Sequence record: MN445185.1
Origin: Escherichia phage vB_EcoM_EC001
DNA: 64,000 nt
Direction: 5' to 3' (one strand)
In this document: in pieces, positions 1 to 64,000 of the stretch
Numbering within the stretch: the stretch's first letter is position 1
Layout of the letters: each line of letters starts with the position of its first letter
Notes under the pieces: generated by a model
Told to the model about the DNA's origin: nothing
Seen by the model: the letters and a program-made list of their open reading frames with translations, nothing else
Database searches by the model: none
Program-made: the position numbers and the translations under genes

Positions 1-228
1 CTTCATCCATTTTGCAGTGATGGCATTACCTTGCTTTACAGTAAGGTTGTCAGCACCACTTAAACTGTTGTGTTGCTTCTCTACAGGTGTCTCTGTTGCA
101 TCGACAGCTGTAGGATTAATAAAGTTAACTTCGATAGGGATGACTTTAACTCGAGTGGCACCACGAGGTTTATCTTCCGCGACGATACCTATCGAGAAGA
201 TGTGCAACCCTGACTTAGATTTATTCAT
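1..228 (-). CDS. hypothetical protein, 5' part only (gene continues past window start)
   Basis: Minus-strand frame open from ATG at 226-228 to the window edge (76 codons, no stop); GAGGAGG 5 nt upstream. Absent from ORF track because truncated. Overlapping plus ORF 17..370 has no RBS. Confidence 0.45.
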   Translation of the reverse strand, partial: MNKSKSGLHIFSIGIVAEDKPRGATRVKVIPIEVNFINPTAVDATETPVEKQHNSLSGADNLTVKQGNAITAKWMK

Positions 229-408
229 ACCACCCTCCTCTCATACTACACTTTTTTACGTTTCGATCTCATCGTTTGACAATCGAGGAGTGTACGGGGG
301 TAAGGGGGTTTATGTATTGGATGCGAACATAAACGGAGGTATCCGTAGGATACCGACATCCTTTTTGTAGTTGACCTTGACTTTTAACCTAACGAGGAGT
401 GCAGTACC

Positions 409-726
409 ATGTCTTTATTTCAAACCATTAAAAGTGCATTAGAGCGTAATGATGCAGACAGTGCCTTTACTGCGTTACAGAAAGCCAGTAACGGGAAGCT
501 AGATAGCGTCTTTGCTAACAATCAAAGAATGCGCTTTTACAAAGTCGGGGAAGTAGACCAGTTCTACAACGAACTGTTTACAGGGGTAGTGCAAAGCGCG
601 GTATACGCCATGCCGACTGAACAACTAAGTCAGTTTGAAAAAGGGATGCGTTACCAGCGGTTAAGTAACGACTACTCATTACTGAATCTGGCTATCGATG
701 ACTGCGTCGTACTGGTTGTATACTAA
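409..726 (+). CDS. hypothetical protein (105 aa)
   Basis: ORF with GAGGAG 9 nt upstream of ATG; first gene after a divergent intergenic region. Confidence 0.6.
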   Translation: MSLFQTIKSALERNDADSAFTALQKASNGKLDSVFANNQRMRFYKVGEVDQFYNELFTGVVQSAVYAMPTEQLSQFEKGMRYQRLSNDYSLLNLAIDDCVVLVVY

Positions 727-846
727 GTTTTTACAGATAGATGTCATCTTAGTGAGCAATGTGTATAAACCCACAGTCGCTTAAACACCAACTGTTCTTT
801 AGTAACAGTTTTTGGTCACTTTAGTGTACTTTAAAGGAAATACCAA

Positions 847-2085
847 ATGTATAACGAATACGAATTAGTTTACCAGACACCGAAAGAAGCATTCTTTAAT
901 GCAGTAATTACTAACTCAATTGTACTGTTGGGAATGCAGTTCAATATTCGGAGTATGGCTTACAGCGACGTAACGTGGCAGGATTGTGCGTGCCTGCCAC
1001 AAAAGCTCTCAACCGTTGTCGAAAAGCGGCTGCTTGACAAAGGGGAAGTAAAGTGCCGTTTAGGCCACCACGTCTCTGACTTAGCGCCGTGGGTTGAATT
1101 AACCATGACATTCGAAGGGGATTCGCGGGTAGCTTACCTATCGGGTAATCAAAACATCGGACGCGCCATTGCTGAGGGTAACACAATGTGGGTGCACTAC
1201 ATTCTTACTCTGCTGATCGATAAACCGGTGTTCGAGTTAACACCAGACATGCCTACACTAAGCGATAGCAACTGGTGGATTGGCGGAGAGCTGAATACAG
1301 GGTTTAATGAGAAATTACAAAACTTTAATTCAGAGCGACTCGATGTTGATGCGGAAGTGTTGGTGCAGCAGTTCCCCGAATTCACTGCGTACCAAATTAC
1401 TACCGTATGGAATAGAGCGGTAAGCAAGCGCAGATTCTACACGAAAAACGCACCGCGTGAAGCAGCCAAACCTGTGGAAATTGACGAAGACACCAAGGAA
1501 GCACTGCGTGATCTAGTCACCATAGCCAATGATAGCAATATGATGTTCTGGACATCTGATGAAAACGCTAACCATTATTTCGGTGAGATGTTAGACGCCG
1601 ATGTTTGGTCAGTAATGCCGATAACAGAGCCAGGAAACCTTAAAGATTACTATAAGGTCGAAAAGGATGAGGTGGTTAATGAGAAAGTCCTCACTCTTCT
1701 TGCTGTTTTCCGCGAAGTTATCCAGTCAGAAATACTGTTAAGCATCTATAAACGTAAGACCCCGGCCAGTGAAAATGACACGGCGTGGGTATTTGACTGT
1801 CGACCGACAAATACAATATCGCCTGCGTTCTGGATACAGGTGACAGGAAAGCTGCAGCGTGTGAACAGTTATGTTGTTTCTCGCCTGCCAGATTCTGAAA
1901 TGCGCTCCGTTGCCGAACCTGCTTATTTGATGTCGGCGAAGGCGGTACAGGATGCGTGGCGTACCAACGAACTGAAACAATGGCATTACGACGCTATCAT
2001 CAAATGGGGTGTTAACAATGGCTGGAAAGAAGTGACTAAGTACGGCCGTCAACTGTTGTTTGTCGCTGATTTGCGTTTACTGTAA
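847..2085 (+). CDS. hypothetical protein (412 aa)
   Basis: Long ORF, AAAGGA upstream of ATG, followed by an intrinsic terminator; no motif recognised. Confidence 0.7.
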   Translation: MYNEYELVYQTPKEAFFNAVITNSIVLLGMQFNIRSMAYSDVTWQDCACLPQKLSTVVEKRLLDKGEVKCRLGHHVSDLAPWVELTMTFEGDSRVAYLSGNQNIGRAIAEGNTMWVHYILTLLIDKPVFELTPDMPTLSDSNWWIGGELNTGFNEKLQNFNSERLDVDAEVLVQQFPEFTAYQITTVWNRAVSKRRFYTKNAPREAAKPVEIDEDTKEALRDLVTIANDSNMMFWTSDENANHYFGEMLDADVWSVMPITEPGNLKDYYKVEKDEVVNEKVLTLLAVFREVIQSEILLSIYKRKTPASENDTAWVFDCRPTNTISPAFWIQVTGKLQRVNSYVVSRLPDSEMRSVAEPAYLMSAKAVQDAWRTNELKQWHYDAIIKWGVNNGWKEVTKYGRQLLFVADLRLL

Positions 2086-2094
2086 TCTCGTCAT

Positions 2095-2124
2095 CGGGGG
2101 TCTTGTACCCCCTTCTTATTTTTT
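2095..2124 (+). terminator. intrinsic terminator
   Basis: GGGGG-tcttgta-CCCCC then TTCTTATTTTTT, 10 nt after stop of 847..2085. Confidence 0.7.
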
Positions 2125-2145
2125 AACCGTAAAGAGTATTTAACC

Positions 2146-2727
2146 ATGCCACAACCAATTATTGAACAACATGAAATGAACTACGAAGAACTGACCCGCC
2201 GCTATCGCGTGAAAGCCCCACGGGTAGTAGAAGGTTGCGAGAAATACAAAGAAGCAGACTTCGTGGTATTCCAACGCGAAGGTGTTCCGATGATGGTGTT
2301 CGTAAAACACGTCAGCAGCGATAACGACGACCGCCTAGTGATGCTGTATAACTTGATGGCTACCGTACTAGATACCGATATTGGACTGTTACGTCGTTAT
2401 AAATCATCCTACGAACAGAAAGCGAAGGTGGTTGCTTTTGACTTACCACGCACGGTACTAGTAGATGGTTCCCGTCCGGCTATTCTTCGTTTTACGAAAA
2501 GCGAAAGCGACAGTAACCCAGCGCATATCGTTCAGCCACTAACGCTGTCGCAAGATACGTTACAGCAGAACGGCGGGATGGATTGGCTAAACGTCATGTT
2601 ACCGGGCCTAGCTGAAGGTCAGGAACTGCATCTGGTTTGCTACACCCCATCCGTTGAGCACACCTATGCGCGTTACCTTACCGAAGAACACGGTTTCCGT
2701 AACCACCGTGGTATTTACATTGCGTAA
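2146..2727 (+). CDS. hypothetical protein (193 aa)
   Basis: ORF starting 20 nt after a terminator; tightly packed with next gene. Confidence 0.65.
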   Translation: MPQPIIEQHEMNYEELTRRYRVKAPRVVEGCEKYKEADFVVFQREGVPMMVFVKHVSSDNDDRLVMLYNLMATVLDTDIGLLRRYKSSYEQKAKVVAFDLPRTVLVDGSRPAILRFTKSESDSNPAHIVQPLTLSQDTLQQNGGMDWLNVMLPGLAEGQELHLVCYTPSVEHTYARYLTEEHGFRNHRGIYIA

Positions 2728-2736
2728 GGTGAGTGT

Positions 2737-3300
2737 ATGTCCCGTTTACTAGAAATTCGAAACGATATCTGGCAAGAGCAGATCCACAACGATCCAGAGT
2801 GGGAAGGAGTTGAAAGTGATTTACCGGATAACCCCGACCAGCTGTTGGTGTTCCTTTATAGCGATAAAGCCAAACAGATCAAGGGGATATTTGAACGCAA
2901 AACGACAAGCTTGTCGACCTTACTGAGCTGCATTTGCTGTGGCATCAGTGAGCTTGATCCCAATCTATTCACCAACTATCTTGCGCGTAAAGTCCGTACA
3001 CCACTACTAGAAGTTACACTCCCGCCAGATATTCGTATCAGTAAAACTGTACCGACTGTTTTGCGTTTACAGGATGTGTCTGGTAGTAGCGACGATGGGG
3101 AAACAACGATTACTCTTTCCTCGTCAGAGAGTGAACTCGCAACCAAATCGTTTCTTAGCGAAGTCGAGGCCGGATTAAAGCAGGACGTAATCGTCTATAA
3201 TCTCGGCAGTGTGCCCATTGAGCCCATTTTACACTTCTTTGAAAGCCAAACCTGCCATCTTGTAGAAAGCTTAACATACCACTTTAAAGGAGCTTTATGA
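2737..3300 (+). CDS. hypothetical protein (187 aa)
   Basis: ORF with AAGGTGAG SD; 9-nt spacer from upstream gene. Confidence 0.65.
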   Translation: MSRLLEIRNDIWQEQIHNDPEWEGVESDLPDNPDQLLVFLYSDKAKQIKGIFERKTTSLSTLLSCICCGISELDPNLFTNYLARKVRTPLLEVTLPPDIRISKTVPTVLRLQDVSGSSDDGETTITLSSSESELATKSFLSEVEAGLKQDVIVYNLGSVPIEPILHFFESQTCHLVESLTYHFKGAL

Positions 3301-3584
3301 TGAAACTCGAAGGCTACGTTGTTACTGATAAACCTTTTGCTGAAGCCAACCTGTCGCGTTCACAGGTTGTTTATAAAGACATCGATGTGCCTGCCGAAAT
3401 CGTTAAAGCGAATCCCAGCTGGCTAATCAACCACGTTTCTTTGGAAATCACCAATCCGTTTATCAACGATCCAACCGACCCATTTGTCGACATGGGTAAT
3501 TTCCGCGATATTCTTTCCCCGCATCAATACCAGACAGTGGCACAGAAGAAAGGGAAGCTGCTCATCGAAACGTTGAGTGTGTAG
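3297..3584 (+). CDS. hypothetical protein (95 aa)
   Basis: ATGA start/stop overlap with upstream gene; AAAGGAG SD; followed by a strong terminator. Confidence 0.55.
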   Translation: MMKLEGYVVTDKPFAEANLSRSQVVYKDIDVPAEIVKANPSWLINHVSLEITNPFINDPTDPFVDMGNFRDILSPHQYQTVAQKKGKLLIETLSV

Positions 3585-3589
3585 TTTAT

Positions 3590-3630
3590 CTCCAGTAACC
3601 ACGAGGGTTACTGGAGTCCTCTTATTTTTT
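3590..3630 (+). terminator. intrinsic terminator
   Basis: 11-bp stem CTCCAGTAACC/GGTTACTGGAG, loop ACGAG, then TCCTCTTATTTTTT. Confidence 0.8.
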
Positions 3631-3663
3631 ACACTTAACTCAAATTAATTTGAGGTGTGGTAT

Positions 3664-4251
3664 ATGACAGAACGTATTTTACGACTGCAAGAGAACAGGT
3701 TAGAAGACCTGCACGTAATGCGTAGTCGCGGCTTGTTCCCAGTGGGGCTTGATGTAAGTGGGTTAATAACTTCTGCGCAGCACGGGGACAGGGTCATTAC
3801 AATGCATTCGCGTGGGAACGAAGTGGTCTCTGCGATTTTCATCGATAAGGTTATTCCGGACTCGGAAAGTGGTAAGGTAGCGGGACACATCATTTACGAA
3901 TACTTTCGCAGCATTCTATACGAGGAAAAGATAAACGTCAAAACTTTTATGGAGTACGCTAAGCGAAATAACTACATCGATGCGCGACTGATGGTCACGG
4001 AAGGCACCCCAACTATAAACGGTAAAGTCCACCATCGTTTACTTGGGGCGCAGTTGCCGAGACTGGGTGAGTTACCGACGACGATAGAGCTACACCAAAA
4101 AACAGATTGGCGACACAAAATCGAAGTGCTTCACAAGCTTTACGATTTATCGATCGTTCAAATCAAACTGGTGGACTTCACGCCTGCAAATATGCAAATC
4201 GCTAAGCGCGCATTGGGTTTTCGTATTCTTAACACAACGTTCACATTGTAA
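3664..4251 (+). CDS. hypothetical protein (195 aa)
   Basis: Track ORF 3655..4251 begins at GTG; start moved to ATG 3664 with GAGGTG SD. Confidence 0.65.
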   Translation: MTERILRLQENRLEDLHVMRSRGLFPVGLDVSGLITSAQHGDRVITMHSRGNEVVSAIFIDKVIPDSESGKVAGHIIYEYFRSILYEEKINVKTFMEYAKRNNYIDARLMVTEGTPTINGKVHHRLLGAQLPRLGELPTTIELHQKTDWRHKIEVLHKLYDLSIVQIKLVDFTPANMQIAKRALGFRILNTTFTL

Positions 4252-4282
4252 AATATCTCAGATATATATTACTTAGGTGAGA
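4252..4282 (+). promoter_or_regulatory. conserved promoter-like element, TATATTAC class
   Basis: …CTCAGATATATATTACTTAGGTGAG… right after stop of 3664..4251; near-identical copy at 62806; core matches phiKZ early-promoter element as I recall it. Confidence 0.45.
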
Positions 4283-4302
4283 GTTAAGAGATTAACTCAA
4301 CT

Positions 4303-4331
4303 GGCTACCCTCGGGTAGCCTATTCTTTTTT
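4303..4331 (+). terminator. hairpin + T-run between promoter-like motif and gene 4357 (terminator or attenuator)
   Basis: GGCTACC-ctcg-GGTAGCC then TATTCTTTTTT. Confidence 0.6.
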
Positions 4332-4356
4332 AAACCAATCGACTGTAGAGCAAAAC

Positions 4357-4758
4357 ATGACTATCAAGAAGTTCTTACAAACAGTAGTAGTTCTGGCCGC
4401 ATGTGGTATCGCAGCAACTTATGCTTTCGATAAGCCAGACGTGACTGAATACGTATCAGCGGATTCCGATTACGGTATTGCACCGAATGAAAAACCGGAA
4501 CTGATGCGTGAGGTCGAACAGTTACAAATCTACAAACTGACGGATGGTAAGAACTGCACAGGGCTGGTTATCGCTGATAAGAAACTGAAAATGTATCAGC
4601 GGTTAATCGACATATCGTGCGATCAACCAAAAGTCACCTCGGTCAGTGTATCGCCGTTGGAATTGCCAGATCTGGTTGCTGTGAGTTTTTATCACAACGA
4701 TGTGCTCGTTGGTCGCATCACCCTCAATCGTGGAGATATCAAAAATGAAATGCAATAA
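4357..4758 (+). CDS. putative lipoprotein (133 aa)
   Basis: N-terminal signal peptide with lipobox-like VLAAC-G. Confidence 0.6.
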   Translation: MTIKKFLQTVVVLAACGIAATYAFDKPDVTEYVSADSDYGIAPNEKPELMREVEQLQIYKLTDGKNCTGLVIADKKLKMYQRLIDISCDQPKVTSVSVSPLELPDLVAVSFYHNDVLVGRITLNRGDIKNEMQ

Positions 4759-5236
4759 CGTTAATCGCCACTTGGCCAAAGTGGTGCTTTTTACTGTGCT
4801 GTTGATGGCACTTGTTGTTGGGCTACGGATTTCTAAGGCACACGCTGACGAATTCAGCGGGTTCCAGGGCAGTATTAACGGCAGCATTCCAGCATATACC
4901 CGCACCATCAATCTTAATGATAAGCCGTTCTGGTGCAATGCGCGTAAGCTGCTTAAGAAACAGTGTCGTGTAGTTGACATATCCTTCAACGGTCGTGTCG
5001 CTATCGTACACCGTCCGGGCGATAAAGATTGCCCAGGTGGTTGGTGGGGTGCAGTCGACCGTCACAACGGTGACGCGTTATGGCTTATCCCTAATCGTGA
5101 TGAACTATCAGTGGAGAAAATTTGCAGCAAAGATTTCAGGGCCGGTTTTGTACAGCGACCGGATACCAAAACTCTGGCCTCCATCGCTATGTACTACGGT
5201 ATGGAAACCATCAAAACAATCGACTATTCAGAATAA
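4745..5236 (+). CDS. putative secreted protein (163 aa)
   Basis: Start moved from track ORF 4700 to ATG 4745 (GGAGA SD); predicted signal peptide ending ...SKAHA; several Cys; overlaps upstream gene by 14 nt. Confidence 0.6.
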   Translation: MKCNNVNRHLAKVVLFTVLLMALVVGLRISKAHADEFSGFQGSINGSIPAYTRTINLNDKPFWCNARKLLKKQCRVVDISFNGRVAIVHRPGDKDCPGGWWGAVDRHNGDALWLIPNRDELSVEKICSKDFRAGFVQRPDTKTLASIAMYYGMETIKTIDYSE

Positions 5237-5258
5237 CTCAAAAAATTGAGGTGCTATT

Positions 5259-5669
5259 ATGAAACATTTTTTATTACCAGTTTTACTTGCTACTCTGGCC
5301 ATTAGCTTCTTCGCTCGCGCTGGAAGTATCGAGTTACCAAAAGTTGTTAACGATCACGAATACGGCGGACAGTTCTGGTGCCAGAACTCTGACGTACAAG
5401 GCGGTAGCTGCCAGATCGTTGCGATGTCCGATAACAACCGTTACCTGTTAGTGAAAACGATGGGCGGTGTCGCATGTGGCGACCCTGAATACGGGGTTAT
5501 TAACATGGCAACCGGGCAAGCCGAATCCATGAACTACAATGATAACCAAGCCTGTAGCGGTGAAGCCGTTGCTGAGTTTACACGCGACCCAGGCGACAAT
5601 GCCCTGACGGTTATCATGTACGACCCTACGATTAAGAAAAACGTAGGCATCAATAAACTCGACTTTTAA
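5259..5669 (+). CDS. putative secreted protein (136 aa)
   Basis: GAGGTG SD; N-terminal signal peptide (MKHFLLPVLLATLAISFFARA); Cys-containing mature part. Confidence 0.65.
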   Translation: MKHFLLPVLLATLAISFFARAGSIELPKVVNDHEYGGQFWCQNSDVQGGSCQIVAMSDNNRYLLVKTMGGVACGDPEYGVINMATGQAESMNYNDNQACSGEAVAEFTRDPGDNALTVIMYDPTIKKNVGINKLDF

Positions 5670-5682
5670 GTAAGGAAACAAC

Positions 5683-6066
5683 ATGCGTGGATTTATGGGT
5701 ATTATCGCGGCGGTGTTCTTGACCGCTTCCGCTTCAGCTACAACCAGCGTAGAAGATTTACTGCCAGGCACACCGTATCAGTACAACCCGCCTTCATTCG
5801 AAGTCTGTACTGGCGACGATGGCAGATGTGAAGAAGTCAGCCGTCACGACGAGTATATCCTGGTCCACGCAAAGGGCGAAGAAACTTGTCCTGCAGGTTA
5901 CTACTTTCTGTTGAACTCAAAGGCACAAGAGATTGTGCCGGTAGAGACAATAACGTGCGACCCGACGCTTCGCGCGTCGCTCGCTTACAATACGAAAACC
6001 AAACAGCGCCTCCTGGTTATTGAACAACAAGGCGAAGTGCGTGGTTCAATAGCGCTCGACCAGTAA
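5683..6066 (+). CDS. putative secreted protein (127 aa)
   Basis: AAGGA SD; signal peptide (…AAVFLTASASA); Cys-rich mature part. Confidence 0.65.
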   Translation: MRGFMGIIAAVFLTASASATTSVEDLLPGTPYQYNPPSFEVCTGDDGRCEEVSRHDEYILVHAKGEETCPAGYYFLLNSKAQEIVPVETITCDPTLRASLAYNTKTKQRLLVIEQQGEVRGSIALDQ

Positions 6067-6095
6067 CCGAAAAGTTTTCAGACAGATGTTATAAC

Positions 6096-6168
6096 GTGAG
6101 ATGACGACCCATCTCACTTTGGCCCTGCGGTGATTTCCCCAACACTTAGCCGCAGGGTCCTTTTTAAT
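6096..6168 (+). terminator. tandem hairpins, second followed by T-run
   Basis: GTGAGAT…ATCTCAC, then CCCTGCGG-(19-nt loop)-CCGCAGGG followed by TCCTTTTT, which runs into the TTAATCGAC motif. Confidence 0.55.
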
Positions 6169-6181
6169 CGACTATTACTCG
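6164..6181 (+). promoter_or_regulatory. conserved 5'-leader motif TTAATCGAC(C/T)ATTA
   Basis: TTAATCGACTATTACTCG ending ~19 nt before ATG 6196. Confidence 0.35.
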
Positions 6182-6195
6182 TAAGGATTAAGCAA

Positions 6196-6696
6196 ATGAA
6201 CATGAACATTCTCGACGATACCCGTTCTTCTTTCTTTACTCAGATGAACGTTAACCCTGAACGTACCCGTGCTATTCTTTCTACTGGTTGGAAGTTGAAG
6301 TTGTTAGGCGAGTTAACCCTCAATCGCACCGACTGGCCAGCAGAAGCAACCGTACTGATTAACAGCATCCACAGCGAATGGTTAGATGCTGCGTTGAATG
6401 CCCCACAGCTACGTCCGTACTACCGGATGCTTCACGCGGGATATGAAGTATACCGCAAAGGTTGGTACGATGCAGCCACTTATTGCAAAACCCCTGAAGG
6501 TCGTGAAGACAACACTGTCGACCACGTATTAGTGAATAACTTCTGGGGAGACCAAATTGAGGTCTTACAACTCTCTACCGGTGACCGTATTCCGGCCTGT
6601 GAGTTATTCGAAACTAACGCACAAATGTACGAACCGTATGCAATGATTCGTGGCCATAAGGTCCCAATCATTTCCCTTATGCATATGGGGCTGTAA
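6196..6696 (+). CDS. hypothetical protein (166 aa)
   Basis: Track ORF 6130..6696 starts inside a terminator hairpin; start moved to ATG 6196 (AAGGA SD), preceded by the TTAATCGACTATTA motif. Confidence 0.65.
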   Translation: MNMNILDDTRSSFFTQMNVNPERTRAILSTGWKLKLLGELTLNRTDWPAEATVLINSIHSEWLDAALNAPQLRPYYRMLHAGYEVYRKGWYDAATYCKTPEGREDNTVDHVLVNNFWGDQIEVLQLSTGDRIPACELFETNAQMYEPYAMIRGHKVPIISLMHMGL

Positions 6697-6702
6697 ATAC
6701 GA

Positions 6703-6732
6703 GAGGTAGCCTACGGGCTACCTTCTTTTTTT
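6703..6732 (+). terminator. intrinsic terminator
   Basis: AGGTAGCC-tacg-GGCTACCT then TCTTTTTTT. Confidence 0.75.
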
Positions 6733-6750
6733 GTTGAAGAAGGATTAAAC

Positions 6751-7377
6751 ATGAACGAGATTACCCTGATTCGTTTCATCGACGATATGGTGACGTGTCA
6801 GAAAGCGAATCGTCAGGATACCAAACTGCGTATCAATCTGATGGAAGAAGAGGTAGAAGGGTTTCTGGAATACCCGCGATTGGTGAAGTGGTTTAAAGAA
6901 GCACTGCCGCGTAGCTGGGAACAGCTAGAAGCGTGGTTTGCTCTACCTATTGCAGAACGTAATCCCAATAATACGATCTTCACCGGAACTACTGCATTAG
7001 ATTTGGCTGGTTCGGTGGAGCAACCTAAACGTTTAGTTTTCTTCTACGTCAATGGCGATTCAATAATGGCTGATACAGTTAACTGGATTTCTGATGAGTT
7101 AACTGTAAACACCACATTGGTCGGTAGCGCTGCTGATGCCTGGGTTGTTGGTCAGCACCAATCGCAGCCGTACGAAGAAATCAAAACCGGTTATTTAATC
7201 CCGATATATCTCGACGGCGTGGCACCGGGTCGTAGTGCCGAACTGTTCAAATTCCTGCTTACTGAAACGTTAAAGGTTGTCGATTCTGATGCTGGTCGGG
7301 CGTGGTATGAATTAACCAAAGAGCGCACCGACAGTTTCTGGGAATCACTCGGCCACCGTAAGTTTACTCCGCAATAA
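6751..7377 (+). CDS. hypothetical protein (208 aa)
   Basis: ORF between two intrinsic terminators; GAAGGA SD. Confidence 0.65.
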   Translation: MNEITLIRFIDDMVTCQKANRQDTKLRINLMEEEVEGFLEYPRLVKWFKEALPRSWEQLEAWFALPIAERNPNNTIFTGTTALDLAGSVEQPKRLVFFYVNGDSIMADTVNWISDELTVNTTLVGSAADAWVVGQHQSQPYEEIKTGYLIPIYLDGVAPGRSAELFKFLLTETLKVVDSDAGRAWYELTKERTDSFWESLGHRKFTPQ

Positions 7378-7388
7378 CTCTCCTCTCT

Positions 7389-7420
7389 GGAACCCTTCGG
7401 GGTTCCATTTCTTCTTTTTT
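7389..7420 (+). terminator. intrinsic terminator
   Basis: GGAACCC-ttcg-GGGTTCC then ATTTCTTCTTTTTT. Confidence 0.75.
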
Positions 7421-7440
7421 ACGCATGACCTTTTGGATAT

Positions 7441-7454
7441 GAACGACTAATACT
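7441..7454 (+). promoter_or_regulatory. conserved 5'-leader motif (variant GAACGACTAATACT)
   Basis: Same spacing (~19 nt) to ATG 7474 as other copies. Confidence 0.3.
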
Positions 7455-7473
7455 TTCTCATTAGAAGGCAAAC

Positions 7474-9984
7474 ATGCTCAAGGTCGAACGTATCATTTTG
7501 AAAGGATTTACCGGCATGGGGTTACATGAAATCGAAACGTTTGATTTCACCCTCAAGTCCACCGTTACCATCATCCTCGGCGGTAACGGCTGCGGTAAAA
7601 CAAGCCTCCTATCTGTTTTTCTCCCCATAGCTCCAGCAAAATCTGAATTCCGTGAAGGTGGTTCTTACACTAACTACGCGTTAGTCGGGGACGACCGTCT
7701 TAAGTTTGAAGTCCTGCGTCGTGGGTCTTCTCTGTCTTGTAGTATCTTCAACATCACTAAAGGTGTTTCCGTCGTAGACTCGGTAAACGCCAAAGTTTAC
7801 AACTCCATGGTGGAGCAATTAACCGGAATCACCAAAGAAATCAAAGAGTTAATTAATGGTGAGACCTTATTAACTGACGCCACTACCGAAGTTCGTCGTA
7901 AATGGTTTACGTTAATGTCAGAATCTGATCTGACGTACGTTGTTGGTTGTTATCGTCGTCTGCGTAAACTCGCTTCCAGTTTAAGTGGGGCCATTGAGCA
8001 CACCGGCCGTAAAATCGGTGAGGCAAAAATGCGCGTGGTGGACGATGAAGAAGATCGTGCACGTTTGGAAGTTCGTTTGAAAGAACTGGACGTTGAGCTT
8101 CAGGAACTAAACCGCACCATTGAAGCGAGACCCGGTTTAGATAACGCCGTTTCGGTTGATAGTATCCGGAAACGCATTGCTTCGTTGCAACCGGCTGTAA
8201 AACTCATTATGGAGCGTTATGGTGTTCTGCCTTCTGACGAACTGATTAACGAGTTTCAAAGTCGTGTAGTTGCCTGGCGTGAGCAAGCTGCCTCTGCTGA
8301 AACTGAATGCAACATGTACAATAAAGAGTTGTCACAGCTACTGGATGAGGAGTCGCGTCAAGCGTATCTGATGCGCAACCATACCGGTCTAAAACAAACA
8401 ATCGACAGCTTAAAACAGGAACTGGCAACGTTCCAACAGAACTGGATGTTCCCGGCTCTGTTTGAAGGTACCCGCATCGATGTGGATAGCATTCAGAACG
8501 CGTTAAACGATGCCTGTAACTGGAATTTACCGTTGTCCATGCATCTGGACCAGTTAAAGACAACAGAGCGCCTGGGAGCGTTAGAGAAGCGTTTACAGGG
8601 TATGGATTTAACCTCTGCGGGTCTATCTGAAAAGCTGCAACGTTGTGAGAATGTGCTACACGGTTTATACCACGACCGTCAACACTTCTTAGAAACTGCA
8701 GAAGTTGATTGTCCACAGTGTAACCACCGTTTCCGTCCTGGGATTCGTAAGTCGTTACCTGAAATTGAAAAGGCCATCAACGATAATGAAGGTTGGAAGA
8801 AGCAGCTGAAAGACGAAATGGATAGTCTTTTGCGTGACCGCAAAGAGATTGAAGAGGACGTCCGTAGCTTACGTACGATTCGCGAAATCGTCATGTCGTA
8901 TTCCAATCATCCCGTTGTCGGTTTGTTTTTCCGTAAACTGCAGGAGCTGGATATCTTCACCACGGCGCGGGATCGTTACGGTGCCATTGCACGTGCCTTT
9001 ACTGAAGAGTTAGATTCGGCCATGATGTATCTGCGTCAATCGGCGAAGCTTGCAACAGCGGAACGGGAATGGCAAGAGGCTGTTGCCGCAGTAGGTAACG
9101 TTGATGGTGCGCTGAGCCAGAAAATTGAACATATCCGTTCACAACTGGATGGGGCTAACCGTCGACTGATAGAATACCGCAGACAAGCCAATGAGCTGGA
9201 ACGCGAAACCACCCAACTGCAACAAACCAAAGAAGCAATCGAACGTTTCCAAAAGGGCTACGAACATCTGGTATCGGAAATGAACATCTCCGTTAACAAC
9301 GTCGTGGTTCGCGAGTTGTTAAACCGACGCGAAGCGAAGCTCGATGCGTATACTTCCGCTCGTGAACGGTTTCGTCAAATGGAAGGGGCTATTGCACGTT
9401 TAGCGGAACTGGAAAAAGAGCAAGCTGAATTGCTTAAAGAGCATCACCATGCCAGATTGATTATCAATGCCGTCTCACCCGAAAAAGGATTATTGCGTCG
9501 TTACTTTTATGCTGCGATTACCCGCATCATGGATTTAATGAATCGGTATATCGAAATGGTGTGGGCATATCCGATGCAGGTTATTCCATGCGATCTAACC
9601 GACGGGGATTTGGATTATACTTTCCCGGTACGATTAAAAGACCATGAAGAACTGGTGCCGGATGTGAAGAAAGGTTCGAAGGCACAGCGTATTATCTTTA
9701 ACATGATGTTTCGTTTAACGGCGTATAAAGCGCTTGGTTTACAAAACTATCCTTTGTTATTGGATGAACCCTCTGAAGGCATGGATGAGGAACACAAAAA
9801 TCGACTGGTCAACTTCATTAAATCGTTGGCGTTGTCGGGAGAGTTTTCTCAATTGCTGGTCGTTTCGCATGAAGCGGAAGTTCATTCTAAACTTAACGAA
9901 GCCACCTACTGTGTCGTGGAGCCAGAAGGTGTAACGCTTCCACCGGTTTATAACGAAGGGGTAATAATCAAATATGCATCATAA
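7474..9984 (+). CDS. Rad50/SbcC-like SMC-family ATPase (836 aa)
   Basis: N-terminal Walker A GGNGCGKTS; long predicted coiled-coil; central CPQC (zinc-hook-like); C-terminal Walker B/D-loop LLLDEPSEGMD and VVSHE. Assigned by motif architecture only. Confidence 0.75.
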   Translation: MLKVERIILKGFTGMGLHEIETFDFTLKSTVTIILGGNGCGKTSLLSVFLPIAPAKSEFREGGSYTNYALVGDDRLKFEVLRRGSSLSCSIFNITKGVSVVDSVNAKVYNSMVEQLTGITKEIKELINGETLLTDATTEVRRKWFTLMSESDLTYVVGCYRRLRKLASSLSGAIEHTGRKIGEAKMRVVDDEEDRARLEVRLKELDVELQELNRTIEARPGLDNAVSVDSIRKRIASLQPAVKLIMERYGVLPSDELINEFQSRVVAWREQAASAETECNMYNKELSQLLDEESRQAYLMRNHTGLKQTIDSLKQELATFQQNWMFPALFEGTRIDVDSIQNALNDACNWNLPLSMHLDQLKTTERLGALEKRLQGMDLTSAGLSEKLQRCENVLHGLYHDRQHFLETAEVDCPQCNHRFRPGIRKSLPEIEKAINDNEGWKKQLKDEMDSLLRDRKEIEEDVRSLRTIREIVMSYSNHPVVGLFFRKLQELDIFTTARDRYGAIARAFTEELDSAMMYLRQSAKLATAEREWQEAVAAVGNVDGALSQKIEHIRSQLDGANRRLIEYRRQANELERETTQLQQTKEAIERFQKGYEHLVSEMNISVNNVVVRELLNRREAKLDAYTSARERFRQMEGAIARLAELEKEQAELLKEHHHARLIINAVSPEKGLLRRYFYAAITRIMDLMNRYIEMVWAYPMQVIPCDLTDGDLDYTFPVRLKDHEELVPDVKKGSKAQRIIFNMMFRLTAYKALGLQNYPLLLDEPSEGMDEEHKNRLVNFIKSLALSGEFSQLLVVSHEAEVHSKLNEATYCVVEPEGVTLPPVYNEGVIIKYAS

Positions 9985-10165
9985 AGGTTGGCGCTTATGG
10001 GCTTGGTGGGGTTTTCAGTTCCTTCAGTTTGTTGTGATGGTACTGTACCTCTCCTTTTGTGCAACCGTAGTGGTTATCGCTGCGGTCGTTTATTTAGCTG
10101 CTGCTCTTAAAGAACGTCTGTTCGACACGCGTTGTGAGTGGCGAGATATAGGAGAACGGACATGA
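9974..10165 (+). CDS. small membrane protein (63 aa)
   Basis: Overlaps end of upstream gene; strongly hydrophobic core with charged C-terminus; weak SD. Confidence 0.4.
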   Translation: MHHKGWRLWAWWGFQFLQFVVMVLYLSFCATVVVIAAVVYLAAALKERLFDTRCEWRDIGERT

Positions 10166-10266
10166 TTGAAGGTATCGTATTAACCGGTATTGCACTGTGG
10201 TTGATTCGTGGTGCCTGGGGTTGGATTATCCGCACGAAAGGATGGGCATTCCATGGCAAGACGTAA
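10162..10266 (+). CDS. small membrane peptide (34 aa)
   Basis: ATGA overlap with upstream ORF; AGGAG 7 nt upstream; hydrophobic MIEGIVLTGIALWLIRGAWGWII…; below ORF-track size cutoff. Confidence 0.4.
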   Translation: MIEGIVLTGIALWLIRGAWGWIIRTKGWAFHGKT

Positions 10267-10444
10267 ACCTGGTCGTTTAAAGTTTTGGGCAGTTGTGGTA
10301 ATGCACACTGTGGTGCTACTCGGTATTTTCATGTCTCGCGCTACGCCTGCCTTTTGGGGCTTAGTTGTTTTGGTGTTCTTAGAAGGGGTTTACTTCGGTA
10401 ATCTGTGGAGCAAGCCCCCCGCGTTTAAGGGACCCGGCTTATGA
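10253..10444 (+). CDS. small membrane protein (63 aa)
   Basis: ATG inside track ORF 10208..10444; basic N-terminus then two hydrophobic stretches; overlaps previous peptide by 14 nt. Confidence 0.4.
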   Translation: MARRKPGRLKFWAVVVMHTVVLLGIFMSRATPAFWGLVVLVFLEGVYFGNLWSKPPAFKGPGL

Positions 10445-10572
10445 CAGTCGTGAATAGTGTCAACGCAGCCATGATTGCAACAGGTGCGTATGATGGTGCC
10501 ACCTGGACAGACCTTGGCATTACGATTATCATCTGTGCAATCGGAGCATTTCTGGCATCATGGTTATTTTAG
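10441..10572 (+). CDS. small membrane peptide (43 aa)
   Basis: ATGA overlap with upstream ORF; hydrophobic C-terminal half. Confidence 0.4.
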   Translation: MTVVNSVNAAMIATGAYDGATWTDLGITIIICAIGAFLASWLF

Positions 10573-10667
10573 TGAAGTGGGTTGGGTGTATCATCTGTAG
10601 CCTGGTACTAGGAGCAGGCGCATACGCCCTAGGCGCAATCCTTGCATTGACGCAAGGTTGGTTTTAA
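10572..10667 (+). CDS. possible small membrane peptide (31 aa, GTG start)
   Basis: GTG overlapping upstream stop (TAGTG); hydrophobic throughout; no SD, so weak. Confidence 0.25.
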   Translation: MKWVGCIICSLVLGAGAYALGAILALTQGWF

Positions 10668-11004
10668 CAGGAGGGTAATTACGAAGTGGGAGAAGTATCA
10701 TGTAACAGTGAAACAGTCTCTGATCCCGTGGTCGTGGGTTCAGGGGCGGCCGTGCCAACCCGGCGTATCGTTCTTTCGAGCGCGGGGATGGCTATAGGGT
10801 CTTCAAAGAACCTTCTAGCAGACATCGCGGAAGTCTGCGGGCCGGATGATTTTGCAGTTTCACGTACAGTCGGGGAAGACTGGCGTGGTAATCAGAAGCG
10901 CCATGAGCGAATGTGGCGACGGAAGGTTACCTCAGCATCGCAGCGTTTTCAACGACGTTGTTGATCAAAGACACGGTTCCGATAGAGAACTGGTCTTTAC
11001 CTGC

Positions 11005-11042
11005 AGCGGTATACACCGCTTAAGTTTACCGGTAAACTTAAG
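11005..11042. repeat. 16-bp inverted repeat abutting a perfect 24-bp palindrome
   Basis: AGCGGT-atac-ACCGCT (11005-11020) overlapping by 2 nt CTTAAGTTTACC|GGTAAACTTAAG (11019-11042); no T/A-run on either side; ~70 nt upstream of ATG 11111. Confidence 0.6.
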
Positions 11043-11110
11043 AAAACACAAACGCAATTCTTCGTTACTCGCTTTCATCGCAGGTGAAAGCTCACTTAGG
11101 AATTCAGCTC

Positions 11111-11599
11111 ATGGCCGAAATTGTCATTCTTTCCTCATCCTCAGATTTAACGGAAGCACAAAATAAACAGCTGTTGGGGCTGCATTATAAATTTCTGAAC
11201 CACCAACGTACCATACTCCATATCGAAAAAGGTGAGATTCCGAACCTCACTCTGGAGAAACTGTTGGCGGGGAACCGTGCTTGTGTTGCTCTGGAAGGGG
11301 GTACCCCTGTTGGTTACTGTTTGTATCGCGTAATCGCTGGGGTTCTGAAGATTCGTACGATGTTCGTGTCTGAAATGGCACGCCGTCGTAAAACGATGAC
11401 GCAGATTTTTGATGCGCTTGATGTGAATGAACGGTTCACCAGTGCGCATGGGGGAATATACGCTTGCCAGGAAGCTGGTATTGCGTTCTTTACCGCTCGC
11501 GGTTTTGACAAGACCGTCTCTACAGACGGACAATGGCTTGAATTTAAGAAGCAGGTTCCTGCGGAAGCAGATGAACCTTTAAGGACTGCGGTAGCGTAG
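11111..11599 (+). CDS. hypothetical protein, possibly GNAT-like acetyltransferase (162 aa)
   Basis: Start moved from track ORF 11084 (GTG) to ATG 11111; C-terminal ...AGIAFFTARGFDK resembles GNAT motif B; assignment weak. Confidence 0.5.
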   Translation: MAEIVILSSSSDLTEAQNKQLLGLHYKFLNHQRTILHIEKGEIPNLTLEKLLAGNRACVALEGGTPVGYCLYRVIAGVLKIRTMFVSEMARRRKTMTQIFDALDVNERFTSAHGGIYACQEAGIAFFTARGFDKTVSTDGQWLEFKKQVPAEADEPLRTAVA

Positions 11600-11627
11600 T
11601 CCTGTTTTAGCACTCCTTACGATTATG

Positions 11628-11653
11628 CCTCACTATGAGTGGGGTATTTTTTA
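11628..11653 (+). terminator. probable intrinsic terminator
   Basis: CCTCACT-atg-AGTGGGG (one G-U) then TATTTTTTA; a second weaker hairpin spans the upstream stop codon. Confidence 0.45.
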
Positions 11654-11670
11654 CGCGAGGAGTGCTATTT

Positions 11671-11880
11671 ATGTTTCACCGTCCTGGGTTTTCAGCTTTA
11701 AACACCGATGTCTGTTGGGCTGAGTACGAACGGGCGAAGGAGTTCTTACCCGTAAATCCAAAACACATCAACGTGGGTACTATCGGGCGTGTTGCGTTTG
11801 ATGATACTCCGCTGAGTACGTGTATTAAAGCAGCGCTTGGTACGCTGCCGGCGTCTATAGTTATTGAGGAATTAAAATGA
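11671..11880 (+). CDS. hypothetical protein (69 aa)
   Basis: Start moved to ATG 11671 with GAGGAG SD 10 nt upstream. Confidence 0.5.
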   Translation: MFHRPGFSALNTDVCWAEYERAKEFLPVNPKHINVGTIGRVAFDDTPLSTCIKAALGTLPASIVIEELK

Positions 11881-12395
11881 CGGACATTCGTGTTGACATA
11901 TATGGGGAAATTCATACCACGGCCGATCGTAATCGTGTTGAATGGGCGATCATCGATAACCATCGGAAAAAACCATACGATTTTTTACTGTGTGAAGAAC
12001 TGGGGCCGTATGAATATCACACTGCAAAAGCGCAAGATAAGGCATTAAAGGAGAAGATGTACTCTATTGGGCCCATGGGGCTGGAGTTGGCTAAGAAACT
12101 CGGCATCCCTGCTATTGGGATCGATGACTGGAGCGATGCAACCTACGCTAAAGATATCAAGGATAAAAAGGGAAGGGCTGTAAACTTTAGCCGTTCTTTT
12201 TATATTCGTGAAGCTAAAATGGTTGAAAAAATTAAAAAGTATATGGCAAAAGGACGTTGTGCTGTTATGCTCGGCGACTCACACTTGCGCACCACGAAAA
12301 CCAAAGAGCTTGGTGGTGCGTCCCTTATCTGGGAAACATTTAAGGATAATCCTGAAGTGAAGTTTCACAGGAGCCCTAAACGCGAGATTGATTAA
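11877..12395 (+). CDS. hypothetical protein (172 aa)
   Basis: ATGA overlap with upstream gene; GAGGA SD. Confidence 0.6.
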   Translation: MTDIRVDIYGEIHTTADRNRVEWAIIDNHRKKPYDFLLCEELGPYEYHTAKAQDKALKEKMYSIGPMGLELAKKLGIPAIGIDDWSDATYAKDIKDKKGRAVNFSRSFYIREAKMVEKIKKYMAKGRCAVMLGDSHLRTTKTKELGGASLIWETFKDNPEVKFHRSPKREID

Positions 12396-12413
12396 ATCTA
12401 AAGGAGCATTAAA

Positions 12414-12836
12414 ATGGTTACCGCTATTCGCGAAACAAAATCACTATACGATCATTTATCAGAAGAAGAAACAGCCTTATTCTACGACCTGTTACCTGAA
12501 ACCAAAGCAAACGTTCAGTGGTGGTTACGTTTAGCGTTACGTGATAAAGTTGGGGAAACGCCGGTTAGTATTCTCGCGCACACGTTGGACATGACGCCCA
12601 TGATTGAAATCGCGATTACCCGCCCTAAATTCTGGCGGCCTGGTATGGTGCGTGAGGCGTATCTACTCCAACGCTTAGGTGTTGACCCGGAGAAGTGTTG
12701 GCGTAAGATGGACGACCATCGCTACCGTGAAGAAATTACGAATAGCCTCAACACTATGTTGGCAATGAAACGACTCGGTATCGAACACGAAGGTTTCGAG
12801 TCAGCGGTACAAACCTGGGTGAAAAGGAATAGCTAA
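12414..12836 (+). CDS. hypothetical protein (140 aa)
   Basis: AAAGGAG SD 8 nt upstream. Confidence 0.6.
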   Translation: MVTAIRETKSLYDHLSEEETALFYDLLPETKANVQWWLRLALRDKVGETPVSILAHTLDMTPMIEIAITRPKFWRPGMVREAYLLQRLGVDPEKCWRKMDDHRYREEITNSLNTMLAMKRLGIEHEGFESAVQTWVKRNS

Positions 12837-13085
12837 ATGCAAAAAACAATCATCGGAATAACAGTTAGTTCTTTCTGTGGCTTCCCTACCCCACAAACAG
12901 AACCCCAATATTTAGGCGCAGGTAAACCCGATCCGGAAGTCCGTAAGTTGCGCGAAGAAGCAAAAGCCAGAGTTCTTACTGAGCTGGAATCGTTGCTTCA
13001 GTCTCCGGTTATTTCACAATGGGGTATGGCAATAGATGTCACTAGAACTGATCGACGAGGCCGTTATCTCCCACGACCTGTTTAA
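12837..13085 (+). CDS. hypothetical protein (82 aa)
   Basis: ATG immediately after upstream stop; AAAGGA SD; 3' end overlaps the macro-domain gene by 50 nt in another frame. Confidence 0.45.
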   Translation: MQKTIIGITVSSFCGFPTPQTEPQYLGAGKPDPEVRKLREEAKARVLTELESLLQSPVISQWGMAIDVTRTDRRGRYLPRPV

Positions 13086-13536
13086 CGCGCCTGAGCGCTT
13101 CAAGGTCGTTACAGTTAACTGTGTTGGTGCAATGGGAAGGGGCATTGCTTTGGCGTGCCGAGAACGCTTCCCATCGCTTTATAATGACTATCGCCAGAAA
13201 TGTCGTAAAGAGCAAATCGTTATCGGTGAGGTCTATTGTTATCCTGAGGAAGGGGTAATACTCCTTCCTACTAAAACCCATTTTCGCTATAAATCGCAGA
13301 TTTACTATGTCACGTCCGGCATTGATGCGCTGGCGCGACTAGGGGAAGACTTAGAAGGAGGGATTGCGATACCGCCCCTAGGGATGGCTAACGGTTGGTT
13401 ACGTTACCATGAGCGATTGGAAATCTTTATACACTTACAGAAACGACTACAGCACACGGAGCAGACTTATCGATTCTATTTACCGGACACATTGCTAAGG
13501 GAAGCAGAGAAAATCATCCCAAAAAGTTTCAAATAG
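13036..13536 (+). CDS. macro-domain protein, TARG1/DarG-like (166 aa)
   Basis: Motifs in order: HDLF…VNCVGAMGRGIALACRERFP, QIYYVTSG, GIAIPPLGMANGW, resembling the TARG1/OARD1/DarG macro subfamily as I recall it. Confidence 0.6.
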   Translation: MSLELIDEAVISHDLFNAPERFKVVTVNCVGAMGRGIALACRERFPSLYNDYRQKCRKEQIVIGEVYCYPEEGVILLPTKTHFRYKSQIYYVTSGIDALARLGEDLEGGIAIPPLGMANGWLRYHERLEIFIHLQKRLQHTEQTYRFYLPDTLLREAEKIIPKSFK

Positions 13537-13551
13537 ATATTATCATCAGGG
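13520..13551 (+). promoter_or_regulatory. conserved promoter-like element (ATATTATC variant)
   Basis: CAAAAAGTTTCAAATAGATATTATCATCAGGG; shares A-tract + AGATAgATATTAyC pattern. Confidence 0.4.
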
Positions 13552-13635
13552 CACATTACAAAGGAGCACAATGCCGTCCGCGCCGTCTTCCCGGATTGGG
13601 AACGGAAAAGTATAAATCCGTTTGGAGATACATCC

Positions 13636-14358
13636 ATGTTTCGCACCATTTTATTTCTTCTGGTAGCAGTGACCACATTCAACAGCAACGCTTCTTACCA
13701 GTCCACCAGTAACAAACATCAAAAAGAATTTGTCCTTATCCAGGACCAGTTCAATGAGATTAAACCTCTCATCGTCTCTGCATCTCGAAAACAAGGCGTA
13801 CATGCCGGGATGCTTGCGACCACCATTTACCGCGAATCCCGTTTTAATAAAAACGTGGGTAAGAATAAATCGAGCAGTGCTAGTAGTGTTGTCCAAATGA
13901 CGACAGGTACTAAACGCTCCATGATACGTCTGTATGGGAAACAACTTAACATCCCAAAGAACGCAGACCTTAATAAACCGAAATATGCTGTACAGCTTGC
14001 TGCTGTTTACATGAAACACATCGAGGATCATCTGACAAAACAACTCAAACGCAAGCCGAGCACAGCCGAAATTGCATTAGGCTACCGCTTCGGTGAGAGC
14101 GCTGCTGTTGCGATGATTAAAAAGAAATCATCGGTCGGGAAACGCTGGATGGACAGCTACCGAAAAGACGCAGCATTCTACGGTGCGAAAATGACGCCAC
14201 CGAAAGCTGAAACACGTCAGCTTGCTTTTGCGAAGGAAGACCGCGACCAACGCGTCGCTGAGCTTCAGAAAATCTGGGATACGCTGTACACCAAAATATC
14301 ACCTGCGGCCGGTACACTACTGGCAAATAACACTATCATGAAAGGAGCATTGCTTTGA
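13636..14358 (+). CDS. secreted protein, possible lysozyme-like/lytic transglycosylase (240 aa)
   Basis: Signal peptide; loose SLT-like segment YRESRFNKNVG…SVVQMTTGT; preceded by a 14-codon upstream ORF. Confidence 0.55.
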   Translation: MFRTILFLLVAVTTFNSNASYQSTSNKHQKEFVLIQDQFNEIKPLIVSASRKQGVHAGMLATTIYRESRFNKNVGKNKSSSASSVVQMTTGTKRSMIRLYGKQLNIPKNADLNKPKYAVQLAAVYMKHIEDHLTKQLKRKPSTAEIALGYRFGESAAVAMIKKKSSVGKRWMDSYRKDAAFYGAKMTPPKAETRQLAFAKEDRDQRVAELQKIWDTLYTKISPAAGTLLANNTIMKGALL

Positions 14359-14948
14359 CACTCGTAACACGCCCCTGGTATCCAGGTCTTAAAACAGCCG
14401 CACAAATCACCGCCAAAGATGTCTACGAATTAATTCGCGCGGGTGCGGAACACGTTCAAACCAACCCGAACTATGTAGAGCGTCCTATCGGTGAAGTCGA
14501 TGGGGAAGCTGTCGAAGCACCGGTCTACGTTGAGTACGGCGAATGGTTCGCAGAGAACCACGGTTTCTACGACGCGTTAAACGCGGCGTTTGGTGATGAC
14601 GAAGACGAAGGTATCGAATTCGACTGGAACGTTAATCTGGCGCTGATGTGGATTTGTGGTTTACGTCCAGCAATTAACGAAACCGAAGCAGGTTTCGTGC
14701 TGACCTGGCGACAGTCGGCAGGTTACGATAAAGGTCTCGACTTCAAACAGGCGTATATGGATGTGTCGATTGCACTGCAGAAACTGTTCTTCGGCGACCG
14801 TGCTTTCTGCCAGCTCAGCTGGTTGACCATCCTGGAAAAACTGGCAACGTGTCACAAACTGTGGCGAGCAGAAGATGCCCCAGAACATCTGTTCGTGCTC
14901 GAATACGCAGTGGTACCAAACCAGCCGTTCTTTGAGGCCGAAGCGTAA
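14355..14948 (+). CDS. hypothetical protein (197 aa, TTG start)
   Basis: TTG start overlapping upstream stop (TTGA) with AAGGAG 7 nt upstream; no in-frame ATG for ~97 codons; terminator follows. Confidence 0.6.
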   Translation: MTLVTRPWYPGLKTAAQITAKDVYELIRAGAEHVQTNPNYVERPIGEVDGEAVEAPVYVEYGEWFAENHGFYDALNAAFGDDEDEGIEFDWNVNLALMWICGLRPAINETEAGFVLTWRQSAGYDKGLDFKQAYMDVSIALQKLFFGDRAFCQLSWLTILEKLATCHKLWRAEDAPEHLFVLEYAVVPNQPFFEAEA

Positions 14949-14953
14949 TTAAC

Positions 14954-14986
14954 GGTCAGACCTTCGGGTCTGACCACCTTTTATTT
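14954..14986 (+). terminator. intrinsic terminator
   Basis: GGTCAGACC-ttcg-GGTCTGACC then ACCTTTTATTT. Confidence 0.8.
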
Positions 14987-14999
14987 AATTCTTGGATGT

Positions 15000-15266
15000 G
15001 TGTTCGTGAAACGTTTAATAAATTTTCTCTACTGGATGGAGAAACGCTATAGCCACAACATTCCGATGATGTATAGTTTGTTATTCTCCACGGTAATGTT
15101 GGTAATCGGTGCGATAGTCGCGCATTTGATGGAACTCACCACTCCATGGGCGCAGCTTTTTCTCACCATCTGGATGTTGTTCTCAGGCTACCACATACGT
15201 GGTTTCATAACCCGATTCTTTCGCTGGCGTAGTACCTGGCATGTCTTTAATTCCGACCGTAACTAG
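15000..15266 (+). CDS. small membrane protein (88 aa; start uncertain)
   Basis: Hydrophobic ORF with two predicted TM segments; GTG 15000 or ATG 15036. Confidence 0.45.
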   Translation: MFVKRLINFLYWMEKRYSHNIPMMYSLLFSTVMLVIGAIVAHLMELTTPWAQLFLTIWMLFSGYHIRGFITRFFRWRSTWHVFNSDRN

Positions 15267-15326
15267 TTTTTTACAGCAGTAACTAATCATCTGAAAATAC
15301 CATTGACTTTTATAAGGACTATTAAC

Positions 15327-16460
15327 ATGAAATTTCCAATTTCCGTAATCGAAGATATGGCTCGTGTAGTACGTGACCGTGCGTATGTGCTTAGCTACGA
15401 AGGTATTCGTGCATATTCAGAAGCTCTGATTGCACAACACGTCACTGGCACCGGTGTTATCAACCCGGATCTTTACAATGCGCTGGTCGATAACAATGTG
15501 GAGGCTTATCTGCCGCTGCCGCACCTGCGTAATAAGTTGTGCCTTTCTTCTCAAACTCTTCAGTTTGATAACCTGCCACCACTGAAATATTCGCCAGATG
15601 ACCGTTGGGGAAGTATGCTGGGCATGGCTTTCCAAAATTGCCACGCGCCTTATAACTGGTCTATTCTCGTTGAAGGTGTTGATGGTGTCTGGTATGCCAT
15701 TGCACATTCTGACGAATTCTTCTTCGAGCCAGGTGAACTGATTAAACCCGTAAGTGCTCCACATGGTCGTGTTAAGGTTGGGCATTGTTACATTGAATTG
15801 ACTCATGTCCAGTGGACTATCGAAGACTGGCGTGCTGCCTCCGTTATCTTCGGTGACGGTAAACCACACTCAGTTACTTTCGAGCGTTGCGAAGCAGTGC
15901 ATGTTGAAGAGCCTGACAATGACGAAGTGGGAGATCGTTACGCGCCGCTGGAAGAGTGTCGTAACATCGCGAACATCGACTGGGTGAAAGTCTTTACGGC
16001 CAACCCCGGTTTCCGTGGTCAGACTATCAACCCCGGCGAAGTAACCTGGGAAGGTTTCGTACAACTCGCAGATAAACTCGGTTATGACGTGTGGGATTAC
16101 ACCTACAAACGTCCATACCCGAATGCGTCAGAAGATGAAGACCACGATGAAATCATTCTGGAAAACTTGGCTGATATCGAAAATGTGTTTATTGACGACG
16201 AAATCTTTGTTACCCTCGGTATCGAACGTCCAAAATCAACAGCTTATCCGGTATCGGTTGCCAGTGTGATTCAGGAACTGGGCAAAATGCAGGAGCAGAC
16301 TGTCGAAGTGAAAATCGACGAAGAGCAAATGCAGATTGTTGCGCAGGTACAGAAAACTCTGAACCTGGATAAACTGTACGCTGAAATCCGCAAGCTGCCG
16401 AAAAAGAAACGTACTGCTGCCACAATCAAAGCAATGGTCCGCGACATCATCGGCAAATAA
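15327..16460 (+). CDS. hypothetical protein (377 aa)
   Basis: Start moved from track ORF 15303 (TTG) to ATG 15327 (AAGGA SD); acidic C-terminal region; ends at a bidirectional terminator. Confidence 0.7.
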   Translation: MKFPISVIEDMARVVRDRAYVLSYEGIRAYSEALIAQHVTGTGVINPDLYNALVDNNVEAYLPLPHLRNKLCLSSQTLQFDNLPPLKYSPDDRWGSMLGMAFQNCHAPYNWSILVEGVDGVWYAIAHSDEFFFEPGELIKPVSAPHGRVKVGHCYIELTHVQWTIEDWRAASVIFGDGKPHSVTFERCEAVHVEEPDNDEVGDRYAPLEECRNIANIDWVKVFTANPGFRGQTINPGEVTWEGFVQLADKLGYDVWDYTYKRPYPNASEDEDHDEIILENLADIENVFIDDEIFVTLGIERPKSTAYPVSVASVIQELGKMQEQTVEVKIDEEQMQIVAQVQKTLNLDKLYAEIRKLPKKKRTAATIKAMVRDIIGK

Positions 16461-16479
16461 TGCGATAAAAAATAAAAGC

Positions 16480-16516
16480 CTACCTACTCCCTTGGGAGTA
16501 GGTAGTTCTTTTTTTC
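16480..16516. terminator. bidirectional intrinsic terminator between convergent genes
   Basis: 11-bp stem CTACCTACTCC/GGAGTAGGTAG, loop CTTG; T-run downstream and A-run (AAAAAATAAAAG) upstream. Confidence 0.8.
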
Positions 16517-16517
16517 T

Positions 16518-17141
16518 TTAATTTGTTAACCCGTTATCTTTCAGGATTTTCAACATCGCATCATTCAACGCCTGCAGTTCTTGATTCTGCTTAGTGAGTG
16601 TTGCAACTTGTTCTGTCAGAGGAACCTGCTCACGGATTTTGGCTTTACGCACCGCTTCCATTTGCAAGTGTTCTTCTTCCGTCACCGTCCCTTCGTAATC
16701 CATCGATGTGATGTCCACACGTGCATCGATTCCTAAACCGCGTTCTAAGATGCTTTTCAGGTCGTTCGTTAGCAGTGTGACATCGACGTATTCGGGTATT
16801 AATGCCAGGTCAATAACCACCACATTGCGTCTATAATTTAACCCGTTCAGTCCAGGATACGTCTCAATGTACGTATCAGGCAACTCGTAGACTTGACCGT
16901 CCCTCGACTTTAATGTTACAATCGAGGCTTCGACATTAGCGTCGCTGATATAGTCGTCACGAGTTAGGCCGACAGGTTTATAATACTTGTTATAAACGTC
17001 AATATTATTACGTTGGAGTTTCGGAAAGTTCTGTACCGCGTCAACACGGTAAATCACTTTATCTGGCAACGTATAAGGTGCCTTAACCTTGAACAACCCC
17101 TCAAGGTTAACCTGAGGCGTGTTAGGCAACAGTTGTGCCAT
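16518..17141 (-). CDS. hypothetical protein (207 aa)
   Basis: Minus-strand ORF with AAGGAGGG SD directly after the upstream gene's stop; ends at the bidirectional terminator. Confidence 0.65.
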   Translation of the reverse strand: MAQLLPNTPQVNLEGLFKVKAPYTLPDKVIYRVDAVQNFPKLQRNNIDVYNKYYKPVGLTRDDYISDANVEASIVTLKSRDGQVYELPDTYIETYPGLNGLNYRRNVVVIDLALIPEYVDVTLLTNDLKSILERGLGIDARVDITSMDYEGTVTEEEHLQMEAVRKAKIREQVPLTEQVATLTKQNQELQALNDAMLKILKDNGLTN

Positions 17142-17151
17142 TTAACCCTCC

Positions 17152-18531
17152 TTAGGCTTTTGGCTCTGCCGCAGGAACATCCCAAATGGCCTTACGGGCC
17201 AAGACACGATATTCCACGTTATCGAATTCGAAGACGTAGAAGTAAACGTTAGGATCAACGTCGTCTACGAGCTTCACGATATCCAACGGGGTGGAGTGCG
17301 GATGGTACTCTTCGGCTGCAATTAACGCCTGGAAGAACAGATCCAACCACTCGGTGGTTTTCTTCGACATTCTCGCAATATCCGCATTATTAGTGCCGAT
17401 TAATGCGTAGTCAGGAATTGTGTCATGCAGGGTCGTTTTGCGTGAATCGTTTTCAGGGCCAGCGATAACCACGGCGTTCAACGATTTATAGATGGACGGT
17501 AAATCCGTTACATCGGTAGTTGGAATCGAGATCGCTCCACTATTTTTTTCCGTAATGGTTTGAACAGTCCACTCCCCAAATCGGGAGATTGCTTTGACCC
17601 AGAAATCATATGGGAGAATCGGCGAGTATAATGCCGCAACATCTTCCTCATTTGGAATCCCACGAATTGACCAACCGGGAACAATTGTGAACTTGGTGGT
17701 CGTAAAGATTTCTGGGAACACTTTGACACCCAACGCCACAGTAAAACTGGAGTTTGCCAAAATGTAATCACGTAACGCTTGTTTAATCCTGCTCGGGTTA
17801 CGACCCGCGCGTCCGTAGATGATAGCCGACATCGGTATCGGTAAGGTGGAGTCAAAGTCTTCCTGGTCGTGCCAAGTATAGATGTTAGTAATCAGGCTAG
17901 TGTACGGATAACCGTCAGCTAATTCGTTAATCTTATTATGGTGATCCGGAAGGTTGAACCCTTCCATTGCCTTTTCGACTACAGATTTCACAGCCAAGAA
18001 AGTATCAACCGGTAATATCGGCATTTGGACTTCAATTTCAAATCCAGTATAGTCCTGATTGAAATCTTCATCAGCAAACCAGAGAATAATCTGGTTATTT
18101 ACATCAGACGGGTCTTCGACTTTATCTGCTGTGGTTTCAAGTTTCCAACTGACCCAACGTGGGAACCAGTTACTGTTAGTCTGAATCATCGCGCCAGACT
18201 GAACACCGCTGATGACACTATTAAATTGCCCCAACAGCAAACGCTGGAATTCAACTTCGTCGTTTCTTAAGTTGCCCAGGATAGACTGTTGGTAGATCCA
18301 TTGGGAAACAGTAAGAACGTGGTCGCTAAAGACGGCCGGGGTCTTAATAGGCAACTCGTCACGTTTAGAAGTAAAAGCAACCAGTTCCACCTGCAGATTT
18401 TCTTTAGTAAAATACTGCTTGCTTTTAGCGAACGAATATGACAGCTCAGACAACTCACCTACCGGAGCGGTGTTGCCAGGGCCATTATCAATCAGAGCCG
18501 CTATTTGAATAAAGCCTTGTAAATCATACAT
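17152..18531 (-). CDS. hypothetical protein (459 aa)
   Basis: Long minus-strand ORF; GGAGAG SD 9 nt upstream; first gene of a two-gene minus operon. Confidence 0.7.
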   Translation of the reverse strand: MYDLQGFIQIAALIDNGPGNTAPVGELSELSYSFAKSKQYFTKENLQVELVAFTSKRDELPIKTPAVFSDHVLTVSQWIYQQSILGNLRNDEVEFQRLLLGQFNSVISGVQSGAMIQTNSNWFPRWVSWKLETTADKVEDPSDVNNQIILWFADEDFNQDYTGFEIEVQMPILPVDTFLAVKSVVEKAMEGFNLPDHHNKINELADGYPYTSLITNIYTWHDQEDFDSTLPIPMSAIIYGRAGRNPSRIKQALRDYILANSSFTVALGVKVFPEIFTTTKFTIVPGWSIRGIPNEEDVAALYSPILPYDFWVKAISRFGEWTVQTITEKNSGAISIPTTDVTDLPSIYKSLNAVVIAGPENDSRKTTLHDTIPDYALIGTNNADIARMSKKTTEWLDLFFQALIAAEEYHPHSTPLDIVKLVDDVDPNVYFYVFEFDNVEYRVLARKAIWDVPAAEPKA

Positions 18532-18555
18532 AATTAAAAACTCTCCGAGGTGAGC

Positions 18556-19065
18556 ATGATAGCATCAGTTTTCAAACTGCTTCCATTCTTACAGATGCTG
18601 TGGGAAGCATTTAAACCGGGCGAGGGGGAGAAAGTAACACGAGCCGGGAAGATAGTGACACTAGTGATAGTGGCACTGGTCGCGTTCTCTGCATTTGTCT
18701 CATATGCCTATATTGTTCAATACCACACACTGGTTAGCGTCCAATCGCGTACTCAGTATCTGGAGATATCCTATAAGGAGCTAAAAGAGAAGTCCGATCA
18801 TGGCGAAGTGGAGAACAATAAGCTGTACGATCGTCTCTTCACATGCCTGGGTTCTCGATCGCCATATGATGGTACCAAATCTCCAACAGGGACAGGCACT
18901 GGGGCCGCGGTTCCGCCTGAAGAACTCAAGCCGGTAACACCACAGGCACCGTTAAATCCGTCTAGCCCGCCTGCCAAGAAACACCAGGCGGCTTCTCGCC
19001 CAGTGGGGTCGCAGGCGGCAAACGATTTCCGACAGGAGATTATCAAGACGCTTAATAATCCATGA
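18556..19065 (+). CDS. membrane-anchored protein, possible i-spanin-like (170 aa)
   Basis: Start moved to ATG 18556 (GAGGTG SD); one N-proximal TM helix, then charged/coiled segment and Pro-rich C-terminus. Confidence 0.55.
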   Translation: MIASVFKLLPFLQMLWEAFKPGEGEKVTRAGKIVTLVIVALVAFSAFVSYAYIVQYHTLVSVQSRTQYLEISYKELKEKSDHGEVENNKLYDRLFTCLGSRSPYDGTKSPTGTGTGAAVPPEELKPVTPQAPLNPSSPPAKKHQAASRPVGSQAANDFRQEIIKTLNNP

Positions 19066-19074
19066 GGAGCATAC

Positions 19075-19554
19075 ATGAAGTTATTTTTGGTGGCGATACT
19101 GGTGCTATTGTTGACAGGATGCCCTGGGGTCATCCGTCACGTAGACCCAGATTACTCCTCAACCGGAGATTGGCCTTTTCGTCCTTTAGAACACCCACCA
19201 GTATATAACGGTGGGAACAGTCCTGAGGCGAAAAAGCTGGCAGGGAAAATGTTTGTTGCGGATGTGAACGCTTATGCTTATTACGTTTATCTGTACGCTA
19301 AGTCAGTAAACAACTATGCAGAAGCTAAAGGGTGGCACACCCCGATGACCGCACCGCTTTGTGAAGAGTTTATTCGCCCCACTCTTCATGGTATACCCTC
19401 CGGGATATATCTCGACCCTGGTTCTCGTAGCCCTCAAGACATTAGTCGTGATTTGTCACGACAGATTAAGTCTCTCATTCGCAGCTATCGCGAAGACAGA
19501 GAGTCTTTTAATCGTGCCTACGAACGGCACAAAAGTAGTTGCCTTGTGCAATGA
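19075..19554 (+). CDS. putative lipoprotein, possible o-spanin-like (159 aa)
   Basis: Signal peptide with lipobox LLTGC; GAGGAG SD; terminator follows. Confidence 0.6.
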   Translation: MKLFLVAILVLLLTGCPGVIRHVDPDYSSTGDWPFRPLEHPPVYNGGNSPEAKKLAGKMFVADVNAYAYYVYLYAKSVNNYAEAKGWHTPMTAPLCEEFIRPTLHGIPSGIYLDPGSRSPQDISRDLSRQIKSLIRSYREDRESFNRAYERHKSSCLVQ

Positions 19555-19559
19555 AAACT

Positions 19560-19597
19560 CCCTCTTACCTTCGGGTAAGAGGGGATTTCCTTTTTTA
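19560..19597 (+). terminator. intrinsic terminator
   Basis: CCCTCTTACC-ttcg-GGTAAGAGGG then GATTTCCTTTTTTAC. Confidence 0.8.
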
Positions 19598-19642
19598 CGT
19601 TAATAGTCAATAGTGTGATATATAATCTCGTGGAGAGTTGAA

Positions 19643-20362
19643 ATGACCTATCCTAAAATTCTGCCTGTTTTAACGCCCACCGTTGTTGTTGGGACGGACT
19701 TAGAGACCCTGGCTTTACGTCCAGATGCCTACATCTTAACGTTGGCAAACGTGGCATTCGATGTTCCGACAATGAAAATGATCGGTTCATGTTACCACAA
19801 AATCGACCCCAATGATGCAAAAGCAAAAGAAATCTTCTACATCGATCCACAAACGGTCGGTTATTGGGAAGGTAAAGGCGACCCCGAATACGCACCGAGC
19901 GAGAAAGCACGTATTGAAGCGTTTTCTGGGACCACACCACTGCCAGAAGCACTGTGGGCGGCCAAAAAATGGTTGGATGATCTGGGCAACGTGAAAATGG
20001 TTATCACCATGCGCGGTCCCGATTTCGATGCTCCAATTCTGATGAACGCATTTGCACAGTGCGATATCCCGCCGGGCAAGTACCGCAAGTTTTCTATTTT
20101 GGACTCTGACCGGACTGCAGAACGTATTGCATATGCGTTTGGCTTGGAACCTAACTGGCACGCAGAAGCCCACCACTGGACCCGTGGCAAAGAAGCGTAC
20201 GAGCATAACGCTAACTTTGATGCTGCGAAGGAAGCGTATTCTACGGCACGCATCTATCATTTGGCCCTGGTCGCGCGTACGTACGGCTTCGAACGCATGT
20301 TAGAAGCCCACCGCGAAATGTGCACAGGTGAATACATTCCACCGCAGTTGCGAGGAGAATAA
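19643..20362 (+). CDS. DEDDh-family 3'-5' exonuclease (239 aa)
   Basis: Exo I-like VVGTDLET (D-x-E), Exo II-like GPDFDAPILMNAF, Exo III-like HNANFDAAKEAY (H-x4-D). Confidence 0.65.
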   Translation: MTYPKILPVLTPTVVVGTDLETLALRPDAYILTLANVAFDVPTMKMIGSCYHKIDPNDAKAKEIFYIDPQTVGYWEGKGDPEYAPSEKARIEAFSGTTPLPEALWAAKKWLDDLGNVKMVITMRGPDFDAPILMNAFAQCDIPPGKYRKFSILDSDRTAERIAYAFGLEPNWHAEAHHWTRGKEAYEHNANFDAAKEAYSTARIYHLALVARTYGFERMLEAHREMCTGEYIPPQLRGE

Positions 20363-21876
20363 TGAAAGACGTCGACGTAGCGGTTATTTATACCGATGGT
20401 AGTCATACTGAGTCCCCGAAAGGTTCGGGGGCTGGTATTCATGGTTATTTATTCAACAACGGAGATTTGGAAGACAGTCAGGCTTATAGCCATCCGGGTG
20501 TTTCAGAACGGATTACCACTGTTGGATACAAAAAAGTGCCGCAGGATGTGAAGTGTCCGGAGTTGCCGGACACCGTTCAATTTGTCGACGCCGTTATTCC
20601 CGTTCCGAAAGAGTTCTACTCAGATGTGGGCGAGTTAATCGCCTTCATCACGTTGTTTGAGAACGCACCCTTCCGCGCGAAGAACTATATTATCTACGTG
20701 GATGCCAGTTATGTTGTAAACACTTTTAACGAGTGGATAGACGGCTGGCATAAACGTGGTTGGGTTCGTGCTGACGGTACTCCGCTGGCGAACAAAGAAC
20801 TTATTGTTCGTATCTGGGAAATCAAACAGCAGATGAAAAAAGAAGGACGGGGTGTTAAGGTTATCAAAATCAAAGGACACTCCGGCCACTACGGTAACGA
20901 CCGGGCGGACGAATTGGCTAGAAAAGGTTCAGCTATCACAGCGACCAACGACGGCGTTCCATATCAGCCGTACTGGTCGAAGGATGAGTTGCCTGCATCC
21001 GCGGAACCCGAGCCCATCGCCGCTGGGATGAACCTTGCGGCATATCCGCCGATTTGTACGGTTAAATATTGCTATCCGTTGGTGAACGAGGACCATCCTA
21101 CTGTAAAAGTGAAAGATGAAACTTTCTATTACATGTTTGGTGGCAACCATGCAAAGAACAAGGACGACTTGGTGTTTATTGGGAAAATGATTCCTGATGC
21201 ACACTTTTCCGTAATGTTCACTAAACAACCGTGGGATAACATCTACACGATTGTAAACAACCACGCCGCCCTGGCATGGAAAGATACACCGAAGATGCGG
21301 CAGTATGATCCAATCGGCGTTGTTAACAATGAGTTCGTTAAACGTAAGAAGTTCGTTGACGTGGCAGGTGATGGATTACCAGCAGACAAGATGCATTTCA
21401 GTGGAGAAGATTCCAACGTCTGGTTCTTTGAAGACCTGGCCATCTCCAGAATGCTTCGCCCACCCTTATTGTCGTACCGTGCGCTGGATATTCGTGACGA
21501 ACTCGCTACAACGTTGCGTGATGTTCTGCATCAGGAAAAGGGTTATGTCTTAAACGATATTACCGACTTGCTATTCGACGACAAAGGTAAACCTGTCAAG
21601 GAATACTACCGCAGCGTCGATAAGTCAATAACGTTAAAGATTGACTTTCCGATGGGTAAACGACCTGTCTCGGTTATTTTGACGCGTGGTATCGATATTC
21701 CATCGCGTACGGAAATCAACCGTATTAAAGAACCGGAAGGCCGTTATTACATCGCGGTGTGTCGTCCTGAAAAATACTACATCCGTTACTTCTTAATCTA
21801 TATCGGTAAAGAGTATCATGGGTTGTGGTGTGCGTATTACGCAAACCGTCGCATACTGCGAGAAGAAGAGGTGTAA
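20362..21876 (+). CDS. RNase H (type 1) domain fused to ~310-aa C-terminal domain of unknown function (504 aa)
   Basis: N-terminal ~190 aa align by eye to E. coli RNase HI catalytic motifs: VIYTDGS, ELIAF (Glu), IIYVDASYV (Asp), WHKRGW, KIKGHSGHYGNDRADELARKG. Confidence 0.85.
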   Translation: MKDVDVAVIYTDGSHTESPKGSGAGIHGYLFNNGDLEDSQAYSHPGVSERITTVGYKKVPQDVKCPELPDTVQFVDAVIPVPKEFYSDVGELIAFITLFENAPFRAKNYIIYVDASYVVNTFNEWIDGWHKRGWVRADGTPLANKELIVRIWEIKQQMKKEGRGVKVIKIKGHSGHYGNDRADELARKGSAITATNDGVPYQPYWSKDELPASAEPEPIAAGMNLAAYPPICTVKYCYPLVNEDHPTVKVKDETFYYMFGGNHAKNKDDLVFIGKMIPDAHFSVMFTKQPWDNIYTIVNNHAALAWKDTPKMRQYDPIGVVNNEFVKRKKFVDVAGDGLPADKMHFSGEDSNVWFFEDLAISRMLRPPLLSYRALDIRDELATTLRDVLHQEKGYVLNDITDLLFDDKGKPVKEYYRSVDKSITLKIDFPMGKRPVSVILTRGIDIPSRTEINRIKEPEGRYYIAVCRPEKYYIRYFLIYIGKEYHGLWCAYYANRRILREEEV

Positions 21877-21877
21877 C

Positions 21878-22618
21878 ATGTTGCGAGTCGTGAGTGAATC
21901 GCTCACGCTCCACACACAAAGTCTGATTAACTGTGTGGAGCAATACGGATGGATGTCATGGATGGCAACGAACCGTGAGTTCGGTGCTGCGCCCATGGAA
22001 GATTACGACGTGTTGTACAAGTGGGGATTTGAAGCGGCTTGTGATGTTGTGGCAGAGCTGGTTACTGAAACAATTGCGCGTTACAATGCAAGATGTGATG
22101 AACCGATGCCTAAACAAGTCCCGCCGCAAATACCTCCGCTACCGACAATCGATCGTGAGCAGTGTCGAATCTGGACAATGGAAGAGTTGTACGACGAACA
22201 CGTTAGAATGCTGAAACCGAACGAGCTAATAACCGGTGCGTTGAACTGGTTCTTACATCGTTTCTGGACAGAGTTGGTCGATGTGGCGGGTGACGAAGAT
22301 AATTGTTCTCAGGTTATTTGGTACGATCGAGCGATGTTTCATCGCAGTCTTAAAGATCGCAGTCTCTGCAACCTGTATATTGTTGACCCGTGTGAAGACA
22401 TTGTAAGGGTGGCAGAAGGTAACTCTTATTCGGACTTGGTGATGCCTGTGGTAGAAAAACCGATGGGTATTTTCCTGCAGGGAGACGCTTGGGTTTTAAC
22501 GGATGATATCTCGGGCTACCTGCTGGACCCGGATGACATTCACTCGGACGAACCTGACACCATCGAGTATTTTCACTTTACAGAACAGGCAGCACGCTTC
22601 TTGCATCTCTTAAAGTAA
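21878..22618 (+). CDS. hypothetical protein (246 aa)
   Basis: Start moved to ATG 21878 (GAGGTG SD, 1 nt after upstream stop). Confidence 0.6.
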   Translation: MLRVVSESLTLHTQSLINCVEQYGWMSWMATNREFGAAPMEDYDVLYKWGFEAACDVVAELVTETIARYNARCDEPMPKQVPPQIPPLPTIDREQCRIWTMEELYDEHVRMLKPNELITGALNWFLHRFWTELVDVAGDEDNCSQVIWYDRAMFHRSLKDRSLCNLYIVDPCEDIVRVAEGNSYSDLVMPVVEKPMGIFLQGDAWVLTDDISGYLLDPDDIHSDEPDTIEYFHFTEQAARFLHLLK

Positions 22619-22643
22619 TCTGAGATAGATATTATCTACAGGG
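22616..22643 (+). promoter_or_regulatory. conserved promoter-like element (ATATTATC variant)
   Basis: TAATCTGAGATAGATATTATCTACAGGG, ~30 nt upstream of SD of gene 22672. Confidence 0.4.
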
Positions 22644-22671
22644 ACGTAACCTTAAGGAGAATTTATTCACG

Positions 22672-23406
22672 ATGCTTAAAGTCGAAGTGCCAGTGCTTTT
22701 AAACCTCACGCCCCAGTTCTTTGAAGCGTTGTTCGAAAAGCATTGGCCCGCGTTCGCGAAGAACGAACTAAAGGATAACCCACAGTGGTATCCTCTGCGC
22801 GATGAATTCAAGTATACAGCCATCAACGTCTGTATAGAAGTCTTCACTGCGTGGTTACAAGAGATGTACGACTGCATCAACACCGAACGGCTGTTCACGC
22901 TAGAACATGTAGAGATTAATGTTGTTGACGTCTACGAAGGTTACTCCTACGAAGAAGGCATTACTGCCACGGGGTTAAGCCAGCAAGACGTTGAAGAACA
23001 AATCTTTGCGTGGATCGAGTGGTTCACGGAAAAGTTGATGCTGGCTGATTTTGTCACGCAGGTGGAAGATGTATTCATCCCAATGTACGAGCGGTTAGCT
23101 GAGATACGTCGTAACCATCGACTGCTCGGTTACTGGTATGACACTTATACCACCTCCTCAACACTGTGGTCTTCCGCTACTGCCGCTTTTGGCATAACTG
23201 AAGGCGATTACGATGTCGTTCATTCTGGCCCTTGGCAGTACGGTTTCGGCACACTGTGGCACGAACTGACCGATGTCATGTGTCTGGACTTTTATCTCTG
23301 TGAAGGTAAGTTTTACACGGATAACTGCGTGAGCCAAATTCCGAATGGTGCGACGGTGGTGATGTGTCGCATCCGTAAAGAAGTCTCTAAGAAACTAAAC
23401 TACTGA
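22672..23406 (+). CDS. hypothetical protein (244 aa)
   Basis: TTAAGGAGA SD; preceded by an ATATTATC promoter-like motif. Confidence 0.65.
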   Translation: MLKVEVPVLLNLTPQFFEALFEKHWPAFAKNELKDNPQWYPLRDEFKYTAINVCIEVFTAWLQEMYDCINTERLFTLEHVEINVVDVYEGYSYEEGITATGLSQQDVEEQIFAWIEWFTEKLMLADFVTQVEDVFIPMYERLAEIRRNHRLLGYWYDTYTTSSTLWSSATAAFGITEGDYDVVHSGPWQYGFGTLWHELTDVMCLDFYLCEGKFYTDNCVSQIPNGATVVMCRIRKEVSKKLNY

Positions 23407-23419
23407 AGGAGTATTTAAC

Positions 23420-23791
23420 ATGACGCAAGACGAATTTGAAACACTGGTTAAACAATACTTTAAAGAAGGGACTATTCTGTACATAGTCGCACCCGAGAGC
23501 GAAAACTGGTTGACGTTATCGTCGCGGGTAACCACCCTACGCGGCCCAGTTTCTCAAGAAATAAGACAGATGGCTCGTATAGTTCGAGATACCGCCATCC
23601 AGGGCGGTAAAGTCGTCAGCTTCTCCCACCTCTCTCCGATCGGCCACTCTAACTTAGAAACCGAAGTTGATGTGGTTGCAACCGTCGGTTTCGATTTAGA
23701 CGGCTCCCCAGGCACTAGCCTTGTTGCCATTAAGAAATGGCGTGGATACGATGCGATTCCATCGCCGGGGGTTTGGCCAGCTACCAGCTAA
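23420..23791 (+). CDS. hypothetical protein (123 aa)
   Basis: GAAGGAG SD. Confidence 0.55.
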   Translation: MTQDEFETLVKQYFKEGTILYIVAPESENWLTLSSRVTTLRGPVSQEIRQMARIVRDTAIQGGKVVSFSHLSPIGHSNLETEVDVVATVGFDLDGSPGTSLVAIKKWRGYDAIPSPGVWPATS

Positions 23792-23801
23792 TGGGGGCGG
23801 T

Positions 23802-24209
23802 ATGTTAAAGGTGTATAGCGAGTCATTGATGGACTTGCAAGAGTATCTAAAGCATGTGGAAATTAACGGCAACCGAGGAATGATATACTCCATGGTTGTC
23901 GAGATTTTAATTAAAATCGTGCTTGTTTCATTCCACGTGGCAGAAAATGGCACTGCTGTACCAGGCGATGTTTATAAAGGTGTTATTAAACATCTTAGCG
24001 ACCGCTACAGTTGTTTACGTGAACCGGATATCTTTAATGAGGTGCAACGTGTTGTGTTGCTTATCCTCGACAACCGTGGAGACTTGGCGTTCAAGCTTGC
24101 GCGTGAATTGGCAGACACGTCACAGCACGGTGGACAACTGAAATATAACGTTGTGGATCTCGTAGCGTGCAGATACTGGTATACGCAGCCCGAGTTAAGT
24201 AACTTTTAA
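23802..24209 (+). CDS. hypothetical protein (135 aa)
   Basis: Start moved from track ORF 23721 to ATG 23802, just after upstream stop, G-rich SD. Confidence 0.55.
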   Translation: MLKVYSESLMDLQEYLKHVEINGNRGMIYSMVVEILIKIVLVSFHVAENGTAVPGDVYKGVIKHLSDRYSCLREPDIFNEVQRVVLLILDNRGDLAFKLARELADTSQHGGQLKYNVVDLVACRYWYTQPELSNF

Positions 24210-24219
24210 GGAGCATTAG

Positions 24220-24759
24220 ATGCAAATCGTAATTGACTTCGCTCTGTCGGAGTCGAGACGTCAGCTAGATGAAATTCTGTTAGGATTAAAACGTGACGTG
24301 GAATTTGAACTTCACGATGCGTTGGCCGTCCACGAAAATCGTTTGTCTGACGAAATAGGTTCGGGTGTAGATGTGACTATCTGTGACACTGGGGATATGG
24401 TAAATCAGCTTATTGAACGTATGTTCACGCGGCTGCGTAACATTCTGAACTATCCCCATCGTTTTGAACTGGTAGAAGGGACGGACCAAATCACCGACTT
24501 ATTGAGTGAAGCCTTTGATAAGGTCGGTGAGTCTCTGGCGGGGTTACATCAAGAGAACCTGGGCGAGACATACGTTGCTGTGGTCATTAACGGGCAATCA
24601 TCGAACGTCACGGACACGGTAACATGGTCTGATATCGTTGACCAGCCAATCATTGACAAAATCACCAAGTTGTATCGTGATGCGGAAATGAAGGTGCTGG
24701 CTATCTGTCGTCGTGAACTACTGTATCTCGGCGAGAAATATGGGAAACCTGCTGAATGA
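24220..24759 (+). CDS. hypothetical protein (179 aa)
   Basis: TTAAGGAGCA SD. Confidence 0.6.
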   Translation: MQIVIDFALSESRRQLDEILLGLKRDVEFELHDALAVHENRLSDEIGSGVDVTICDTGDMVNQLIERMFTRLRNILNYPHRFELVEGTDQITDLLSEAFDKVGESLAGLHQENLGETYVAVVINGQSSNVTDTVTWSDIVDQPIIDKITKLYRDAEMKVLAICRRELLYLGEKYGKPAE

Positions 24760-25298
24760 AAATATTCATTGATTTACTCGATGACGAATTTCGCGAAATA
24801 TTTCCAGCGGCGTTGTTCGAGTTTAAACGCAAGTGTGAAGACTATCTAATACCGAAGAATATCGATCGTCAGCACCTCGCCGGGCTTATCTCTGCGGCGT
24901 ACGTCAACATCGCGGTAAATGAAGTTCATCAACTCGCCCAGCGTATTGCGTGTTTCGAATACAACGACGAAGACATTGAAGACGGCTTCCTGCAGTCTAA
25001 GATGGGTCGCTTCTCACTCGAACTCAAGACCGATGAAGTTATTGATAAGGTCGGTAAAGCGTTTGATGAAATGAAAGACATCGAAATGATGATTAAAATG
25101 TCTGGACCGGAAGCTGGGCCGTTGAAAGAAGCGTGGGAAAATCTCAACCGCGAAGGGTATAAAAAGATGTATATGGAGGAGTTCACCACTATGCTACGTC
25201 ATCTCGAAGCGCAGATCTGGGAGCATATCGTTTCACGTCTGAAAGAAATACTGATTGTGGTCGAACCAATGCAGCCCATCACTATTGGCAATTTCTAG
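24756..25298 (+). CDS. hypothetical protein (180 aa)
   Basis: ATGA overlap with upstream gene; terminator follows. Confidence 0.6.
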   Translation: MKIFIDLLDDEFREIFPAALFEFKRKCEDYLIPKNIDRQHLAGLISAAYVNIAVNEVHQLAQRIACFEYNDEDIEDGFLQSKMGRFSLELKTDEVIDKVGKAFDEMKDIEMMIKMSGPEAGPLKEAWENLNREGYKKMYMEEFTTMLRHLEAQIWEHIVSRLKEILIVVEPMQPITIGNF

Positions 25299-25302
25299 TT
25301 AA

Positions 25303-25337
25303 ACGGACACTCTTCGGGGTGTCCGTAGTTTTATTTT
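25303..25337 (+). terminator. intrinsic terminator
   Basis: ACGGACAC-(tcttcggg)-GTGTCCGT then AGTTTTATTTT, running into the TTAATCGACCATTA motif. Confidence 0.7.
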
Positions 25338-25349
25338 AATCGACCATTA
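25336..25349 (+). promoter_or_regulatory. conserved 5'-leader motif TTAATCGACCATTA
   Basis: Directly after terminator T-run; ends 18 nt before ATG 25367. Confidence 0.35.
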
Positions 25350-25366
25350 ATCTAAAGGAGTATTAA

Positions 25367-26290
25367 ATGGACAGCTTTCTTTTTGATTTGGCAGAATCGG
25401 TAAATGTAGATGTAATCGGTATGCGCGAATCCCCGAGTAATTTCTTAAACGGTCTTACTAAAATCGACGAACGTGTGAAATCCAGAAGTGGAGATCCCGC
25501 CATCATCGAGCAATACGCAATAGCCCATTGTGGCGAGATAGGCCAGCACTTTATACCGATTGAGGCGTTCCTAAAGAACTGCTTCGCCGAAGAATGCACC
25601 GCAGACTTCCTGTCTCTTGCCTACGGCTGGCGATACGGGGGTATCCAAATGGAATTTGATCTTAATATTTTTGAACAAGTTCTACTTGGCGACGTTCTCA
25701 CTGAGATACCACGCAGCTGGATAGACAAGATTCCCGGTTGGGCCGTCTCCTTTTCAGTGTGCTATCGCGCTAAAGATATCGGTATCCAAGAAAAGACTTA
25801 CGTTTTCGGTCGGCGAATGTTTAAAGGGAAAGATTGTTTAACAATGATGATTTTTGGAAAACGTATCGAGGGGGAAACCTTTGAAATCGTGGACGTGGGT
25901 GACGGCTTTGTATCCTTGCGTGTGGCGGAAACTGGTACGCCGGCCAATGAGAAAACGTTACGCATTGTCGGCGCTACCATGTTTACATTCTCACTGATCC
26001 CGCACAACCCTACACCCGTCAAACTGAGACAATTAACTGGAAAGAAACGTATCGCCAATTACCACATTGAACCAAAATCTAAACCGACTGTCCTCTCCAC
26101 CGTAAAAGCACAAAGCGAGTATCTTGAAGAATTTGATACTGATACGGAGAAAAGAACACAAGGTAGCAGATGTGCGCATATGCGTCGTGCACACTGGTGT
26201 ACTTACTGGCTCGGTCCACGTGACGGGAATCGGACAAAGATTTTGAAATGGATACCGCCGACATTTGTCAACGGTTCTAAATGCAAATAA
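25367..26290 (+). CDS. hypothetical protein (307 aa), Cys/His-rich C-terminus
   Basis: AAAGGAG SD preceded by TTAATCGACCATTA motif; C-terminal RCAHMRRAHWC…SKCK could bind metal (speculative). Confidence 0.65.
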   Translation: MDSFLFDLAESVNVDVIGMRESPSNFLNGLTKIDERVKSRSGDPAIIEQYAIAHCGEIGQHFIPIEAFLKNCFAEECTADFLSLAYGWRYGGIQMEFDLNIFEQVLLGDVLTEIPRSWIDKIPGWAVSFSVCYRAKDIGIQEKTYVFGRRMFKGKDCLTMMIFGKRIEGETFEIVDVGDGFVSLRVAETGTPANEKTLRIVGATMFTFSLIPHNPTPVKLRQLTGKKRIANYHIEPKSKPTVLSTVKAQSEYLEEFDTDTEKRTQGSRCAHMRRAHWCTYWLGPRDGNRTKILKWIPPTFVNGSKCK

Positions 26291-26301
26291 AATAAAGCCT
26301 A

Positions 26302-26345
26302 CCCACTCCCCTTATGGGAGTGGGTAATGCTTATTTTTTTTTTAT
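26302..26345. terminator. bidirectional intrinsic terminator between convergent genes
   Basis: CCCACTCCC-cttat-GGGAGTGGG; long T-run downstream, A-run upstream; flanks nearly identical to the terminator at 16480. Confidence 0.8.
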
Positions 26346-27097
26346 TTTTTGTTTGCTTTCAGGGTCTTGAGGCGATCACCGGTTACGTTCAGGCATTCTG
26401 TCAGTTCATTAATCTGTTTCATAAACAGTCCGAACAGCTCAACCCAGTCAGCACCCATGTCAGCCATTTTCACTAACTCTGCCGCCACATTAGGATGGAC
26501 TTGTGAATTAGAGATAATGTCTACAGAGACGTTGATGCTTTCAACTGTACGGTCAATACTTTTCTGAAGTTTCTTAGTCACTTCCAGGTTCAGCGCTTTG
26601 GCACGATTAAATGCAACATCGATCTCGCCCGCGCTGTGGTAGGTCTTTTCAATCGGACGCTGGTCAATGACGTTGTTGGTATACGACTTCGCCAGTTTCT
26701 CAACCAGATCTTTTGGATTGATATTTTTCAGCGGGTAGTTCAGGTCTTTGAACTTAAACCCAATCGGCAGAGTTAACATGCCCAGGTCATGGGTCATCGC
26801 ACCGAAACGTTTATCGATGGGTGTTAAAACCCCTTCCTGAATCTTCTGGAGCACAGCCCATACAGATTCCAACCGTTCTATGTGGTCCATCACATACGTG
26901 TTGAAGCCCGGAGGTACGGGTACAAGCATTCCGGTAAAGTTTAAAAACTTCTCTTGCTGCATCCACTTGGACACATCAGACATGTCGTCATAGGTGGTCA
27001 GCGCGAGTTCCTGTTGAGAGCCGCTAAAGGCTTTAGGCAGAATCGTGGATGCTTTGGCAACAAAGCCCGACAACGCTGCAAGTGGATTAACATTCAT
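26342..27097 (-). CDS. hypothetical protein (251 aa)
   Basis: Minus-strand ORF with GAGGT SD; ends at a bidirectional terminator shared with the upstream plus gene. Confidence 0.65.
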   Translation of the reverse strand: MNVNPLAALSGFVAKASTILPKAFSGSQQELALTTYDDMSDVSKWMQQEKFLNFTGMLVPVPPGFNTYVMDHIERLESVWAVLQKIQEGVLTPIDKRFGAMTHDLGMLTLPIGFKFKDLNYPLKNINPKDLVEKLAKSYTNNVIDQRPIEKTYHSAGEIDVAFNRAKALNLEVTKKLQKSIDRTVESINVSVDIISNSQVHPNVAAELVKMADMGADWVELFGLFMKQINELTECLNVTGDRLKTLKANKK

Positions 27098-27195
27098 TCT
27101 ATCAACCTCGAATATATAAGGGATTGGGCTACATAGTAAGTCTTTTACGTATCACCCAAACCTTATGTACGAGAACTGCATAAAGGTAACATCTG

Positions 27196-27495
27196 ATGAG
27201 AATCAAATTACTGACTCGCGCTTTAACCTCTCGTATCGAACCTGAGATTTACACCACCCCGACGAAGAAGAATACCGATGGTAGTCCGATCGTGGTTGGT
27301 AAAATCCTGAACGTGACCACTCGTGCTGATGGTCAGCGCGTTCTTGAAATCGAAATCGACGAACGTAACCGTAACCGCTTCAAAAGCATTTCTAACATCA
27401 ATCCTAAGGATGACAACCAAGTCACCGAGTGGGCAGAAGTGCATTTCGAAGTTTGGCATAAACGTCGTCTGTTACTCCCACTGAAAAAACGCTAA
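27196..27495 (+). CDS. hypothetical protein (99 aa)
   Basis: ORF directly upstream of the recombinase-like gene; weak SD. Confidence 0.5.
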   Translation: MRIKLLTRALTSRIEPEIYTTPTKKNTDGSPIVVGKILNVTTRADGQRVLEIEIDERNRNRFKSISNINPKDDNQVTEWAEVHFEVWHKRRLLLPLKKR

Positions 27496-27510
27496 TTGAC
27501 GGAGCGCTAA

Positions 27511-29004
27511 ATGGCAGGTCCAGCTAAACAAGTCATGGGTGAAGTGATTCGCCCTCGTTTTAACGTATATACCATCATGGACCACGCTCTCGGTAACTAC
27601 GAGCGCGGGGAAGATGGTTTGTACTACCTCAACGGTGGTTTTGCCCACATCATGGGCTTCGCAGGTCGTGGGAACACCTTTAAGTCTACCTTATTAGACT
27701 TCTGCATTTTCATGATTCTGCAACGTTATAATGCGGCCTGGGGATCGAAATACGATACCGAAGTTACGGCAGCATTAAGTCGTCTGGAAACGGGGTATAT
27801 CTCCGCTGCGAAAGCAAACGGATTAGAAGTATCACCAACAGGCGGCGTGCTGGACCTGATCCACGAAGGTCGTTACAACATGGTTGGCTCGGATATCATG
27901 GCGGGTGAGGAGTATTACTCTGCTTATATCCGTGACGAAGTCGAAAAACGTTTCAAAGAGTACATGGCTGGTAAGGCACGCGAAACACCGTTCCCGGACC
28001 CAATCCGTCGCTCTGCGAAAAAGATTCTCGACCCGTGGTTGTACTCGATTGACTCCCTGTCCGAATGGCACACCTCTTCTCTGGAAGAGAAACATGCCAA
28101 ATCAGAAGTCGGTGATTCTGAACAGAACATCCTGAACGCCCACGATGCGTTGCAGAAATCGAACATGATGAGCCGTTGGCCGTCTGCGTTTGCGCGTGGT
28201 GGTTTCTATATGGGCTTCGTTGCTCAGTTGGCCGACGATGCGGGTAAAGCAATGGCGGCAGGTGGCCGTGGTGGACCGAAGGCGAACGGTAAACTGTTGG
28301 ACGATGCAGGCGATGATCTGAAGTTTGCGGGTATCCCGCGCCGTCAGTTGTCGTTCTTAACTAACTCCCTGCTGGTTGCAACCAAGTCTGGTGAGTTGAA
28401 GCAGGATCAGACTTACAACGCGAAGACCGGTGTAAACGAAGAGAAATACCCGACTGCGCGTTCGAAAGCAATGAATGCTTCGGTGAACGACCTGAAAGAA
28501 ATTGTTTTCACGCAGTACCGTGCGAAGGGTGGTCACACAGGCGTTAAGTTCAAAATGGTCTTCTCGCAGGAGATGGGTCTGCTTTATCACCTCTCTCTGT
28601 GGCATTACCTGAGCGACACACTGAAAGATGAATGGGGCTACAAACGTAGTGGTGCTAACTATACCCTCGATTTGCTACCTGGTACATCTTTCATGCGTAC
28701 CACGATTCGCGACATGTGTGACAGCAACCCGCGTTTGCGCCGTGCGTTGGAAATCACCGCCGCATTAGCGTACATGCAGAATAACTACCACCGACTGGAA
28801 ATGAAATACCATCTCTCACCGGCGGAGCTTTATAAAGTTATCGACGAAAAGTGGGACTGGAATGAAATTCTGGACAATACAGTGGAATACTGGATGTTCA
28901 AGGATCAGGAAGTCAAAGGTGGTAAGCGTTGCTTAACAGCAATGTCATTACTGGCGATGGCCGTGGATGGTCTGGAACCTAAGTTCTTGACTAAGAAGAA
29001 ATAA
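27511..29004 (+). CDS. UvsX/RecA-like recombinase (497 aa)
   Basis: …AHIMGFAGRGNTFKSTLLDF… parallels T4 UvsX degenerate P-loop (…ILAGPSKSFKSNFGL…) and downstream KYDTEV ~ UvsX FYDSEF; from memory of the UvsX sequence. Confidence 0.65.
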   Translation: MAGPAKQVMGEVIRPRFNVYTIMDHALGNYERGEDGLYYLNGGFAHIMGFAGRGNTFKSTLLDFCIFMILQRYNAAWGSKYDTEVTAALSRLETGYISAAKANGLEVSPTGGVLDLIHEGRYNMVGSDIMAGEEYYSAYIRDEVEKRFKEYMAGKARETPFPDPIRRSAKKILDPWLYSIDSLSEWHTSSLEEKHAKSEVGDSEQNILNAHDALQKSNMMSRWPSAFARGGFYMGFVAQLADDAGKAMAAGGRGGPKANGKLLDDAGDDLKFAGIPRRQLSFLTNSLLVATKSGELKQDQTYNAKTGVNEEKYPTARSKAMNASVNDLKEIVFTQYRAKGGHTGVKFKMVFSQEMGLLYHLSLWHYLSDTLKDEWGYKRSGANYTLDLLPGTSFMRTTIRDMCDSNPRLRRALEITAALAYMQNNYHRLEMKYHLSPAELYKVIDEKWDWNEILDNTVEYWMFKDQEVKGGKRCLTAMSLLAMAVDGLEPKFLTKKK

Positions 29005-29008
29005 GCAT

Positions 29009-29034
29009 GGGCGGGGCAACCCGCCTGTTTTTTC
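29009..29034 (+). terminator. intrinsic terminator
   Basis: GGGCGGG-gcaa-CCCGCCT then GTTTTTTCC. Confidence 0.7.
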
Positions 29035-29049
29035 CCCTGAGGATTAGCG

Positions 29050-29325
29050 ATGCGTTATCAGAAAGATATTGTAGAGCGTCTGTGTCTGGGTCTCGCTGGT
29101 ATTAGCCAGGAACTTAGCACCGCGTTCCATAACGAGTTCTCAGCACCGCGACATGCACTGTCTGAATTTAGTCATCAGGTAAATGCCCATTACGGCAACC
29201 TGATTAATGATAAACCGAAGGTTGATGCGGTCGGTGTGCCTGAACACAATGAAGATATCCCGTACTGGATTGAAGACCTGGAACGTGTGGTTCTTCCAGT
29301 GCTCCGTGAGAGGATGAAAAAATGA
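29050..29325 (+). CDS. hypothetical protein (91 aa)
   Basis: GAGGA SD; follows a terminator. Confidence 0.5.
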   Translation: MRYQKDIVERLCLGLAGISQELSTAFHNEFSAPRHALSEFSHQVNAHYGNLINDKPKVDAVGVPEHNEDIPYWIEDLERVVLPVLRERMKK

Positions 29326-29990
29326 GATTAGACCCGGCACGGCGAAAAAAAGCAGAAGCTTATGCTTTACAGTTACTGAACTTAGTTGACCCGACCGGGA
29401 TTAACGCGGAAGCTGCCAAGCGCGCTTTCTCACGAATGTCTGACGAAGAGTTCAATCGTCTGCGCGAAGGGTTGCCTGTTTACAACCCAACTGGCGGCAA
29501 GGTCAAAATTGACCATATGCGCAATATTAAAATTTGCGAAGCGATGGGACTGAGCTTGTGTCAGCGCCTGTGGCTCACGGAACCGAAAACCGGTATCCTA
29601 CAACGTACCCGTTACCCCCATTTAGTCTTCCGCCTGCCTGCACGTCGCCAGACGCAGATGCAAGAGAAGAAAATGGCGGTGGCGAAGAACGATAAAGTCC
29701 GCGATAAACTCTCAGGTCAGGTAGTAGGTCCTTCCAAAGCTTCGGGTGTTTCGTTTCCAGAAGCCTACATCATGTACTCGGATGGACACGACTCAACGCT
29801 CCAGGAGTTCCTGTGGGCGCGTGGTGGTAACGATACGTTACAACGTGCGTTCTATCAATCGCTACGGCAAACCGGTAAAGGTCGCATCAACCTGGAAGGG
29901 GCTGAGCGTACCAGTTCAAAAGCGCCGCGTACATGGTCTTCGTACTTTAAAGCAATGCACATCGGTAACAACTTAGGACGCCCGGAATGA
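29322..29990 (+). CDS. hypothetical protein (222 aa)
   Basis: ATGA overlap with upstream gene. Confidence 0.6.
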   Translation: MRLDPARRKKAEAYALQLLNLVDPTGINAEAAKRAFSRMSDEEFNRLREGLPVYNPTGGKVKIDHMRNIKICEAMGLSLCQRLWLTEPKTGILQRTRYPHLVFRLPARRQTQMQEKKMAVAKNDKVRDKLSGQVVGPSKASGVSFPEAYIMYSDGHDSTLQEFLWARGGNDTLQRAFYQSLRQTGKGRINLEGAERTSSKAPRTWSSYFKAMHIGNNLGRPE

Positions 29991-30715
29991 GATTAGGACG
30001 CCGTTTCTTAGTCGATATCGACACAATCTTCGATACACGAATTGGTTGGGCGAAAGTGTTGCAGCCTGATGTATTAGAGAAGCTTGATTTAGAAGTGTAT
30101 CGGATGCGGTTCACAGATGCGTGGGCCGAAGTGGTAGGAATTCAGGACTGGAATAAAAAGTTCGCGGAGCGTGATAAACGCGCGTTGCAGAACGCGCAGC
30201 CAACAGAAATGTTGCTTACGCTAAAGAACGAAGTACAGGCAATGTTAATGACGATACAGATGCACGCTCCTATCGAGCGACCTGTCTTAACGTTTAACCT
30301 GTGGCCATACGCTGATCTCGATGATGAAGAACGTCATGCGTTTTTGGAAGAACTGCGTTACTACTATAACGAAGTGCAAGTAGACGTCGTTGTTATTCCT
30401 CACAGCGATCTTACACCAGGGCGACTTGCTTCGGCGTGGGACGGTTGGATAATGTACGATTGGTATCCGTGGATAGAACAACACGCGAACCATTTCCAGA
30501 AACCGATTCCGGATTTTACGATTACCCGACCGAGTATGCTGACCAGCGAATTAACGGAAGAAGCAATCGCGCAAATAAAAAGAGATAAGGTGAACCCCTT
30601 TAAGGAGTCCACCCGTTTTCTTGCTCAATACGTCGGTACTGACGTAAAGGACACTGCGCTGTTTAGTCTTCGTCGTCATCAGCAGGACGACGACTCGCAA
30701 ACGCAGACGCCATGA
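29987..30715 (+). CDS. hypothetical protein (242 aa)
   Basis: ATGA overlap with upstream gene; 3' end overlaps a convergent minus ORF. Confidence 0.6.
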   Translation: MRLGRRFLVDIDTIFDTRIGWAKVLQPDVLEKLDLEVYRMRFTDAWAEVVGIQDWNKKFAERDKRALQNAQPTEMLLTLKNEVQAMLMTIQMHAPIERPVLTFNLWPYADLDDEERHAFLEELRYYYNEVQVDVVVIPHSDLTPGRLASAWDGWIMYDWYPWIEQHANHFQKPIPDFTITRPSMLTSELTEEAIAQIKRDKVNPFKESTRFLAQYVGTDVKDTALFSLRRHQQDDDSQTQTP

Positions 30716-31133
30716 TCTGGTCAACGTCAATCTTTTCGCCTACTGGTGCCAACTCACCTTCTTTCGGAGGCCGTACTGCGGCAATCTGTGGGACGGTGGG
30801 TTGGTATCCGTTATTTAAATCTTCTTCATCGTCGTGACGTTTGATACCAACGCCTGCACGAGTCATTAAGAAGCCGTTTAAACTGTTGGCCAAATCTTGA
30901 GTCGCCTCAGCGCCTTTCTCAGCAGCTTTAATTTTCCGCTTCGTCATGACCTGTTTGTCGATGCCGTTGATTAGGCGTTCGATTCGGTCGACGGCTTTTA
31001 AGTCTTTGTGTACTTCACCGTCGTTCACCATATCTGTGACGAGCTTAACGCGTAGCTGTTGTGTTTGGCGGAGAAGCGAATCTTCGTTGTCCACATCTCC
31101 GTCGAACGCTTGGTATTTCACTTCTTCGCTCAT
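30663..31133 (-). CDS. hypothetical acidic protein (156 aa)
   Basis: Minus-strand ORF with GAGGT SD; 53-nt convergent overlap with the plus gene, so one of the two 3' ends may be wrong. Confidence 0.45.
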   Translation of the reverse strand: MSEEVKYQAFDGDVDNEDSLLRQTQQLRVKLVTDMVNDGEVHKDLKAVDRIERLINGIDKQVMTKRKIKAAEKGAEATQDLANSLNGFLMTRAGVGIKRHDDEEDLNNGYQPTVPQIAAVRPPKEGELAPVGEKIDVDQIMASAFASRRPADDDED

Positions 31134-31147
31134 GGGATAACCTCATC

Positions 31148-31183
31148 TCAAAAAGAACTCAGACAGATATTATCTATCCGAGA
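31148..31183 (+). promoter_or_regulatory. conserved promoter-like element (ATATTATC variant)
   Basis: TCAAAAAGAACTCAGACAGATATTATCTATCCGAG in a divergent intergenic region; shares AAAAAGAACT with 62806 copy. Confidence 0.4.
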
Positions 31184-31209
31184 CAACATCTCATAATAGG
31201 ATAACACCT

Positions 31210-31740
31210 ATGCTTTTTAAATGGCTTTCAACACTCCTGCGTCGTAAGGCTGTAGAAGCTCGCAGACGCTCTTTGGAGGCTGAGTTTCATAAGAATACCC
31301 ATAACACCCTGCACAGAGTGATGGTGGGCTTAGAACTCATTACAGAGCCTCTGGAATATAATGGGAAAGAATACCTTCCTTTTTCATTACGTGGACAACT
31401 CGAATTACGTATTCGAGATTTTGACACGTTGGTGGAGCGATTGGAATTCTTCATTTCTGAGTATAACCGTGTATCCAGTAGCAACATTCCCAATCAACGT
31501 TGGTTAGAGTTGCCTGAGGCAATCGATAGAAAAGGAGAGAGTTCAGAACCACGATGGCTTGATCATTATTTCGGTGCATCCGATCCTGAAGTCGCGCGCG
31601 ATAAACTGCGCACAGTCTTCGCTATGTTAGAACTGTATCAGCGTGCATTTGATAAACAAACACCCGAACAGGATACGCTGTTTAATCAAACCGCACATAT
31701 CTTCCGCGAGTTAGAAGTGATAGTGGAACACTATCTCTAA
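31210..31740 (+). CDS. hypothetical protein (176 aa)
   Basis: AGGA SD; preceded by promoter-like motif AAAAAGAACTCAGACAGATATTATC. Confidence 0.6.
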   Translation: MLFKWLSTLLRRKAVEARRRSLEAEFHKNTHNTLHRVMVGLELITEPLEYNGKEYLPFSLRGQLELRIRDFDTLVERLEFFISEYNRVSSSNIPNQRWLELPEAIDRKGESSEPRWLDHYFGASDPEVARDKLRTVFAMLELYQRAFDKQTPEQDTLFNQTAHIFRELEVIVEHYL

Positions 31741-31773
31741 CTTTTAATCTATTCCCTTGTAACAAGGTGATGT

Positions 31774-32652
31774 ATGGATGATGAGAAAAAGCCGCCGCTG
31801 AATAGCACACGCGAGCAAATTTGGCACGGTACGCCACCGGCGTCAGATTCCAGCTACCCGTTAAGGAAAGCTTATTGGAATCTGGTTAAGTTGATGGGTA
31901 TTAGCGACGGGATATGGAAAGACCTTATCCGTCAACATGTCAACGACCCGGAGTATCTGAAACAGTTTCGTGACAGCAAACTGACCACGATGACCGACCG
32001 CGTTAACCGGCTGAACACCTCACTTACGGGTGGTTCGGTACGTAACCTGACAGTCGATTTTACGTGGAAACGTTTCATCGAGGGATTAGTTATCCTGGAG
32101 ATGCAAACGCTAACAGTCACCCTGCTGACTAAGCGGGGAAGCTTTGACACGAAGTGTTTTGTATTCGACAGTACGTTTGTGCGTGAGGACTTCATTAAGA
32201 ACTTACGTAATGAGAACAGGAAGAAGCGTAAAGAGCGTTTCGAGCATCCCGCATCTTACGACGTTAACGAGTATGTCGCGAACATCGACCACACTATCGA
32301 ACATGTGATGAAGCACATTCTCCTGCGTTTAATCTACAAAGTTATTCGTGGGTATAAAATCGATGGTGATAAACTGGAACGGTGGACGACGAACTACGTC
32401 AACAACCCTAAGTTGTGCCCAGGCACATCATCCAAACGTGGGGACAGACGAAACAACATGAAACAGGCGATGCGTCACACCGAGGCAATCACCTGGCGTT
32501 GGTTTCTAATAATCTTACAAGCGCTGGACGTACGTGAGTTCGAAATCACTTTCAAAGTTCGCCATCGTAGTGGTAGAGAATATGAGGTCAGCGACAACGT
32601 TCCGTTAGCGACGTATAGATTCTGGAGTTCCAATGAAACTGAACAACCTTGA
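31774..32652 (+). CDS. hypothetical protein (292 aa)
   Basis: AAGGTG SD partly inside a small hairpin (CCTTGT-AA-CAAGG). Confidence 0.6.
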   Translation: MDDEKKPPLNSTREQIWHGTPPASDSSYPLRKAYWNLVKLMGISDGIWKDLIRQHVNDPEYLKQFRDSKLTTMTDRVNRLNTSLTGGSVRNLTVDFTWKRFIEGLVILEMQTLTVTLLTKRGSFDTKCFVFDSTFVREDFIKNLRNENRKKRKERFEHPASYDVNEYVANIDHTIEHVMKHILLRLIYKVIRGYKIDGDKLERWTTNYVNNPKLCPGTSSKRGDRRNNMKQAMRHTEAITWRWFLIILQALDVREFEITFKVRHRSGREYEVSDNVPLATYRFWSSNETEQP

Positions 32653-33907
32653 TGGGATTACCAACCAGATAAGCAACACAACGGGCGCAATAGAGAACAA
32701 AGTTAACGATGTTCAAAACCGTGTCCAGTCAACGATTGGTAATGCCGAGCGCGGTATTGAAAGTGCTCAAAATTTGTACAATAACGTAACCGCCAAAGCA
32801 GGGGAAACTTTCGACAAGATCTCCAACATTGGCAACACGATAAGTGAGAAATTTGGTAACGTGTTCGGGGGTGGCGACCAAGTCACGGTAGGTGGTAAAA
32901 AGGCAGCAGGTTCAGCGGCTTCCGGAGTATCGCCGCCACAACGTGTGCCTACTTTTGCTTCCAACACGAAAGAAGCGCTGCCAGTTATCGATCCACAGAA
33001 GCGCGATGTGTCCGAACCCTTTCAGAAGGTAAACCAGGAAGGGAAAACTGCACTGAGCTATCTCTCACCGGGCGGCGCAGGTAGTCTGTTAAGTAAGGGA
33101 TGGGATACACTGACTGATCTTCGCGATAGCGCTTTAAGCGCGGTCGGGACAGATTATGCGTCAGTGAAAGCTCGCCTGGAGTCCACGATGAACATCGCGG
33201 GACAGCTTGCCAAACTGCCGGGTGAGGTACAGCGTGAAATCGGTAACTACGTCGATATGGCCAATAGCGCCAAGTGGCAAGTCACCGCACTGATTGACGA
33301 TGTTACGCACACGTTTGATAGCTTTAAGGACCTGGACGACTTCTTGTCTATCGACGGGATCATTGATAGCTTTACGGGCGGGAGTGGGAATTTCTCCTCG
33401 CTGGATATCAACACCTCGTCTGCATTGATATACGGTATGTCCACAAAGCTCAATCAATACGGTCTGCCGAATCGCATCGATCCGATGATTCAGGCTATCA
33501 CCGATCCTATTGCACAACAAGCGTTGTACGGCGAACTGATGATACAGGCTGCGGCGTCGGGTAATCTCAATTCTGTTGAGTATTACTTGCCTAAACTACA
33601 GCCAGGCCAAGGTGCTGAGATTGCAGATACTGTTATTCAGAATCTTCTGATGAACCTTAACGTTGAGCCGGGGGTGGGTTACAGCACCTACGGTCAGCGA
33701 CTGCTGACGTTGTTTAAAGCGCTTAATCCAAACTGGGATATCTCTAAAACGAATCCTGGAATGGTTGAGCTTAAGCTTTACACATACGCCAACAGTAATG
33801 CGATTCAAGCACTCCTGACCACCGAGAAACGTCCGTACGTTATCGCCGGTGGTAGTGTCCAATATCAGTCTGCCAGTACGCTGGTGCAGAGCTATTTCGC
33901 CTTGTAA
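32633..33907 (+). CDS. hypothetical protein (424 aa), Ser/Thr/Gly/Asn-rich (virion-protein-like composition)
   Basis: 20-nt overlap with upstream gene; GGAG SD; composition only, no motif. Confidence 0.65.
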   Translation: MKLNNLDGITNQISNTTGAIENKVNDVQNRVQSTIGNAERGIESAQNLYNNVTAKAGETFDKISNIGNTISEKFGNVFGGGDQVTVGGKKAAGSAASGVSPPQRVPTFASNTKEALPVIDPQKRDVSEPFQKVNQEGKTALSYLSPGGAGSLLSKGWDTLTDLRDSALSAVGTDYASVKARLESTMNIAGQLAKLPGEVQREIGNYVDMANSAKWQVTALIDDVTHTFDSFKDLDDFLSIDGIIDSFTGGSGNFSSLDINTSSALIYGMSTKLNQYGLPNRIDPMIQAITDPIAQQALYGELMIQAAASGNLNSVEYYLPKLQPGQGAEIADTVIQNLLMNLNVEPGVGYSTYGQRLLTLFKALNPNWDISKTNPGMVELKLYTYANSNAIQALLTTEKRPYVIAGGSVQYQSASTLVQSYFAL

Positions 33908-33916
33908 GGTACCTCT

Positions 33917-34768
33917 ATGTCGAAAGATGAAGGTAAGTTTTTGCGTAGTGCGTTGGAACGTCTACGTGTCGATGGTGCATCGGTGGATGCTTTGGCGGCT
34001 GCTTTTGGGTTTACGTTGCCCGCCTCGGTAGAAGCCACATATCCTGTTTTACGTCCCATCCTACCACCAGAAGAAAAGGAAGCCTTTGTACGCTATTTAC
34101 TGCGTATGGGTTACCAGAGTACCTTGGTGGATATCACGCCGTCTACAGACGGTCTGAATCACTTCAACATCTATTCGCAGGGGCGAACTGAGATAGGTCG
34201 GATGGCGAGTAACTTCTATGCTCGCCCTGGTGAGTATTTTGTTACCCCCCACGGACCTTTCCGGACGCTCGAAGGTTATTATCATTACCTGCGTATTCTG
34301 GATTACTTAATGCGTGAAATTGATAACCGCACTTTGGTGATGGAATTTGATATCATGCGACAGGCAGTGAACACCTGGCCTGATATTGAGAAGTTGCGTG
34401 CACTAGATGGCACCGACTGTATCCGGCTAGGTCGTAATCTGAAAGCGGAAATCTACGGAGGAACCAGTTATAAGCCCGGTTCATTTACCCCGGTTACAGA
34501 AAGCCGTTTTATCCATGCGCTGGTAAATAAACTCTTTATACTGTCGGTCGACGGGACATCGTTAGGTAATGTATTTGCAGAGATTCTGCGAGCACGTATC
34601 CCGCTTAAGCATTATTACATGATGCAAGGGCGTAAGATATTCCCAGCACACTGGGACTGGCTACCAAATCTGATTGAGATGATAGCTGAACATATCGATC
34701 CTGAGGACAGTACGTTTGATCGAACCGAACTTTTGAAGAAACTAGGAATCGATGATGGGACTATTTGA
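33917..34768 (+). CDS. hypothetical protein (283 aa)
   Basis: AAGG SD. Confidence 0.65.
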   Translation: MSKDEGKFLRSALERLRVDGASVDALAAAFGFTLPASVEATYPVLRPILPPEEKEAFVRYLLRMGYQSTLVDITPSTDGLNHFNIYSQGRTEIGRMASNFYARPGEYFVTPHGPFRTLEGYYHYLRILDYLMREIDNRTLVMEFDIMRQAVNTWPDIEKLRALDGTDCIRLGRNLKAEIYGGTSYKPGSFTPVTESRFIHALVNKLFILSVDGTSLGNVFAEILRARIPLKHYYMMQGRKIFPAHWDWLPNLIEMIAEHIDPEDSTFDRTELLKKLGIDDGTI

Positions 34769-35414
34769 TATTCTCAAAAACTTAGACGAGCAGCAGGAAA
34801 AAGAAGTCATTACTGTTGCGCGTGAGTCCATCTCTACGGAGAAGGAACGTGAGTATTGCATGTGGGTTAAGCCCACTGAAGAAGGTTGGCAATGGCTGTT
34901 TGGTCAGACAGGCGAAACCTTCCTGGATGTCATTATGCCGGTCCTTAACGGCAAACGTCGTGTGCGGTTGTCCACCGATAAAACTGCGGTCTTAACGTTA
35001 AAACGACAAGCATCTGATGGTCGTATCGAAGAGAACTCGGATATCGGGTTTGCCTCGGGTCTGACCTTCTACGAAGATGGCAATCTTGCACATCTCGTGC
35101 GTCGTATCAAACTCGAACCAGGTGAACTGGCAGAGCAAGGTGCGAAGCATTGGGATATCGACTTGTTCTTTAAACTGGCAGGTCACCCAGTTATCGAATC
35201 GCAGGCAGGTTTCGAAGACCTTGTCAACGAACTGCGCGACTCCACGACATTCGGCGAGTGGGTAAAAGTCGAACTGGAAGTTGAGCGATTTGAGCTGACG
35301 TCTATCAAGGACGTATTGCCGTTTGCAGTAGAAGACGCTATTCCAGGCAACCCGTCGGATGCGGAGTCCCAGTTAGTTATTTCGAACTACTGGGATAATG
35401 AAACCCGCATCTAA
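34752..35414 (+). CDS. hypothetical protein (220 aa)
   Basis: 17-nt overlap with upstream gene; terminator follows. Confidence 0.6.
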   Translation: MMGLFDILKNLDEQQEKEVITVARESISTEKEREYCMWVKPTEEGWQWLFGQTGETFLDVIMPVLNGKRRVRLSTDKTAVLTLKRQASDGRIEENSDIGFASGLTFYEDGNLAHLVRRIKLEPGELAEQGAKHWDIDLFFKLAGHPVIESQAGFEDLVNELRDSTTFGEWVKVELEVERFELTSIKDVLPFAVEDAIPGNPSDAESQLVISNYWDNETRI

Positions 35415-35420
35415 GTCGTG

Positions 35421-35455
35421 CCCTCTCCTTCGGGAGAGGGTATCTTTATTTTTTA
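35421..35455 (+). terminator. intrinsic terminator
   Basis: CCCTCTCC-ttcg-GGAGAGGG then TATCTTTATTTTTT. Confidence 0.8.
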
Positions 35456-35472
35456 TCTTAAGGAGTATGTAA

Positions 35473-35835
35473 ATGCAAATCGGCTTCTTCTTTAATCGTC
35501 ACGGAATCGTGTTTGTTTGTGGTGTTCCGGATAGTGACGGGAGACGTGTACGCACGTTAGAACTCGACGAAACATCTATGGTCGAGTGGAAAGAGAAACT
35601 TGCTCCCTTCGCAGAAGGTAAGTTTCAACTGCTGCAGCTCTACACGCAAGCTGCATCACCACGCGTTGCTTTCTCCCGACTTGGAGACGGCGAAGACACC
35701 ACACATCTGGTTATCTTCAGTGGGCAGCCTGGTCGTGTATTGAGCGAATTATTGATGGGATTCAATCCGCCTAGCAAGCCCAGGATGAATACGTACAATG
35801 TGCACGACAGTAGCCAAATTCTTATTCTTCGATAA
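35473..35835 (+). CDS. hypothetical protein (120 aa)
   Basis: TTAAGGAG SD. Confidence 0.55.
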   Translation: MQIGFFFNRHGIVFVCGVPDSDGRRVRTLELDETSMVEWKEKLAPFAEGKFQLLQLYTQAASPRVAFSRLGDGEDTTHLVIFSGQPGRVLSELLMGFNPPSKPRMNTYNVHDSSQILILR

Positions 35836-35883
35836 TTTACGGCCACGGCTGTACGTATGTAAAAGACCTCAAGGAGAACTATA

Positions 35884-36303
35884 ATGAACAATATCGCGTT
35901 TGAAAAAGGCGTTGGGTTACTTCTGAACAACACCATCGTCGCTGGCACTAATAACGCTAACTGGGAAGCGTTAGCGCAACGTCTCAAAGACAAGCCTGTG
36001 AAGATTGTGGTAACGAGCGAGCTGCCGTTAAACGGCACGATGGCGGACTGTGGTCCAATGTTTGCGGCGTTTAACATCGACTATGATTGCGGTTCCGCTT
36101 TCTTACAAAACGCCGCGTTACGTAGCCGTCTGTACAGCTGGCGTTTGCTGGGTCCGGTAAGTAAAGCCGCAGGTCAAATGGTTAACCAGGGCACACCGAT
36201 GTCGGGTGTAGAAGACCAGACTATCGCCGTTGTCGTTTCTCGCGCAACCGGCCAGCTTAACTTTGCAATCTGCTACGCGTATCAGGAGGAAGAGTATGCT
36301 TAG
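35884..36303 (+). CDS. hypothetical protein (139 aa)
   Basis: CAAGGAGA SD. Confidence 0.55.
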   Translation: MNNIAFEKGVGLLLNNTIVAGTNNANWEALAQRLKDKPVKIVVTSELPLNGTMADCGPMFAAFNIDYDCGSAFLQNAALRSRLYSWRLLGPVSKAAGQMVNQGTPMSGVEDQTIAVVVSRATGQLNFAICYAYQEEEYA

Positions 36304-37156
36304 TATTATTCAGCAGACTCAGGCGGTTGATGATTGGTACCGGCAAGCGAAGATTTACCAATACGGGACACGCGAGCAGCAGCTAGCCAAGTTCTATCGC
36401 ACATTAGGCGACGTCGCTGAAGGTGTGCAGAAGATGGACAACTTGAAAGTGGCGGCGGCCATGGGTCGCTCTCTTTGGGCGTTCGTTGGTCTGTTGCACT
36501 TCGGCAAGCACACGAACGTGGGAGATTTCGTTATTCCACTGGATGCAGCTATAAAAGACCGCACCACGGGAAACACCAAAGAGTTCCGTCTTCATAACCT
36601 TTTTGTTGTTGCCACCGAAGTGGTTGGACTCATATTGCAAGATGAGCACGAGCCCCACAGCTACGTTACCGAGCTGCATAGTTTGGCGCGACAATACCGA
36701 ATGTTGGCGCGTATCTGCGGCCTGGAATTCGGCCGTGTAATATACAACGGACATCGTGTGCTAATCAACACGAAAGGTGAAATGAACGGCATCGGGTTGT
36801 TTGTTCCCGCGTCTGATGATTTTACTGGCGATAAATTGCCTGGTTCTAGACAGATGTCTGGGCCAGCCATCTGTCTGATGTTCCAGACTGTCCTGGACAG
36901 TTGTGTCGCTACGCACCTTGCGCCCTATTGCCACCGGCCGTTTAAACGCGACGAGTTGCCGACAATCAATGCTGCACTCGCAACTACGTTAAACGAACTG
37001 CTGGACAAATATGTTCGTGACTCAGTGCGCTGGAATCGTATCCTGTTCGAACGTGTACCTGAAATAACCGCAGCCTACACAGATGGCGGTGTGAATGTGG
37101 TGATGAATGATGATCTACTTTACTTATTTGAAAGCTTAAAGAGGGATAGTATCTAA
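36296..37156 (+). CDS. hypothetical protein (286 aa)
   Basis: Start moved from track ORF 36230 to ATG 36296 (CAGGAGGA SD); stop overlaps thyA start. Confidence 0.6.
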
Positions 37157-38187
37157 TGAAGCAATACCTTGAAACGATGCAGAATATTCTGGATGAAGGG
37201 CATGTTAAAGGCGACCGTACTGGAACAGGGACGCTCTCCGTCTTTGGTCGCCAAATGCGTTTTGATTTGCGCAAAGGTTTCCCGCTAGTCACGACTAAAA
37301 AACTCCACCTGCGTTCTATTATTCACGAACTGCTGTGGTTCCTTAGTGGCGATACCAACACCAAATATCTGGAAGATAACGGCGTTACCATTTGGCGGGA
37401 GTGGCAAGATGAAAATGGGAACCTTGGCCCCCTGTATGGGGAACAGTGGAGACGTTGGAAAGATGTGAAACTGGTGCCTAAGAAAAATGCAGCTTTACTC
37501 GAGAAACTGCAAGATGCAGGATACGTGGATTATGGCGACGCGGACGACGGTTCACAAATGTTCGATGCGCGTGTACTTCTGAAAGAGCACGACCAAATCT
37601 CTAAGGTGATTGACCAACTGCGTAACGATCCTGACAGTCGCCGTATTATTGTCAGCGCATGGAATGTGGGTGAGTTGGATCAAATGGCGTTAGCTCCGTG
37701 TCATGCGTTCTTTCAGTTCTACACTCGTGAGCTGTCTATCGACGAGCGGGTGAATTGGGCAGAAGATAACGATAACGAACTCTGGTCTGATTATGTCCAC
37801 AGCACGTACGTACCCGCACCTAAGCGATTAGAGTGGTTGGATAAAGCCAACGTGCCAACCCGTATGTTGTCTTGTCAGCTGTATGCACGTTCCCAAGACT
37901 TCTTCCTGGGAACACCGTTCAACATCGCGTCTTACGCATTACTCGTGCACATGGTAGCTCAACAAGTTAACATGGTGCCAGGCGATTTCGTTTGGAGCGG
38001 CGGTGACGTGCATCTGTACTCCAACCATCTGGAGCAGGCCAAGCTGCAGCTGACGCGTGAACCTTTACCTTTGCCGAAACTGGTCATCAAACGTAAACCG
38101 GAATCTATCTTCGGTTATAAGTTCGATGATTTTGAGATCCAGGATTACGTATCACACGACCCAATTAAAGCGCCTGTCGCTATCTAA
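37156..38187 (+). CDS. thyA: thymidylate synthase (343 aa) with two insertions relative to E. coli ThyA
   Basis: Near-identical to E. coli ThyA in conserved blocks ([39 protein letters not shown] with catalytic Cys, [19 protein letters not shown]-terminal …IKAPVAI); two ~35-40 aa insertions. Confidence 0.95.
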
Positions 38188-38199
38188 ATAGGAGCGTTT

Positions 38200-38736
38200 A
38201 TGGTTGACAACGTCGTTCCATTCAAACCTAAAGTGGTGGTTGCTACGGACGAACCGCCGTTTATTCCTGTCAATGGACAGAAGATCATCGAGTTTCCAGA
38301 CGAGCATCGTGGGCAATTGCACGTTCCACAACCGGACGGGACGATGAAAGCTATCGGTTTCCCGATAGCTGAACAAGAATGGTGGACGCTTCTGGCCATC
38401 CAGATGATGTCGCGTGGTCTGGGTGTGTCTACGGAACCTGTCGTTCGCATTAATACCGACCCGTATATCCACGAACAAGGCAGTTGGATGGAACGACGTC
38501 GGACAATGGAGATGCAGATTAGCAAAGAAACGCTTTTGCAAATCGCCGAGTCCACGCCCTTTATCCTGACCTCATCTTTTAACGGGGATATGGATGAAGA
38601 CCTCTACATGCACCTTTCAGGCTTAGCAGCTGAACACCGCATTGCAGAAGAAGAGCCTATCTATACCGAAGCGATGATTATCCATCCGACTGGCTTAGAA
38701 GGTGATACCTTTAAACTGATTTGGGTGGAGCTATGA
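38200..38736 (+). CDS. hypothetical protein (178 aa)
   Basis: AGGAG SD. Confidence 0.6.
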   Translation: MVDNVVPFKPKVVVATDEPPFIPVNGQKIIEFPDEHRGQLHVPQPDGTMKAIGFPIAEQEWWTLLAIQMMSRGLGVSTEPVVRINTDPYIHEQGSWMERRRTMEMQISKETLLQIAESTPFILTSSFNGDMDEDLYMHLSGLAAEHRIAEEEPIYTEAMIIHPTGLEGDTFKLIWVEL

Positions 38737-38984
38737 CTGACCGACTCAGTAAAACAATTCGACTACCACAACAGCGTAATGTTCGCAAAGGCGATGTTTT
38801 CACGGCGGAAGAATGGGTTGCATTAAAGGCCCTGTTCCCGGACGAAACCGATTCACATGTCGTCCAAATGGCATTGAAAGAGTTTGCAAAGAACGCTCCT
38901 GAAATGCTGCTGCGTAAGAAAGAAGAAGAACTGAATATGCTCCGTAACAGCGTAGACGTTCTCTTTAAAACAATGGAGAAATAA
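38733..38984 (+). CDS. hypothetical protein (83 aa)
   Basis: Start moved from track ORF 38721 (TTG) to ATG 38733 overlapping upstream stop; GGTGGAG SD. Confidence 0.5.
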   Translation: MTDRLSKTIRLPQQRNVRKGDVFTAEEWVALKALFPDETDSHVVQMALKEFAKNAPEMLLRKKEEELNMLRNSVDVLFKTMEK

Positions 38985-38985
38985 G

Positions 38986-39753
38986 ATGATGAAACTCTTT
39001 GCGTTCTCCGATGAATTCTACACAGTGGAATTCGACGACTACGAATACGGGTTATTAGGGGCCGTCGACATGGAGGACGCTAAACGGCAGCTTCCTACTA
39101 GCGAAATAGAAATCATTGAGATTGGGGAAACTAATCTTAGTGAGATTTTGATGCTGGGGCGGCGACCACGACCTGCGGAACCTGAGCAGGAAAGAGAGCA
39201 AGCGCAAGCGATTTGTCTGGTTTATGAGCCGATAGACCCTGCAGCGATAGCGAAGGTAGTCGATACGTTACGGCCACAGATTGGCGTCGCGATTGAAAAT
39301 TATCGCTGGGCTCGTTTCTCGGGCGACACGCCGATATTTTCGAATAAGCACTGGTTGTTATGTATCAACGACGACACGATAATGGTACCGTTAACAGGGG
39401 AGAAGAATTTTGAAGATAACTTCGTCCCTGGCGAAGAGTCTGTTATCTTCGAGTATAGCCATGTCATCGGAAAGCCGAGCTTCTACCAAGTTCTGATTGA
39501 TGTCTTGACTCACGTCGGTCGAACCATCGAATACCACTACTGGGCACGCCAGGCGCGTTCTAAATGGTTCTCGTTGACGTACGTCGAAGGTTGGGAACGT
39601 GTTGTTGAAAAGATTGACGGGCGCTATGAGCAGATATGGTTCCTGAACCCGGCATTCCGTGAAGAATTACCCGCATGGGTAAAAGAAGAGGCGAGCAAGC
39701 TGACGGTTGGCTTTACTAAGCAGGGCGCGCCGTATATGGTTAACTACAAATAA
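38986..39753 (+). CDS. hypothetical protein (255 aa)
   Basis: ATG 1 nt after upstream stop; GGAG SD. Confidence 0.6.
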   Translation: MMKLFAFSDEFYTVEFDDYEYGLLGAVDMEDAKRQLPTSEIEIIEIGETNLSEILMLGRRPRPAEPEQEREQAQAICLVYEPIDPAAIAKVVDTLRPQIGVAIENYRWARFSGDTPIFSNKHWLLCINDDTIMVPLTGEKNFEDNFVPGEESVIFEYSHVIGKPSFYQVLIDVLTHVGRTIEYHYWARQARSKWFSLTYVEGWERVVEKIDGRYEQIWFLNPAFREELPAWVKEEASKLTVGFTKQGAPYMVNYK

Positions 39754-39764
39754 GGTGAAAACAG

Positions 39765-40244
39765 ATGTCTATAACTCGGATCGATTATCGTGCCGTGGTA
39801 AAAGAACTGTCCAAAGGTCTTATCGAACTGGACTCCGATGAAGCCCGTAGCTGTGGCTTTTTACCGCATATTGCACTGAGTGAGTTCCGCACTATCCGCT
39901 ATGGAGCTGGTCGTCAGAAAGGCGTTACAACACACGCTGTTGATATGTCAGCAAAGTTCCACGGCAGCGTTCTGTATCTGGTTCACAACGAAGCATTACG
40001 GAGCGAAGTGGTGGAGAAATTCCATGAAAAAGCCGCTGGGAACGGTTGGTTGACCGTACACTGTAACTACTTGCCCGAGGGTTGGAAACGCGCGACGGGT
40101 GCTGGTATATCCGGCTACGAGAAATTCGGCTTGGTTATTGTCGACGAAGCGGGTTTCTTCTTCAACAAGTTCAGTTACGATAAAATCTATCGCAGTCTGG
40201 TCGACGTAGTAACGCCAGACGTTGTGATACACCTGATTAATTAA
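39765..40244 (+). CDS. hypothetical protein, possible P-loop NTPase/nucleotide kinase (159 aa)
   Basis: AAGGTG SD; Walker-B-like LVIVDEAGFFF (resembles thymidine-kinase [VI]DE[AG]QFF) and a loose P-loop GAGRQKGVTT; tentative. Confidence 0.55.
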   Translation: MSITRIDYRAVVKELSKGLIELDSDEARSCGFLPHIALSEFRTIRYGAGRQKGVTTHAVDMSAKFHGSVLYLVHNEALRSEVVEKFHEKAAGNGWLTVHCNYLPEGWKRATGAGISGYEKFGLVIVDEAGFFFNKFSYDKIYRSLVDVVTPDVVIHLIN

Positions 40245-40256
40245 GTAGAGGAAAAT

Positions 40257-40445
40257 ATGGCTGGAGAACTCGGTCGTGGGCAAGCCACAACGTTCATGTA
40301 TCGTGATGGGTTAGGTGCGGATGTAAACATGTCTCCGGATGACGAGATGGTTATCCCTGGACTTGACCCGGACGCAGGTGTGGAAGGTGGCGTCGACCCG
40401 TCGAAAGACGACGACAACTGCACCGGTGGTGCGTGCAAGATTTAA
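40257..40445 (+). CDS. small acidic protein (62 aa)
   Basis: GAGGAAAA SD; strong terminator follows. Confidence 0.5.
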   Translation: MAGELGRGQATTFMYRDGLGADVNMSPDDEMVIPGLDPDAGVEGGVDPSKDDDNCTGGACKI

Positions 40446-40455
40446 AATACGTATT

Positions 40456-40489
40456 AGGGTGTCCATATGGACACCCTACTTATTTTTTT
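40456..40489 (+). terminator. intrinsic terminator
   Basis: AGGGTGTCC-atat-GGACACCCT then ACTTATTTTTTT. Confidence 0.8.
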
Positions 40490-40507
40490 GTTTAAGGAGC
40501 TATCAAA

Positions 40508-41449
40508 ATGGGCGAACGTTTCATTATCCAGATTCCGTATAACGTTATTGTTGAACCTAACCAGTACCTGGCACAGATTAATGAGCTTCTGGCTGGATTC
40601 TGCCAACGTCAGTTTGTTAAACCGTGGTCCTTTGAGAAACTGTACACCCTGTGCGTGAACAGTGAAACCGGTCACACTTACGTCGAAGGTAAAGTCTTCA
40701 CAGGCGACCAGCGTTTGGAAATAAATGATTTCGAAATGCCGTGGACGTTGGAAGGTGTCGAGTATCGTGGTACGGTTGATCGTCCGCGTTACGTACCTTT
40801 GTACACCATCCCACAATGTATTACTAACGTTATGGGTTGGTCTAAAGCGCGTGGTATTCTGGATAACGGCGTCTGGTATAGCCAAGCCACCAAACTCTAC
40901 GAAGAAGACGGTGAAGCGGCAACCGGTATCAGTAAAAACAAACGCCGTTACATCATGGACGGTATCGGTGATGCTCTGGTCGTGCTGGTTAACTTGATGG
41001 AACTCATTAAGTTTGACTCAACCGATATCACCACATACGTCAACGACGCACGTTCAAAGAAACCACACGCCGGGAACAGTCATTACCTGTTCCACAAAAT
41101 GCGTTTCCATCTTACTTGTGCAGTTGATTATATCTGGGATCAGGCAGGCATCGACTCAGCTAAGCAACTCGAATATAAACACTTCGAGAACAGCGACGCG
41201 GTAATGATCGAATGTCACTTCGCGCAGATGGTCGAATACGCCAATGCGCTGGCTAATGCGTACGATATGACTCTGGAACAGTGCTTCTCCTTGGCGTGGG
41301 ATGAAATCAAAGACCGTAAGGGTTTCCTGAATGCGGACGGTATCTTCGTTAAAGAAGCAGACATGACTGCTGCTGAAATCGAAGTAAACGGTTCCCTTAC
41401 TGTAAAAGATGAGGCGTTTACCGATGGCGAAGAAACTGTTCACGGTTGA
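40508..41449 (+). CDS. hypothetical protein, possible MazG-like NTP pyrophosphohydrolase domain (313 aa)
   Basis: TTAAGGAG SD; segment MDGIGDALVVLVNLMELIKFD resembles the all-alpha MazG helix pattern; tentative. Confidence 0.6.
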   Translation: MGERFIIQIPYNVIVEPNQYLAQINELLAGFCQRQFVKPWSFEKLYTLCVNSETGHTYVEGKVFTGDQRLEINDFEMPWTLEGVEYRGTVDRPRYVPLYTIPQCITNVMGWSKARGILDNGVWYSQATKLYEEDGEAATGISKNKRRYIMDGIGDALVVLVNLMELIKFDSTDITTYVNDARSKKPHAGNSHYLFHKMRFHLTCAVDYIWDQAGIDSAKQLEYKHFENSDAVMIECHFAQMVEYANALANAYDMTLEQCFSLAWDEIKDRKGFLNADGIFVKEADMTAAEIEVNGSLTVKDEAFTDGEETVHG

Positions 41450-41846
41450 TTACGATGAATACGCTGATCGTTTACTGGTCAACAATATCGTCTGGGAAGA
41501 CCACGGTCTAATGCCATGGCATCTGAAATTCCTAGCGGAGCGTTCAGAACAATGCGGTGGTTTGGAGTTCGTACTTACCGACACACCAATTCCGGTACCT
41601 CACATTGCGCCGGTAGAAAATTTGTACTTCTTCGATGCTAATGTGAAGTTATTACAGCAGGTACTCTATACGCATGATTGGCGTGGCGGTTGTCAGTTCC
41701 CAGAGAACGTTTTAAAGCTCTCTGAACGCTTCGGCACCGACATTGCGTACTGTCAAACGTTCCCAAAAGACTTGGGACGAAACAGCGTGGTGCTGTGGTA
41801 TTACCCTCCGGTAGAAGATATCGTAAAAGTGATTATCGAACGCTAA
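41424..41846 (+). CDS. hypothetical protein (140 aa)
   Basis: Start moved from track ORF 41409 to ATG 41424 (GAGGCG SD); ends at a bidirectional terminator. Confidence 0.55.
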   Translation: MAKKLFTVDYDEYADRLLVNNIVWEDHGLMPWHLKFLAERSEQCGGLEFVLTDTPIPVPHIAPVENLYFFDANVKLLQQVLYTHDWRGGCQFPENVLKLSERFGTDIAYCQTFPKDLGRNSVVLWYYPPVEDIVKVIIER

Positions 41847-41860
41847 AAAATAAAAGCAAA

Positions 41861-41900
41861 CGAGTACCCCGTTAGGGGTACTCGCATTACTTATTTTTTT
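41861..41900. terminator. bidirectional intrinsic terminator between convergent genes
   Basis: CGAGTACCCC-gtta-GGGGTACTCG; T-run downstream, AAAAAATAAAAGC upstream. Confidence 0.8.
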
Positions 41901-41902
41901 TG

Positions 41903-42454
41903 TTACGCTTGAGCCATGTCGGAAATGTCATAAACCAGACCATTCAACTCAGTAACGGTAATCAGTTTACTGATATCGACACCATCGCTCGGAACTTCGG
42001 TCAAATAAACCTCAACCGTACCTGTCCACGCCAGCGACTTTCCATTGAAACGCAGATTGTGTTTCGTGGAGGAAGTCATTGATTCTGTCGCGTAAATCTC
42101 GGTTGCGTCGATTAACCAATTGTATTTGGTTCGCAGCAAGGGAACAAGATCGGCAGCAGTCGACACGCCGGTGCCATCGACAGACAACACGACGTTCTCA
42201 AACAAATGAGCTACGTCCAATCGACGATAAGTAAGACCCATCTTACCGAACGTACCCTTCTCAATGATACCAGAAACATCAAGGTTGGTGTTCAGTCTGG
42301 TGTATTGCTCTGGGTCAGGATCGGCTGCGGTGATGTGTGCCGGGTTACCGAACGACAATTTATCGATGGTCACGCCCTTACCAGTCAGTCCAGGATTCTG
42401 AGACATGATGAGATCGTAAACCAACTCTTTTGCGGTTTTTCCAAATAAACTCAT
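41903..42454 (-). CDS. hypothetical protein (183 aa), possibly virion-associated
   Basis: Last gene of a minus-strand three-gene block; GAGGTAG SD; ends at the bidirectional terminator. Confidence 0.6.
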   Translation of the reverse strand: MSLFGKTAKELVYDLIMSQNPGLTGKGVTIDKLSFGNPAHITAADPDPEQYTRLNTNLDVSGIIEKGTFGKMGLTYRRLDVAHLFENVVLSVDGTGVSTAADLVPLLRTKYNWLIDATEIYATESMTSSTKHNLRFNGKSLAWTGTVEVYLTEVPSDGVDISKLITVTELNGLVYDISDMAQA

Positions 42455-42476
42455 AATGCGCTACCTCTGTGGTGTA

Positions 42477-44738
42477 CTATCGCGCTTGTGGTAGGAAAAT
42501 GTTCGCGATTTGTCGTGCTGGTATGATATCTAACGCGGCGTTGACGATGCTGCCCTGTGACCAGGCACTTGCCCAGTTCTGCGCCCAGATAGACGCGTTG
42601 ATTTTAGCCTGCGCGATGCCGTTGGTACGCTCGTAAAGCGTGGCAGCGCCCAACACAGACATAAATTCACTGAACTTGTTATCATCATCAAACACACCAA
42701 TATCAGTTACAATCGGCATGTACATAACACGCGACAGGTCACGAATAGTTACCTGTATATCACACGACAACGGCAGACCGTCAGCACGCCAACCTAAACC
42801 ACCTGTACCGAACTGGAGACTCAGGTTAGTTACCATGGCGTTACGCATGGAATAACGACCGCGAGAATAGCACTCCAGATAGAACGGGTGTGTAAACGAT
42901 TGTTTACCGGTTGCTAACGGACAAACTGCCGCTAACCAGAACGACAACGGGACAATCAGATCCTGGAACACATCTAAGTCGTTACCCGACCAACAGCGAA
43001 GGGGAATGCTTAGCGAGATATCGTCACCTGAGGTGTCTGAGGAGTCCCACACTTCCGGGAAGTCAATCACTGACGAGTTGTACAGCGACATAATCCCTGA
43101 TAAATGCAAGAAATCGAGTGCGCCTGTAAAGGCGGACTTCAACCCAGTAATGAGACCATCGACTGCGTCGAAACCAGTCTTACCACCAGAGAGGTTTACT
43201 TCCAAAGAACGTGCTTTCTGTGTGGCGGAGTTAACCGTGCCAGAGATTTCAGGTTCTTTGGTGGTGTTGGAGAACGAACGCCCTACGGTATCACGTCCAT
43301 CAACACGCCAAGTAATCCACTGCGAACCATTGCGTATCTCCGAAGCGATGTTCGAAGTTAACCCATCCATAGCGCCTTCTAAAATATCGATATAGTCTTT
43401 GAAGACGCTACCGACAGATTCTTTCTGGCCTTGGTCCATCCAGTTTTCAATCTTCCCAATGTCGAGATTATTCTCATCCATTGAGTTTGCTTCGGTCTGA
43501 CTTTTAGCAACCTGAGCCTGGTTCTTTTCAACCTGTGCCATACGCTCGGCAAGCTTTTTACGTTGCGCATCACCTTCGTTTTCGAAGTTTTCAGCCTTAC
43601 CCCCTTGTGACTGAGCATCCTGAATGCTGCCGTTCATCCCTGCTACCAGTTCGTCTTCTTTGTTGTCGACGTTTTCAAAACCAGCATCGTACCCTTTACC
43701 GGCTTTGGCTACGTATTCAAGGTTACGTAAAGAAACCTCGTACTGCGCAGCTTTCTCCAAATGGGTTGTTGAGTACGTCGCTTCCAGATAGAAGTTTCGC
43801 AAACGACGAGCCATGTCCTCTTCGTTACTCGACTCTTTACGAATTTTATCGATGGTTTTCGCCTGGTAGTTGGCTAATGTTTGGTAGCGGTTAATCATTC
43901 GATAGATATCGAACTCACCATCAGCTGTCCAGATTTCTGGCAGCATGGAGTACCACTCTTTGCGGTCGCCGTTGTACTTATTAGCAGTACCGCCTTTCTC
44001 AGACCCATCTACAGCATTAGCAAGCTGGAAAGTCCCTAACACACCCGTTGGCACCAATCGGCGATAAACTAACTGGGTGTTGACCATATTCTGCACAGCG
44101 CGCAGATACAAGTGCATTGTCGGTTTCACGTAGTAGTAGCGAGAAGTCTGCTTGTTCAGCACCATCTTCAACATACGTGGTGTAATTAGAATAACCGCAA
44201 AGGCAACCGTACCTACTGCGGCCCATATTGCTGCGGCGGCAACATACGTCCCCATCGCACGTAACATACCTGGGTAGTCACCTGTGCGTGCCAGATACGC
44301 TAGGTTGGAATCGTACATATTCGCGAAGAATGCAGCTACCCCGATATATCGAGGTTTACCGAAACGACAATGAAGATAAAAACTGTTTTGGTTAATAGCT
44401 TCGTAATAGAAAGTCCCTAGACGATAGGAACCACGTTGGTCTTGACCTTTAACGTACTTTGAGTACGAGCCACGACCTGCATCGGGTTGTGCAAAAGCAC
44501 CTGTTGAACTCGGATCAGCAAACATCGTAAACTGCGGCGGCGCATTTAACGCTTGCGAACCACCCATCGTGGTATCTTCAAACGAGAGCATCGCGTTAGA
44601 GTAACGACGCAAACCCAGGAAGCGCTCATCGCGCTGTGCGGTTGTACCGCCAAACAGGCCGGTTACCCATCCTGAATCTTTTAGTTGTCTTGCTTCCACG
44701 TAAAACCTCTCTGTAAGATGATTAGGGGGTGTTGCCAC
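42477..44738 (-). CDS. hypothetical protein (753 aa; GTG start, uncertain), possibly virion-associated
   Basis: Long minus ORF directly downstream of the giant gene; alternative GTG at 44699 with better-spaced GAGAGG SD; hydrophobic stretch near aa 150-185. Confidence 0.75.
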   Translation of the reverse strand: MATPPNHLTERFYVEARQLKDSGWVTGLFGGTTAQRDERFLGLRRYSNAMLSFEDTTMGGSQALNAPPQFTMFADPSSTGAFAQPDAGRGSYSKYVKGQDQRGSYRLGTFYYEAINQNSFYLHCRFGKPRYIGVAAFFANMYDSNLAYLARTGDYPGMLRAMGTYVAAAAIWAAVGTVAFAVILITPRMLKMVLNKQTSRYYYVKPTMHLYLRAVQNMVNTQLVYRRLVPTGVLGTFQLANAVDGSEKGGTANKYNGDRKEWYSMLPEIWTADGEFDIYRMINRYQTLANYQAKTIDKIRKESSNEEDMARRLRNFYLEATYSTTHLEKAAQYEVSLRNLEYVAKAGKGYDAGFENVDNKEDELVAGMNGSIQDAQSQGGKAENFENEGDAQRKKLAERMAQVEKNQAQVAKSQTEANSMDENNLDIGKIENWMDQGQKESVGSVFKDYIDILEGAMDGLTSNIASEIRNGSQWITWRVDGRDTVGRSFSNTTKEPEISGTVNSATQKARSLEVNLSGGKTGFDAVDGLITGLKSAFTGALDFLHLSGIMSLYNSSVIDFPEVWDSSDTSGDDISLSIPLRCWSGNDLDVFQDLIVPLSFWLAAVCPLATGKQSFTHPFYLECYSRGRYSMRNAMVTNLSLQFGTGGLGWRADGLPLSCDIQVTIRDLSRVMYMPIVTDIGVFDDDNKFSEFMSVLGAATLYERTNGIAQAKINASIWAQNWASAWSQGSIVNAALDIIPARQIANIFLPQAR

Positions 44739-44747
44739 CCCCTACGA

Positions 44748-47700
44748 TTAGCTTGCTTTCCGACTTACGTTTAACGACGGTGTCGGTTGGGTTATTTCCT
44801 GCCTGCGTGCAGCTGAGCCCGGAGGAGCCACATTTGCCGCTTGCTGGATACTACCACCCCGTGTGTCGTTTGCCGCTCTCGGATTTGATTTCAAAATATC
44901 ACGAATCTCTTTCAAGTAATCGCGAGACTGAATCAGTACCTTGAGCTGCTGAACATCTATCGGGTCACCATTCAGCGTTGGCGTCGATGCTGTAGCATCA
45001 GAAGTTGGGGCGGCAACTGGACGAGCTGCTGCGTTAACCTGCGCTTCCGCGCCTGCTTTCACTTTAGCAACATCCGTTGCAGACAATCCTTCTGCTGCAG
45101 CTTGCGACGCTACGGTTTCGGCTGTTGTTGAGGCATCGGATGTTCCGGAACCACCTGTAGTTGGTGTAGGTGCTGCTGGTCCTACATTACCTGCGGCGGT
45201 AGCCATTGCATCTTGTGCCGCCATGGCCCCTTTCTGCGTCAATGCGTCATCACGACGATTAGCATTATCTGCCGGCAGGTTATCTGCTGGCGACAGACTC
45301 GGATCATTAGCGGCCGGTGCACCCATTGCTGCTGCCGGGTTGGTTGGTGAATTAGGCGACAAGCCTGCAACCATATCCTTCGTCTTACTCGGATCGGCAG
45401 CGACTTCGTTGGCAGAAATTGCGCCCATACGGCGGTTCAGTTCCTGAATAACCCCATCCACGCTACGTATACGACCGTTGCTGTAGAAGACGTTGGCATT
45501 CCCTCTCAATATTGCGGATGTAATCCCAGGAGCACTCGATGCCGCCATATTCGGATTACGCTTCCATGCTTCCAGGAATTTCTTACCGCCGCCCGCACCC
45601 AGGAAGTGATACAGATAAGCCACGGCTGGAGGTGGTGCTTTACCACCCAGGTCACGCTGTGCTTGTTGGATGTTGTCACGAATGAACTGTACACCCAATA
45701 TAGCATTCGCCCACGGGTCCATCTGGTTAACACGCGGAATACCGAACTTCCGCGAATACCCCTTCATCATCCCGTCCCACGTACCGTCAATAAACTGGAA
45801 CAACCCAGACGCCGAAGCATACGGGTTTTTAGCGGTGTAGTTAAATCCGGACTCCGCCTTAGCCATTGCTAACGCCACTGCAGGTGGCACGCCCATCATG
45901 TTCGCCGCATCGGTAATCAATGCTTTGATATTCGGAACGTTCAACGCACCCTTTCTACCCAACATTTCTATCGGGTATTTTTCAGCCAGTGACTTATAAT
46001 CACCGTCTTTCACATCACTCAGGTTAATCGAAGACGAACCAGTGGTCATTGCAGCGTAGTTCCGCACACCACCAACCGCATCGACGACTTGACCCAAGTT
46101 ACCCGGCACACCACCACTCGTACCCGATGGAATGTAGCCTGAGGCGCGAGCACCGTCAGATGACAAAGAATCTCCCGAACTGATGTTCGAGTCTTCTTCA
46201 TCTTCATCGGTGACTTCCAGAGAACTGCGGTTCTTGTTACGATCCTTCCAGCGCGCACGCTTGCCATTATTTCTAATGGCTTTAATCATGTTACGCACGG
46301 CAAGGTCAGCTTCTTTTGACAACAGCTTCAGCGTTTCCAGCTCGGCTTTAATAGACGATGGGTTCGTGTTAGCCTCACCCCCTAATGGGTTGATATTCAC
46401 TTCCCACACCGACTGTCTTATACCACCTTTCAAGCTGTAGGCTGTTGACATCATCAAGCTGATTTCGTACAGGTAACCACCAGTCAGCTTCAAGTTCAGC
46501 GGATCGGCTGTTGGCAGGTAACGCTTCACCCCAACCAAATACGTCATGAATACCGGTAAGAAACGGTCAAAGAACCACCGCTTCAAACGATCTTCTTTCG
46601 GTGTACCGATAGCGTCTGGAACCATCGAGGCGATTGCTTTCTTCCAATCTCCTTTGTAGCTTGCGGTTTTCACGTCAATGTCTTTGATGACGTTCTTCTC
46701 GAATACCGTGATCAACGTGCGGGTGGCGTTATCGATGGTGGTAAAGCCGTAAGTCTTCCAACGCACCGATTCCATCGCATTCATGTCTTTCTGGTCGAGC
46801 ACCGCATTCCAGTCTACCTGAATCTGAACCTGCTCTGTTCCGTCTTCCCAACCCTCTACCTTCGCCAGATTTTTATTACGTTCGTTATCCAACTGTCCAA
46901 GTTTGTTGATAGCTTCATCAACGCCCGCGGACTTAATCCCCTCCACGGCCGGTGCCATTCCGTACTTACGTGCTTTCTTATCGTCCATTCTGGACTTGAT
47001 TGCACGCTCGACTTCATTCTGCACTTCCATAACCTCTTCACCGCTCAAGAACTCCTTCGGTGTAAAGGTTACAACGTCCCAAGCTTTCGAGAAGAAACCT
47101 TGGTTGACTTTGCGTGGGTCTGTTAACGAAGAGAACGCTTTTGCATCCTTAGTCATCTTCATTTTGTTGAAGAGAGTCAGCATGTCCTCTTTCGATACTT
47201 TCTTCGCATCGCCGACGTCAGCCAACTGGATACTGTTCGGCATTGACTTCAGTGCCGTAATCCAGCGGAGATAAATCGGAATAAAGCGCTGAAGCATAAA
47301 CGCTTGGAAGGCCAACATCTCGCCTTTTTCCTCAACGTTAATACCGAACCCTTCAGCTAGCTTCTGAACGTCTTTTCCACTTAGCCCGCGGAGACTGGCT
47401 TGGCCATCTTCCGCGTAAGACACATACTCACGCAATGCGTCTTCTAAGTAACGCGCTTTCGCCCCGTCGTCCGACGACCACTTATCGTAATCACGGAAAC
47501 CGTACTGAGCTAAACGCATCTTATCCAGGTACTGGGTATAGGTAGTCGTTGCAATCCTGTACGCGGCGTAACCAGCCGCAGCGATCGCACCACCGATAAG
47601 AATTGCCGGCCAACCCACCGCAGTCACGACGGCAGATGCCGCAGTTGCCACAGCGGACACCGCGGGTGCCGCCAAACGGGTTACTGCGAACTTACCGACA

Positions 47701-50700
47701 TTCCACGCAGCCTTACCTAAAAGACCTACTGGTTTTAACACGCCCCATTTCGTGATAGAACCGAGTATATTACCCACAGTTCCCAAGATACTGACGATGG
47801 GACCGATGATAGGTAAGCTTTTCACCATATCCCACAGACCGCCAGATTTCCCTTTGGAGCCCTGCGCTTTCTCTTTCTTCTCCTTACGTTTCTCACGCCA
47901 ACGTTTGAAGAAGTTAAGGTAATCGCGTTTTTCATCACCTTCAGGCGGCTTGTTACGTTTACCGAACTTCGCAAACATGGTGCGAATAATGCCATCGTCA
48001 CCACCTGCACGGGATACTGATTCGCGCATGGTGTTAAACCATGACATCTCTTGCAAGCCAATCATTCGGTCCAAGCGTTCGAATAACCTTGCGCCTGCAG
48101 ACTTGGCGGCATTCTTCCCTTTGTTAATAACCCTCCCTGCTGCATCACGGGCGGTCTCAAGGTCTTCCTTCGCATCGCCGTAGACTTTACGGCCAGAAAG
48201 GCCACCTTTCGCGTTCAAATGGCTGCGATAAAACTCAGCAACATCATCGTCGCGTCCAGCCAACCGACGTTCAACTTCGTAACGTGTAGCAATGTCGTGT
48301 CGTGCTCCACGATATCCATCGAGCATATCCCCAGCCCGGCCTCGGAAACCACTGAACCAACCACGCAGGCGGTCACGTCCACGACCAAAGAACGCTTTTG
48401 TTCTTGACCAACGTCCACCAAAACGTTCAGACAGTGACGCTTTCGCGCGATCATACGCCCCGCGTACTGCACGACCGATCGTACTACCGCCACCCCCGAC
48501 GCCCTTCTCCATTTCCTCTGTCCAACTTTCGTCTTCCGGATCTCCCGGTAAACGTTGGTTCAACAGTTTATAGATACGGATAAGGATGTGGTTGGTTTTC
48601 TTGCCGGTTGATGAGAAGAGACTGAAACCACCGCCCCCACCATCTTTACGGCCTTTCCACCAACGCGTCAGTGGGTTGTCGGTAATCATGTCTTTCAGAC
48701 GATCGACACCACGTTTCGCAAAACCGAGCACTTTACCCGGTAAGCTCGTTACACGGTTGAACGCTTTCTGGAGACGTGTCTTTTCTTCGCCTTCCGGAAT
48801 CTCGTTCAGCCAGTCCTTAATCTTACCAACGATGCTGCCCGCTTTCGGTGACAGGAAATCCAGGAACCTTTTCGGTAGCTTAGCCACCTTATTAAAGCCT
48901 AAGCCAATCTTACTGGCCAGACCTTGGGTCAGTGCTTGGATTTTCCCGCCTTTATAGTAGCGGAGTTTACCCGCAGCGGCTAAGTCAGCGGCTGCTAATA
49001 TCAGATTACCTGCGGAGTCAACAATATCACTCCCCAGCTTGATGTCGTCCAGCGTTTTCAGCTGAACCATTTTACCATCAATGACCTGATAGTATTCTCC
49101 AGCTTCCAGACGTGCACCTTGCAGAACAACATTACCGTGGTCATCGTAAACGTCACGGATACCCAGTAGTCCTTTACCGAAAGAGCTTACCGCTTCAAAG
49201 CCACCACGGACACTACCGCTGATAAGGCCACGCATCCGGGTTAAGAAACCAGGACCTTCTCCGCCACCCATTCCTGCGACTTTACCGCGTGCCCAGCCAC
49301 CGAACTGGTTCAGTTTATTCCAGGCACCCTTAACACCACGTTTCGCAAAGCCACCGATTCCTGCTGCGGTGTCGAACAACACACCACCCCAACGACGAAT
49401 AAGCCCATCTTCACCGATGATAATACGACGGCGTTTACCGCCACCGCTACCACCACCAGGACGAGGTGGTCCCATCTCTTCGTCACCAGAACCAGCACCC
49501 CCTGCTAACGAAGCCAGGAGAACCCCTTCTTCGTCCATACTTCTGACGTGTTCCAGAATTTTCTGGAGGGTGTCACTGTTGTTATTACCCCGAATCGCTT
49601 CGATGATGCCGTCAAAGTTATTCCGTGGCGCTTCTTCGCCGCGGTTACGTTGACTCAACAATTCAACAAAGTTAGTCGAGGTTTCACCGTAGAGAACTGC
49701 GGCTAACTGCCGAGGCGACATTCCGCGGCCTTTACCACCGCCACGTAAAGCCGGCGGCAACGACGTGTCATCGGCACCACCATTTACCCCTTGGTTCATT
49801 CGGCGCAGATAGTCGCCTAACGCCGAACCGTTTTGCAGCTTACGTTGAATCTCCTGCTCACGAGTCAACGCACGACCGCTGCGTGTCTTACCCATTGCCA
49901 AGTCATTAAACAAGGTATAGGGATCGGACAGGTCTTTATCCACGCCGAAAGTGTCACTCTTCGCGTCGTAGTTAAAGATACCCGCATCGCGCAATGCTCG
50001 CTCACCGTAAATATTCACCGCCTCGTCGATAATTGCCTGACGTTGGGTGATAGATGACTGCACTGTGGAGATTTTGCGGGCCAGCTCGTTACTTAATTCG
50101 TTGCTACCGCCGACCAAGCTATCAGAATGCCCCTGTAACGCTTCCTTAATGCGTTCTGCGGCGTTTCCTGGCATATACCGATGAAGATGCATCGGGTCTT
50201 TCAGAATCGCTTCTACGTCGAATGCGCGGCCCTGCGAGGCTCGCGACTCGATATAGTCGGCGAGATGCTGTCGATCCTTCTGCGAGAGCGTTTTGCCGCG
50301 GTCAACAAAATCCACAGTGCTGTTAATGGAATTTTGGAGACGCAGGCGTTGTTCATCGTTTGCAACCGCCTTGCGTACGCGGTTACCGACCACTTTGCGG
50401 TCTACGAAACCACGGCTGGTGATGTCATATTCCAGGTCGGCATGTTCGCCATAGCCACGACGGACAGATTTGTTAATCTCTGCCAGCCAGGCAGGAATAA
50501 CTTCAACCAGGCTAAGATATGCTTTACGGTCAAACTTCGCCGAACGGCTTAACGTTTCGCCATTACGCTCGTCAAGGAAGGCTTTCTCGCGGTTTAGCGG
50601 TTGGACAATACCGAGTTCATTCAATACCCGGAACAAATCCGCCAACGGCCCTTGCGTTTCGCCTGCGATAGCTGAGTTCGAGATAGAGGAAAGATTACCA

Positions 50701-51869
50701 AAGGTGAACGCGCCTTTCTGCAGGCGTTTCATGACCTCTGGATTTTTCTCCATCTCCTCACGAGTCCATTTCTGGAGTTTCTCGATTTGTGGGCCGAGTA
50801 GTTTCTTCGCAAGGAATCCGCTACCCCACGCAGTTGCTTTATCACGAGCATTTGTTTTGCGACGTTCAGCAGTCAACGAAGAGCTGTCGCTCATGCCGAA
50901 ATCGTCTTCAACACCCATGCCGAGAACAGACTCTAACAAACCACGACCTTCGCCAAATATACCAGAAATCTTCTTCTTGGTATTTTCGCGAATCATGTCC
51001 ATAAACCCGTCAGCATAACGCAACGGGTTCATCCATTCCGCAGCCTGGCGTTTAACGTTCGCCCAACGGACTTCTGAGAAATCTTCCTTCGCGTAATCCG
51101 GCAATGCCGTGTTCTTCACGATGGCTTCTAAAGCAGGCGTATTACGATCGAACTCCGACTGCTTCATCTTCACGATGTCTTGGATGGCAAACAGGGTACG
51201 GTATTGCAGTTCGAGTTTCTTACGCTCGATGTTTAAGAATACCCCACGGCTTAACCCGGTTAGCAGGTTAATGTCTTTCGCCATCCCAATCATGGTTTGG
51301 TGCATTGCATCCGCACGCATCTCTTTGATGCTGTCGCGGAGCTTATCCTCTACCATGCGGTCCTGCAGCTGACGTTGTTCATCGGCATCCTTTGGCACAC
51401 CTGAGAATACGTCGCCCAGTTCACGATCCATCAATGCCTGATTCGGATCGTAGTTCTGGTAATCTAACTGGTCAGATTTTGACCACTTGTCGATGCGCTT
51501 AGTAACTGCATCCGGCAAGTATTTCTTCATCGTCGGACCGAGTTGGCGCGCTTGCATCTTCAGCGTGCGCTCGGTCTTCACAAGCTCCCCTTTCGTATGG
51601 GCGTAAATGTCCTTTGCTGCAGCTGCCGCTGACTGATAGCCCTCGTATGCATCAGCTGCCGGCTTAGGCATCCCCTTGAGGATAACTTGGTCGCGTTTCC
51701 CTTCTGGCCAGATAGTTGACAACGCCGACTTCCTGGCAACATTCAGGGTACTGAGTATCGGGCTTCGTTTTTTCTCGTCTTTGGGACGGGGTGGTTCACC
51801 GAAATCATCCCAGTCGTCGAGTCTATCTAAATCGATATCATCGAAACCGTCTTTGCCTCTTTTTGCCAT
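44748..51869 (-). CDS. giant protein (2373 aa) with lytic-transglycosylase (SLT) domain; candidate virion/ejection protein
   Basis: 7.1-kb ORF; SLT active-site motif …AMAKAESGFNYTAKNPYASASGLFQF… ~375 aa from C-terminus (nt ~45500-45960); Gly/Arg-rich segments; long hydrophobic segment (…AVATAASAVVTAVGWPAILIGGAIAAAGYAAY…); Ala/Pro/Thr-rich C-terminus. Confidence 0.9.
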   Translation of the reverse strand: MAKRGKDGFDDIDLDRLDDWDDFGEPPRPKDEKKRSPILSTLNVARKSALSTIWPEGKRDQVILKGMPKPAADAYEGYQSAAAAAKDIYAHTKGELVKTERTLKMQARQLGPTMKKYLPDAVTKRIDKWSKSDQLDYQNYDPNQALMDRELGDVFSGVPKDADEQRQLQDRMVEDKLRDSIKEMRADAMHQTMIGMAKDINLLTGLSRGVFLNIERKKLELQYRTLFAIQDIVKMKQSEFDRNTPALEAIVKNTALPDYAKEDFSEVRWANVKRQAAEWMNPLRYADGFMDMIRENTKKKISGIFGEGRGLLESVLGMGVEDDFGMSDSSSLTAERRKTNARDKATAWGSGFLAKKLLGPQIEKLQKWTREEMEKNPEVMKRLQKGAFTFGNLSSISNSAIAGETQGPLADLFRVLNELGIVQPLNREKAFLDERNGETLSRSAKFDRKAYLSLVEVIPAWLAEINKSVRRGYGEHADLEYDITSRGFVDRKVVGNRVRKAVANDEQRLRLQNSINSTVDFVDRGKTLSQKDRQHLADYIESRASQGRAFDVEAILKDPMHLHRYMPGNAAERIKEALQGHSDSLVGGSNELSNELARKISTVQSSITQRQAIIDEAVNIYGERALRDAGIFNYDAKSDTFGVDKDLSDPYTLFNDLAMGKTRSGRALTREQEIQRKLQNGSALGDYLRRMNQGVNGGADDTSLPPALRGGGKGRGMSPRQLAAVLYGETSTNFVELLSQRNRGEEAPRNNFDGIIEAIRGNNNSDTLQKILEHVRSMDEEGVLLASLAGGAGSGDEEMGPPRPGGGSGGGKRRRIIIGEDGLIRRWGGVLFDTAAGIGGFAKRGVKGAWNKLNQFGGWARGKVAGMGGGEGPGFLTRMRGLISGSVRGGFEAVSSFGKGLLGIRDVYDDHGNVVLQGARLEAGEYYQVIDGKMVQLKTLDDIKLGSDIVDSAGNLILAAADLAAAGKLRYYKGGKIQALTQGLASKIGLGFNKVAKLPKRFLDFLSPKAGSIVGKIKDWLNEIPEGEEKTRLQKAFNRVTSLPGKVLGFAKRGVDRLKDMITDNPLTRWWKGRKDGGGGGFSLFSSTGKKTNHILIRIYKLLNQRLPGDPEDESWTEEMEKGVGGGGSTIGRAVRGAYDRAKASLSERFGGRWSRTKAFFGRGRDRLRGWFSGFRGRAGDMLDGYRGARHDIATRYEVERRLAGRDDDVAEFYRSHLNAKGGLSGRKVYGDAKEDLETARDAAGRVINKGKNAAKSAGARLFERLDRMIGLQEMSWFNTMRESVSRAGGDDGIIRTMFAKFGKRNKPPEGDEKRDYLNFFKRWREKRKEKKEKAQGSKGKSGGLWDMVKSLPIIGPIVSILGTVGNILGSITKWGVLKPVGLLGKAAWNVGKFAVTRLAAPAVSAVATAASAVVTAVGWPAILIGGAIAAAGYAAYRIATTTYTQYLDKMRLAQYGFRDYDKWSSDDGAKARYLEDALREYVSYAEDGQASLRGLSGKDVQKLAEGFGINVEEKGEMLAFQAFMLQRFIPIYLRWITALKSMPNSIQLADVGDAKKVSKEDMLTLFNKMKMTKDAKAFSSLTDPRKVNQGFFSKAWDVVTFTPKEFLSGEEVMEVQNEVERAIKSRMDDKKARKYGMAPAVEGIKSAGVDEAINKLGQLDNERNKNLAKVEGWEDGTEQVQIQVDWNAVLDQKDMNAMESVRWKTYGFTTIDNATRTLITVFEKNVIKDIDVKTASYKGDWKKAIASMVPDAIGTPKEDRLKRWFFDRFLPVFMTYLVGVKRYLPTADPLNLKLTGGYLYEISLMMSTAYSLKGGIRQSVWEVNINPLGGEANTNPSSIKAELETLKLLSKEADLAVRNMIKAIRNNGKRARWKDRNKNRSSLEVTDEDEEDSNISSGDSLSSDGARASGYIPSGTSGGVPGNLGQVVDAVGGVRNYAAMTTGSSSINLSDVKDGDYKSLAEKYPIEMLGRKGALNVPNIKALITDAANMMGVPPAVALAMAKAESGFNYTAKNPYASASGLFQFIDGTWDGMMKGYSRKFGIPRVNQMDPWANAILGVQFIRDNIQQAQRDLGGKAPPPAVAYLYHFLGAGGGKKFLEAWKRNPNMAASSAPGITSAILRGNANVFYSNGRIRSVDGVIQELNRRMGAISANEVAADPSKTKDMVAGLSPNSPTNPAAAMGAPAANDPSLSPADNLPADNANRRDDALTQKGAMAAQDAMATAAGNVGPAAPTPTTGGSGTSDASTTAETVASQAAAEGLSATDVAKVKAGAEAQVNAAARPVAAPTSDATASTPTLNGDPIDVQQLKVLIQSRDYLKEIRDILKSNPRAANDTRGGSIQQAANVAPPGSAARRQEITQPTPSLNVSRKAS

Positions 51870-51898
51870 AATGTTTCTTCCAATTCAGGAGCTTAAAA

Positions 51899-53512
51899 GT
51901 GAGAAAGCTAAACTGGGTTGACTTTTACTTGTTAAACGTCAACAAGTCCCTGGTGTCGCATTTAAAACCAGTTACAACAACAGACACCTTTCAGGGACTG
52001 ACGAAAAACTTTCACCCTGAAGGACTGTATTCAACCGAAATTTTTGGCCTCACAGGGAGCGAAGCACGAGACTCAACGTTCTCGTACATTGATATCAAAC
52101 TGGATATCATTTCGCCGACCGTTTGTTTGGCATTGTTCCAGCTGAAACAGCTGTACGAAGAAATCTGTTCCGGGAAGCGATTCGCTATCTGGAATGAGAA
52201 AGAAAAAGATTTCGAGCCGGCTCTGCCCAGTGATAAAGGTGCAGACACCGGCTTCAACTTCTTCCTACGCTACTACGAACAACTGACGCCAGGACGCAAC
52301 GAATCAATGCGTCGCGACGAGACAGTCGATTTCTTCAATAAGTTCCGTCCGGTCAGTCTCAGCCGCTATGTGCTGGTTCTACCTGCGGGATTACGTGATT
52401 TGGTCATTCGTCAGGATGGCCGCGACCAAGAAGAAGAGATTGGCGGACTCTACCGCCGTCTGATTTCTCTGGCACGTGCAGTCCCCGACCGCAGTACGCG
52501 AACGGAACTGACTGACCCGGTTCGCTGGAAGCTCCAACAAACCTTTAATGACATCTGGATGTACTTCTTCAACATCCAAGACGGTAAAGGTGGTTTTGCG
52601 CGTCGTAAAGTGACGTCACGTAAGTTAATGAACGGTACGCGTAACGTACTGTCTTCATTCTCAACCGGTTCCAAGGTCATGGGTCGCGAAGATGCGATTC
52701 GTCCAACGGATACCCGTATCGGTTTGTACCAAACCCTGAAGGCGTTACTGCCTGTGGCTCAATACCACATCCGTGAACGTTACCTCAGTAACATCCGGGC
52801 AGGGGATGGCAACTTATACGGCGTTAACACCAAAACACTCAAGCGTGAGTTCCTGGAAGTCTCCGGGCGGGTGTATGACCTTTTCACTACCGACGATGGC
52901 ATCGAAACACTCATCAACAGAATGGAAGCGCGCGAGCTTCGACATAAACCGCTGATGATTGATCCGGACCATTACGTGGCATTAATCTACCAAGACAAAC
53001 GCAGCTTCAAAATCTTTTACGATATTGAAGACCTGCCGGAAGGACGTGACCGTAAGCTTGTCCGCGGACTGAGCTTAGCGGAACTCCTCTATTTGTCAGG
53101 TTACGATATTTGGAATGACTACTTCTCGTTCATCACGCGTTATCCGGTTACGGGACGCGGTTCGACTTACTCCTCGACCATAAGATTGGAGACCACCACT
53201 TCTTCCCTCTATTTGCATGAACTGGAAGACGATTGGGTCACGTTAAAAGAGAAGGGTGCAATTAGCTTCCCTGATCGTACCGTGAAAACCTTTGTGGAAT
53301 CCATGGCACCACATCCATCCCGATTAGGTGGATTGGGTGGTGACTACGATGGTGACACCGGCTCAGCAAACTGCCCGATGTCAACCGAAGCGCTCGAGGA
53401 AAATCGGAAGTGGGTCAGTTCGAAAAACTACTGGTTTGCAACAGACGGCAGTTTCAAAATCAATCCGGTTAACAACGTGATTAAAAGAACGACTGCTGCG
53501 CTGTTGAAATGA
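51899..53512 (+). CDS. RNA polymerase beta-prime-like subunit, N-terminal-half type (537 aa, GTG start)
   Basis: AGGAG SD 7-8 nt before GTG. In canonical order: SYIDIKLDIISP (~GHIELAAPVAH), RRKVTSRKLMNGTRNVL (~LLGKRVDYSGRSVI), TRYPVTGRGS (~NRAPTLHRLG), GDYDGDTGSANCPMSTEAL (~NADFDGDQMAVHVPLSLEA) ~50 aa before the stop. Confidence 0.65.
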   Translation: MRKLNWVDFYLLNVNKSLVSHLKPVTTTDTFQGLTKNFHPEGLYSTEIFGLTGSEARDSTFSYIDIKLDIISPTVCLALFQLKQLYEEICSGKRFAIWNEKEKDFEPALPSDKGADTGFNFFLRYYEQLTPGRNESMRRDETVDFFNKFRPVSLSRYVLVLPAGLRDLVIRQDGRDQEEEIGGLYRRLISLARAVPDRSTRTELTDPVRWKLQQTFNDIWMYFFNIQDGKGGFARRKVTSRKLMNGTRNVLSSFSTGSKVMGREDAIRPTDTRIGLYQTLKALLPVAQYHIRERYLSNIRAGDGNLYGVNTKTLKREFLEVSGRVYDLFTTDDGIETLINRMEARELRHKPLMIDPDHYVALIYQDKRSFKIFYDIEDLPEGRDRKLVRGLSLAELLYLSGYDIWNDYFSFITRYPVTGRGSTYSSTIRLETTTSSLYLHELEDDWVTLKEKGAISFPDRTVKTFVESMAPHPSRLGGLGGDYDGDTGSANCPMSTEALEENRKWVSSKNYWFATDGSFKINPVNNVIKRTTAALLK

Positions 53513-53530
53513 TACCCATAAGGCACATGT

Positions 53531-56500
53531 ATGATTTTTCTGAAACAGTTTAACCAGCGCTTTACCGTGCGCAAGACCGATGAGTTCGGTCGTCCGCGTA
53601 TTATCCCGCTGGAGAAGCTCCAGCTCCCACGTGGTTCTATCTACCACACCATCGATTTAGACCAGGTGGTTTTAGCGCCGCCGTTAACCACACCGTGTTT
53701 TGGCCAGCTGGAAAAACCGGCGATGATTCGCCACCACTTCCAGCTGCCTGAAGACGGCATTATTGGCCACCCGCGTAAGAAACCGGTTGTTGGCCAAGAA
53801 CGTCAAATCTTCCAGTACCATCGTAACAACCGTCGTATTCGTCGCATGATTGAAGACGGCGTGGTACGTTCAGATCCGAAAGTGCTGCTCATCGAAAACT
53901 ACACCCCGATGCTGCCGCATTATTTCTACCCTGATACTCTGATGTCCTGGTACGAACGTCTGCACAACATTCAGCTGCTGATAACTAACCAGATGAAAAC
54001 TGACTCACGTGAGTACATGCGTCAGAACTACTACATCATCGAACTGGGTAACGTACTGCCTTCTTTCGATCGTTTTAAAATGACGTATAACGATCGTGTT
54101 AAAACCAAACTGGAGCGCTTTAAGGACTTTAATCTCCTGTGGTTACTGGAACTGTTCGGTTGGGCTTACGGCGATCAGCAAGCAACACTGTTTGACGGCA
54201 TGGACATGAACCAGCTGTCACGTGTGAACTTTATCTTCACGCACAACGGTGGTTTTACATCCATGAACATGGGTGTAATTGAAAGAATGCGTAAGTCTGC
54301 CGGCGGTCGTTTGACTGACGTGCAGATGGGCAGAATGTTCTACCGTACACTGACTACGGTGATGACCACACCGCCGTCTACCGACTACGAAGATGACGAG
54401 TTCGTTACACCGGAAGGGGACGAACGCGTACATCTGGGAGAGGACGACGATGTTGTTGAAGCCGTTGCCAGTAAACCGGAAGAAACCCTCGATATCGTCG
54501 ACGATGAAGCAACACAAAGCGACAACGTTGACGATATATTGAACGATCATGAGTTCGATGAGAAAGAAGATCTGGTCATCGAAGCGCCGAAAGAAGATGT
54601 CAAACCAACCACCATCGTCGTAGAACGCACCATCCCACACGATGCTGTGATTAAACAGGAAGTTGAGCGCCTGGCAGAAGCGGGCCGCGTCACCGCCAAA
54701 GCGTATCAGTTCCTGAACGAATCTTCTAAACGTTTCGTAAACTTACCCAACCCGTACAATCCTAAAGAGACGTACGGCGAAGGTCTGACCATCGATCCGA
54801 AGAAACTCGAAGTTAAAGCCGAGCCTAAGAAGATTGAACGCTTAGTTACGGATGAAGCCTGGGCGGAAAATACCACCGACCAAATCATTCGTCAGTACAA
54901 CCAGGAAATCTTCCCGAAAGATATTCTGGGGGCAGTAGCGTCATCTCAGCGTCTCGGTTTGGCGATTCACAATCACACTGTTGAGAAAGAGATTTCCGTT
55001 ACCGGGAATATCGAACACCACACGTTGCGTATTCAGCCGATTGGCGGAGAACCAACCACGGTACGTTTCTCAATTCCTGCATTAACCGAAGACGGTACTT
55101 GGGTTGCAAATGGTGTGGAATATACAATGCGTCGTCAGCGTGTTGATCTTCCTATCCGTAAAGTGTCCCACGATACTGTAGCGTTAACCACTGCCTACGG
55201 GAAGAACTTTGTCCGTCGCAGTGATAAAGTCGTCAATGATTACGGACGTTGGCTCACTAACGCGATTATTACTCGCGCGGTCGATCCAAAGAACACCGAA
55301 ATCACTGATGCAAAACTGGCGAATGTGTTCGATCCGCTGTCTAAACTGCCGCGTCAATATACCGAAGTGGCGCGTCGTGTAGCAGCGTTCAACGCAATTG
55401 GGTACCAATGGAGCTTTGACATTAAACAGAAAGCGGCATTCTTTAACGAAGGGCAACTGGCAGACGCGGACCGTGTCGAGCTGGTACCTGTGGCGAAGAA
55501 ACCGCGGAGTCATGTCATCGTCGGTATGGATAAAAACTCCCAGCTTTATCGAGTGGATAAGGATAAGACCGAACCACTGGGTACACTCGCCGAGGTCTTT
55601 GGCGTGGACACCTCTAAGGCTCCACGAGAAATGACCGAACTGTCACTGATGGGCAAATCAATCTCGCTGGGCTTTGTGTTTTCGTACTATCTCGGGTTAA
55701 CCGGGATGTTGAAACACTTTGGTATCAGTTACGAGGTTCTCTCTGTCGGACAACGTATCGATAAAGGTCAGTTCGACTCCATCATTCGTCTCCAGGATGC
55801 GAAAATTGCAATTGTCTGCGAGAACGATCAACAGAGGATGATTGTCAACGGCTTAGACCGTTACATCAAACACTTTACCACGTATACCGAGTCGGAAGTT
55901 GACCGGGAAGACATTTATCTGAACCTGTTACGCGATGCAGATGGGCTAACACCACGCTACATCAAAGAGCTGAAACTGATGCGAACCGCATTTGTTGATG
56001 ACATGCACGCGCGTATCCTCAGGAAAATGGGCGAGCCGGAAACCTTTATCGGCTTACTGGAGCGTTCTAACGAACTGCTGCAGACGGACCACACGTTACC
56101 GGAAATTAACGGTGACGAAATGATGTTCATCGGGAACCAACGTATTTCGTATCACATCTACACCGCGATGGTGCGGGCGATGCGTAACTACAACAACGCG
56201 CCTAACTCGAATCGTAAGTTTGAGTTGACGCAGGACATGGTGTGGGGTGCGATTAACTCCGACCCGTCTGTTCTGCTGGCTCCTGGCGCAAACCCGGTAC
56301 AGAACATCAAAGAAAAAGATGTTGTTACCATGGGCGGTACAGGCGGTCGTAACCGCAAAACCATGGTATACAGTACCCGTGAATTCCAACCGAGCGACCT
56401 GGGGATTATCTCCGGTAACACGGTCGATAACGGCGACGTAGGTATCACCGCCTTTGCAACAAACAATCCGCGTTACGACACCGTGGACGGCACGACCTTT

Positions 56501-57736
56501 AAAAAGGACCTCGATAAACTGAAGCCAGGTGAGGCACTGTCATTTATTGATGGCTTGGTGCCGGATACCCTGATGGACGATGCTAAGCGTCAGAACTTCG
56601 TTGGGATTCAATTCGGTTCTGCGACCAGTTGTGTTGGCGCAACCACCACACCGTATCGTACCGAGCAAGAAAAGTTCGTGGCACACCGTACTTCTGTGAA
56701 GCACGCACGCGTAATCGATAAACCAGGCAAGATTGTGGAGGTTCTTAACGACCACGTTAAAATCAAATACGACGACGGAGAGGAAGAAGCTTTCCCACTG
56801 GGCCGTTGGTTCGGTCCACACGAAGGGACTTACTACCCACACACCCTGGTAACGAAATGGAAGCGCGGAGATAAACTCCCTGCCGGTGCCGTTATCACGT
56901 ACAACGAACAACACTTTGAACCAGACATCTACGATCCAACGCAGGTCAGCTTTAAAAACGGGATACTGGCAACTGTCGCTTTGATTGAAGGGGAAGAAGT
57001 AATTGAGGACTCCAACGCCATTAGTGAGCGGTTCGCTGCTAAGGCTGAAGCCGATGTTACCAAACTCAAAGAAGTCACAATGACGTTTACCCAGAACCTG
57101 TTGGAGATGGTAAAAGAAGGGGACCACGTAGACGTGGATTCAATTCTATGCACCTTCACCGACAACCTGACCGGCGATATGAGCGGGTTCAGTAAAGAAG
57201 CAGCGGAAACGCTGCGTGAGTTAAGCTCCTTTGCACCACGCTCTGGTGTTCGTGGGTTTATCGACAAAATCGAAGTGGTTTACCACGGCGAGGTGGAAGA
57301 TATGACCCCGTCTTTGGCGGAGATGGTTCGTAAATACGACCGTATACGTCGGAAGACTGCGCTGGCTCTCAAACGTGACGAGCCGAAGGACGGTCGAGTC
57401 AACGGTGATTTTCGTGTTGAGGGGGTGCCGTTAGCGTACAATAGCCTGTGTGTCCGATTCTACATCACACACCGGGTAGAGATGGCAGCAGCGGATAAGA
57501 TGGTTATTGCTAACCAGCTGAAAACGACGGTTCAGGAAGTGATGTATGGAACCAACAAAACGGAAGACGGGCAGGAACTCGACATTATCTTTGGTCGTGA
57601 TTCCGTCGACGCACGTATCGTGGGTTCTATCATGCGCATCGGAACCACCAACGCTGTCGGGTATCGTGGTGGGGAGAATATCGGACGCATCTTAGATGGT
57701 GAAGACGTCCCAGCCTTGCCGGCTAAAATCAACTAA
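53531..57736 (+). CDS. large protein (1401 aa), possible RNA polymerase subunit partner; function unverified
   Basis: 4.2-kb ORF immediately downstream of the beta-prime-like gene; only weak resemblances (…PSDLGIISGNTVDNGDVGI…); acidic insert region. Confidence 0.8.
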   Translation: MIFLKQFNQRFTVRKTDEFGRPRIIPLEKLQLPRGSIYHTIDLDQVVLAPPLTTPCFGQLEKPAMIRHHFQLPEDGIIGHPRKKPVVGQERQIFQYHRNNRRIRRMIEDGVVRSDPKVLLIENYTPMLPHYFYPDTLMSWYERLHNIQLLITNQMKTDSREYMRQNYYIIELGNVLPSFDRFKMTYNDRVKTKLERFKDFNLLWLLELFGWAYGDQQATLFDGMDMNQLSRVNFIFTHNGGFTSMNMGVIERMRKSAGGRLTDVQMGRMFYRTLTTVMTTPPSTDYEDDEFVTPEGDERVHLGEDDDVVEAVASKPEETLDIVDDEATQSDNVDDILNDHEFDEKEDLVIEAPKEDVKPTTIVVERTIPHDAVIKQEVERLAEAGRVTAKAYQFLNESSKRFVNLPNPYNPKETYGEGLTIDPKKLEVKAEPKKIERLVTDEAWAENTTDQIIRQYNQEIFPKDILGAVASSQRLGLAIHNHTVEKEISVTGNIEHHTLRIQPIGGEPTTVRFSIPALTEDGTWVANGVEYTMRRQRVDLPIRKVSHDTVALTTAYGKNFVRRSDKVVNDYGRWLTNAIITRAVDPKNTEITDAKLANVFDPLSKLPRQYTEVARRVAAFNAIGYQWSFDIKQKAAFFNEGQLADADRVELVPVAKKPRSHVIVGMDKNSQLYRVDKDKTEPLGTLAEVFGVDTSKAPREMTELSLMGKSISLGFVFSYYLGLTGMLKHFGISYEVLSVGQRIDKGQFDSIIRLQDAKIAIVCENDQQRMIVNGLDRYIKHFTTYTESEVDREDIYLNLLRDADGLTPRYIKELKLMRTAFVDDMHARILRKMGEPETFIGLLERSNELLQTDHTLPEINGDEMMFIGNQRISYHIYTAMVRAMRNYNNAPNSNRKFELTQDMVWGAINSDPSVLLAPGANPVQNIKEKDVVTMGGTGGRNRKTMVYSTREFQPSDLGIISGNTVDNGDVGITAFATNNPRYDTVDGTTFKKDLDKLKPGEALSFIDGLVPDTLMDDAKRQNFVGIQFGSATSCVGATTTPYRTEQEKFVAHRTSVKHARVIDKPGKIVEVLNDHVKIKYDDGEEEAFPLGRWFGPHEGTYYPHTLVTKWKRGDKLPAGAVITYNEQHFEPDIYDPTQVSFKNGILATVALIEGEEVIEDSNAISERFAAKAEADVTKLKEVTMTFTQNLLEMVKEGDHVDVDSILCTFTDNLTGDMSGFSKEAAETLRELSSFAPRSGVRGFIDKIEVVYHGEVEDMTPSLAEMVRKYDRIRRKTALALKRDEPKDGRVNGDFRVEGVPLAYNSLCVRFYITHRVEMAAADKMVIANQLKTTVQEVMYGTNKTEDGQELDIIFGRDSVDARIVGSIMRIGTTNAVGYRGGENIGRILDGEDVPALPAKIN

Positions 57737-57783
57737 TGTAGGGCGGGTCGCTCCCGCCCGGTAAATAAACTCCGGAGTTAATA

Positions 57784-58077
57784 ATGGGAATTTTAGATAC
57801 GCTCAAGCAGCAGCATGGGATTCCGGTGGGCCGTAATAGCACGAATCCGGAAACGGAAGGTTATTCCCCACAGCAACGCATGAACTTTGTTGTTCTGGGC
57901 AATGCGGTTGAATTGGCCACCGAAATTATTCACGGACTGCTGAAGGGCAGCAATGGCCTGTCTGACCGCATGGGCGATCAGCGTTTGCTGAAACGAGACA
58001 TCGCTGATATGGTGGGTGCGCGCATTACTGGTCGCATCCAGGATTCCATCAGCACCAAAAACGGGGGTCAGGCATGA
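57784..58077 (+). CDS. hypothetical protein (97 aa)
   Basis: GGAG SD; preceded by a GC hairpin without T-run. Confidence 0.5.
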   Translation: MGILDTLKQQHGIPVGRNSTNPETEGYSPQQRMNFVVLGNAVELATEIIHGLLKGSNGLSDRMGDQRLLKRDIADMVGARITGRIQDSISTKNGGQA

Positions 58078-59549
58078 TCAACTTATATTCACTTAATGCT
58101 GTCACCAACGCAATGAAACTGGCGAAACAACACCAGATTCGTTTGGATGCTGACGTTGACAGTCCTGTTGGTCTACTGACAAAAGCGACTACGCAGCAGA
58201 GCGTTTTCGATACACAGATAACTGACGAAGAGTTCTTCCAGTCTCTGCCGGATATCACTGCACTGAAAACGCCGCAGTCCGGAACAGGCGAAGCGTCTGT
58301 AATCGCAGACACCGCAGCGGGTCCAGAAACGCTGAACGTCGAAGACCACGAACCAACGCTGTTTGAACTGAAGCGTATGGCTATCCAGCGTTGTCAGGGT
58401 ATGCTTGACTTTGCCCGTAACGTTATTCAGCCGTTTGTTCAACTGGTTATCCAAAACAACCAGGGTATTGAAAACCAGGCAGTTAGCGAAGAGTGGGCAC
58501 TCGTACCTGCAGGTATGGACCCGGCGCTGAACTCCCCGGTGGTACAGGCGTTAATTGATTCGGTAGAAAACCCGCTGGGTAATGGTACTACGCATCCCGC
58601 AGTTAAAGCCAACGTCCCTGCCGATATCGAACTGCCAGAAACTGGCAGCAAAGCATACGACGATCTGGTTAAAGAACTGTTGAATGCGCTGGGTTGGAAT
58701 ATCAACGAAGCCGTTCGCAACATGCTCGAAGGGAACATGCTCTCTCCGGTAAGCGACCAGGCACCACACAACCTGAAACGCAACATTCTGTTTATGCTGC
58801 TTTCTGGCTACTACCTGGAAATGCCGTGGAAAGACTCTGGTCTGAATAGCGGGCAGTGGAAAGCACAGATGCTGCCATTGCATTACAGCTATATCGGGTG
58901 GGTTTACGCCTACACCCAGAACATCGTTACCCGCATCAAGACCGGTAACATTGTCTTCGGATACGACAACGTTGAGAAGAAAGTGTATATCTGCCAGGAA
59001 GTTATGGATGACTATCTGGAAAAAGGCGGTAGCGTTGAAGCGTTACTGGGCGCTATTTACCAACTGGACGAAGGTGACACCAATGTCTCCACGCGTGTAG
59101 CTTCACTGTTGGAAAAACAGAAAGACTACATCGCTGCCTGGAGCCACCGTTCCGCGATTCAGCGTGCTAAGCTCGATAGCAATTGGGTAACACGCAATCG
59201 CCAGTCACTGAAACAAGCGTTTAACGTGGCTATCGATGCGACCGATCCTGAACTGTTCTGGCGTGGACAGGACGGTCAGGTAGCAACGCCGGAGTTCGTT
59301 AAGAAATCAACGGCAAGCTTCATCGATTCGTTCTTCACAACCGACACCACAGACATCACTGAGTTCGTTATCAAGGTCTCCGCGACTGAGGTCTTCGGTG
59401 AATACGAACTGTCCAAGCTGATGCTGGATATTCATCGTGGTATGATTGCTAACCGTCAGCCTGACGAGGTGGCGACCGACTGGATGATTAACTACGTCCT
59501 GGATTGGATTTGTGGCGGTGTGGTTATTTCTGTACCGAGCAAAGTTTAA
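58074..59549 (+). CDS. hypothetical protein (491 aa)
   Basis: ATGA overlap with upstream gene; GGGGG SD. Confidence 0.7.
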   Translation: MINLYSLNAVTNAMKLAKQHQIRLDADVDSPVGLLTKATTQQSVFDTQITDEEFFQSLPDITALKTPQSGTGEASVIADTAAGPETLNVEDHEPTLFELKRMAIQRCQGMLDFARNVIQPFVQLVIQNNQGIENQAVSEEWALVPAGMDPALNSPVVQALIDSVENPLGNGTTHPAVKANVPADIELPETGSKAYDDLVKELLNALGWNINEAVRNMLEGNMLSPVSDQAPHNLKRNILFMLLSGYYLEMPWKDSGLNSGQWKAQMLPLHYSYIGWVYAYTQNIVTRIKTGNIVFGYDNVEKKVYICQEVMDDYLEKGGSVEALLGAIYQLDEGDTNVSTRVASLLEKQKDYIAAWSHRSAIQRAKLDSNWVTRNRQSLKQAFNVAIDATDPELFWRGQDGQVATPEFVKKSTASFIDSFFTTDTTDITEFVIKVSATEVFGEYELSKLMLDIHRGMIANRQPDEVATDWMINYVLDWICGGVVISVPSKV

Positions 59550-59564
59550 TAAAGAGAGGTGGTC

Positions 59565-60287
59565 GTGAGCGCCATTGAAACAGCACGTCGTGACGCGACG
59601 AAAATTCATGCAGATTTAGTGGACCAAGGCACGGCCACCATCACCAAAGGGGGATGTTACATTTACATCCCTGTTGGCTTCGTGGCTAAAGAGCTGGCGG
59701 TAATTTCTTCGCAAGTCGAAATCGTCGGCATTTTCGCTATCTCCACTGACCGCAAAACCTACGGGGTATCGAACGTCACGACGTTCATTGAAATTACCCC
59801 GTCGGCGTTTGAGGAAATTGATGTTCAGGGTGTGCCGTATTACGAGTTCCGTTTTGACCCCGGCACGGTGGTGTTCCCCAACCGAATGCTGCAAGTGCTC
59901 TCCTCGCCAGTCTACAACATCGCTTCGTACATCTACGACTTCGGAAACCGGCCTTTCTGGTACACCGCAGTAGATGACGCTGAGCTATTGTCTGACACTA
60001 AGACGTGGAACGGCTTTACGGTCTTTAACGACCAGATCACCGCTGACTGTTATGCTGCCCACACACAGCGTAAGGTTGGCGACCCGCGGACGTATTTCCG
60101 CTACACCCTGAAAAAAGACAGCGATTTGATGAATCGGGTGCAGTTTATTCCGCTGCGTTCAGGTTCATTGAACAAAACTTCCCGGTTGGCCAAGATTGCA
60201 GATGTGGAACTGAAACAGGGTATCCGTTCTGCACTCCAGGTCGATCCGGTACGTGCAGAGCCACTCGAGGATTTGTATATGAGGTAA
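59565..60287 (+). CDS. hypothetical protein (240 aa, GTG start; alt GTG 59559)
   Basis: No in-frame ATG near 5' end; GTG 59565 has better-spaced GAGAGG SD. Confidence 0.6.
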   Translation: MSAIETARRDATKIHADLVDQGTATITKGGCYIYIPVGFVAKELAVISSQVEIVGIFAISTDRKTYGVSNVTTFIEITPSAFEEIDVQGVPYYEFRFDPGTVVFPNRMLQVLSSPVYNIASYIYDFGNRPFWYTAVDDAELLSDTKTWNGFTVFNDQITADCYAAHTQRKVGDPRTYFRYTLKKDSDLMNRVQFIPLRSGSLNKTSRLAKIADVELKQGIRSALQVDPVRAEPLEDLYMR

Positions 60288-60349
60288 CTGAGGTAGGGTT
60301 ATTGTACGTCCCCAATAACCCGCTTCGGTAATAACAACTGGGGAAACCA

Positions 60350-61153
60350 ATGGAAAACTTGTCACTACGTTATAACTGCGTGGCACTCGCTGGGGTCAAT
60401 AAAGGGGCAACGCTAAAGAAAGATGCGGACGGATATTACTACGTCCTGTTAGGTGCATTGAATATTTTCAACTCTGAGAATATTTACTACGCCTATAACG
60501 AGTCAAAACATGTCTTCGAGCGCTCTAACGTTTTCATGCGTAAAGTTTTAGCGGGGAATCTCTTCGGTGAAGAAGACCATCCGCAATACGAACAAGGCAT
60601 GAGCGAAGCCCAGTGGATCGAACGTAACGAATGGATCGAAACGCGTAACGTGTGTATGCACATTCGCGAAGTAGAAGTGAAGCCGACTGACCAGATGTGT
60701 AACGGTCTGCCGGTGATGGAAATCTGGGGTTGGATTAAACCTAACCGTGAACGTGGTCCGCTTCTGGCGGAAGCACTAGAGAACCCACATCAGAACGTGT
60801 GTTTCTCACTGCGTGCTATCGTTCGTGAAGGTCGTCTGGGTACGACAATCGTACGCCGCATCGATAAACTGGTCACCTTTGACTGGGTTATTGAAGATGG
60901 CCTGCAAATCTGTAACAAATACTCTGCGATTCAACGCGGTAGTAAAGTGGCACAGGAATCTACTCGCACTTACGTCGACCGCCCTATCAGTCGTCAAGTG
61001 TTGGAAGACATCCTGTACAATCCGACAACGACCAGCGCTGTTGCCACTGAGTCCCGTCGTGGCGCTCTCCAGCAACTCGCGCAGGAATACCTGCAGCTGG
61101 CTCCGAAAGTGTCCAATCTGCGGGTAATGGGCATGGGTGTAAGGAGCTGGTAA
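60350..61153 (+). CDS. hypothetical protein (267 aa)
   Basis: GGGGA SD. Confidence 0.65.
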   Translation: MENLSLRYNCVALAGVNKGATLKKDADGYYYVLLGALNIFNSENIYYAYNESKHVFERSNVFMRKVLAGNLFGEEDHPQYEQGMSEAQWIERNEWIETRNVCMHIREVEVKPTDQMCNGLPVMEIWGWIKPNRERGPLLAEALENPHQNVCFSLRAIVREGRLGTTIVRRIDKLVTFDWVIEDGLQICNKYSAIQRGSKVAQESTRTYVDRPISRQVLEDILYNPTTTSAVATESRRGALQQLAQEYLQLAPKVSNLRVMGMGVRSW

Positions 61154-61156
61154 AAA

Positions 61157-61786
61157 ATGGCAGAACATATCGACCCGTCATTAGAGCGGTGGTGTGAACG
61201 CCAGATGCCGCACGTCGCCAAAAAGTTGACGTTACGTAAACTGACTGAACAGCCGCTGCATTTAAGCAAGTGTAAGATACCGACGTTTTCGCCGCGTATC
61301 CCACTTTCGTGCGCGCCAGATGAAGACAAGACCGTGCCCAGAATTTGCTGCTCGGTAGATTTAGAGCGAGCGATTAAGGGTGCACGTCACAACTTCTCTG
61401 CAATCGAAATACCCACACGATTGTATCTTTACGGTTTTGATGAGCGTGATGTAGCGCAGCCTTCGGTCAACCTGACGCAGGAACCGAATCGGGCGGGTGA
61501 AGTATGGATTGTACCACACCGCATGTCGAACTGGGATATCAAACCGACTTACCTGGGCGAGATGCGGTTGTCAGAACTTCGCAACGGCGGCCATGTTTTT
61601 GTCTATCACTTAAGTTTCGGACAAGATGTGCGCCTGTCTACCAGTCAACTGCTGAAAGCCGGCGAATTTTATCGACTGATTATCAGCGTCAACTGGGAGC
61701 GCGGTGAAGTTAAGGTCTCGGAGGCGGTCGCCACTGCGCGTACTGCTTTTGATAACGCACTGAACGAATACGTCGTTTCACCGTAG
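61157..61786 (+). CDS. hypothetical protein (209 aa)
   Basis: AAGGAG upstream; 3-nt spacer from previous gene. Confidence 0.6.
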   Translation: MAEHIDPSLERWCERQMPHVAKKLTLRKLTEQPLHLSKCKIPTFSPRIPLSCAPDEDKTVPRICCSVDLERAIKGARHNFSAIEIPTRLYLYGFDERDVAQPSVNLTQEPNRAGEVWIVPHRMSNWDIKPTYLGEMRLSELRNGGHVFVYHLSFGQDVRLSTSQLLKAGEFYRLIISVNWERGEVKVSEAVATARTAFDNALNEYVVSP

Positions 61787-61841
61787 TGCTTAGTTCGTGG
61801 TCTGCAAATCACAACTAAAAACCACTACAGTAGGGGGACGC

Positions 61842-62141
61842 ATGAAGGTCGTTAACATCGCAATACCTCCGACCCTTCGTTGTTTGACGCCGGAAGAACT
61901 GAAAGCGTTAGCGATCTACGCTATCCAAGGAAAGGCTGGTAAAGAAGTGCTTGCCGAAATCTTATCGGAACGTTTTGATACAAAACGCAAGATTAATAAC
62001 ATCATCTCCGGAATCGCGTCGCTAGATATCATGGCACTCTATTGCGACATTAAAGAGGCTGGAGTGACAATCGACTATCGCCGTACTTACTTTCTACTCA
62101 CTGAGCCGTATCGTTCGAATATGGCAATAAAGCAGATGTAA
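61842..62141 (+). CDS. hypothetical protein (99 aa)
   Basis: Start moved from track ORF 61797 (GTG) to ATG 61842 with GGGGGA SD. Confidence 0.55.
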   Translation: MKVVNIAIPPTLRCLTPEELKALAIYAIQGKAGKEVLAEILSERFDTKRKINNIISGIASLDIMALYCDIKEAGVTIDYRRTYFLLTEPYRSNMAIKQM

Positions 62142-62194
62142 TTTTTTACATGACGTTGGTTTCATGTGTTGGGGAACAAAATAAGGACAAGAAG

Positions 62195-62743
62195 ATGTTT
62201 TATCTGGATAGCGATGGCGTTTTTGCACGCTGGCGTAAATACGTTTTATCCACACATTTTCCCGGAATGACGATTAAAGAGTTTAACGCACTACCTGAAC
62301 TCCGTCGCCGTAGTTTGGTTCGTTCGATGTATCAGAACGATCCTGACTTGTTTTACAAACTCGAACCAATTGAGGGTGTAGAGCGAATCCTGGAAACGGT
62401 AGATAGACTTTGCGACAGTTGGGCAATACTCACCTCTGGGTCAGAAGATCACTACGACCACCAATTGGTCGTGGATTCAAAACAACGGTGGTTCATGAAG
62501 CACTTTGGGGTACCAGCTGACAAAGTCATCGTCACCGAAAGTTCAGGGCAGAAGAAAGCTTACGCCTCGCGAGGTAATTTGCTTGTCGACGATTATGGTC
62601 GTAACTGTCGAGAATGGATTTTGCAAGGTGGCGCGGCGATATGGTCGCGAACTGAAGAACCGAACATTGATGGCATTTGCCTCCAGTGTGAAGCGTTCTA
62701 CAATGACCCGATTAGTCACTCGGGGACACTACTGCAAGTCTAA
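62195..62743 (+). CDS. HAD-superfamily phosphatase, possible 5'(3')-nucleotidase (182 aa)
   Basis: Start moved from track ORF 62150 to ATG 62195 (AAGGA SD); HAD motif I YLDSDGVF (DxDG) at N-terminus and C-terminal GNLLVDDYG. Confidence 0.6.
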   Translation: MFYLDSDGVFARWRKYVLSTHFPGMTIKEFNALPELRRRSLVRSMYQNDPDLFYKLEPIEGVERILETVDRLCDSWAILTSGSEDHYDHQLVVDSKQRWFMKHFGVPADKVIVTESSGQKKAYASRGNLLVDDYGRNCREWILQGGAAIWSRTEEPNIDGICLQCEAFYNDPISHSGTLLQV

Positions 62744-62754
62744 GCTCCACTAGG

Positions 62755-62796
62755 CTCATCCTATCTTCGGATACGGGTGAGTCTTTTTATTTTATT
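62755..62796 (+). terminator. probable intrinsic terminator
   Basis: Imperfect hairpin CTCATCCTATC-ttcg-GATACGGGTGAG then TCTTTTTATTTTATT. Confidence 0.55.
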
Positions 62797-62805
62797 AATT
62801 GCATT

Positions 62806-62839
62806 CAAAAAGAACTGAGATATATATTACTTAGGTGAG
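62806..62839 (+). promoter_or_regulatory. conserved promoter-like element, TATATTAC class
   Basis: CAAAAAGAACTGAGATATATATTACTTAGGTGAG, downstream of a terminator and ~50 nt upstream of gene 62890. Confidence 0.45.
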
Positions 62840-62856
62840 CGTTACACGTTAACGCT

Positions 62857-62870
62857 TTAATCGACCATTA
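62857..62870 (+). promoter_or_regulatory. conserved 5'-leader motif TTAATCGACCATTA
   Basis: Ends 19-20 nt before ATG 62890; ~18 nt downstream of TATATTAC element. Confidence 0.35.
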
Positions 62871-62889
62871 CCCAGAAGGAGTATTTACA

Positions 62890-63288
62890 ATGACTAACCA
62901 ACTACGCCAAGACCCGTTTGTTGCCATGATGCTTTGTGCTAAAGCCGAGAGCAACGAAGCCGATTTAATTCGTCTGTTGACTGATGACGAATACCTTATC
63001 GCTGAGCGCGATAAACGTTTAAAAGAACTCTACAAGCCAGAAACCGGTGAATCGCTCGACAATCAAGACGCCTGGAAGTTTCTTATTCTCATTGCTGATG
63101 AAAAGTGGCGAGCAGAAAATCCCATCGTCTGTGATATTACAGACCTACCGTACAAATACGGCGGACTCATCACCAGCGACCTGCATCTTAAAGCGTACTT
63201 TGATGGCGAAGCAATACAAGAGCTGCAAGATGTTCTTATTACAGCAACGAACACTTTGAGACGTTTGCGCGCTGAGCAGCTGATCTGA
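62890..63288 (+). CDS. hypothetical protein (132 aa)
   Basis: Preceded by terminator, TATATTAC motif, TTAATCGACCATTA motif and AAGGAG SD. Confidence 0.55.
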   Translation: MTNQLRQDPFVAMMLCAKAESNEADLIRLLTDDEYLIAERDKRLKELYKPETGESLDNQDAWKFLILIADEKWRAENPIVCDITDLPYKYGGLITSDLHLKAYFDGEAIQELQDVLITATNTLRRLRAEQLI

Positions 63289-63342
63289 TCTCTCAAAAAT
63301 AACGAATCGTACAAATCCTTTGACTGTGTAGGAAGGAATAAA

Positions 63343-63732
63343 ATGAAAATCGCAGAGGGGTTAGTAGATGCGTGCAGAGATCCATTTACGCTATGGGTTC
63401 TTTGTGGCTTGCGCCGAGACGATCGTTTCGGTGAGTTTGTTCGAAATCCAGATGCTTTACTAAGCTTCGTAGAAAGCGAGGAGAAGCGTTTAGAGGAGAT
63501 TAAGGAGGAAAGTAGTACCCTTACACCAGATATGGTGGTTTATAGCCGTATGACGTCACACAGGTGGCGTACGACCCATCGGCTGAAGGGAACCTCAATG
63601 AAGGAATTGATTGAAGGGTTATCAAAGGCGCTTTCGTCTGATAACATTATCTGGCCGGTGATGTATACCAACGAAGACCACTCTGATAACGTGAAGGTTA
63701 CACTGACACGTTGTTATCACACATTCTCGTAG
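63343..63732 (+). CDS. hypothetical protein (129 aa)
   Basis: AGGAAGGA SD. Confidence 0.55.
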   Translation: MKIAEGLVDACRDPFTLWVLCGLRRDDRFGEFVRNPDALLSFVESEEKRLEEIKEESSTLTPDMVVYSRMTSHRWRTTHRLKGTSMKELIEGLSKALSSDNIIWPVMYTNEDHSDNVKVTLTRCYHTFS

Positions 63733-63735
63733 TAG

Positions 63736-63749
63736 TTAATCGACCATTA
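63736..63749 (+). promoter_or_regulatory. conserved 5'-leader motif TTAATCGACCATTA
   Basis: Starts 4 nt after upstream stop; ends 18 nt before ATG 63767. Confidence 0.35.
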
Positions 63750-63766
63750 TCGTAAGGAATATTTAC

Positions 63767-64000
63767 ATGCAGGGCACTGAACTCAACAAACTTTGGGAAA
63801 AACTGGTTCGTCAATTCCGCGACTTCTATCGTTATACCGATAGTGCGCATCGCATGGATCACATCAACTCAGTTAAATCAAATGCAATTCGTATCGCGTA
63901 TATGCTTGGGCAAACCGAACACCTGAAGCTGATACTGATTGCGGTGGCAGCTCATGATATCTTCTCTACCAAAGAAGACCGTGCGTCTCACCACATCAAA
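63767..64000 (+). CDS. HD-domain phosphohydrolase, N-terminal part (gene runs past window end)
   Basis: TTAATCGACCATTA motif + AAGGA SD upstream; HD signature His (…SAHRMDH…) and …AVAAHDIFS…; truncated by window end. Confidence 0.6.
   Translation, partial: MQGTELNKLWEKLVRQFRDFYRYTDSAHRMDHINSVKSNAIRIAYMLGQTEHLKLILIAVAAHDIFSTKEDRASHHIK

Follow-up and report, generated by a model that had tools for sequence, protein, structure and literature searches.

A probable conserved control region for both directions, with a candidate structured RNA, between the baseplate-hub gene and its divergent neighbour in SPN3US-like jumbo phages

The 180-bp spacer at positions 229-408, which separates a baseplate-hub gene on the minus strand from a small gene on the plus strand, probably serves as a conserved control region for both directions, in which there is also a candidate structured RNA, rather than being a signal-poor gap. 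The DNA is from Escherichia phage vB_EcoM_EC001 (MN445185.1), and the whole analysed stretch of 64,000 nucleotides is called the window here. The account which we favour, with moderate confidence, is of a compact region working in both directions, having a late-type TATG initiator on the minus strand and a middle-type promoter followed by a structured RNA on the plus strand. Judged by their sequence, these putative promoter signals are new members of the late and middle classes known from phage phiKZ. The original prediction had described the spacer as lacking either of two conserved phage motifs, a reading which arose partly because the definitions of the motifs were too narrow.

Phage and locus

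Positions 1-4000 of the window share 96-98% identity with Salmonella phage SPN3US, SEGD1, Escherichia phage Lh1B and some 30 further Seoulvirus genomes, and by this identity the source phage is an SPN3US-like jumbo phage of the genus Seoulvirus. Window position x corresponds to SPN3US position x + 161184, which places window 242 at 161426 and window 278 at 161462. The layout of the locus is as follows, and the size and divergent arrangement of the spacer were borne out by direct reading of the sequence.

1-228, minus strand: 5′ part of the baseplate hub or "puncturing device" gene (SPN3US gp173), start codon at 228-226; the gene continues beyond the window
229-408, divergent: spacer of 180 bp between the minus-strand baseplate gene and the plus-strand gene at 409
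395-400, plus strand: Shine-Dalgarno (SD) sequence GAGGAG of gp174
409-726, plus strand: gp174, 105 aa, ATG at 409
847-2085, plus strand: gp175

The gp173 protein was assigned to PHROG 3216 "baseplate assembly protein" (E 1.8e-122) and is a homolog of phiKZ gp164 (tblastn to PHIKZ164, 31% identity, E 3e-22). Its gene carries a strong SD, the reverse complement of 229-242 being GAGAGGAGGGTGGT. On the other side gp174, gp175 and the onward plus-strand genes are all of unknown function; gp174 belongs to PHROG 18565 (unknown function), has homologs only in Seoulvirus and Erskinevirus and gave no Pfam match. The non-coding share of the SPN3US genome is 6.4%, and the spacer of 180 bp is among the longest of its 18 divergent spacers.

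The phiKZ-related group, SPN3US-like phages included, encodes virion and non-virion multisubunit RNA polymerases, and in phiKZ both of them transcribe the genome without the host enzyme (PMC7598289, PMC4666361). By analogy, transcription in the SPN3US-like phage of the window would also be independent of the host. The literature was searched for start-site, RNA-seq or timing data on SPN3US or any relative, and none were found.

Conservation of the spacer

The order of baseplate gene, spacer, first plus-strand gene and early-type promoter is kept in Seoulvirus, Erskinevirus, Machinavirus, Derbicusvirus and Wellingtonvirus. Reading of alignments together with the raw sequences of relatives revealed a series of invariant or near-invariant islands, namely CCTCCTC (the baseplate SD in reverse complement), CATA (TATG when read on the minus strand), TTTTTTACG, GGGGG-N3-GGGGG, CGGAG-hairpin-CGAC-N-TCC and a pyrimidine-rich tail.

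A three-element pattern of the block, with its G-block included, was searched among 2.9 million viral contigs and matched once per genome in 10 contigs, all of this clade; a relaxed pattern run against metagenomes brought in four close relatives, along with five chance matches. The candidate RNA block was found in Seoulvirus, Erskinevirus, Machinavirus, Derbicusvirus, Wellingtonvirus and CR5-like jumbo phages, and it is absent from phiKZ and Vibrio phage pVa-21. In every lineage the block adjoins the baseplate gene, even where the spacer measures about 275 bp and the plus-strand gene is a different one. Its identity is 60-78% against 66-75% for the adjacent coding sequence, and with values so close to those of the coding sequence the block is constrained, not ultra-conserved. 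A single-protein search for distant loci returned SPN3US itself as the sole match.

Two other explanations of the conserved stretch were tried and set aside. The cumulative GC skew merely tracks gene orientation, which gives no ground for a replication origin. A small protein was also rejected, for the length of the 37-aa minus-strand open reading frame at 246-359 ranges over 0-37 aa among relatives, and it has no ATG wherever a base other than A stands at the N of CGACNTCC.

A predicted late-type initiator on the minus strand

241-248, minus strand: late-type initiator TAGTATGA, TATG at 245-242, predicted start G242, 14 nt before the baseplate-hub gene
229-242, minus strand: predicted leader of the baseplate mRNA, GAGAGGAGGGUGGU, 14 nt, containing the SD

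The TATG is invariant in 15 lineages, which cover Seoulvirus, Erskinevirus, Machinavirus, Derbicusvirus, Wellingtonvirus, CR5-like phages and uncultured phages, and in all of them it stands 14-22 nt ahead of the baseplate start codon. Its flanks vary, the contexts among lineages being TAGTATGA, TAATATGA, TAGTATGT, TACTATGT, CAGTATGA and TTGTATGA. In SPN3US the octamer TAGTATGA has five copies, all intergenic, and four of the five lie 13-38 nt before genes; sites before the virion genes gp170 and gp256 (tail sheath) are included.

The four letters alone are also enriched genome-wide. Oriented upstream regions of SPN3US hold 64 TATG where about 26 are expected, and at -45 to -15 of start codons TATG is the most enriched 4-mer of that genome (26 of 107 regions, 6.1 expected), with TATGA occurring 13 times against 1.3 expected. 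Late promoters of phiKZ consist of TATG with the G as +1, necessary for the non-virion RNA polymerase; all four bases are required in vitro, and the beta-like subunit binds the motif beneath its lobe (PMC4666361, PMC12809450).

From the invariant TATG, its genome-wide enrichment and the phiKZ precedent, we infer that 242-245 is a late-type promoter with its start at G242. As with the phiKZ late promoter P119L, the TATG stands immediately before a late structural gene, shares no other common upstream consensus and is enriched before genes. There are differences from phiKZ as well: the SPN3US clade prefers the extended form TA(G/A)TATGA, its sites are predicted from sequence, and the leader here is just 14 nt. 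This leader length, compared with the usual 21-40 nt for TATG sites, counts against the late-type assignment.

A predicted bipartite middle-type promoter on the plus strand

252-260, plus strand: upstream element TTTTTTACG, -26 to -18 relative to G278, containing the T-tract; invariant in 13 aligned lineages
275-278, plus strand: TTTG initiator (T-N-T-G), predicted start G278; overlaps the TTGACA at 276-281

A T-tract had been noticed in the spacer before, and it is there as TTTTTT at 252-257. Both this tract and the hairpin described below exceed chance, since TTTTTTACG is invariant and the pairing of the hairpin is kept by compensatory changes. Together with the initiator the spacer copy reads TTTTTTACG-N14-TTTG.

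The wider pattern was examined by locating TTTTTACN in SPN3US, where it has 39 copies, 15 intergenic and 24 genic. A T-N-T-G placed exactly 14 nt after AC(G/A) accompanies 10 of the 15 intergenic copies and 1 of the 24 genic ones (background 0.0146 per position). All ten intergenic bipartite copies are on the plus strand; nine lie upstream of gp76, gp101, gp104, gp174, gp186, gp192, gp201, gp206 and gp248, none of which is annotated as a virion protein, and the tenth, at SPN3US 299, has no annotated gene nearby. Their initiators are TATG (four), TGTG (four), TTTG (one) and TCTG (one). The window contains six matches to the bipartite pattern where 0.17 are expected, a number reached in 0 of 100 shuffles, and the motif was found again in loci of other genera. 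The T-run with AC taken as a motif of its own was rejected, being only about 2.4-fold enriched upstream of genes; it is convincing only with its N14-TNTG partner.

Across lineages the spacing between element and initiator is N14 in all three lineages of Seoulvirus, both of Erskinevirus, Caitlin and Wellington, and N15 in ChrisDB, SNUABM8, L024 and L025. Derbicus-type phages have TATAG at the place where the initiator is expected, which counts against the middle-type assignment.

The middle promoters of phiKZ have the element AAanTTACc centred near -24 (Ceyssens 2014, Yakunina 2015, PMC4666361), and P78M, as read from the phiKZ gp78-gp79 spacer, is AAAATTACC-N14-TATG. The element TTTTTTACG is likewise an A/T-rich sequence containing TTAC about 22-24 nt upstream of the predicted start, and the fixed spacing of TTAC, one further base, N14 and a T-N-T-G or TATG with a G start is identical to that of the mapped P78M. 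Both kinds recur before non-structural genes, and P78M, too, is situated between divergent genes, one of them structural. What is common is limited to TTAC and the spacing, however: the 5′ half of the element is T-rich in the SPN3US clade and A-rich in phiKZ, and the base after TTAC is G or A here and C there. The initiator is also relaxed to TTTG, whereas the phiKZ non-virion polymerase needs the full TATG in vitro. On this evidence 252-278 would be a promoter of the phiKZ middle type, with a predicted plus-strand start at G278.

Early-type promoters and the flanking genes

The whole SPN3US genome was scanned with a 38-nt early-type matrix built from 18 SPN3US sites. At a score of at least 28 there are 23 sites, all on the plus strand, and the next best score is 13.6. 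The extended consensus is aaaaNNtttc-AGATA(G/T)ATATTA(T/C)CTaaGTGAG, also written aaaaNNtttcAGATA(G/T)ATATTA(T/C)CTaaGTGAG, and TATATTAC, the first of the two motifs which the original prediction found missing, is a part of this early-type (virion RNA polymerase) signal. Of the 6 early-type sites in the window TATATTAC as a search word catches just 2, since AGATAGATATTATC is the more frequent variant. The second motif, TTAATCGAC, is really AATCGAC(C/T)ATTA, whose end falls 19-21 nt before start codons.

The absence of both motifs from the spacer was confirmed: the best matches to TATATTAC have two mismatches, TTAATCGAC has no match within two mismatches, and the revised form of the second motif is absent too. 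Within 181-460 the best matrix score is -18.0, compared with at least 28 for the 23 genome sites, so the spacer is without an early-type promoter, a hidden one included. The class of TATATTAC, that of the early promoters of phiKZ-like phages, has a member further downstream and none inside the spacer.

721-758, plus strand: variant of the early-type (virion RNA polymerase) promoter, TTTTTACAGATAGATGTCATCTTAGTGAGC, core AGATAGATGTCATCT at 735-749, score 28.4, between gp174 and gp175

This site is one of the 23, and it is kept at the same place in four relatives (SPAsTU, pEa_SNUABM_29, Asesino and Stratton) with scores of 25-37, from which genes 847-3584 are predicted to be served by an early-type promoter and are, by sequence, early-type. 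From the lack of both motifs it had been suggested that genes 409-3584 may belong to a different temporal class. That idea is supported for gene 409-726, which has no early-type but a middle-type motif and is probably non-early, and it is not supported for genes 847-3584 with the promoter at 721-758.

A candidate structured RNA downstream of G278

296-308, plus strand: G-block GGGGGTAAGGGGG (G5-N3-G5), conserved in all lineages
308-334, plus strand: variable hairpin P2, formed by GTTTATGT, an 11-nt loop and ACATAAAC
334-361, plus strand: hairpin P3 with invariant CGGAG, stem 338-344/348-354, loop GTA, 4-nt bulge GACA, and UCC closing the outer GGA
362-366, plus strand: U-run directly after P3, possibly a partial terminator or attenuator
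371-382, plus strand: TTGACC TTGACT, with a semi-conserved GTTGACC element; in Machinavirus GTTGACC precedes a second middle-type promoter

The small hairpin with a T-run placed earlier at about 345-368 was roughly right: GGTATCC at 338-344, the loop GTA and GGATACC at 348-354 are followed by GACATCC and then by TTTTT at 362-366. This P3 hairpin is held between the invariant CGGAG and CGACNTCC / CGACNUCC, with strong covariation. Its inner stem has 2-8 pairs and varies in sequence by genus (GGTATCC, GGTACTC, GGTACCC, GGTGAC, GGAGGAAT and others), its loops are mostly of the G..A kind and its bulge is GAC-N, 4 nt. Seven of the eight inner pairs change on both sides. Pairing is found in 93.8% of cells against 72.8% in shuffled alignments (0 of 500 reach the observed pairing or covariation) and 23-55% with a slid partner, counts which lean toward structure because the alignment was made by hand and fitted to the hairpin. 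Each sequence alone also folds into the P3 shape. Seoulvirus and Machinavirus have a P2 hairpin, of unrelated sequence, between the G-block and P3; Erskinevirus and the Derbicus type have none.

The z-score of 278-367 is -1.9 on the plus strand and -2.5 for the opposite-strand RNA, so that overall folding is not exceptional, and misalignment of the variable hairpins left RNAalifold, run on a MAFFT alignment, with only a weak consensus (-3.5 kcal/mol). A long-range helix between the G-block and the tail is plausible in Machinavirus, L025, L026 and Wellington, at -10 to -13 kcal/mol compared with about -6 kcal/mol for shuffled tails; in the window itself the helix of the G-block with the U/C-rich tail is no better than shuffles. 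The Rfam 15 covariance models gave just two matches, with E at least 0.68 and far below the gathering score, on which ground a known RNA family was rejected. A K-turn reading of the bulged hairpin was also dropped, on inspection, as its G.A pairs do not sit where a K-turn needs them.

The hairpin and T-run might also be read as a terminator, and this reading was not supported as such. P3 resembles an intrinsic (Rho-independent) terminator in its GC-containing stem and, once the outer GGA/UCC is closed, in the UUUUU directly after it. It is unlike a terminator in its 4-nt bulge and invariant flanks, which terminators do not need, in the lack of an upstream plus-strand gene needing termination, and in the U-run being missing in the closest relatives. 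A U-rich tail (at least 7 U in 12 nt) follows P3 in 11 of 16 sequences, and it is not U-rich in SPAsTU and SNUABM29, the two other Seoulvirus lineages, or in Erskinevirus. In the window the terminator feature needs the bulged outer stem to form, and the consensus scan made no plus-strand call.

After P3 there is a second middle-type promoter in Machinavirus and an early-type promoter in the Derbicus type and L024, which suggests that the block is a self-contained unit. The region downstream of G278 appears, from its folding pattern, to be a structured leader or a small RNA of about 90 nt.

A precedent is known in phiKZ and 201phi2-1, where small RNAs derived from 5′UTRs arise by early termination after the start site, one of them beside a tail gene (PMC11512511). 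The block shares with them a (predicted) start site, a short conserved structured RNA, a terminator-like hairpin, a tail or baseplate neighbour and conservation across genera. It differs in being opposite in orientation to the structural gene, in having no sequence similarity and in being known from sequence alone. The loci differ too, the phiKZ one being upstream of gp182 and the SPN3US block beside the gp164 homolog, and with phiKZ and pVa-21 lacking the block, homology of the two RNAs was rejected.

Proposed working of the spacer

We propose that the phage's own multisubunit RNA polymerases, and not the host sigma-70 polymerase, would read the spacer both ways. On the minus strand transcription would begin at G242 of the TATG and yield the baseplate-hub mRNA, whose 14-nt leader has the strong SD. 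On the plus strand TTTTTTACG at 252-260, N14 and TTTG would give a transcript from about G278, opening with a structured RNA of about 90 nt composed of G5-N3-G5, P2, P3 and the U-rich tail. This RNA may continue as a 131-nt leader for gene 409-726, or it may be a small RNA that ends with the hairpin and U-run.

As the predicted starts are divergent and 36 bp apart, each promoter lies within the upstream region of the other, and for this reason we speculate that the two are likely to compete. The one related observation is from phiKZ, in which a late promoter became three-fold less active in vitro when the middle element was placed in it (PMC4666361). A more tentative proposal goes further and takes the block at about 278-366 as a self-contained gene whose product would be a structured, conserved small RNA, about 90-110 nt long, with its middle-type promoter set back-to-back with the late one and overlapping it, so that either the RNA or promoter competition would tune or time the production of the baseplate protein.

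Other readings of the spacer

The plus strand may be the wrong one for the block. P2 and P3 have similar energies on both strands in most lineages, and the minus strand could instead be where the block acts, giving the baseplate-hub gene a long 5′ leader or an upstream control region. A transcript begun right of 361 could then pair its CCUCCG and CCCCCUUACCCCC with the baseplate SD and start codon and so mask them, and only the short TATG mRNA would be translated. The block indeed stays beside the baseplate gene in every lineage while the plus-strand gene beyond it changes, the RNA 367-222 folds its C-block onto the SD/AUG region (z -2.5, with 2 of 200 shuffles as good), and the small RNA upstream of the tail gene in phiKZ and 201phi2-1 has the same orientation as the gene. 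We nevertheless regard this as unlikely. Neither a conserved minus-strand TATG nor another promoter motif was found right of the block, whereas a conserved plus-strand promoter stands at its 5′ end. The pairing of C-block and SD needs the G-rich SD of the SPN3US group and on inspection fails in Erskinevirus, Machinavirus and the Derbicus type. Further, the U.G pair in SPN3US P2 and the G.U pairs in the stems of Machinavirus, which would turn into C.A on the opposite strand, and the U-rich 3′ tail fit the plus strand only; the G..A-type loops and the upstream promoter hint the same way. The preferred account keeps to the plus strand.

The sequence T5-6AC(G/A)-N14-TNTG might also be a signal for termination or RNA processing and not a promoter, with gene 409-726 starting elsewhere, for example at the plus-strand TATG of 311-314. 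In 5 of 10 SPN3US copies the T-run comes directly after a GC-rich terminator hairpin, and as half of the genome copies are terminator tails, a part of the recurrence could reflect terminators; the low enrichment of the T-run with AC upstream of genes agrees with this, and the TATG at 311-314 is present in the window, L025 and Wellington. A terminator tail does not, however, explain the exact N14 spacing to T-N-T-G, which equals that of P78M, nor the spacer copy, which has no hairpin ahead of its T-run, and 311-314 is TGTG, TATT or TAAT in most lineages. We consider this reading improbable, somewhat more so than action on the minus strand, and a middle-type promoter remains the preferred assignment of 252-278.

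Lower still we place a purely DNA-level role of the block, as a site where a phage transcription factor binds and controls the baseplate promoter, or as a cruciform, with no RNA function. The invariant words CGGAG, CGACNTCC and G5-N3-G5 could be protein contacts, and phiKZ late promoters do need flanking determinants. But the P2 and P3 stems vary in sequence and in length (2-8 pairs) with their complementarity kept, as is typical of a folded single strand, and the other TAGTATGA promoters of the genome have no such block upstream.

The picture of a weak host-type promoter at TTGACA, a small terminator and genes 409-3584 as one non-early class is very improbable, for though the hexamer and the hairpin with T-run do exist, no -10 partner is present, TTGACA is not conserved, phiKZ-type transcription is host-independent (established in phiKZ, predicted here), and the early-type promoter at 721-758 contradicts it for genes 847-3584. 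The hexamer at 276-281 was already noted to be without a good -10, and the sigma-70 consensus scan found zero sites in the spacer; a -35/-10 pair with 16-18 nt spacing is absent, and the idea of a sigma-70 promoter was not supported as such. Sigma-70-like sites in 1-5000 number 8 where shuffles give 7.8. Outside the SPN3US species group no relative keeps the hexamer, which is replaced by TTGCAG, TTGATA, TTGCTA or CTGCTA, and it is a chance match.

Significance

According to reviews, sequence does not allow the middle and late promoters of jumbo phages which encode RNA polymerases to be predicted (PMC7598289). Two rules, TATG at -15 to -45 of start codons and T5-6AC(G/A)-N14-TNTG, recover candidate non-early promoters in the SPN3US clade, and the second of them has the same geometry as a phiKZ middle promoter that has been mapped. 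If the start sites are confirmed, temporal classes would become assignable in a genetically tractable Salmonella model phage and in its Erwinia relatives. The putative folded RNA next to the baseplate-hub gene is also a candidate regulator of tail assembly, by post-transcriptional means or by promoter interference, a kind of control little studied in jumbo phages.

Layout of the divergent spacer

The spacer at window 229-408 shares its predicted divergent middle/late layout with the phiKZ gp78-gp79 spacer (L039 19011-19180), where the P78M middle promoter lies on one strand and a TATG on the other, about 33 nt upstream of the structural gene gp79, and this TATG is a candidate late promoter. 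The Machinavirus spacers hold a second predicted middle-type promoter, GTTGACC..TTTTTACA-N14-TATG, downstream of the conserved P3 hairpin and ahead of the following plus-strand gene (L013 1774-1799; L014 1777-1802), and GTTGACCTTGACTTTTAACC at window 370-389 is a degenerate relic of it.

Motifs elsewhere in the window

The window contains additional copies of the bipartite middle-type motif, T5-6AC(G/A)-N14-TNTG, all on the plus strand. It also holds six matches to the predicted early-type (virion RNA polymerase) promoter, with matrix scores of 28-49.

Sites of the motifs in the window and in SPN3US
Window 7416-7441, 11648-11673, 15268-15293, 19592-19617, 62143-62168 (+): middle-type motif, N14 spacing
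Window 3627-3652 (+): middle-type motif, N15 spacing
Window 721-758, 4246-4283, 13517-13554, 22609-22646, 31147-31184, 62804-62841: early-type promoter matches
Window 6164-6172, 25336-25344, 62857-62865, 63736-63744: TTAATCGAC / AATCGAC(C/T)ATTA
SPN3US 57146, 65455, 94280, 114030, 167592, 223318, 224197: TTAATCGAC / AATCGAC(C/T)ATTA

Roughly half of the middle-type motifs in SPN3US have a T-run that doubles as the U-tail of a GC-rich terminator hairpin, so that terminator and promoter overlap. The original prediction had named two phage motifs as missing from the spacer. The first, TATATTAC, is present in exact form in only two of the six early-type matches of the window, among which AGATAGATATTATC is the commoner core, and the second, TTAATCGAC, is a portion of the longer element AATCGAC(C/T)ATTA. 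Hairpins directly precede this element, both in early-type promoter leaders and behind terminators, cTTAAGGAGTATT usually comes next after it, and start codons follow its end at a constant distance of 19-21 nt. It could be a promoter with a very short leader, a processing signal or a translation signal.

Neighbouring genes

The gp178 homolog (window 3297-3584) encodes 95 aa vs 175 aa in SPN3US, as a deletion has removed about 243 bp that are present in SPN3US and SEGD1; Escherichia phage Lh1B, to which window 1-4000 aligns unbroken, appears to carry the same deletion. Just beyond the window, the spacer that separates gp172 (DUF1471/BhsA-like) from the baseplate gene is likewise unusually long at 207 bp (L001 5089-5295, SPN3US 160273-160479), with partial conservation across genera.

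Predicted tandem promoters

An early-type promoter was found 20-45 nt downstream of a middle-type promoter, both upstream of the same gene, at SPN3US gp76 (72643 to 72684) and gp101 (94193 to 94239) and in the compared loci L003-L007. Such tandem predicted promoters suggest two-phase expression of some genes.

Follow-up and report, generated by a model that had tools for sequence, protein, structure and literature searches.

The window analysed here is a 64,000-nt stretch of Escherichia phage vB_EcoM_EC001 (MN445185.1), DNA of a jumbo phage of the type of Salmonella phage SPN3US (Seoulvirus, phiKZ-related). At positions 4252-4282 it carries an intergenic element that a sequence-only reading had placed in a family of promoter-like elements with at least five copies. 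This raises the question of whether such a family is real, which of the proposed copies belong to it, and which RNA polymerase would read them. We show below that the family is real, and we argue that its members are very probably early promoters, which in this SPN3US-like jumbo phage would be served by a multisubunit RNA polymerase carried inside the virion.

Members of the proposed promoter family

The window holds six strong copies and one decayed copy of a ~35-bp motif, all on the plus strand, between genes and 30-93 nt 5′ of plus-strand genes. The consensus runs from an A-tract through TTTCAGATAG and the core ATATTAY to six further bases and an invariant G. The core is exact in five window copies and reads ATGTCAT in the copy at 741; when the copies are aligned on it, the G lies exactly six bases 3′ of the core in all six. 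The members are as follows, the scores of the strong copies and the lower score of the decayed copy being those of the independent PWM described in the next section.

4242..4281 (+): class a copy (AGATATATATTACTTAGGTGAG); core ATATTAC 4266-4272; predicted start G 4279; gene 4357..4758 downstream; 44.7 bits
62800..62839 (+): class a copy; core 62824-62830; predicted start G 62837; gene 62890..63288 downstream; 39.3 bits
717..756 (+): variant-core copy, ATGTCAT 741-747; predicted start G 754; gene 847..2085 downstream; 36.5 bits
31143..31182 (+): class b copy (CAGACAGATATTATCT); core 31167-31173; predicted start G 31180; gene 31210..31740 downstream; 33.5 bits
22605..22644 (+): class b copy (GAGATAGATATTATCT); core 22629-22635; predicted start G 22642; gene 22672..23406 downstream; 28.7 bits
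13513..13552 (+): class b copy (CAAATAGATATTATC); core 13537-13543; predicted start G 13550; transglycosylase-like gene 13636..14358 downstream; 23.3 bits
6062..6101 (+): decayed copy (AAAAGTTTTCAGACAGATGTTAT-AACGTGAG); 1-nt deletion between core and G; 8.4 and 6.4 bits

The five main copies lie where the sequence-only reading had put them, and the near-identity it saw between two of them amounts to 22 identical nucleotides, at 4260-4281 and 62818-62839. The copies at 13537, 22629 and 31167 have AGATATTATC, and the upstream tract said to be shared by three copies is indeed present in three, as CAAAAAG(A/T). Their placement, given as intergenic and 40-100 nt upstream of plus-strand starts, also holds, with core-to-start-codon spacings of 43-99 nt; the upstream half of the 13537 copy overlaps the last codons of ORF 13036..13536. 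A terminator (~62753-62790; a G+C hairpin with a T-run) lies 5′ of the copy at 62800..62839. The copy at 31143..31182 sits in a divergent intergenic region, contains an 11-bp imperfect palindrome and, on the minus strand, reads as a hairpin with a T-run. The product of 13636..14358 matches a transglycosylase family (phrog_4067); for the genes downstream of the window promoters Pfam gave no match, and the PHROG families to which they belong are without assigned function.

Three more stretches had been proposed as degenerate copies. One of them, at 727-756, turned out to be a full member (36.5 bits), while the other two score below 0 bits with the PWM and were rejected. The element at 19612..19632 (+), with a best score of -2.7, is without every flanking block of the family; it is TATAAT-like and conserved in the relative SPAsTU. 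The stretch at 27100..27122 (-), with a best score of -4.2, is A/T-rich and adjoins the ribosome-binding site of the minus-strand gene 26342..27097. The decayed seventh copy (6062-6101, anchor 6086) had been absent from the earlier list, and is probably weak or inactive in the window phage.

Specificity of the motif

The independent PWM spans 40 nt and was trained only on 17 SPN3US sites that lie outside the window-homologous region. It recovers exactly the six strong window sites, at 23.3-44.7 bits, and the next-best match, at 17.6 bits, is a reverse-strand echo of the 31167 copy. In 200 dinucleotide shuffles there were on average 0.005 hits of at least 15 bits, and the maximum was 15.5. The bare heptamer ATATTAY, on the other hand, occurs at about the frequency expected by chance on the plus strand (11 found, against ~9.6 estimated from base composition), and TATATTAC is present twice within genes; the evidence is the entire 35-bp pattern and not the core alone. 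This full pattern is not equally frequent in coding sequence, as none of the six window copies and just one of 23 copies in SPN3US lie inside genes. An unbiased search for k-mers enriched between genes mainly brings up T-runs of terminators, CCTTCGGG loops and ribosome-binding sites; in it the motif surfaces only as AGATAGAT and AGATATTA, with 9 intergenic copies each.

Conservation in related phages

In SPN3US itself we found 23 copies of the motif, all on the plus strand. Judged against RefSeq gene tables, 22 of the 23 are intergenic, the one at 25232 being inside a gene, and every one of them faces a plus-strand gene. Invariant positions are the A at -29, those of the core and the G, which falls six bases past the core in 23/23; among 21 training sites the core ATATTAY is invariant at five positions.

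All orthologous sites are kept in SPAsTU (~72% nucleotide identity), while the flanks diverge. Around the copy at 4242..4281 a 28-nt block is conserved amid diverged flanks. The orthologue of the 717..756 copy has 27.4 bits and the core ATATCAT, that of the 22605..22644 copy has 22.6 bits, and that of the decayed 6062..6101 copy has normal spacing and 27.3 bits. The Erwinia phage phiEaH2 carries five copies in 40 kb, and when a 1146-bp query was compared with Erwinia phages (blastn), the promoter stretch of 4242..4281 was the only part that still aligned. The exact 22-mer is also present in 15 IMG/VR contigs (fourteen of 107-246 kb and one 7.4-kb fragment), with one to five copies each and, within any contig, all on one strand. 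Orthologous copies are thus held in place across genera amid diverging surroundings, which argues for selection on each site.

A different account takes the elements to be operators, at which a DNA-binding regulator of the phage would recognize the partial palindrome AGATA-N5-TATCT, and not promoters in their own right. Class b copies do contain AGATAGATATTATCT, the palindrome is extended in the 31167 copy, and reverse-strand echoes score 11-17 bits. However, the class a copies (TATATATTACYTAGG) belong to the same family without being palindromic, all copies have a single orientation relative to the downstream gene, and the conservation is asymmetric, the A-tract being confined to one end and the invariant G, with a GAG start, to the other. 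We consider operators in place of promoters quite improbable, and an operator role could in any case coexist with promoter function.

Probable early transcription by the virion RNA polymerase

The core that the sequence-only reading named as that of the phiKZ early promoters, TATATTAC, is given as such in the literature, where the predicted promoters of phages OBP, N1M2 and 201phi2-1 are near-identical (PMC7058600 Table 2); the consensus core is also given in PMC7598289. The phiKZ sites align with the window copies base for base. The A-tract, a (T)TTnAGAT block and the G six bases past the core recur at all seven phiKZ TATATTAC sites (7/7), one of which lies upstream of the shell gene PHIKZ054.

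By analogy with phiKZ, we propose that a virion multisubunit RNA polymerase, injected with the DNA, would read promoters of ~35 bp that consist of three blocks relative to the predicted start: the A-tract at ~-29 to -24, TTTCAGATAG at -23 to -14 and ATATTAY at -13 to -7. Transcription would begin at the invariant G six bases past the core, usually giving a transcript that starts with GAG, and host sigma-70 polymerase would not be required. In the opening minutes of infection the six window copies would be active, driving plus-strand operons in which most genes are small and have no known function. Copies elsewhere in the genome would drive the genes of a second, non-virion polymerase, which would then take over. 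Recognition by the virion enzyme, the start nucleotide and the early timing are all drawn from this analogy.

The presumed reader of these promoters is itself largely encoded here, as four of the five virion RNA polymerase subunits are found in the window:

29322..29990 (+): virion RNA polymerase subunit, SPN3US gp218 homologue (phrog_3233, 1e-93; RefSeq annotation); no early motif upstream
51899..53512 and 53531..57736 (+): virion RNA polymerase subunits, gp240 and gp241 homologues (phrog_2986, phrog_3148); no early motif upstream
59559..60287 (+): fifth virion RNA polymerase subunit, gp244 homologue (phrog_2926; PMC5694885, PMC7598289)

Each of these four ORFs is a match to an RNA polymerase beta family or to the gp244 family, and SPN3US gp218, gp240, gp241 and gp244 are virion proteins by mass spectrometry (PMC5694885). 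The product of 29322..29990 is presumed to be part of the enzyme that reads the promoters.

The genes that follow the motif in SPN3US fit such a division of labour. Anchor 28975 precedes the non-virion beta-like RNA polymerase genes at 29014-33356, with 26 nt from predicted start to ATG, and anchors 15620 and 15713 head an operon containing the non-virion beta-like genes at 17704-19299; these are SPN3US coordinates and lie outside the window. Subunits were assigned as virion or non-virion from PMC5694885, via the tag mapping gp(266-N). No motif copy was found upstream of the virion-polymerase genes, and a virion structural annotation is absent among all 23 genes immediately 3′ of the SPN3US copies. 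The argument from these genes is suggestive only, as some non-virion polymerase genes of 201phi2-1 have no early promoter close to them (PMC11512511).

Two other polymerases have to be weighed against the virion enzyme. If the second, non-virion polymerase read the motif, the copies would be middle or late promoters, and some copies do lie just after structural genes: those at 72492 and 72690 in SPN3US follow the major head protein gene and that at 109899 follows a tail gene. However, the middle and late motifs of phiKZ are different, namely a weak motif around -22 that is A/T-rich or TACT, and a TATG at the start (PMC7598289, PMC8244752), and the motif agrees instead with the early consensus (PMC7058600). 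It also precedes the non-virion polymerase genes, which are needed before that enzyme exists, and no copy precedes a gene with a virion structural annotation. Middle or late promoters are thus an unlikely reading.

The host sigma-70 polymerase is a candidate because the core resembles TATAAT, so that TATATT or TATTAT could serve as a -10 box with help from the A-tract, which could resemble an UP element. Yet there is no -35 element at a distance of 16-18 nt, and the positions where it would lie are poorly conserved. A scan with the sigma-70 consensus shows no enrichment over shuffled sequence (28 hits for an expectation of 28.4, and 22 for one of 24.7) and does not flag the sites. Nor would host promoters account for a 35-bp pattern with a G at fixed distance that is conserved in Salmonella, Erwinia and Pseudomonas phages. 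We rate sigma-70 promoters as highly improbable, and the virion polymerase remains the very probable reader.

Individual copies may differ in strength. In phage AR9 a single mismatch in the core can be enough to inactivate a predicted early promoter (PMC5312081), and this warns that the variant-core copy (741, ATGTCAT) or the low scorer (13537) may be weak or dead. We found no transcriptome of SPN3US or a close relative in the literature searched, and the GenBank records of SPN3US and its relatives hold no regulatory features.

Predicted leaders, stem-loops and terminators

The predicted transcripts of several copies open with structured leaders:

4281..4332 (+): leader of the 4279 transcript; stem-loop 4281-4298, intrinsic-terminator hairpin 4303-4320 and U-run (terminator scan; MFE -21.2 kcal/mol, z -4.5)
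754..816 (+): leader of the 754 transcript; stem-loop from +1 (754-782) and second hairpin with U-run 787-816 (z -1.8, weak)
6096..6166 (+): leader behind the decayed copy; 8-bp stem-loop 6096-6117, long terminator hairpin 6121-6159 and U-run (z -3.6)
62837..62857 (+): 8-bp stem-loop that starts on the predicted +1 base itself, 62837; the same feature, with covarying stems, in paralogous and metagenomic copies

Both hairpins of the 4281..4332 leader are conserved in SPAsTU, and the 6096..6166 leader shows a compensatory change there, from GAGATG/CATCTC to GAGACG/CGTCTC. The SPAsTU orthologue of the 754 leader has a different, 9-bp stem at +1. Stem-loops open exactly at the predicted +1, which we count as support for the predicted start. 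We scored hairpins at +1 as contiguous stems of at least 6 bp, using per-sequence stem statistics and pair-type counts; a lax criterion does not discriminate, as it is passed by 10/23 sites and by 22% of random positions. Because loop lengths differ, no consensus structure emerged when 26 leaders were aligned with plain MAFFT and folded together with RNAalifold. Rfam at gathering thresholds has no match in the window.

Two further features of the leaders were noted. A terminator lies within three of them (4279, 754 and 6098), so that in three window copies a terminator comes before the gene, an arrangement that is unexpected for a simple promoter-to-gene unit. Termination in the 4281..4332 leader would yield an RNA of ~55 nt. 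Several leaders also share a second conserved box, TAATCGACYATTA.

These features invite a tentative extension, which we think less likely than not to be right: class a promoters may belong to an early-expression cassette that is conserved and perhaps portable, made of promoter, +1 stem-loop, TAATCGACYATTA box and ribosome-binding site, in which the stem-loop would protect or mark transcripts and the leader terminators would yield short RNAs or attenuate. If so, the +1 stem-loop could shield or label early transcripts, for instance against 5′-end-dependent decay by host RNase E and RppH. The terminators behind 4279, 754 and 6098 would then give abundant early RNAs of 55-70 nt or an attenuator, and the virion polymerase would have to read through leader terminators, or be helped to do so. 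We did not find such a cassette described for SPN3US or the Erwinia-phage group in the literature searched.

Another possibility is that the elements are in the main repeats which are carried along with gene cassettes and foster recombination, any regulatory role being incidental. The class a copies do travel with their stem-loop, TAATCGACYATTA box and ribosome-binding site, and an accessory gene found in only two relatives carries the TAATCGACYATTA box and its own terminator. Against this stands the selection on single sites that the orthologous copies, kept in place across genera, point to; promoter function is in addition compatible with the spread of repeats. We find it hardly credible that the elements are chiefly such repeats, and early promoters remain our preferred reading.

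Significance

Signals of this kind are already well described, and the window copies are further examples. Lavysh (2016) reportedly showed a predicted early motif for every such phage. As the kind of element is so well known, our finding is confirmatory and not surprising. What it adds is a map at the level of sites, with predicted starts at 754, 4279, 13550, 22642, 31180 and 62837, which marks those genes of unknown function that are probably made first and are likely to be host-takeover genes. SPN3US is the genetic model of this phage group, and its amber mutants 218(am101) and 244(am84) give particles without the virion polymerase (PMC5694885), so the promoters are directly testable there. 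One genome moreover combines core variants that have been seen separately in phiKZ and 201phi2-1 and in OBP and N1M2, and this narrows down the positions that the virion polymerase needs.

Comparison with known systems

The closest parallel is phiKZ, whose early promoters (28-32 sites, by RNA-seq, 5′ RACE and dRNA-seq) have an A-tract at ~-29 to -24, (T)TTnAGAT at ~-22 to -15 and the core at -14 to -7, followed by six bases and a G; 32 of them were mapped by dRNA-seq (PMC8244752). The -10, -20 and -30 regions are conserved in phiKZ and 201phi2-1 (PMC11512511; PMC8244752). As in the window family, the phiKZ promoters are intergenic, lie on the leading strand and precede both small genes without a known function and the genes of the non-virion polymerase, and phiKZ too carries a split multisubunit virion polymerase. 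The two also differ in several respects. The phiKZ stretch examined has ~37% G+C and the window genome ~48%, which makes the motif stand out more in the latter. The -23 to -14 block of the window family (TTTCAGATAG) is longer and stricter, two core variants (ATATTAC and ATATTAT) coexist in the window genome, and a +1 stem-loop is common in the window family but was seen at 1/8 phiKZ sites checked. Lastly, the phiKZ starts are mapped experimentally, whereas those of the window are predicted from sequence.

[quoted passage not shown] These three phages are from different genera and hosts, whereas the window genome has both variants side by side. Among the genes behind N1M2 copies are an RNA polymerase beta gene and one for a transglycosylase, as with the transglycosylase-like 13636..14358 of the window. 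Bacillus phage AR9 (41 promoters by dRNA-seq) shares the core, and its transcripts start at a G six bases further on, the spacing predicted for the window. Its consensus is AAATATATATTAT-(6N)-G+1, the starts of phiKZ and phiR1-37 lie 6 nt after the element, and chloramphenicol resistance implicates the virion polymerase (PMC5312081). Unlike the window phage, AR9 has uracil-containing DNA, is not nucleus-forming and is without the TTTCAGATAG block.

The leaders have a parallel in phiKZ as well, where premature termination gives short RNAs derived from 5′UTRs, with 17 candidates, e.g. one of ~71 nt upstream of PHIKZ221 (PMC10914365). These loci and the window stretches 4279-4332, 754-816 and 6096-6166 have the same order of promoter, structured leader, intrinsic terminator and gene, the window RNAs being predicted only. 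The window hairpins may stop the virion polymerase, or may serve just to end transcripts that run in from the operon upstream.

Promoters associated with hairpins are also found in two coliphages. In N4, which has a single-subunit virion-borne polymerase, the early-promoter DNA hairpin is the recognition element and lies upstream of the start, whereas the window hairpin lies downstream of the predicted start and occurs only in a subset of copies. The ‘promoter-early stem-loop’ cassettes of T4, promoter-plus-hairpin repeats between early genes, are alike in being repeated units of promoter and hairpin, and differ in that T4 uses the host polymerase to read them.

The motif family and its statistics

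The five copies proposed by the sequence-only reading were all found where it had placed them. Aligned on the core heptamer ATATTAY, whose first base serves here as the anchor of each copy, they share an A-tract, a block (T/C)T(C/G)AGA(T/C)A(G/T), the core and an invariant G six bases past it. Copies 4266 and 62824 have the core ATATTAC and are identical over 22 nt (class a), while 13537, 22629 and 31167 form class b. We assembled the whole genome of the closely related Salmonella phage SPN3US and found 23 copies there. Because circularity was to be avoided, a 40-nt matrix was trained on just 17 of these, all outside the region homologous to the window. This independent matrix recovers exactly six sites in the window.

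Window sites recovered by the independent matrix (anchor, strand, copy, score)
4266, + strand, class a copy, 44.7 bits
62824, + strand, class a copy, 39.3 bits
741, + strand, copy with core ATGTCAT, 36.5 bits
31167, + strand, class b copy, 33.5 bits
22629, + strand, class b copy, 28.7 bits
13537, + strand, class b copy, 23.3 bits

Copy 31167 has a partly palindromic core, and its echo on the reverse strand is the next-best match, at 17.6 bits. In 200 dinucleotide shuffles of the window, matches of at least 15 bits averaged 0.005, with a maximum of 15.5. The bare heptamer is not enriched and occurs in the window at about chance frequency; the signal is the whole pattern, not the heptamer. Of three degenerate copies also proposed earlier, that at 727-756 is a full member (36.5 bits), and those at 19612 and at 27100 on the minus strand, scoring below zero, are ruled out. 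A further copy, 6086, had been overlooked: it has lost one base between core and G and, at 6.4 bits, ranks after the 31167 echo; its orthologue in SPAsTU, a relative at ~72% nucleotide identity, has normal spacing and scores 27 bits.

Two neighbouring observations concern other signals. The element TACGTTAATAGTCAATAGTGTGATATATAATC (19596-19632) follows a bidirectional terminator (19559-19584), precedes gene 19643..20362 and is kept in SPAsTU as TGATATAAT, an extended -10-like sequence; with 19612 below zero it is not a member of this family, and may represent another promoter class or a host-type promoter. Copy 31167 (31158-31182) is an 11-bp imperfect palindrome, CTCAGACAGATA-TTA-TCTATCCGAG, which the terminator scan labels a minus-strand terminator because a T-run follows it on that strand; class b cores generally contain AGATA-N5-TATCT.

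Placement and downstream genes

All six window copies are intergenic and on the + strand (although 13537 reaches with its upstream half into the final codons of the ORF before it), with the predicted start 30-93 nt before the ATG of a + strand gene. In SPN3US, 23/23 are on the + strand and aimed at a + strand gene according to the RefSeq tables, and 22/23 are intergenic, the exception being 25232, 261 nt before a gene's end. Because only ~5% of the genome is non-coding (greedy ORF cover) and the copies are intergenic, equal frequency in coding DNA, the observation that had been named as counting against a promoter family, clearly does not apply.

SPN3US is a 240-kb, nucleus-forming jumbo phage related to phiKZ (PMC13282480), and packages in its head a five-subunit RNA polymerase: gp42, gp218, gp240, gp241 and gp244 (PMC5694885). 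Its RefSeq tags run in reverse, ACQ60_gpN being the original gp(266-N), as verified with the five subunits and the protease gp245. The window, whose counterpart is ~161.1-225 kb of SPN3US (NC_027402), holds four of the five subunit genes.

Virion-polymerase subunit genes in the window, matching RNA polymerase beta or gp244 families
29322..29990
51899..53512
53531..57736
59559..60287

No motif copy lies upstream of the virion-polymerase genes, and virion structural annotation is found for none of the 23 genes immediately downstream of SPN3US copies. Operons headed by several of these copies hold thymidylate kinase, dihydrofolate reductase or an HTH protein. Copy 28975 stands 26 nt ahead of a beta-like gene pair (29014-33356), and copies 15620 and 15713 head an operon with another beta-like gene (17704-19299); none of these beta-like genes encodes a virion subunit, which assigns them to a second polymerase.

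Window genes behind the predicted promoters have no Pfam match and fall in PHROG families without assigned function, except 13636..14358, which encodes a transglycosylase-like protein. Between its predicted start at 13550 and this gene lies a 14-codon ORF (13561-13615; ATG at 13571, MPSAPSSRIGNGKV) with a strong AAAGGAG ribosome-binding site, whose ATG is lost in SPAsTU.

Conservation among relatives

Megablast with window 3000-9000 returned 33 close matches (identity 95-99% or higher), among them SPN3US, JN03 and phages of the SPFM series; Salmonella phages number 32 overall among the matches. Two local differences were seen. SPN3US and most relatives have about 240 bp that are missing from window 3300-3650: the 6001-bp query spans ~6243 bp of the records it matches, and the 95 aa encoded by ORF 3297..3584 compare with 175 aa for SPN3US gene 164484..165011. 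The accessory gene 25367..26290 (window 25303-26326; 307 aa, no Pfam match) is absent from SPN3US and, among ~30 relatives, occurs only in JN03 and Lh1B. Bounded by a terminator of its own on either side (25303-25326, 26300-26326) and preceded by a TAATCGACCATTA box and a strong ribosome-binding site, it resembles a self-contained inserted module.

SPAsTU is syntenic with the window, at ~72% nucleotide identity where aligned. The motif is retained at every orthologous position, while divergence is seen in the coding sequence before it and over much of the leader. With 1146 bp around copy 4266 as the blastn query, fifteen Erwinia jumbo phages match only at 596-644, which is the promoter element itself. 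A 40-kb piece of phiEaH2 has five copies, of which one, as in SPN3US, stands ahead of the HTH gene. Exact matches to the 22-mer AGATATATATTACYTAGGTGAG were found in 15 IMG/VR contigs, of which fourteen measure 107-246 kb and one is a 7.4-kb fragment; each has one to five copies, always on a single strand within any one contig.

Four rival readings would make the element a host promoter, a promoter for middle or late transcription, a regulator's operator or a recombination repeat. What support these readings have comes only from the partial palindrome of class b and the cassette-like spread of class a. None of the four accounts for conservation being asymmetric and the G being fixed. Sigma-70-type consensus sites stand at shuffle expectation (28 versus 28.4 in window 1-20000, 22 versus 24.7 in 20001-40000), and none coincides with a motif copy. 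In the same intervals terminator-like hairpins are enriched (44 versus 18.8 and 31 versus 19.4); many have CTTCGG-type loops, and 16480-16505, 19559-19584 and 26300-26326 are bidirectional.

Features of the predicted leaders

Predicted class a transcripts would begin with a stem-loop (6-9 bp) opening at +1 to +3, and in three window copies an intrinsic terminator lies between promoter and gene.

Leader features in the window
754-782, stem-loop at the predicted start
4281-4298, stem-loop at the predicted start
6096-6117, stem-loop at the predicted start
62837-62857, stem-loop at the predicted start
787-816, terminator with U-run
4303-4320, terminator plus U-run (to 4332), from the terminator scan; leader fold z -4.5
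6121-6159, terminator plus U-run (to 6166)

Of the 23 SPN3US sites, 9 have an uninterrupted stem of 6 bp or more at the predicted start, compared with 9% of all positions that begin GAG (p ~1e-4); all six exact class a sites have it, as does the hybrid copy 4433. Among IMG/VR contigs it is found in 22/34 distinct class a leaders. In the 20 leaders whose stems open exactly at +1, several Watson-Crick pair types occur at positions +4, +5, +7 and +8, which thus covary, and the SPAsTU orthologue of the 6096-6117 stem has a compensatory double change. The position of the stem-loop fits the predicted start. In E. coli mRNAs, a 5'-terminal stem-loop can protect from 5'-end-dependent decay.

The terminator hairpins are conserved in SPAsTU. 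Stopping at them would yield RNAs of 55-70 nt; equally, they might serve only to end the upstream operon.

A second box, TAATCGAC(T/C)ATTA, is found in several leaders just upstream of the ribosome-binding site and 20-30 nt from the ATG, whether or not an early promoter precedes it. Its strand bias is strong: SPN3US has 17 on the + and 4 on the - strand, where we estimate ~3.7 per strand, and phiEaH2 leaders have the similar boxes TAATCGACCATTT and ATTCGACTATTA.

Positions of the second box
Window: 4338, 6167, 25339, 62860, 63739; also 5219, at a gene end
SPN3US: 23832, 65456, 94281, 114031, 165764, 167593, 223319, 224198

Comparison with known promoters

The earlier proposal of phiKZ-like early promoters is supported by the family and its statistics, by where the copies lie, by how well they are conserved and by their agreement with validated promoters. 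By analogy with those systems, the ~35-bp element would be recognised by the injected virion polymerase, with transcription starting at the G (754, 4279, 13550, 22642, 31180 and 62837). Early operons could then be transcribed without host polymerase or new protein, and their products encoded elsewhere in the genome would include the second polymerase, which would take over. Since one mismatch can silence a predicted site in AR9, copies 741 and 13537 may be weak and 6086 is probably dead.

Published consensus sequences bear on both classes. The predicted early promoters of N1M2 (TBYAWWWWWTTTCARRYAKATATTATYWAAGTGWA) and OBP (BSHAWWWWWTTTYARRYAKATATTATYWWADTG) fit class b copies, e.g. CAAAAAGTTTCAAATAGATATTATCATCAGGG, and that of 201phi2-1 (TTAWTAVAA_HYWTTTRARR_BTATATTACDWHDGTG) fits class a (CAAAAAGAACTGAGATATATATTACTTAGGTGAG); that of phiKZ is TATATTAC (all PMC7058600 Table 2). 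In the first 50 kb of phiKZ, 7/7 TATATTAC sites share with our copies an A-rich tract, a TTTnA block and a G six bases past the core. At three of them the block reads TTnAGAT; one of the three precedes the shell gene PHIKZ054, whose early start has been mapped (PMC8244752). The AR9 consensus is AAATATATATTAT-(6N)-G+1, and phiKZ and phiR1-37 starts also lie six bases past the element (PMC5312081); conservation at -10, -20 and -30 has been reported (PMC11512511). A motif of this kind is stated to be identifiable by bioinformatics in all jumbo phages that encode these polymerases (PMC7598289, citing Lavysh 2016), and the copies described here are an additional set in this well-known kind of element.

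Novelty is possible only for the leader features. Short RNAs are abundant in phiKZ from leaders whose elements are ordered (PMC10914365) as in window leaders 4303-4332, 787-816 and 6121-6166. The stem at the start, common behind class a promoters here, was present in just 1/8 of the phiKZ sites checked.

Follow-up and report, generated by a model that had tools for sequence, protein, structure and literature searches.

A probable early promoter with a hairpin at its predicted transcript start and a terminator in its leader in a Seoulvirus jumbo phage

The stretch of DNA that we analyzed, hereafter termed the window, comprises 64,000 nucleotides of Escherichia phage vB_EcoM_EC001 (sequence record MN445185.1). 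Two neighboring genes on its plus strand frame the locus under study. The upstream gene (3655–4251, taken from the list of open reading frames) encodes a homolog of gp179 from Salmonella phage SPN3US (SPN3US_0179; PHROG 31892), and the downstream gene (4357–4758) encodes a 133-residue homolog of gp180 (SPN3US_0180; PHROG 9424). Both PHROGs are of unknown function, and neither flanking gene yielded a match in Pfam. The product of gene 4357 carries an N-terminal signal-like sequence, and we refer to it as a putative lipoprotein solely because of a lipobox-like LAAC at residues 13–16. Its ATG at 4357 is preceded by a weak Shine-Dalgarno sequence (GAG, 4348–4350) and by a degenerate plus-strand copy (4337–4343) of the AATCGAC(YATTA) leader box, a repeat (family D1) also seen in the SPN3US listing. 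Throughout the phage, this box is found about 30 nt 5′ of many start codons, including those of genes that have no early promoter; at gene 4357, it lies 20 nt from the ATG. Between the two genes, a promoter-like element is followed by an AT-rich hairpin (H1) and by a GC-rich hairpin (H2) that runs into a T-run. A preliminary description had placed the element, the GC hairpin, the T-run and the ATG of gene 4357 at coordinates that all agree with the sequence. H1, situated between the element and the GC hairpin, was absent from it.

The DNA of this region is 95–98% identical to SPN3US and some thirty relatives, and Erwinia jumbo phages show weaker DNA matches to it. By sequence comparison, the window belongs to an SPN3US-like Seoulvirus, a phiKZ-related jumbo phage; Seoulviruses are jumbo phages of about 240 kb. 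The literature counts SPN3US among the phiKZ family and ascribes to it two RNA polymerases, one carried in the virion (vRNAP) and one non-virion (nvRNAP). The window likewise encodes RNA polymerase beta-like proteins (51899–53509 and 53531–57733) that match PHROG 2986 and 3148 and have gp240/241 as their counterparts in SPN3US, for which five beta/beta′ polymerase pieces are annotated. Searching these subunits against Pfam gave no match, such that the PHROGs were needed to recognize them.

The element spans positions 4244–4280 on the plus strand (AAAATATCTCAGATATATATTACTTAGGTG), and its core TATATTAC occupies 4265–4272. We assign it to the class-A early promoters, of the virion RNA polymerase type, as judged from its repetition, its match to known consensus sequences, a position weight matrix (PWM) and its conservation. 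The stop codon of the upstream gene (TAA, 4249–4251) falls within the A/T-rich upstream portion of the promoter. Exactly two copies of a 21-mer from the element, GATATATATTACTTAGGTGAG, are present in the window (4261 and 62819, both on the plus strand), with a chance expectation of 0.00 (100 shuffles), and the two element copies are alike over 43 nt with 86% identity (repeat family D9). Predicted early promoters have been listed for phiKZ (TATATTAC), 201phi2-1 (TTAWTAVAA_HYWTTTRARR_BTATATTACDWHDGTG) as well as OBP and N1M2 (TTTYARRYAKATATTATYWWADTG) (PMC7058600, Table 2), and the window sequence CTCAGATATATATTACTTAGGTG agrees with them position by position. The core is identical to that of all four phages, and the flanks match the extended consensus of 201phi2-1 and OBP (TTTYARR...TATATTAC...GTG). 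Relative to these phiKZ-related promoters, the enterobacterial clade carries a longer invariant version, AGATATATATTACYTAGGTGA. According to a review, all jumbo phages encoding RNA polymerases have an AT-rich motif centered near −10 of early start sites, and wherever transcripts have been profiled, this motif has turned out to be the consensus of early promoters, the presumed reader being the virion polymerase. Data from dRNA-seq and ONT-cappable-seq for phiKZ and 201phi2-1 agree with this assignment. For 201phi2-1, the motif was placed about 10 bp 5′ of the transcription start site with an uncertainty of ±2 nt, and in the first 50 kb of the phiKZ genome, we observed that early promoters have a conserved TG 6–7 nt 3′ of TATATTAC. 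From the phiKZ TG spacing and the motif-to-start distance in 201phi2-1, we predict that transcription would start at G4279 (±2 nt; 4279–4281, plus strand). Our literature search found no transcriptome of SPN3US or another Seoulvirus and nothing relevant on the motif or on gp180, and a preprint on the EPI vesicle does not discuss promoters.

We then considered how the element is distributed, using an SPN3US genome put together from five annotated chunks. A search for the core yielded about 20 plus-strand sites, and a PWM made from 17 of these sites detected 23 sites on the plus strand and two on the minus strand, both of the latter being mirror images of plus-strand sites. All but one of the sites are intergenic and point toward the downstream gene. 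This strand bias and intergenic placement fit the promoter reading, and phiKZ-related early promoters are likewise present in multiple copies, intergenic, and located 5′ of small genes of unknown function. The window itself contains five to seven sites, all on the plus strand, which fall into subtypes. Class A, defined by TTTCAGATATATATTACYTAGGTGA, has seven copies in SPN3US and includes the window copies at 4261 and 62819; class B, defined by AGATAGATATTATCT, is represented in the window at 13531, 22623 and 31161; and two weaker sites lie at 725 and 6070. The exact class-A pattern occurred 41 times in IMG/VR, on about 13 contigs that mostly measure 220–246 kb, within the size range of jumbo phages, and carry up to six exact copies each. 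BLAST with the 51-nt module retrieved five to seven copies from each genome of the Salmonella and Erwinia jumbo phages; jumbo phages of Cronobacter, Serratia and, in some cases, Pseudomonas matched it in part. Relaxing the IMG/VR scan to ATATATATTACNNNNGTGA mostly retrieved small viral contigs in which an unrelated coding sequence is conserved; the only new genuine sites were two (L050 and L086), and the family was not widened. In sum, the proposal of the preliminary description that the element is a promoter is supported by the match to the published consensus and by the occurrence of multiple intergenic copies co-oriented with genes. Its alternative, that the element is no promoter, is unlikely given the consensus match and the genomic placement. 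The element at 4244–4280 is most likely an early promoter of phiKZ-like phages, to be used with the virion-carried RNA polymerase.

At the predicted 5′ end of the transcript, minimum free energy (MFE) and centroid structures both contain the stem-loop H1 (GAGTTAA-GAGA-TTAACTC; 4281–4298, plus strand), with stems at 4281–4287 and 4292–4298 and a loop at 4288–4291. H1 begins 0–2 nt from the predicted 5′ end, is AT-rich and moderately stable, at about −7 kcal/mol. The second class-A copy (TATATTAC at 62823–62830, promoter 62802–62837, whole unit 62802–62856, plus strand), identified by repeat and fold analysis, is followed by a corresponding hairpin H1′ (AGCGTTA-CACGT-TAACGCT, 62838–62856), whose stem letters are unlike those of H1, with pairing and register kept. 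Among the SPN3US sites, a hairpin occurs at the same register in all seven class-A members (mean z −3.35), as compared to about five of the 17 other promoter sites (mean z −0.77). Similarly, 30 of the 38 unique class-A sites from IMG/VR have a hairpin (z < −1.5), whose first base is, with few exceptions, one of the three bases that follow GGT. The stems vary (GAGAGTTA, GAGATTGC, GAGCATTG, GATAGA and others), as do the loops (3–11 nt). We examined the pairing of the two arms by a swap-partner permutation, in which the 5′ part of one site was joined to the 3′ part of another (500 permutations). Native hairpins had a mean energy of −5.66 kcal/mol vs −3.49 ± 0.31 kcal/mol for swapped ones, and none of the 500 permutations reached the native value, indicating that the arms of H1 co-vary; the sites are partly orthologs, so that the permutation is not a clean test of independence. 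Several class-A hairpins contain G·U pairs, and wobble variants of H1 are found in the phages SPAsTU and pEa_SNUABM_29. Because stems and loop lengths vary and G·U pairs occur, H1 appears to act as a structure of the transcribed (sense) strand. A protein operator in the form of a DNA palindrome was considered and rejected, since the arms and the loops differ between sites and G·U pairs are present.

In the first 50 kb of phiKZ, we detected no H1-like hairpin at early promoters. We therefore discarded the idea of a universal feature of this polymerase family and regard H1 as a feature of the enterobacterial branch, the hairpin at the (predicted) transcript start being found in enterobacterial class A, but not in phiKZ. 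In the transcriptome papers on phiKZ, 201phi2-1 and AR9, hairpins, where mentioned, concern terminators only. We found no earlier description of a co-varying +1 hairpin tied to the class-A subtype, which makes this association modestly interesting. In E. coli, a classical means of slowing 5′-end-dependent decay is a hairpin placed right at the 5′ end of the RNA. Stabilizing 5′-terminal stem-loops of the ompA type were reportedly described for E. coli mRNAs by Emory, Bouvet and Belasco in 1992. H1 shares with these stem-loops the position 0–2 nt from the 5′ end, as reckoned from the predicted start, and differs from them in being AT-rich and only moderately stable. The most likely role of H1 is thus that of a 5′-terminal stem-loop which would protect the early RNA from 5′-end-dependent decay. 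The preliminary description had suggested a 5′ stability element in the leader; this role fits H1 better than the GC hairpin to which it had been given.

H2, the GC-rich hairpin, consists of the stem-loop GGCTACC-CTCG-GGTAGCC (4303–4320, plus strand), which was found by both terminator scan and folding, and continues into the U-tract TATTCTTTTTT (4321–4331), where the 3′ ends of upstream transcripts and of a leader RNA of about 50 nt would be expected. The terminator scan called positions 4303–4320 independently, with seven pairs, five of them GC; in the first 10 kb, it reported 21 terminator-like sites vs 9.9 ± 2.8 in shuffled sequences. With a GC-rich 7-bp stem, a 4-nt loop and a U-tract, H2 has the anatomy of rho-independent terminators, and phiKZ, too, has a terminator motif made up of a GC hairpin with TTAT behind it. 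The SPN3US form reads GGCTACC-TTCG-GGTAGCC, and many clear terminators of SPN3US combine a GC stem, a UUCG loop and a T-rich tract. Most of these, however, have stems of 10–12 bp, and H2 (7 bp, −11.9 kcal/mol) ranks 53rd by stem energy among 78 terminator-like hairpins in SPN3US; it also differs from them in its position inside a leader. Judged from its sequence, H2 is an ordinary terminator of the phage, short-stemmed and on the weak side. Between the upstream stop codon (4249–4251) and H2, there is no other terminator. As the sole terminator available to gene 3655–4251, H2 has a job independent of the promoter, which the preliminary description had missed. The T-run ends 25 nt from the ATG of gene 4357, and given the predicted start at 4279 ± 2, H2 would sit between the start and this ATG.

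Folded as a unit, the leader RNA 4279–4331 forms H1 and H2 with −21.2 kcal/mol (z −4.56; none of 200 shuffles as good). The MFE structure equals the centroid structure and has an ensemble frequency of 0.69, and the fold offers no alternative antiterminator structure. The leader contains no open reading frame and no start codon with a Shine-Dalgarno sequence, and a search of window positions 1–8000 against Rfam (E ≤ 1) retrieved no family, the lone hit being a chance snoRNA match elsewhere. A classical attenuator or riboswitch, with which the locus shares a terminator in the 5′ leader, was rejected in view of the single dominant fold without antiterminator, the lack of a leader peptide and the lack of an Rfam match. 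Of the proposal that the hairpin acts as an attenuator in the 5′ leader, the part concerning a terminator between promoter and gene has gained comparative support and a precedent in phiKZ and 201phi2-1, whereas the features of classical attenuation are missing. If regulation takes place at H2, it would have to involve a factor acting in trans or polymerases that behave differently.

To follow the two hairpins across relatives, we compared six orthologous regions, from the window, SPN3US, SPAsTU and pEa_SNUABM_29 (Seoulvirus) and from Huxley and pSal-SNUABM-04 (Machinavirus). Hardly any variation is seen in the promoter and H1 across the six regions, including those from Huxley and pSal-SNUABM-04, whose flanking genes do not align with the window at the DNA level. 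Within Seoulvirus, H2 and its T-run persist in each of the four phages, down to a flank identity of about 73%, and the one A-to-G change retains a G·U pair; double compensatory changes in H2 were not seen across the orthologous regions. In the Machinavirus regions, H2 is absent and H1 runs directly into the T-rich tract, which is conserved in all six regions, those lacking H2 included. SPAsTU and pEa_SNUABM_29 have a different, 80-codon gene downstream and are missing the AATCGAC box. As H2 is kept where the downstream gene differs, it is coupled to the end of the gp179 homolog and not to the downstream gene, and as Machinavirus does without it, H2 is not needed by the promoter module.

The order of promoter and terminator was surveyed with a fold-based scan, used in place of a strict perfect-stem terminator finder, which overlooked imperfect stems like that ahead of the second class-A copy. 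Among 24 SPN3US promoter sites, eight have a terminator 20–70 nt upstream and three have a terminator in the leader, namely the site at 4244–4331 and the equivalents of window positions 725–815 and 6070–6165, both of which lie within 4 kb of 4244–4331. The second class-A copy belongs to the opposite arrangement, and the reversed order noted for it in the preliminary description holds, a hairpin with T-run at about 62761–62795 preceding the promoter at 62802–62837. In the three leader cases, the promoter adjoins the upstream stop codon, the leader terminator is the sole terminator in the gap, and an H1-type hairpin is present, giving predicted two-hairpin RNAs of about 50–70 nt with z-scores of −4.56, −5.77 and a weak −1.72. 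When the unique class-A sites were inspected, only one of 38 had a GC terminator in its leader, and this was the 4244–4331 site. Being the minority order (three vs eight), promoter-then-terminator is possibly a tolerated accident of tight packing. In the same region, genes 2146, 3655, 6751 and 7474 stand directly behind terminators and have no recognizable promoter, a layout suggesting either that terminator read-through is routine here or that a further class of promoters went undetected.

Our favored reading, which we consider probable, is that H2 works as a leaky leader terminator, ending upstream transcripts and stopping part of those from the early promoter. The virion polymerase, transcribing early genes, would start at G4279 (±2) from the class-A promoter at 4244–4280. 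The first 20 or so nucleotides of the RNA would fold into H1 and shield the 5′ end from decay, and 24 nt into the transcript, the RNA would reach H2 and the U-tract (4303–4331). There, transcripts from gene 3655–4251 would be terminated, and a fraction of the early-promoter transcripts would stop prematurely, yielding a two-hairpin RNA of about 50 nt. Only the read-through fraction would express gene 4357, such that H2 may serve to dose this gene. Leakiness is plausible in view of the modest stem-energy rank of H2, the four nearby genes that follow terminators without a recognizable promoter and the two similar leaders within 4 kb. According to this reading, H2 has two jobs because the promoter and the upstream stop codon are so tightly juxtaposed. 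A precedent exists in phiKZ, where terminator T102 just 3′ of P112 aborts more than 90% of transcripts to give an RNA of about 71 nt, as confirmed by northern blotting. In 201phi2-1, terminators lie directly 3′ of two capsid-gene promoters, and eight of 11 sRNAs arise by termination in the 5′-UTR, for which the authors suspect antitermination. Common to these systems and our locus is an intrinsic-type terminator between a phage promoter and a start codon and, as predicted here, a short structured RNA sharing the 5′ end of the mRNA. At about 50 nt, the predicted leader RNA is shorter than its phiKZ counterpart and falls below the mapping limit of roughly 80 nt in those studies; its predicted source is an early promoter. 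Counting against the short RNA, a dRNA-seq study of the phiKZ early phase confirmed no early sRNA.

A broader interpretation, which we put forward tentatively, places the weight on the promoter module. Here, class A would be a composite of promoter and obligatory, co-varying +1 stem-loop that marks vRNAP transcripts, and the three leader units would give rise to functional early RNAs. The mark might serve 5′ protection, promoter escape, or RNA handling inside the early infection vesicle, and where modules are followed by a terminator (4244–4331, 725–815 and 6070–6165), a family of two-hairpin early RNAs of about 50–70 nt might result. This interpretation covers the enterobacterial phiKZ-like phages, that is Seoulvirus, Machinavirus and other Erwinia jumbo phages; it terms class A the strongest early promoter class and leaves phiKZ without the stem-loop.

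The main competitor to the leaky leader terminator is that H2 is plainly the terminator of gene 3655–4251 and that polymerases started at the promoter read through it, with neither attenuation nor a short RNA. For instance, vRNAP or a just-initiated complex could be insensitive to H2. Such a division of labor would suit the three leader cases, in each of which the promoter adjoins the upstream stop with no other terminator at hand, and it agrees with SPAsTU and pEa_SNUABM_29 having kept H2 behind the gp179 homolog despite a different downstream gene, with the commoner terminator-then-promoter order in SPN3US and with Machinavirus managing without H2. However, the promoter-proximal terminators of phiKZ and 201phi2-1 abort most transcripts, and it is phage RNA polymerases that transcribe there, too. 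Moreover, a terminator active on upstream transcripts is expected to be active promoter-proximally as well, unless the polymerases differ. On balance, we regard a plain terminator without effect on the early transcript as rather doubtful.

It is decidedly less probable that the unit constitutes a stand-alone gene for an early sRNA of about 50 nt, composed of promoter, H1, H2 and T-run and protected by a hairpin at either end. Transcription of gene 4357 would in that case depend mainly on read-through originating well upstream, or on an unrecognized promoter that overlaps the T-run and the AATCGAC box. The very stable fold of the unit, noted above, speaks for an RNA product, as do its conservation in divergent Seoulviruses in which downstream leader and gene are replaced, the two-hairpin design shared by two neighboring units, and the candidate ncRNAs derived from 5′-UTRs that have been reported for phiKZ (17) and 201phi2-1 (11); that the AATCGAC box also occurs 5′ of genes without an early promoter would leave room for separate transcription of gene 4357. 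Against this stand the mere 25 nt from T-run to ATG and the degenerate state of the box at gene 4357. In SPAsTU and pEa_SNUABM_29, which lack the box, the downstream gene would be left without a promoter unless reached by read-through. In addition, no target or function can be proposed for such an RNA, no Rfam family matches, and the early-phase study of phiKZ confirmed no early sRNA.

The last candidate, that the element is a host sigma-70 promoter with TATATT as −10 hexamer, or else serves another process as a repeat or binding site, is highly improbable: the hexamer does resemble a −10 element, but our scan found no plus-strand sigma-70 promoter at 4240–4290, such sites are rarer than chance in the region (9 vs 15.5 ± 4.4), the conserved stretch of about 35 nt is far longer than a −10 hexamer and agrees with the early consensus known from relatives with mapped starts, the strand bias and the intergenic positions are consistent with a promoter, and phiKZ transcription is independent of the host RNA polymerase according to the literature.

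For related phages, there are earlier descriptions of this class of promoter, this type of terminator and the arrangement with the terminator behind the promoter. Our analysis maps the early transcription signals of the Seoulvirus phages at the level of sequence; these phages serve as genetic models and are candidates for the biocontrol of Salmonella. The co-varying +1 hairpin would, if functional, be a useful part for phage engineering, and can be tested cheaply by mutation and compensation; otherwise, the locus would represent an ordinary promoter/terminator pair. Finally, the three leader units offer three test cases within 6 kb for asking whether virion and non-virion RNA polymerases differ at intrinsic terminators, and the same leaders bear on whether promoter-proximal termination in these phages serves early gene dosing or the making of small RNAs.

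The arrangement of a promoter, a 5′ hairpin and a terminator-like hairpin recurs in a second leader of the window, at 6070-6165. This leader opens with a weaker variant of the early promoter, TTTCAGACAGATGTTAT, which is followed by a hairpin of the kind predicted at the transcript 5′ end (GTGAGATG-ACGACC-CATCTCAC, 6096-6117) and then by a hairpin (6121-6160), whose 11-bp GC stem closes a 17-nt loop, and TTTTT. For the 69-nt RNA predicted from this leader, the calculated folding energy is -28.9 kcal/mol (z -5.77). Downstream of the terminator lie, in order, an AATCGAC box, a Shine-Dalgarno (SD) sequence and ATG 6196. A mechanical ORF list places an ORF at 6130-6696, starting at GTG 6130 within the leader terminator; going by the annotation of the closely related Salmonella jumbo phage SPN3US, the SD sequence and the box, we favour ATG 6196 as the probable gene start. 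A third, weaker case precedes gene 847 at 725-815, where the promoter variant ACAGATAGATGTCAT and an imperfect 5′ hairpin are followed by an AT-rich stem (AACTGTT/AACAGTT, 790-810) and TTTTT, and where the leader fold is barely more stable than that of shuffled sequences (z -1.72).

The box, (T)TAATCGACYATTA, is conserved ~29-31 nt upstream of start codons and directly precedes the SD sequence. It was located at 6163-6192, 25335-25364, 62856-62885 and 63735-63764, with a degenerate copy at 4337-4343. It occurs behind early promoters and also in gaps lacking one (e.g. SPN3US 224197, 57146 and 166644). The box could act as a promoter for the non-virion polymerase, or else as a signal in translation or processing.

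A conserved coding stretch, ...TTTGAAGATATATATTACGTAGGTGAAGTTAAA..., common to ~100 unrelated small viral contigs from IMG/VR, is a chance match to the relaxed promoter pattern; it represents a pitfall in motif-based searches. In phiKZ, a strong hairpin (GGGGGGGACCC-TTT-GGGGGGGTCCC) lies directly 3′ of TATATTAT at 31194. Because its AT-rich flanks are complementary to each other, this site is more suggestive of a palindromic terminator, possibly a bidirectional one, than of a promoter.

The early-promoter motif itself falls into two subtypes, class A (TATATATTACYTAGGTGAG; window 4260 and 62818) and class B (AGATAGATATTATCT; 13531, 22623 and 31161). Class A sites always have a hairpin at the predicted +1 position and frequently the AATCGAC box as well. 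Class B leaders are mostly short and unstructured, and the two classes may differ in timing or strength. A good class B match at SPN3US 25230, within the gp30 coding region (23886-25493), may serve as an internal promoter for gp31.

Many clear SPN3US terminators consist of a GC stem of 9-12 bp capped by a UUCG tetraloop (e.g. 72436-72461, 113924-113947 and 94154-94177), and some stems recur near-verbatim, as with CCCTCTTACC-TTCG-GGTAAGAGGG at 67345 and 94154. In the window, terminator-like hairpins with T-runs at 2096-2112, 3590-3616, 6703-6724 and 7388-7407 lie directly 5′ of genes 2146, 3655, 6751 and 7474, respectively, and the intervening gaps contain no recognisable promoter. This implies that these four genes are either reached by routine read-through or served by an unrecognised promoter class.
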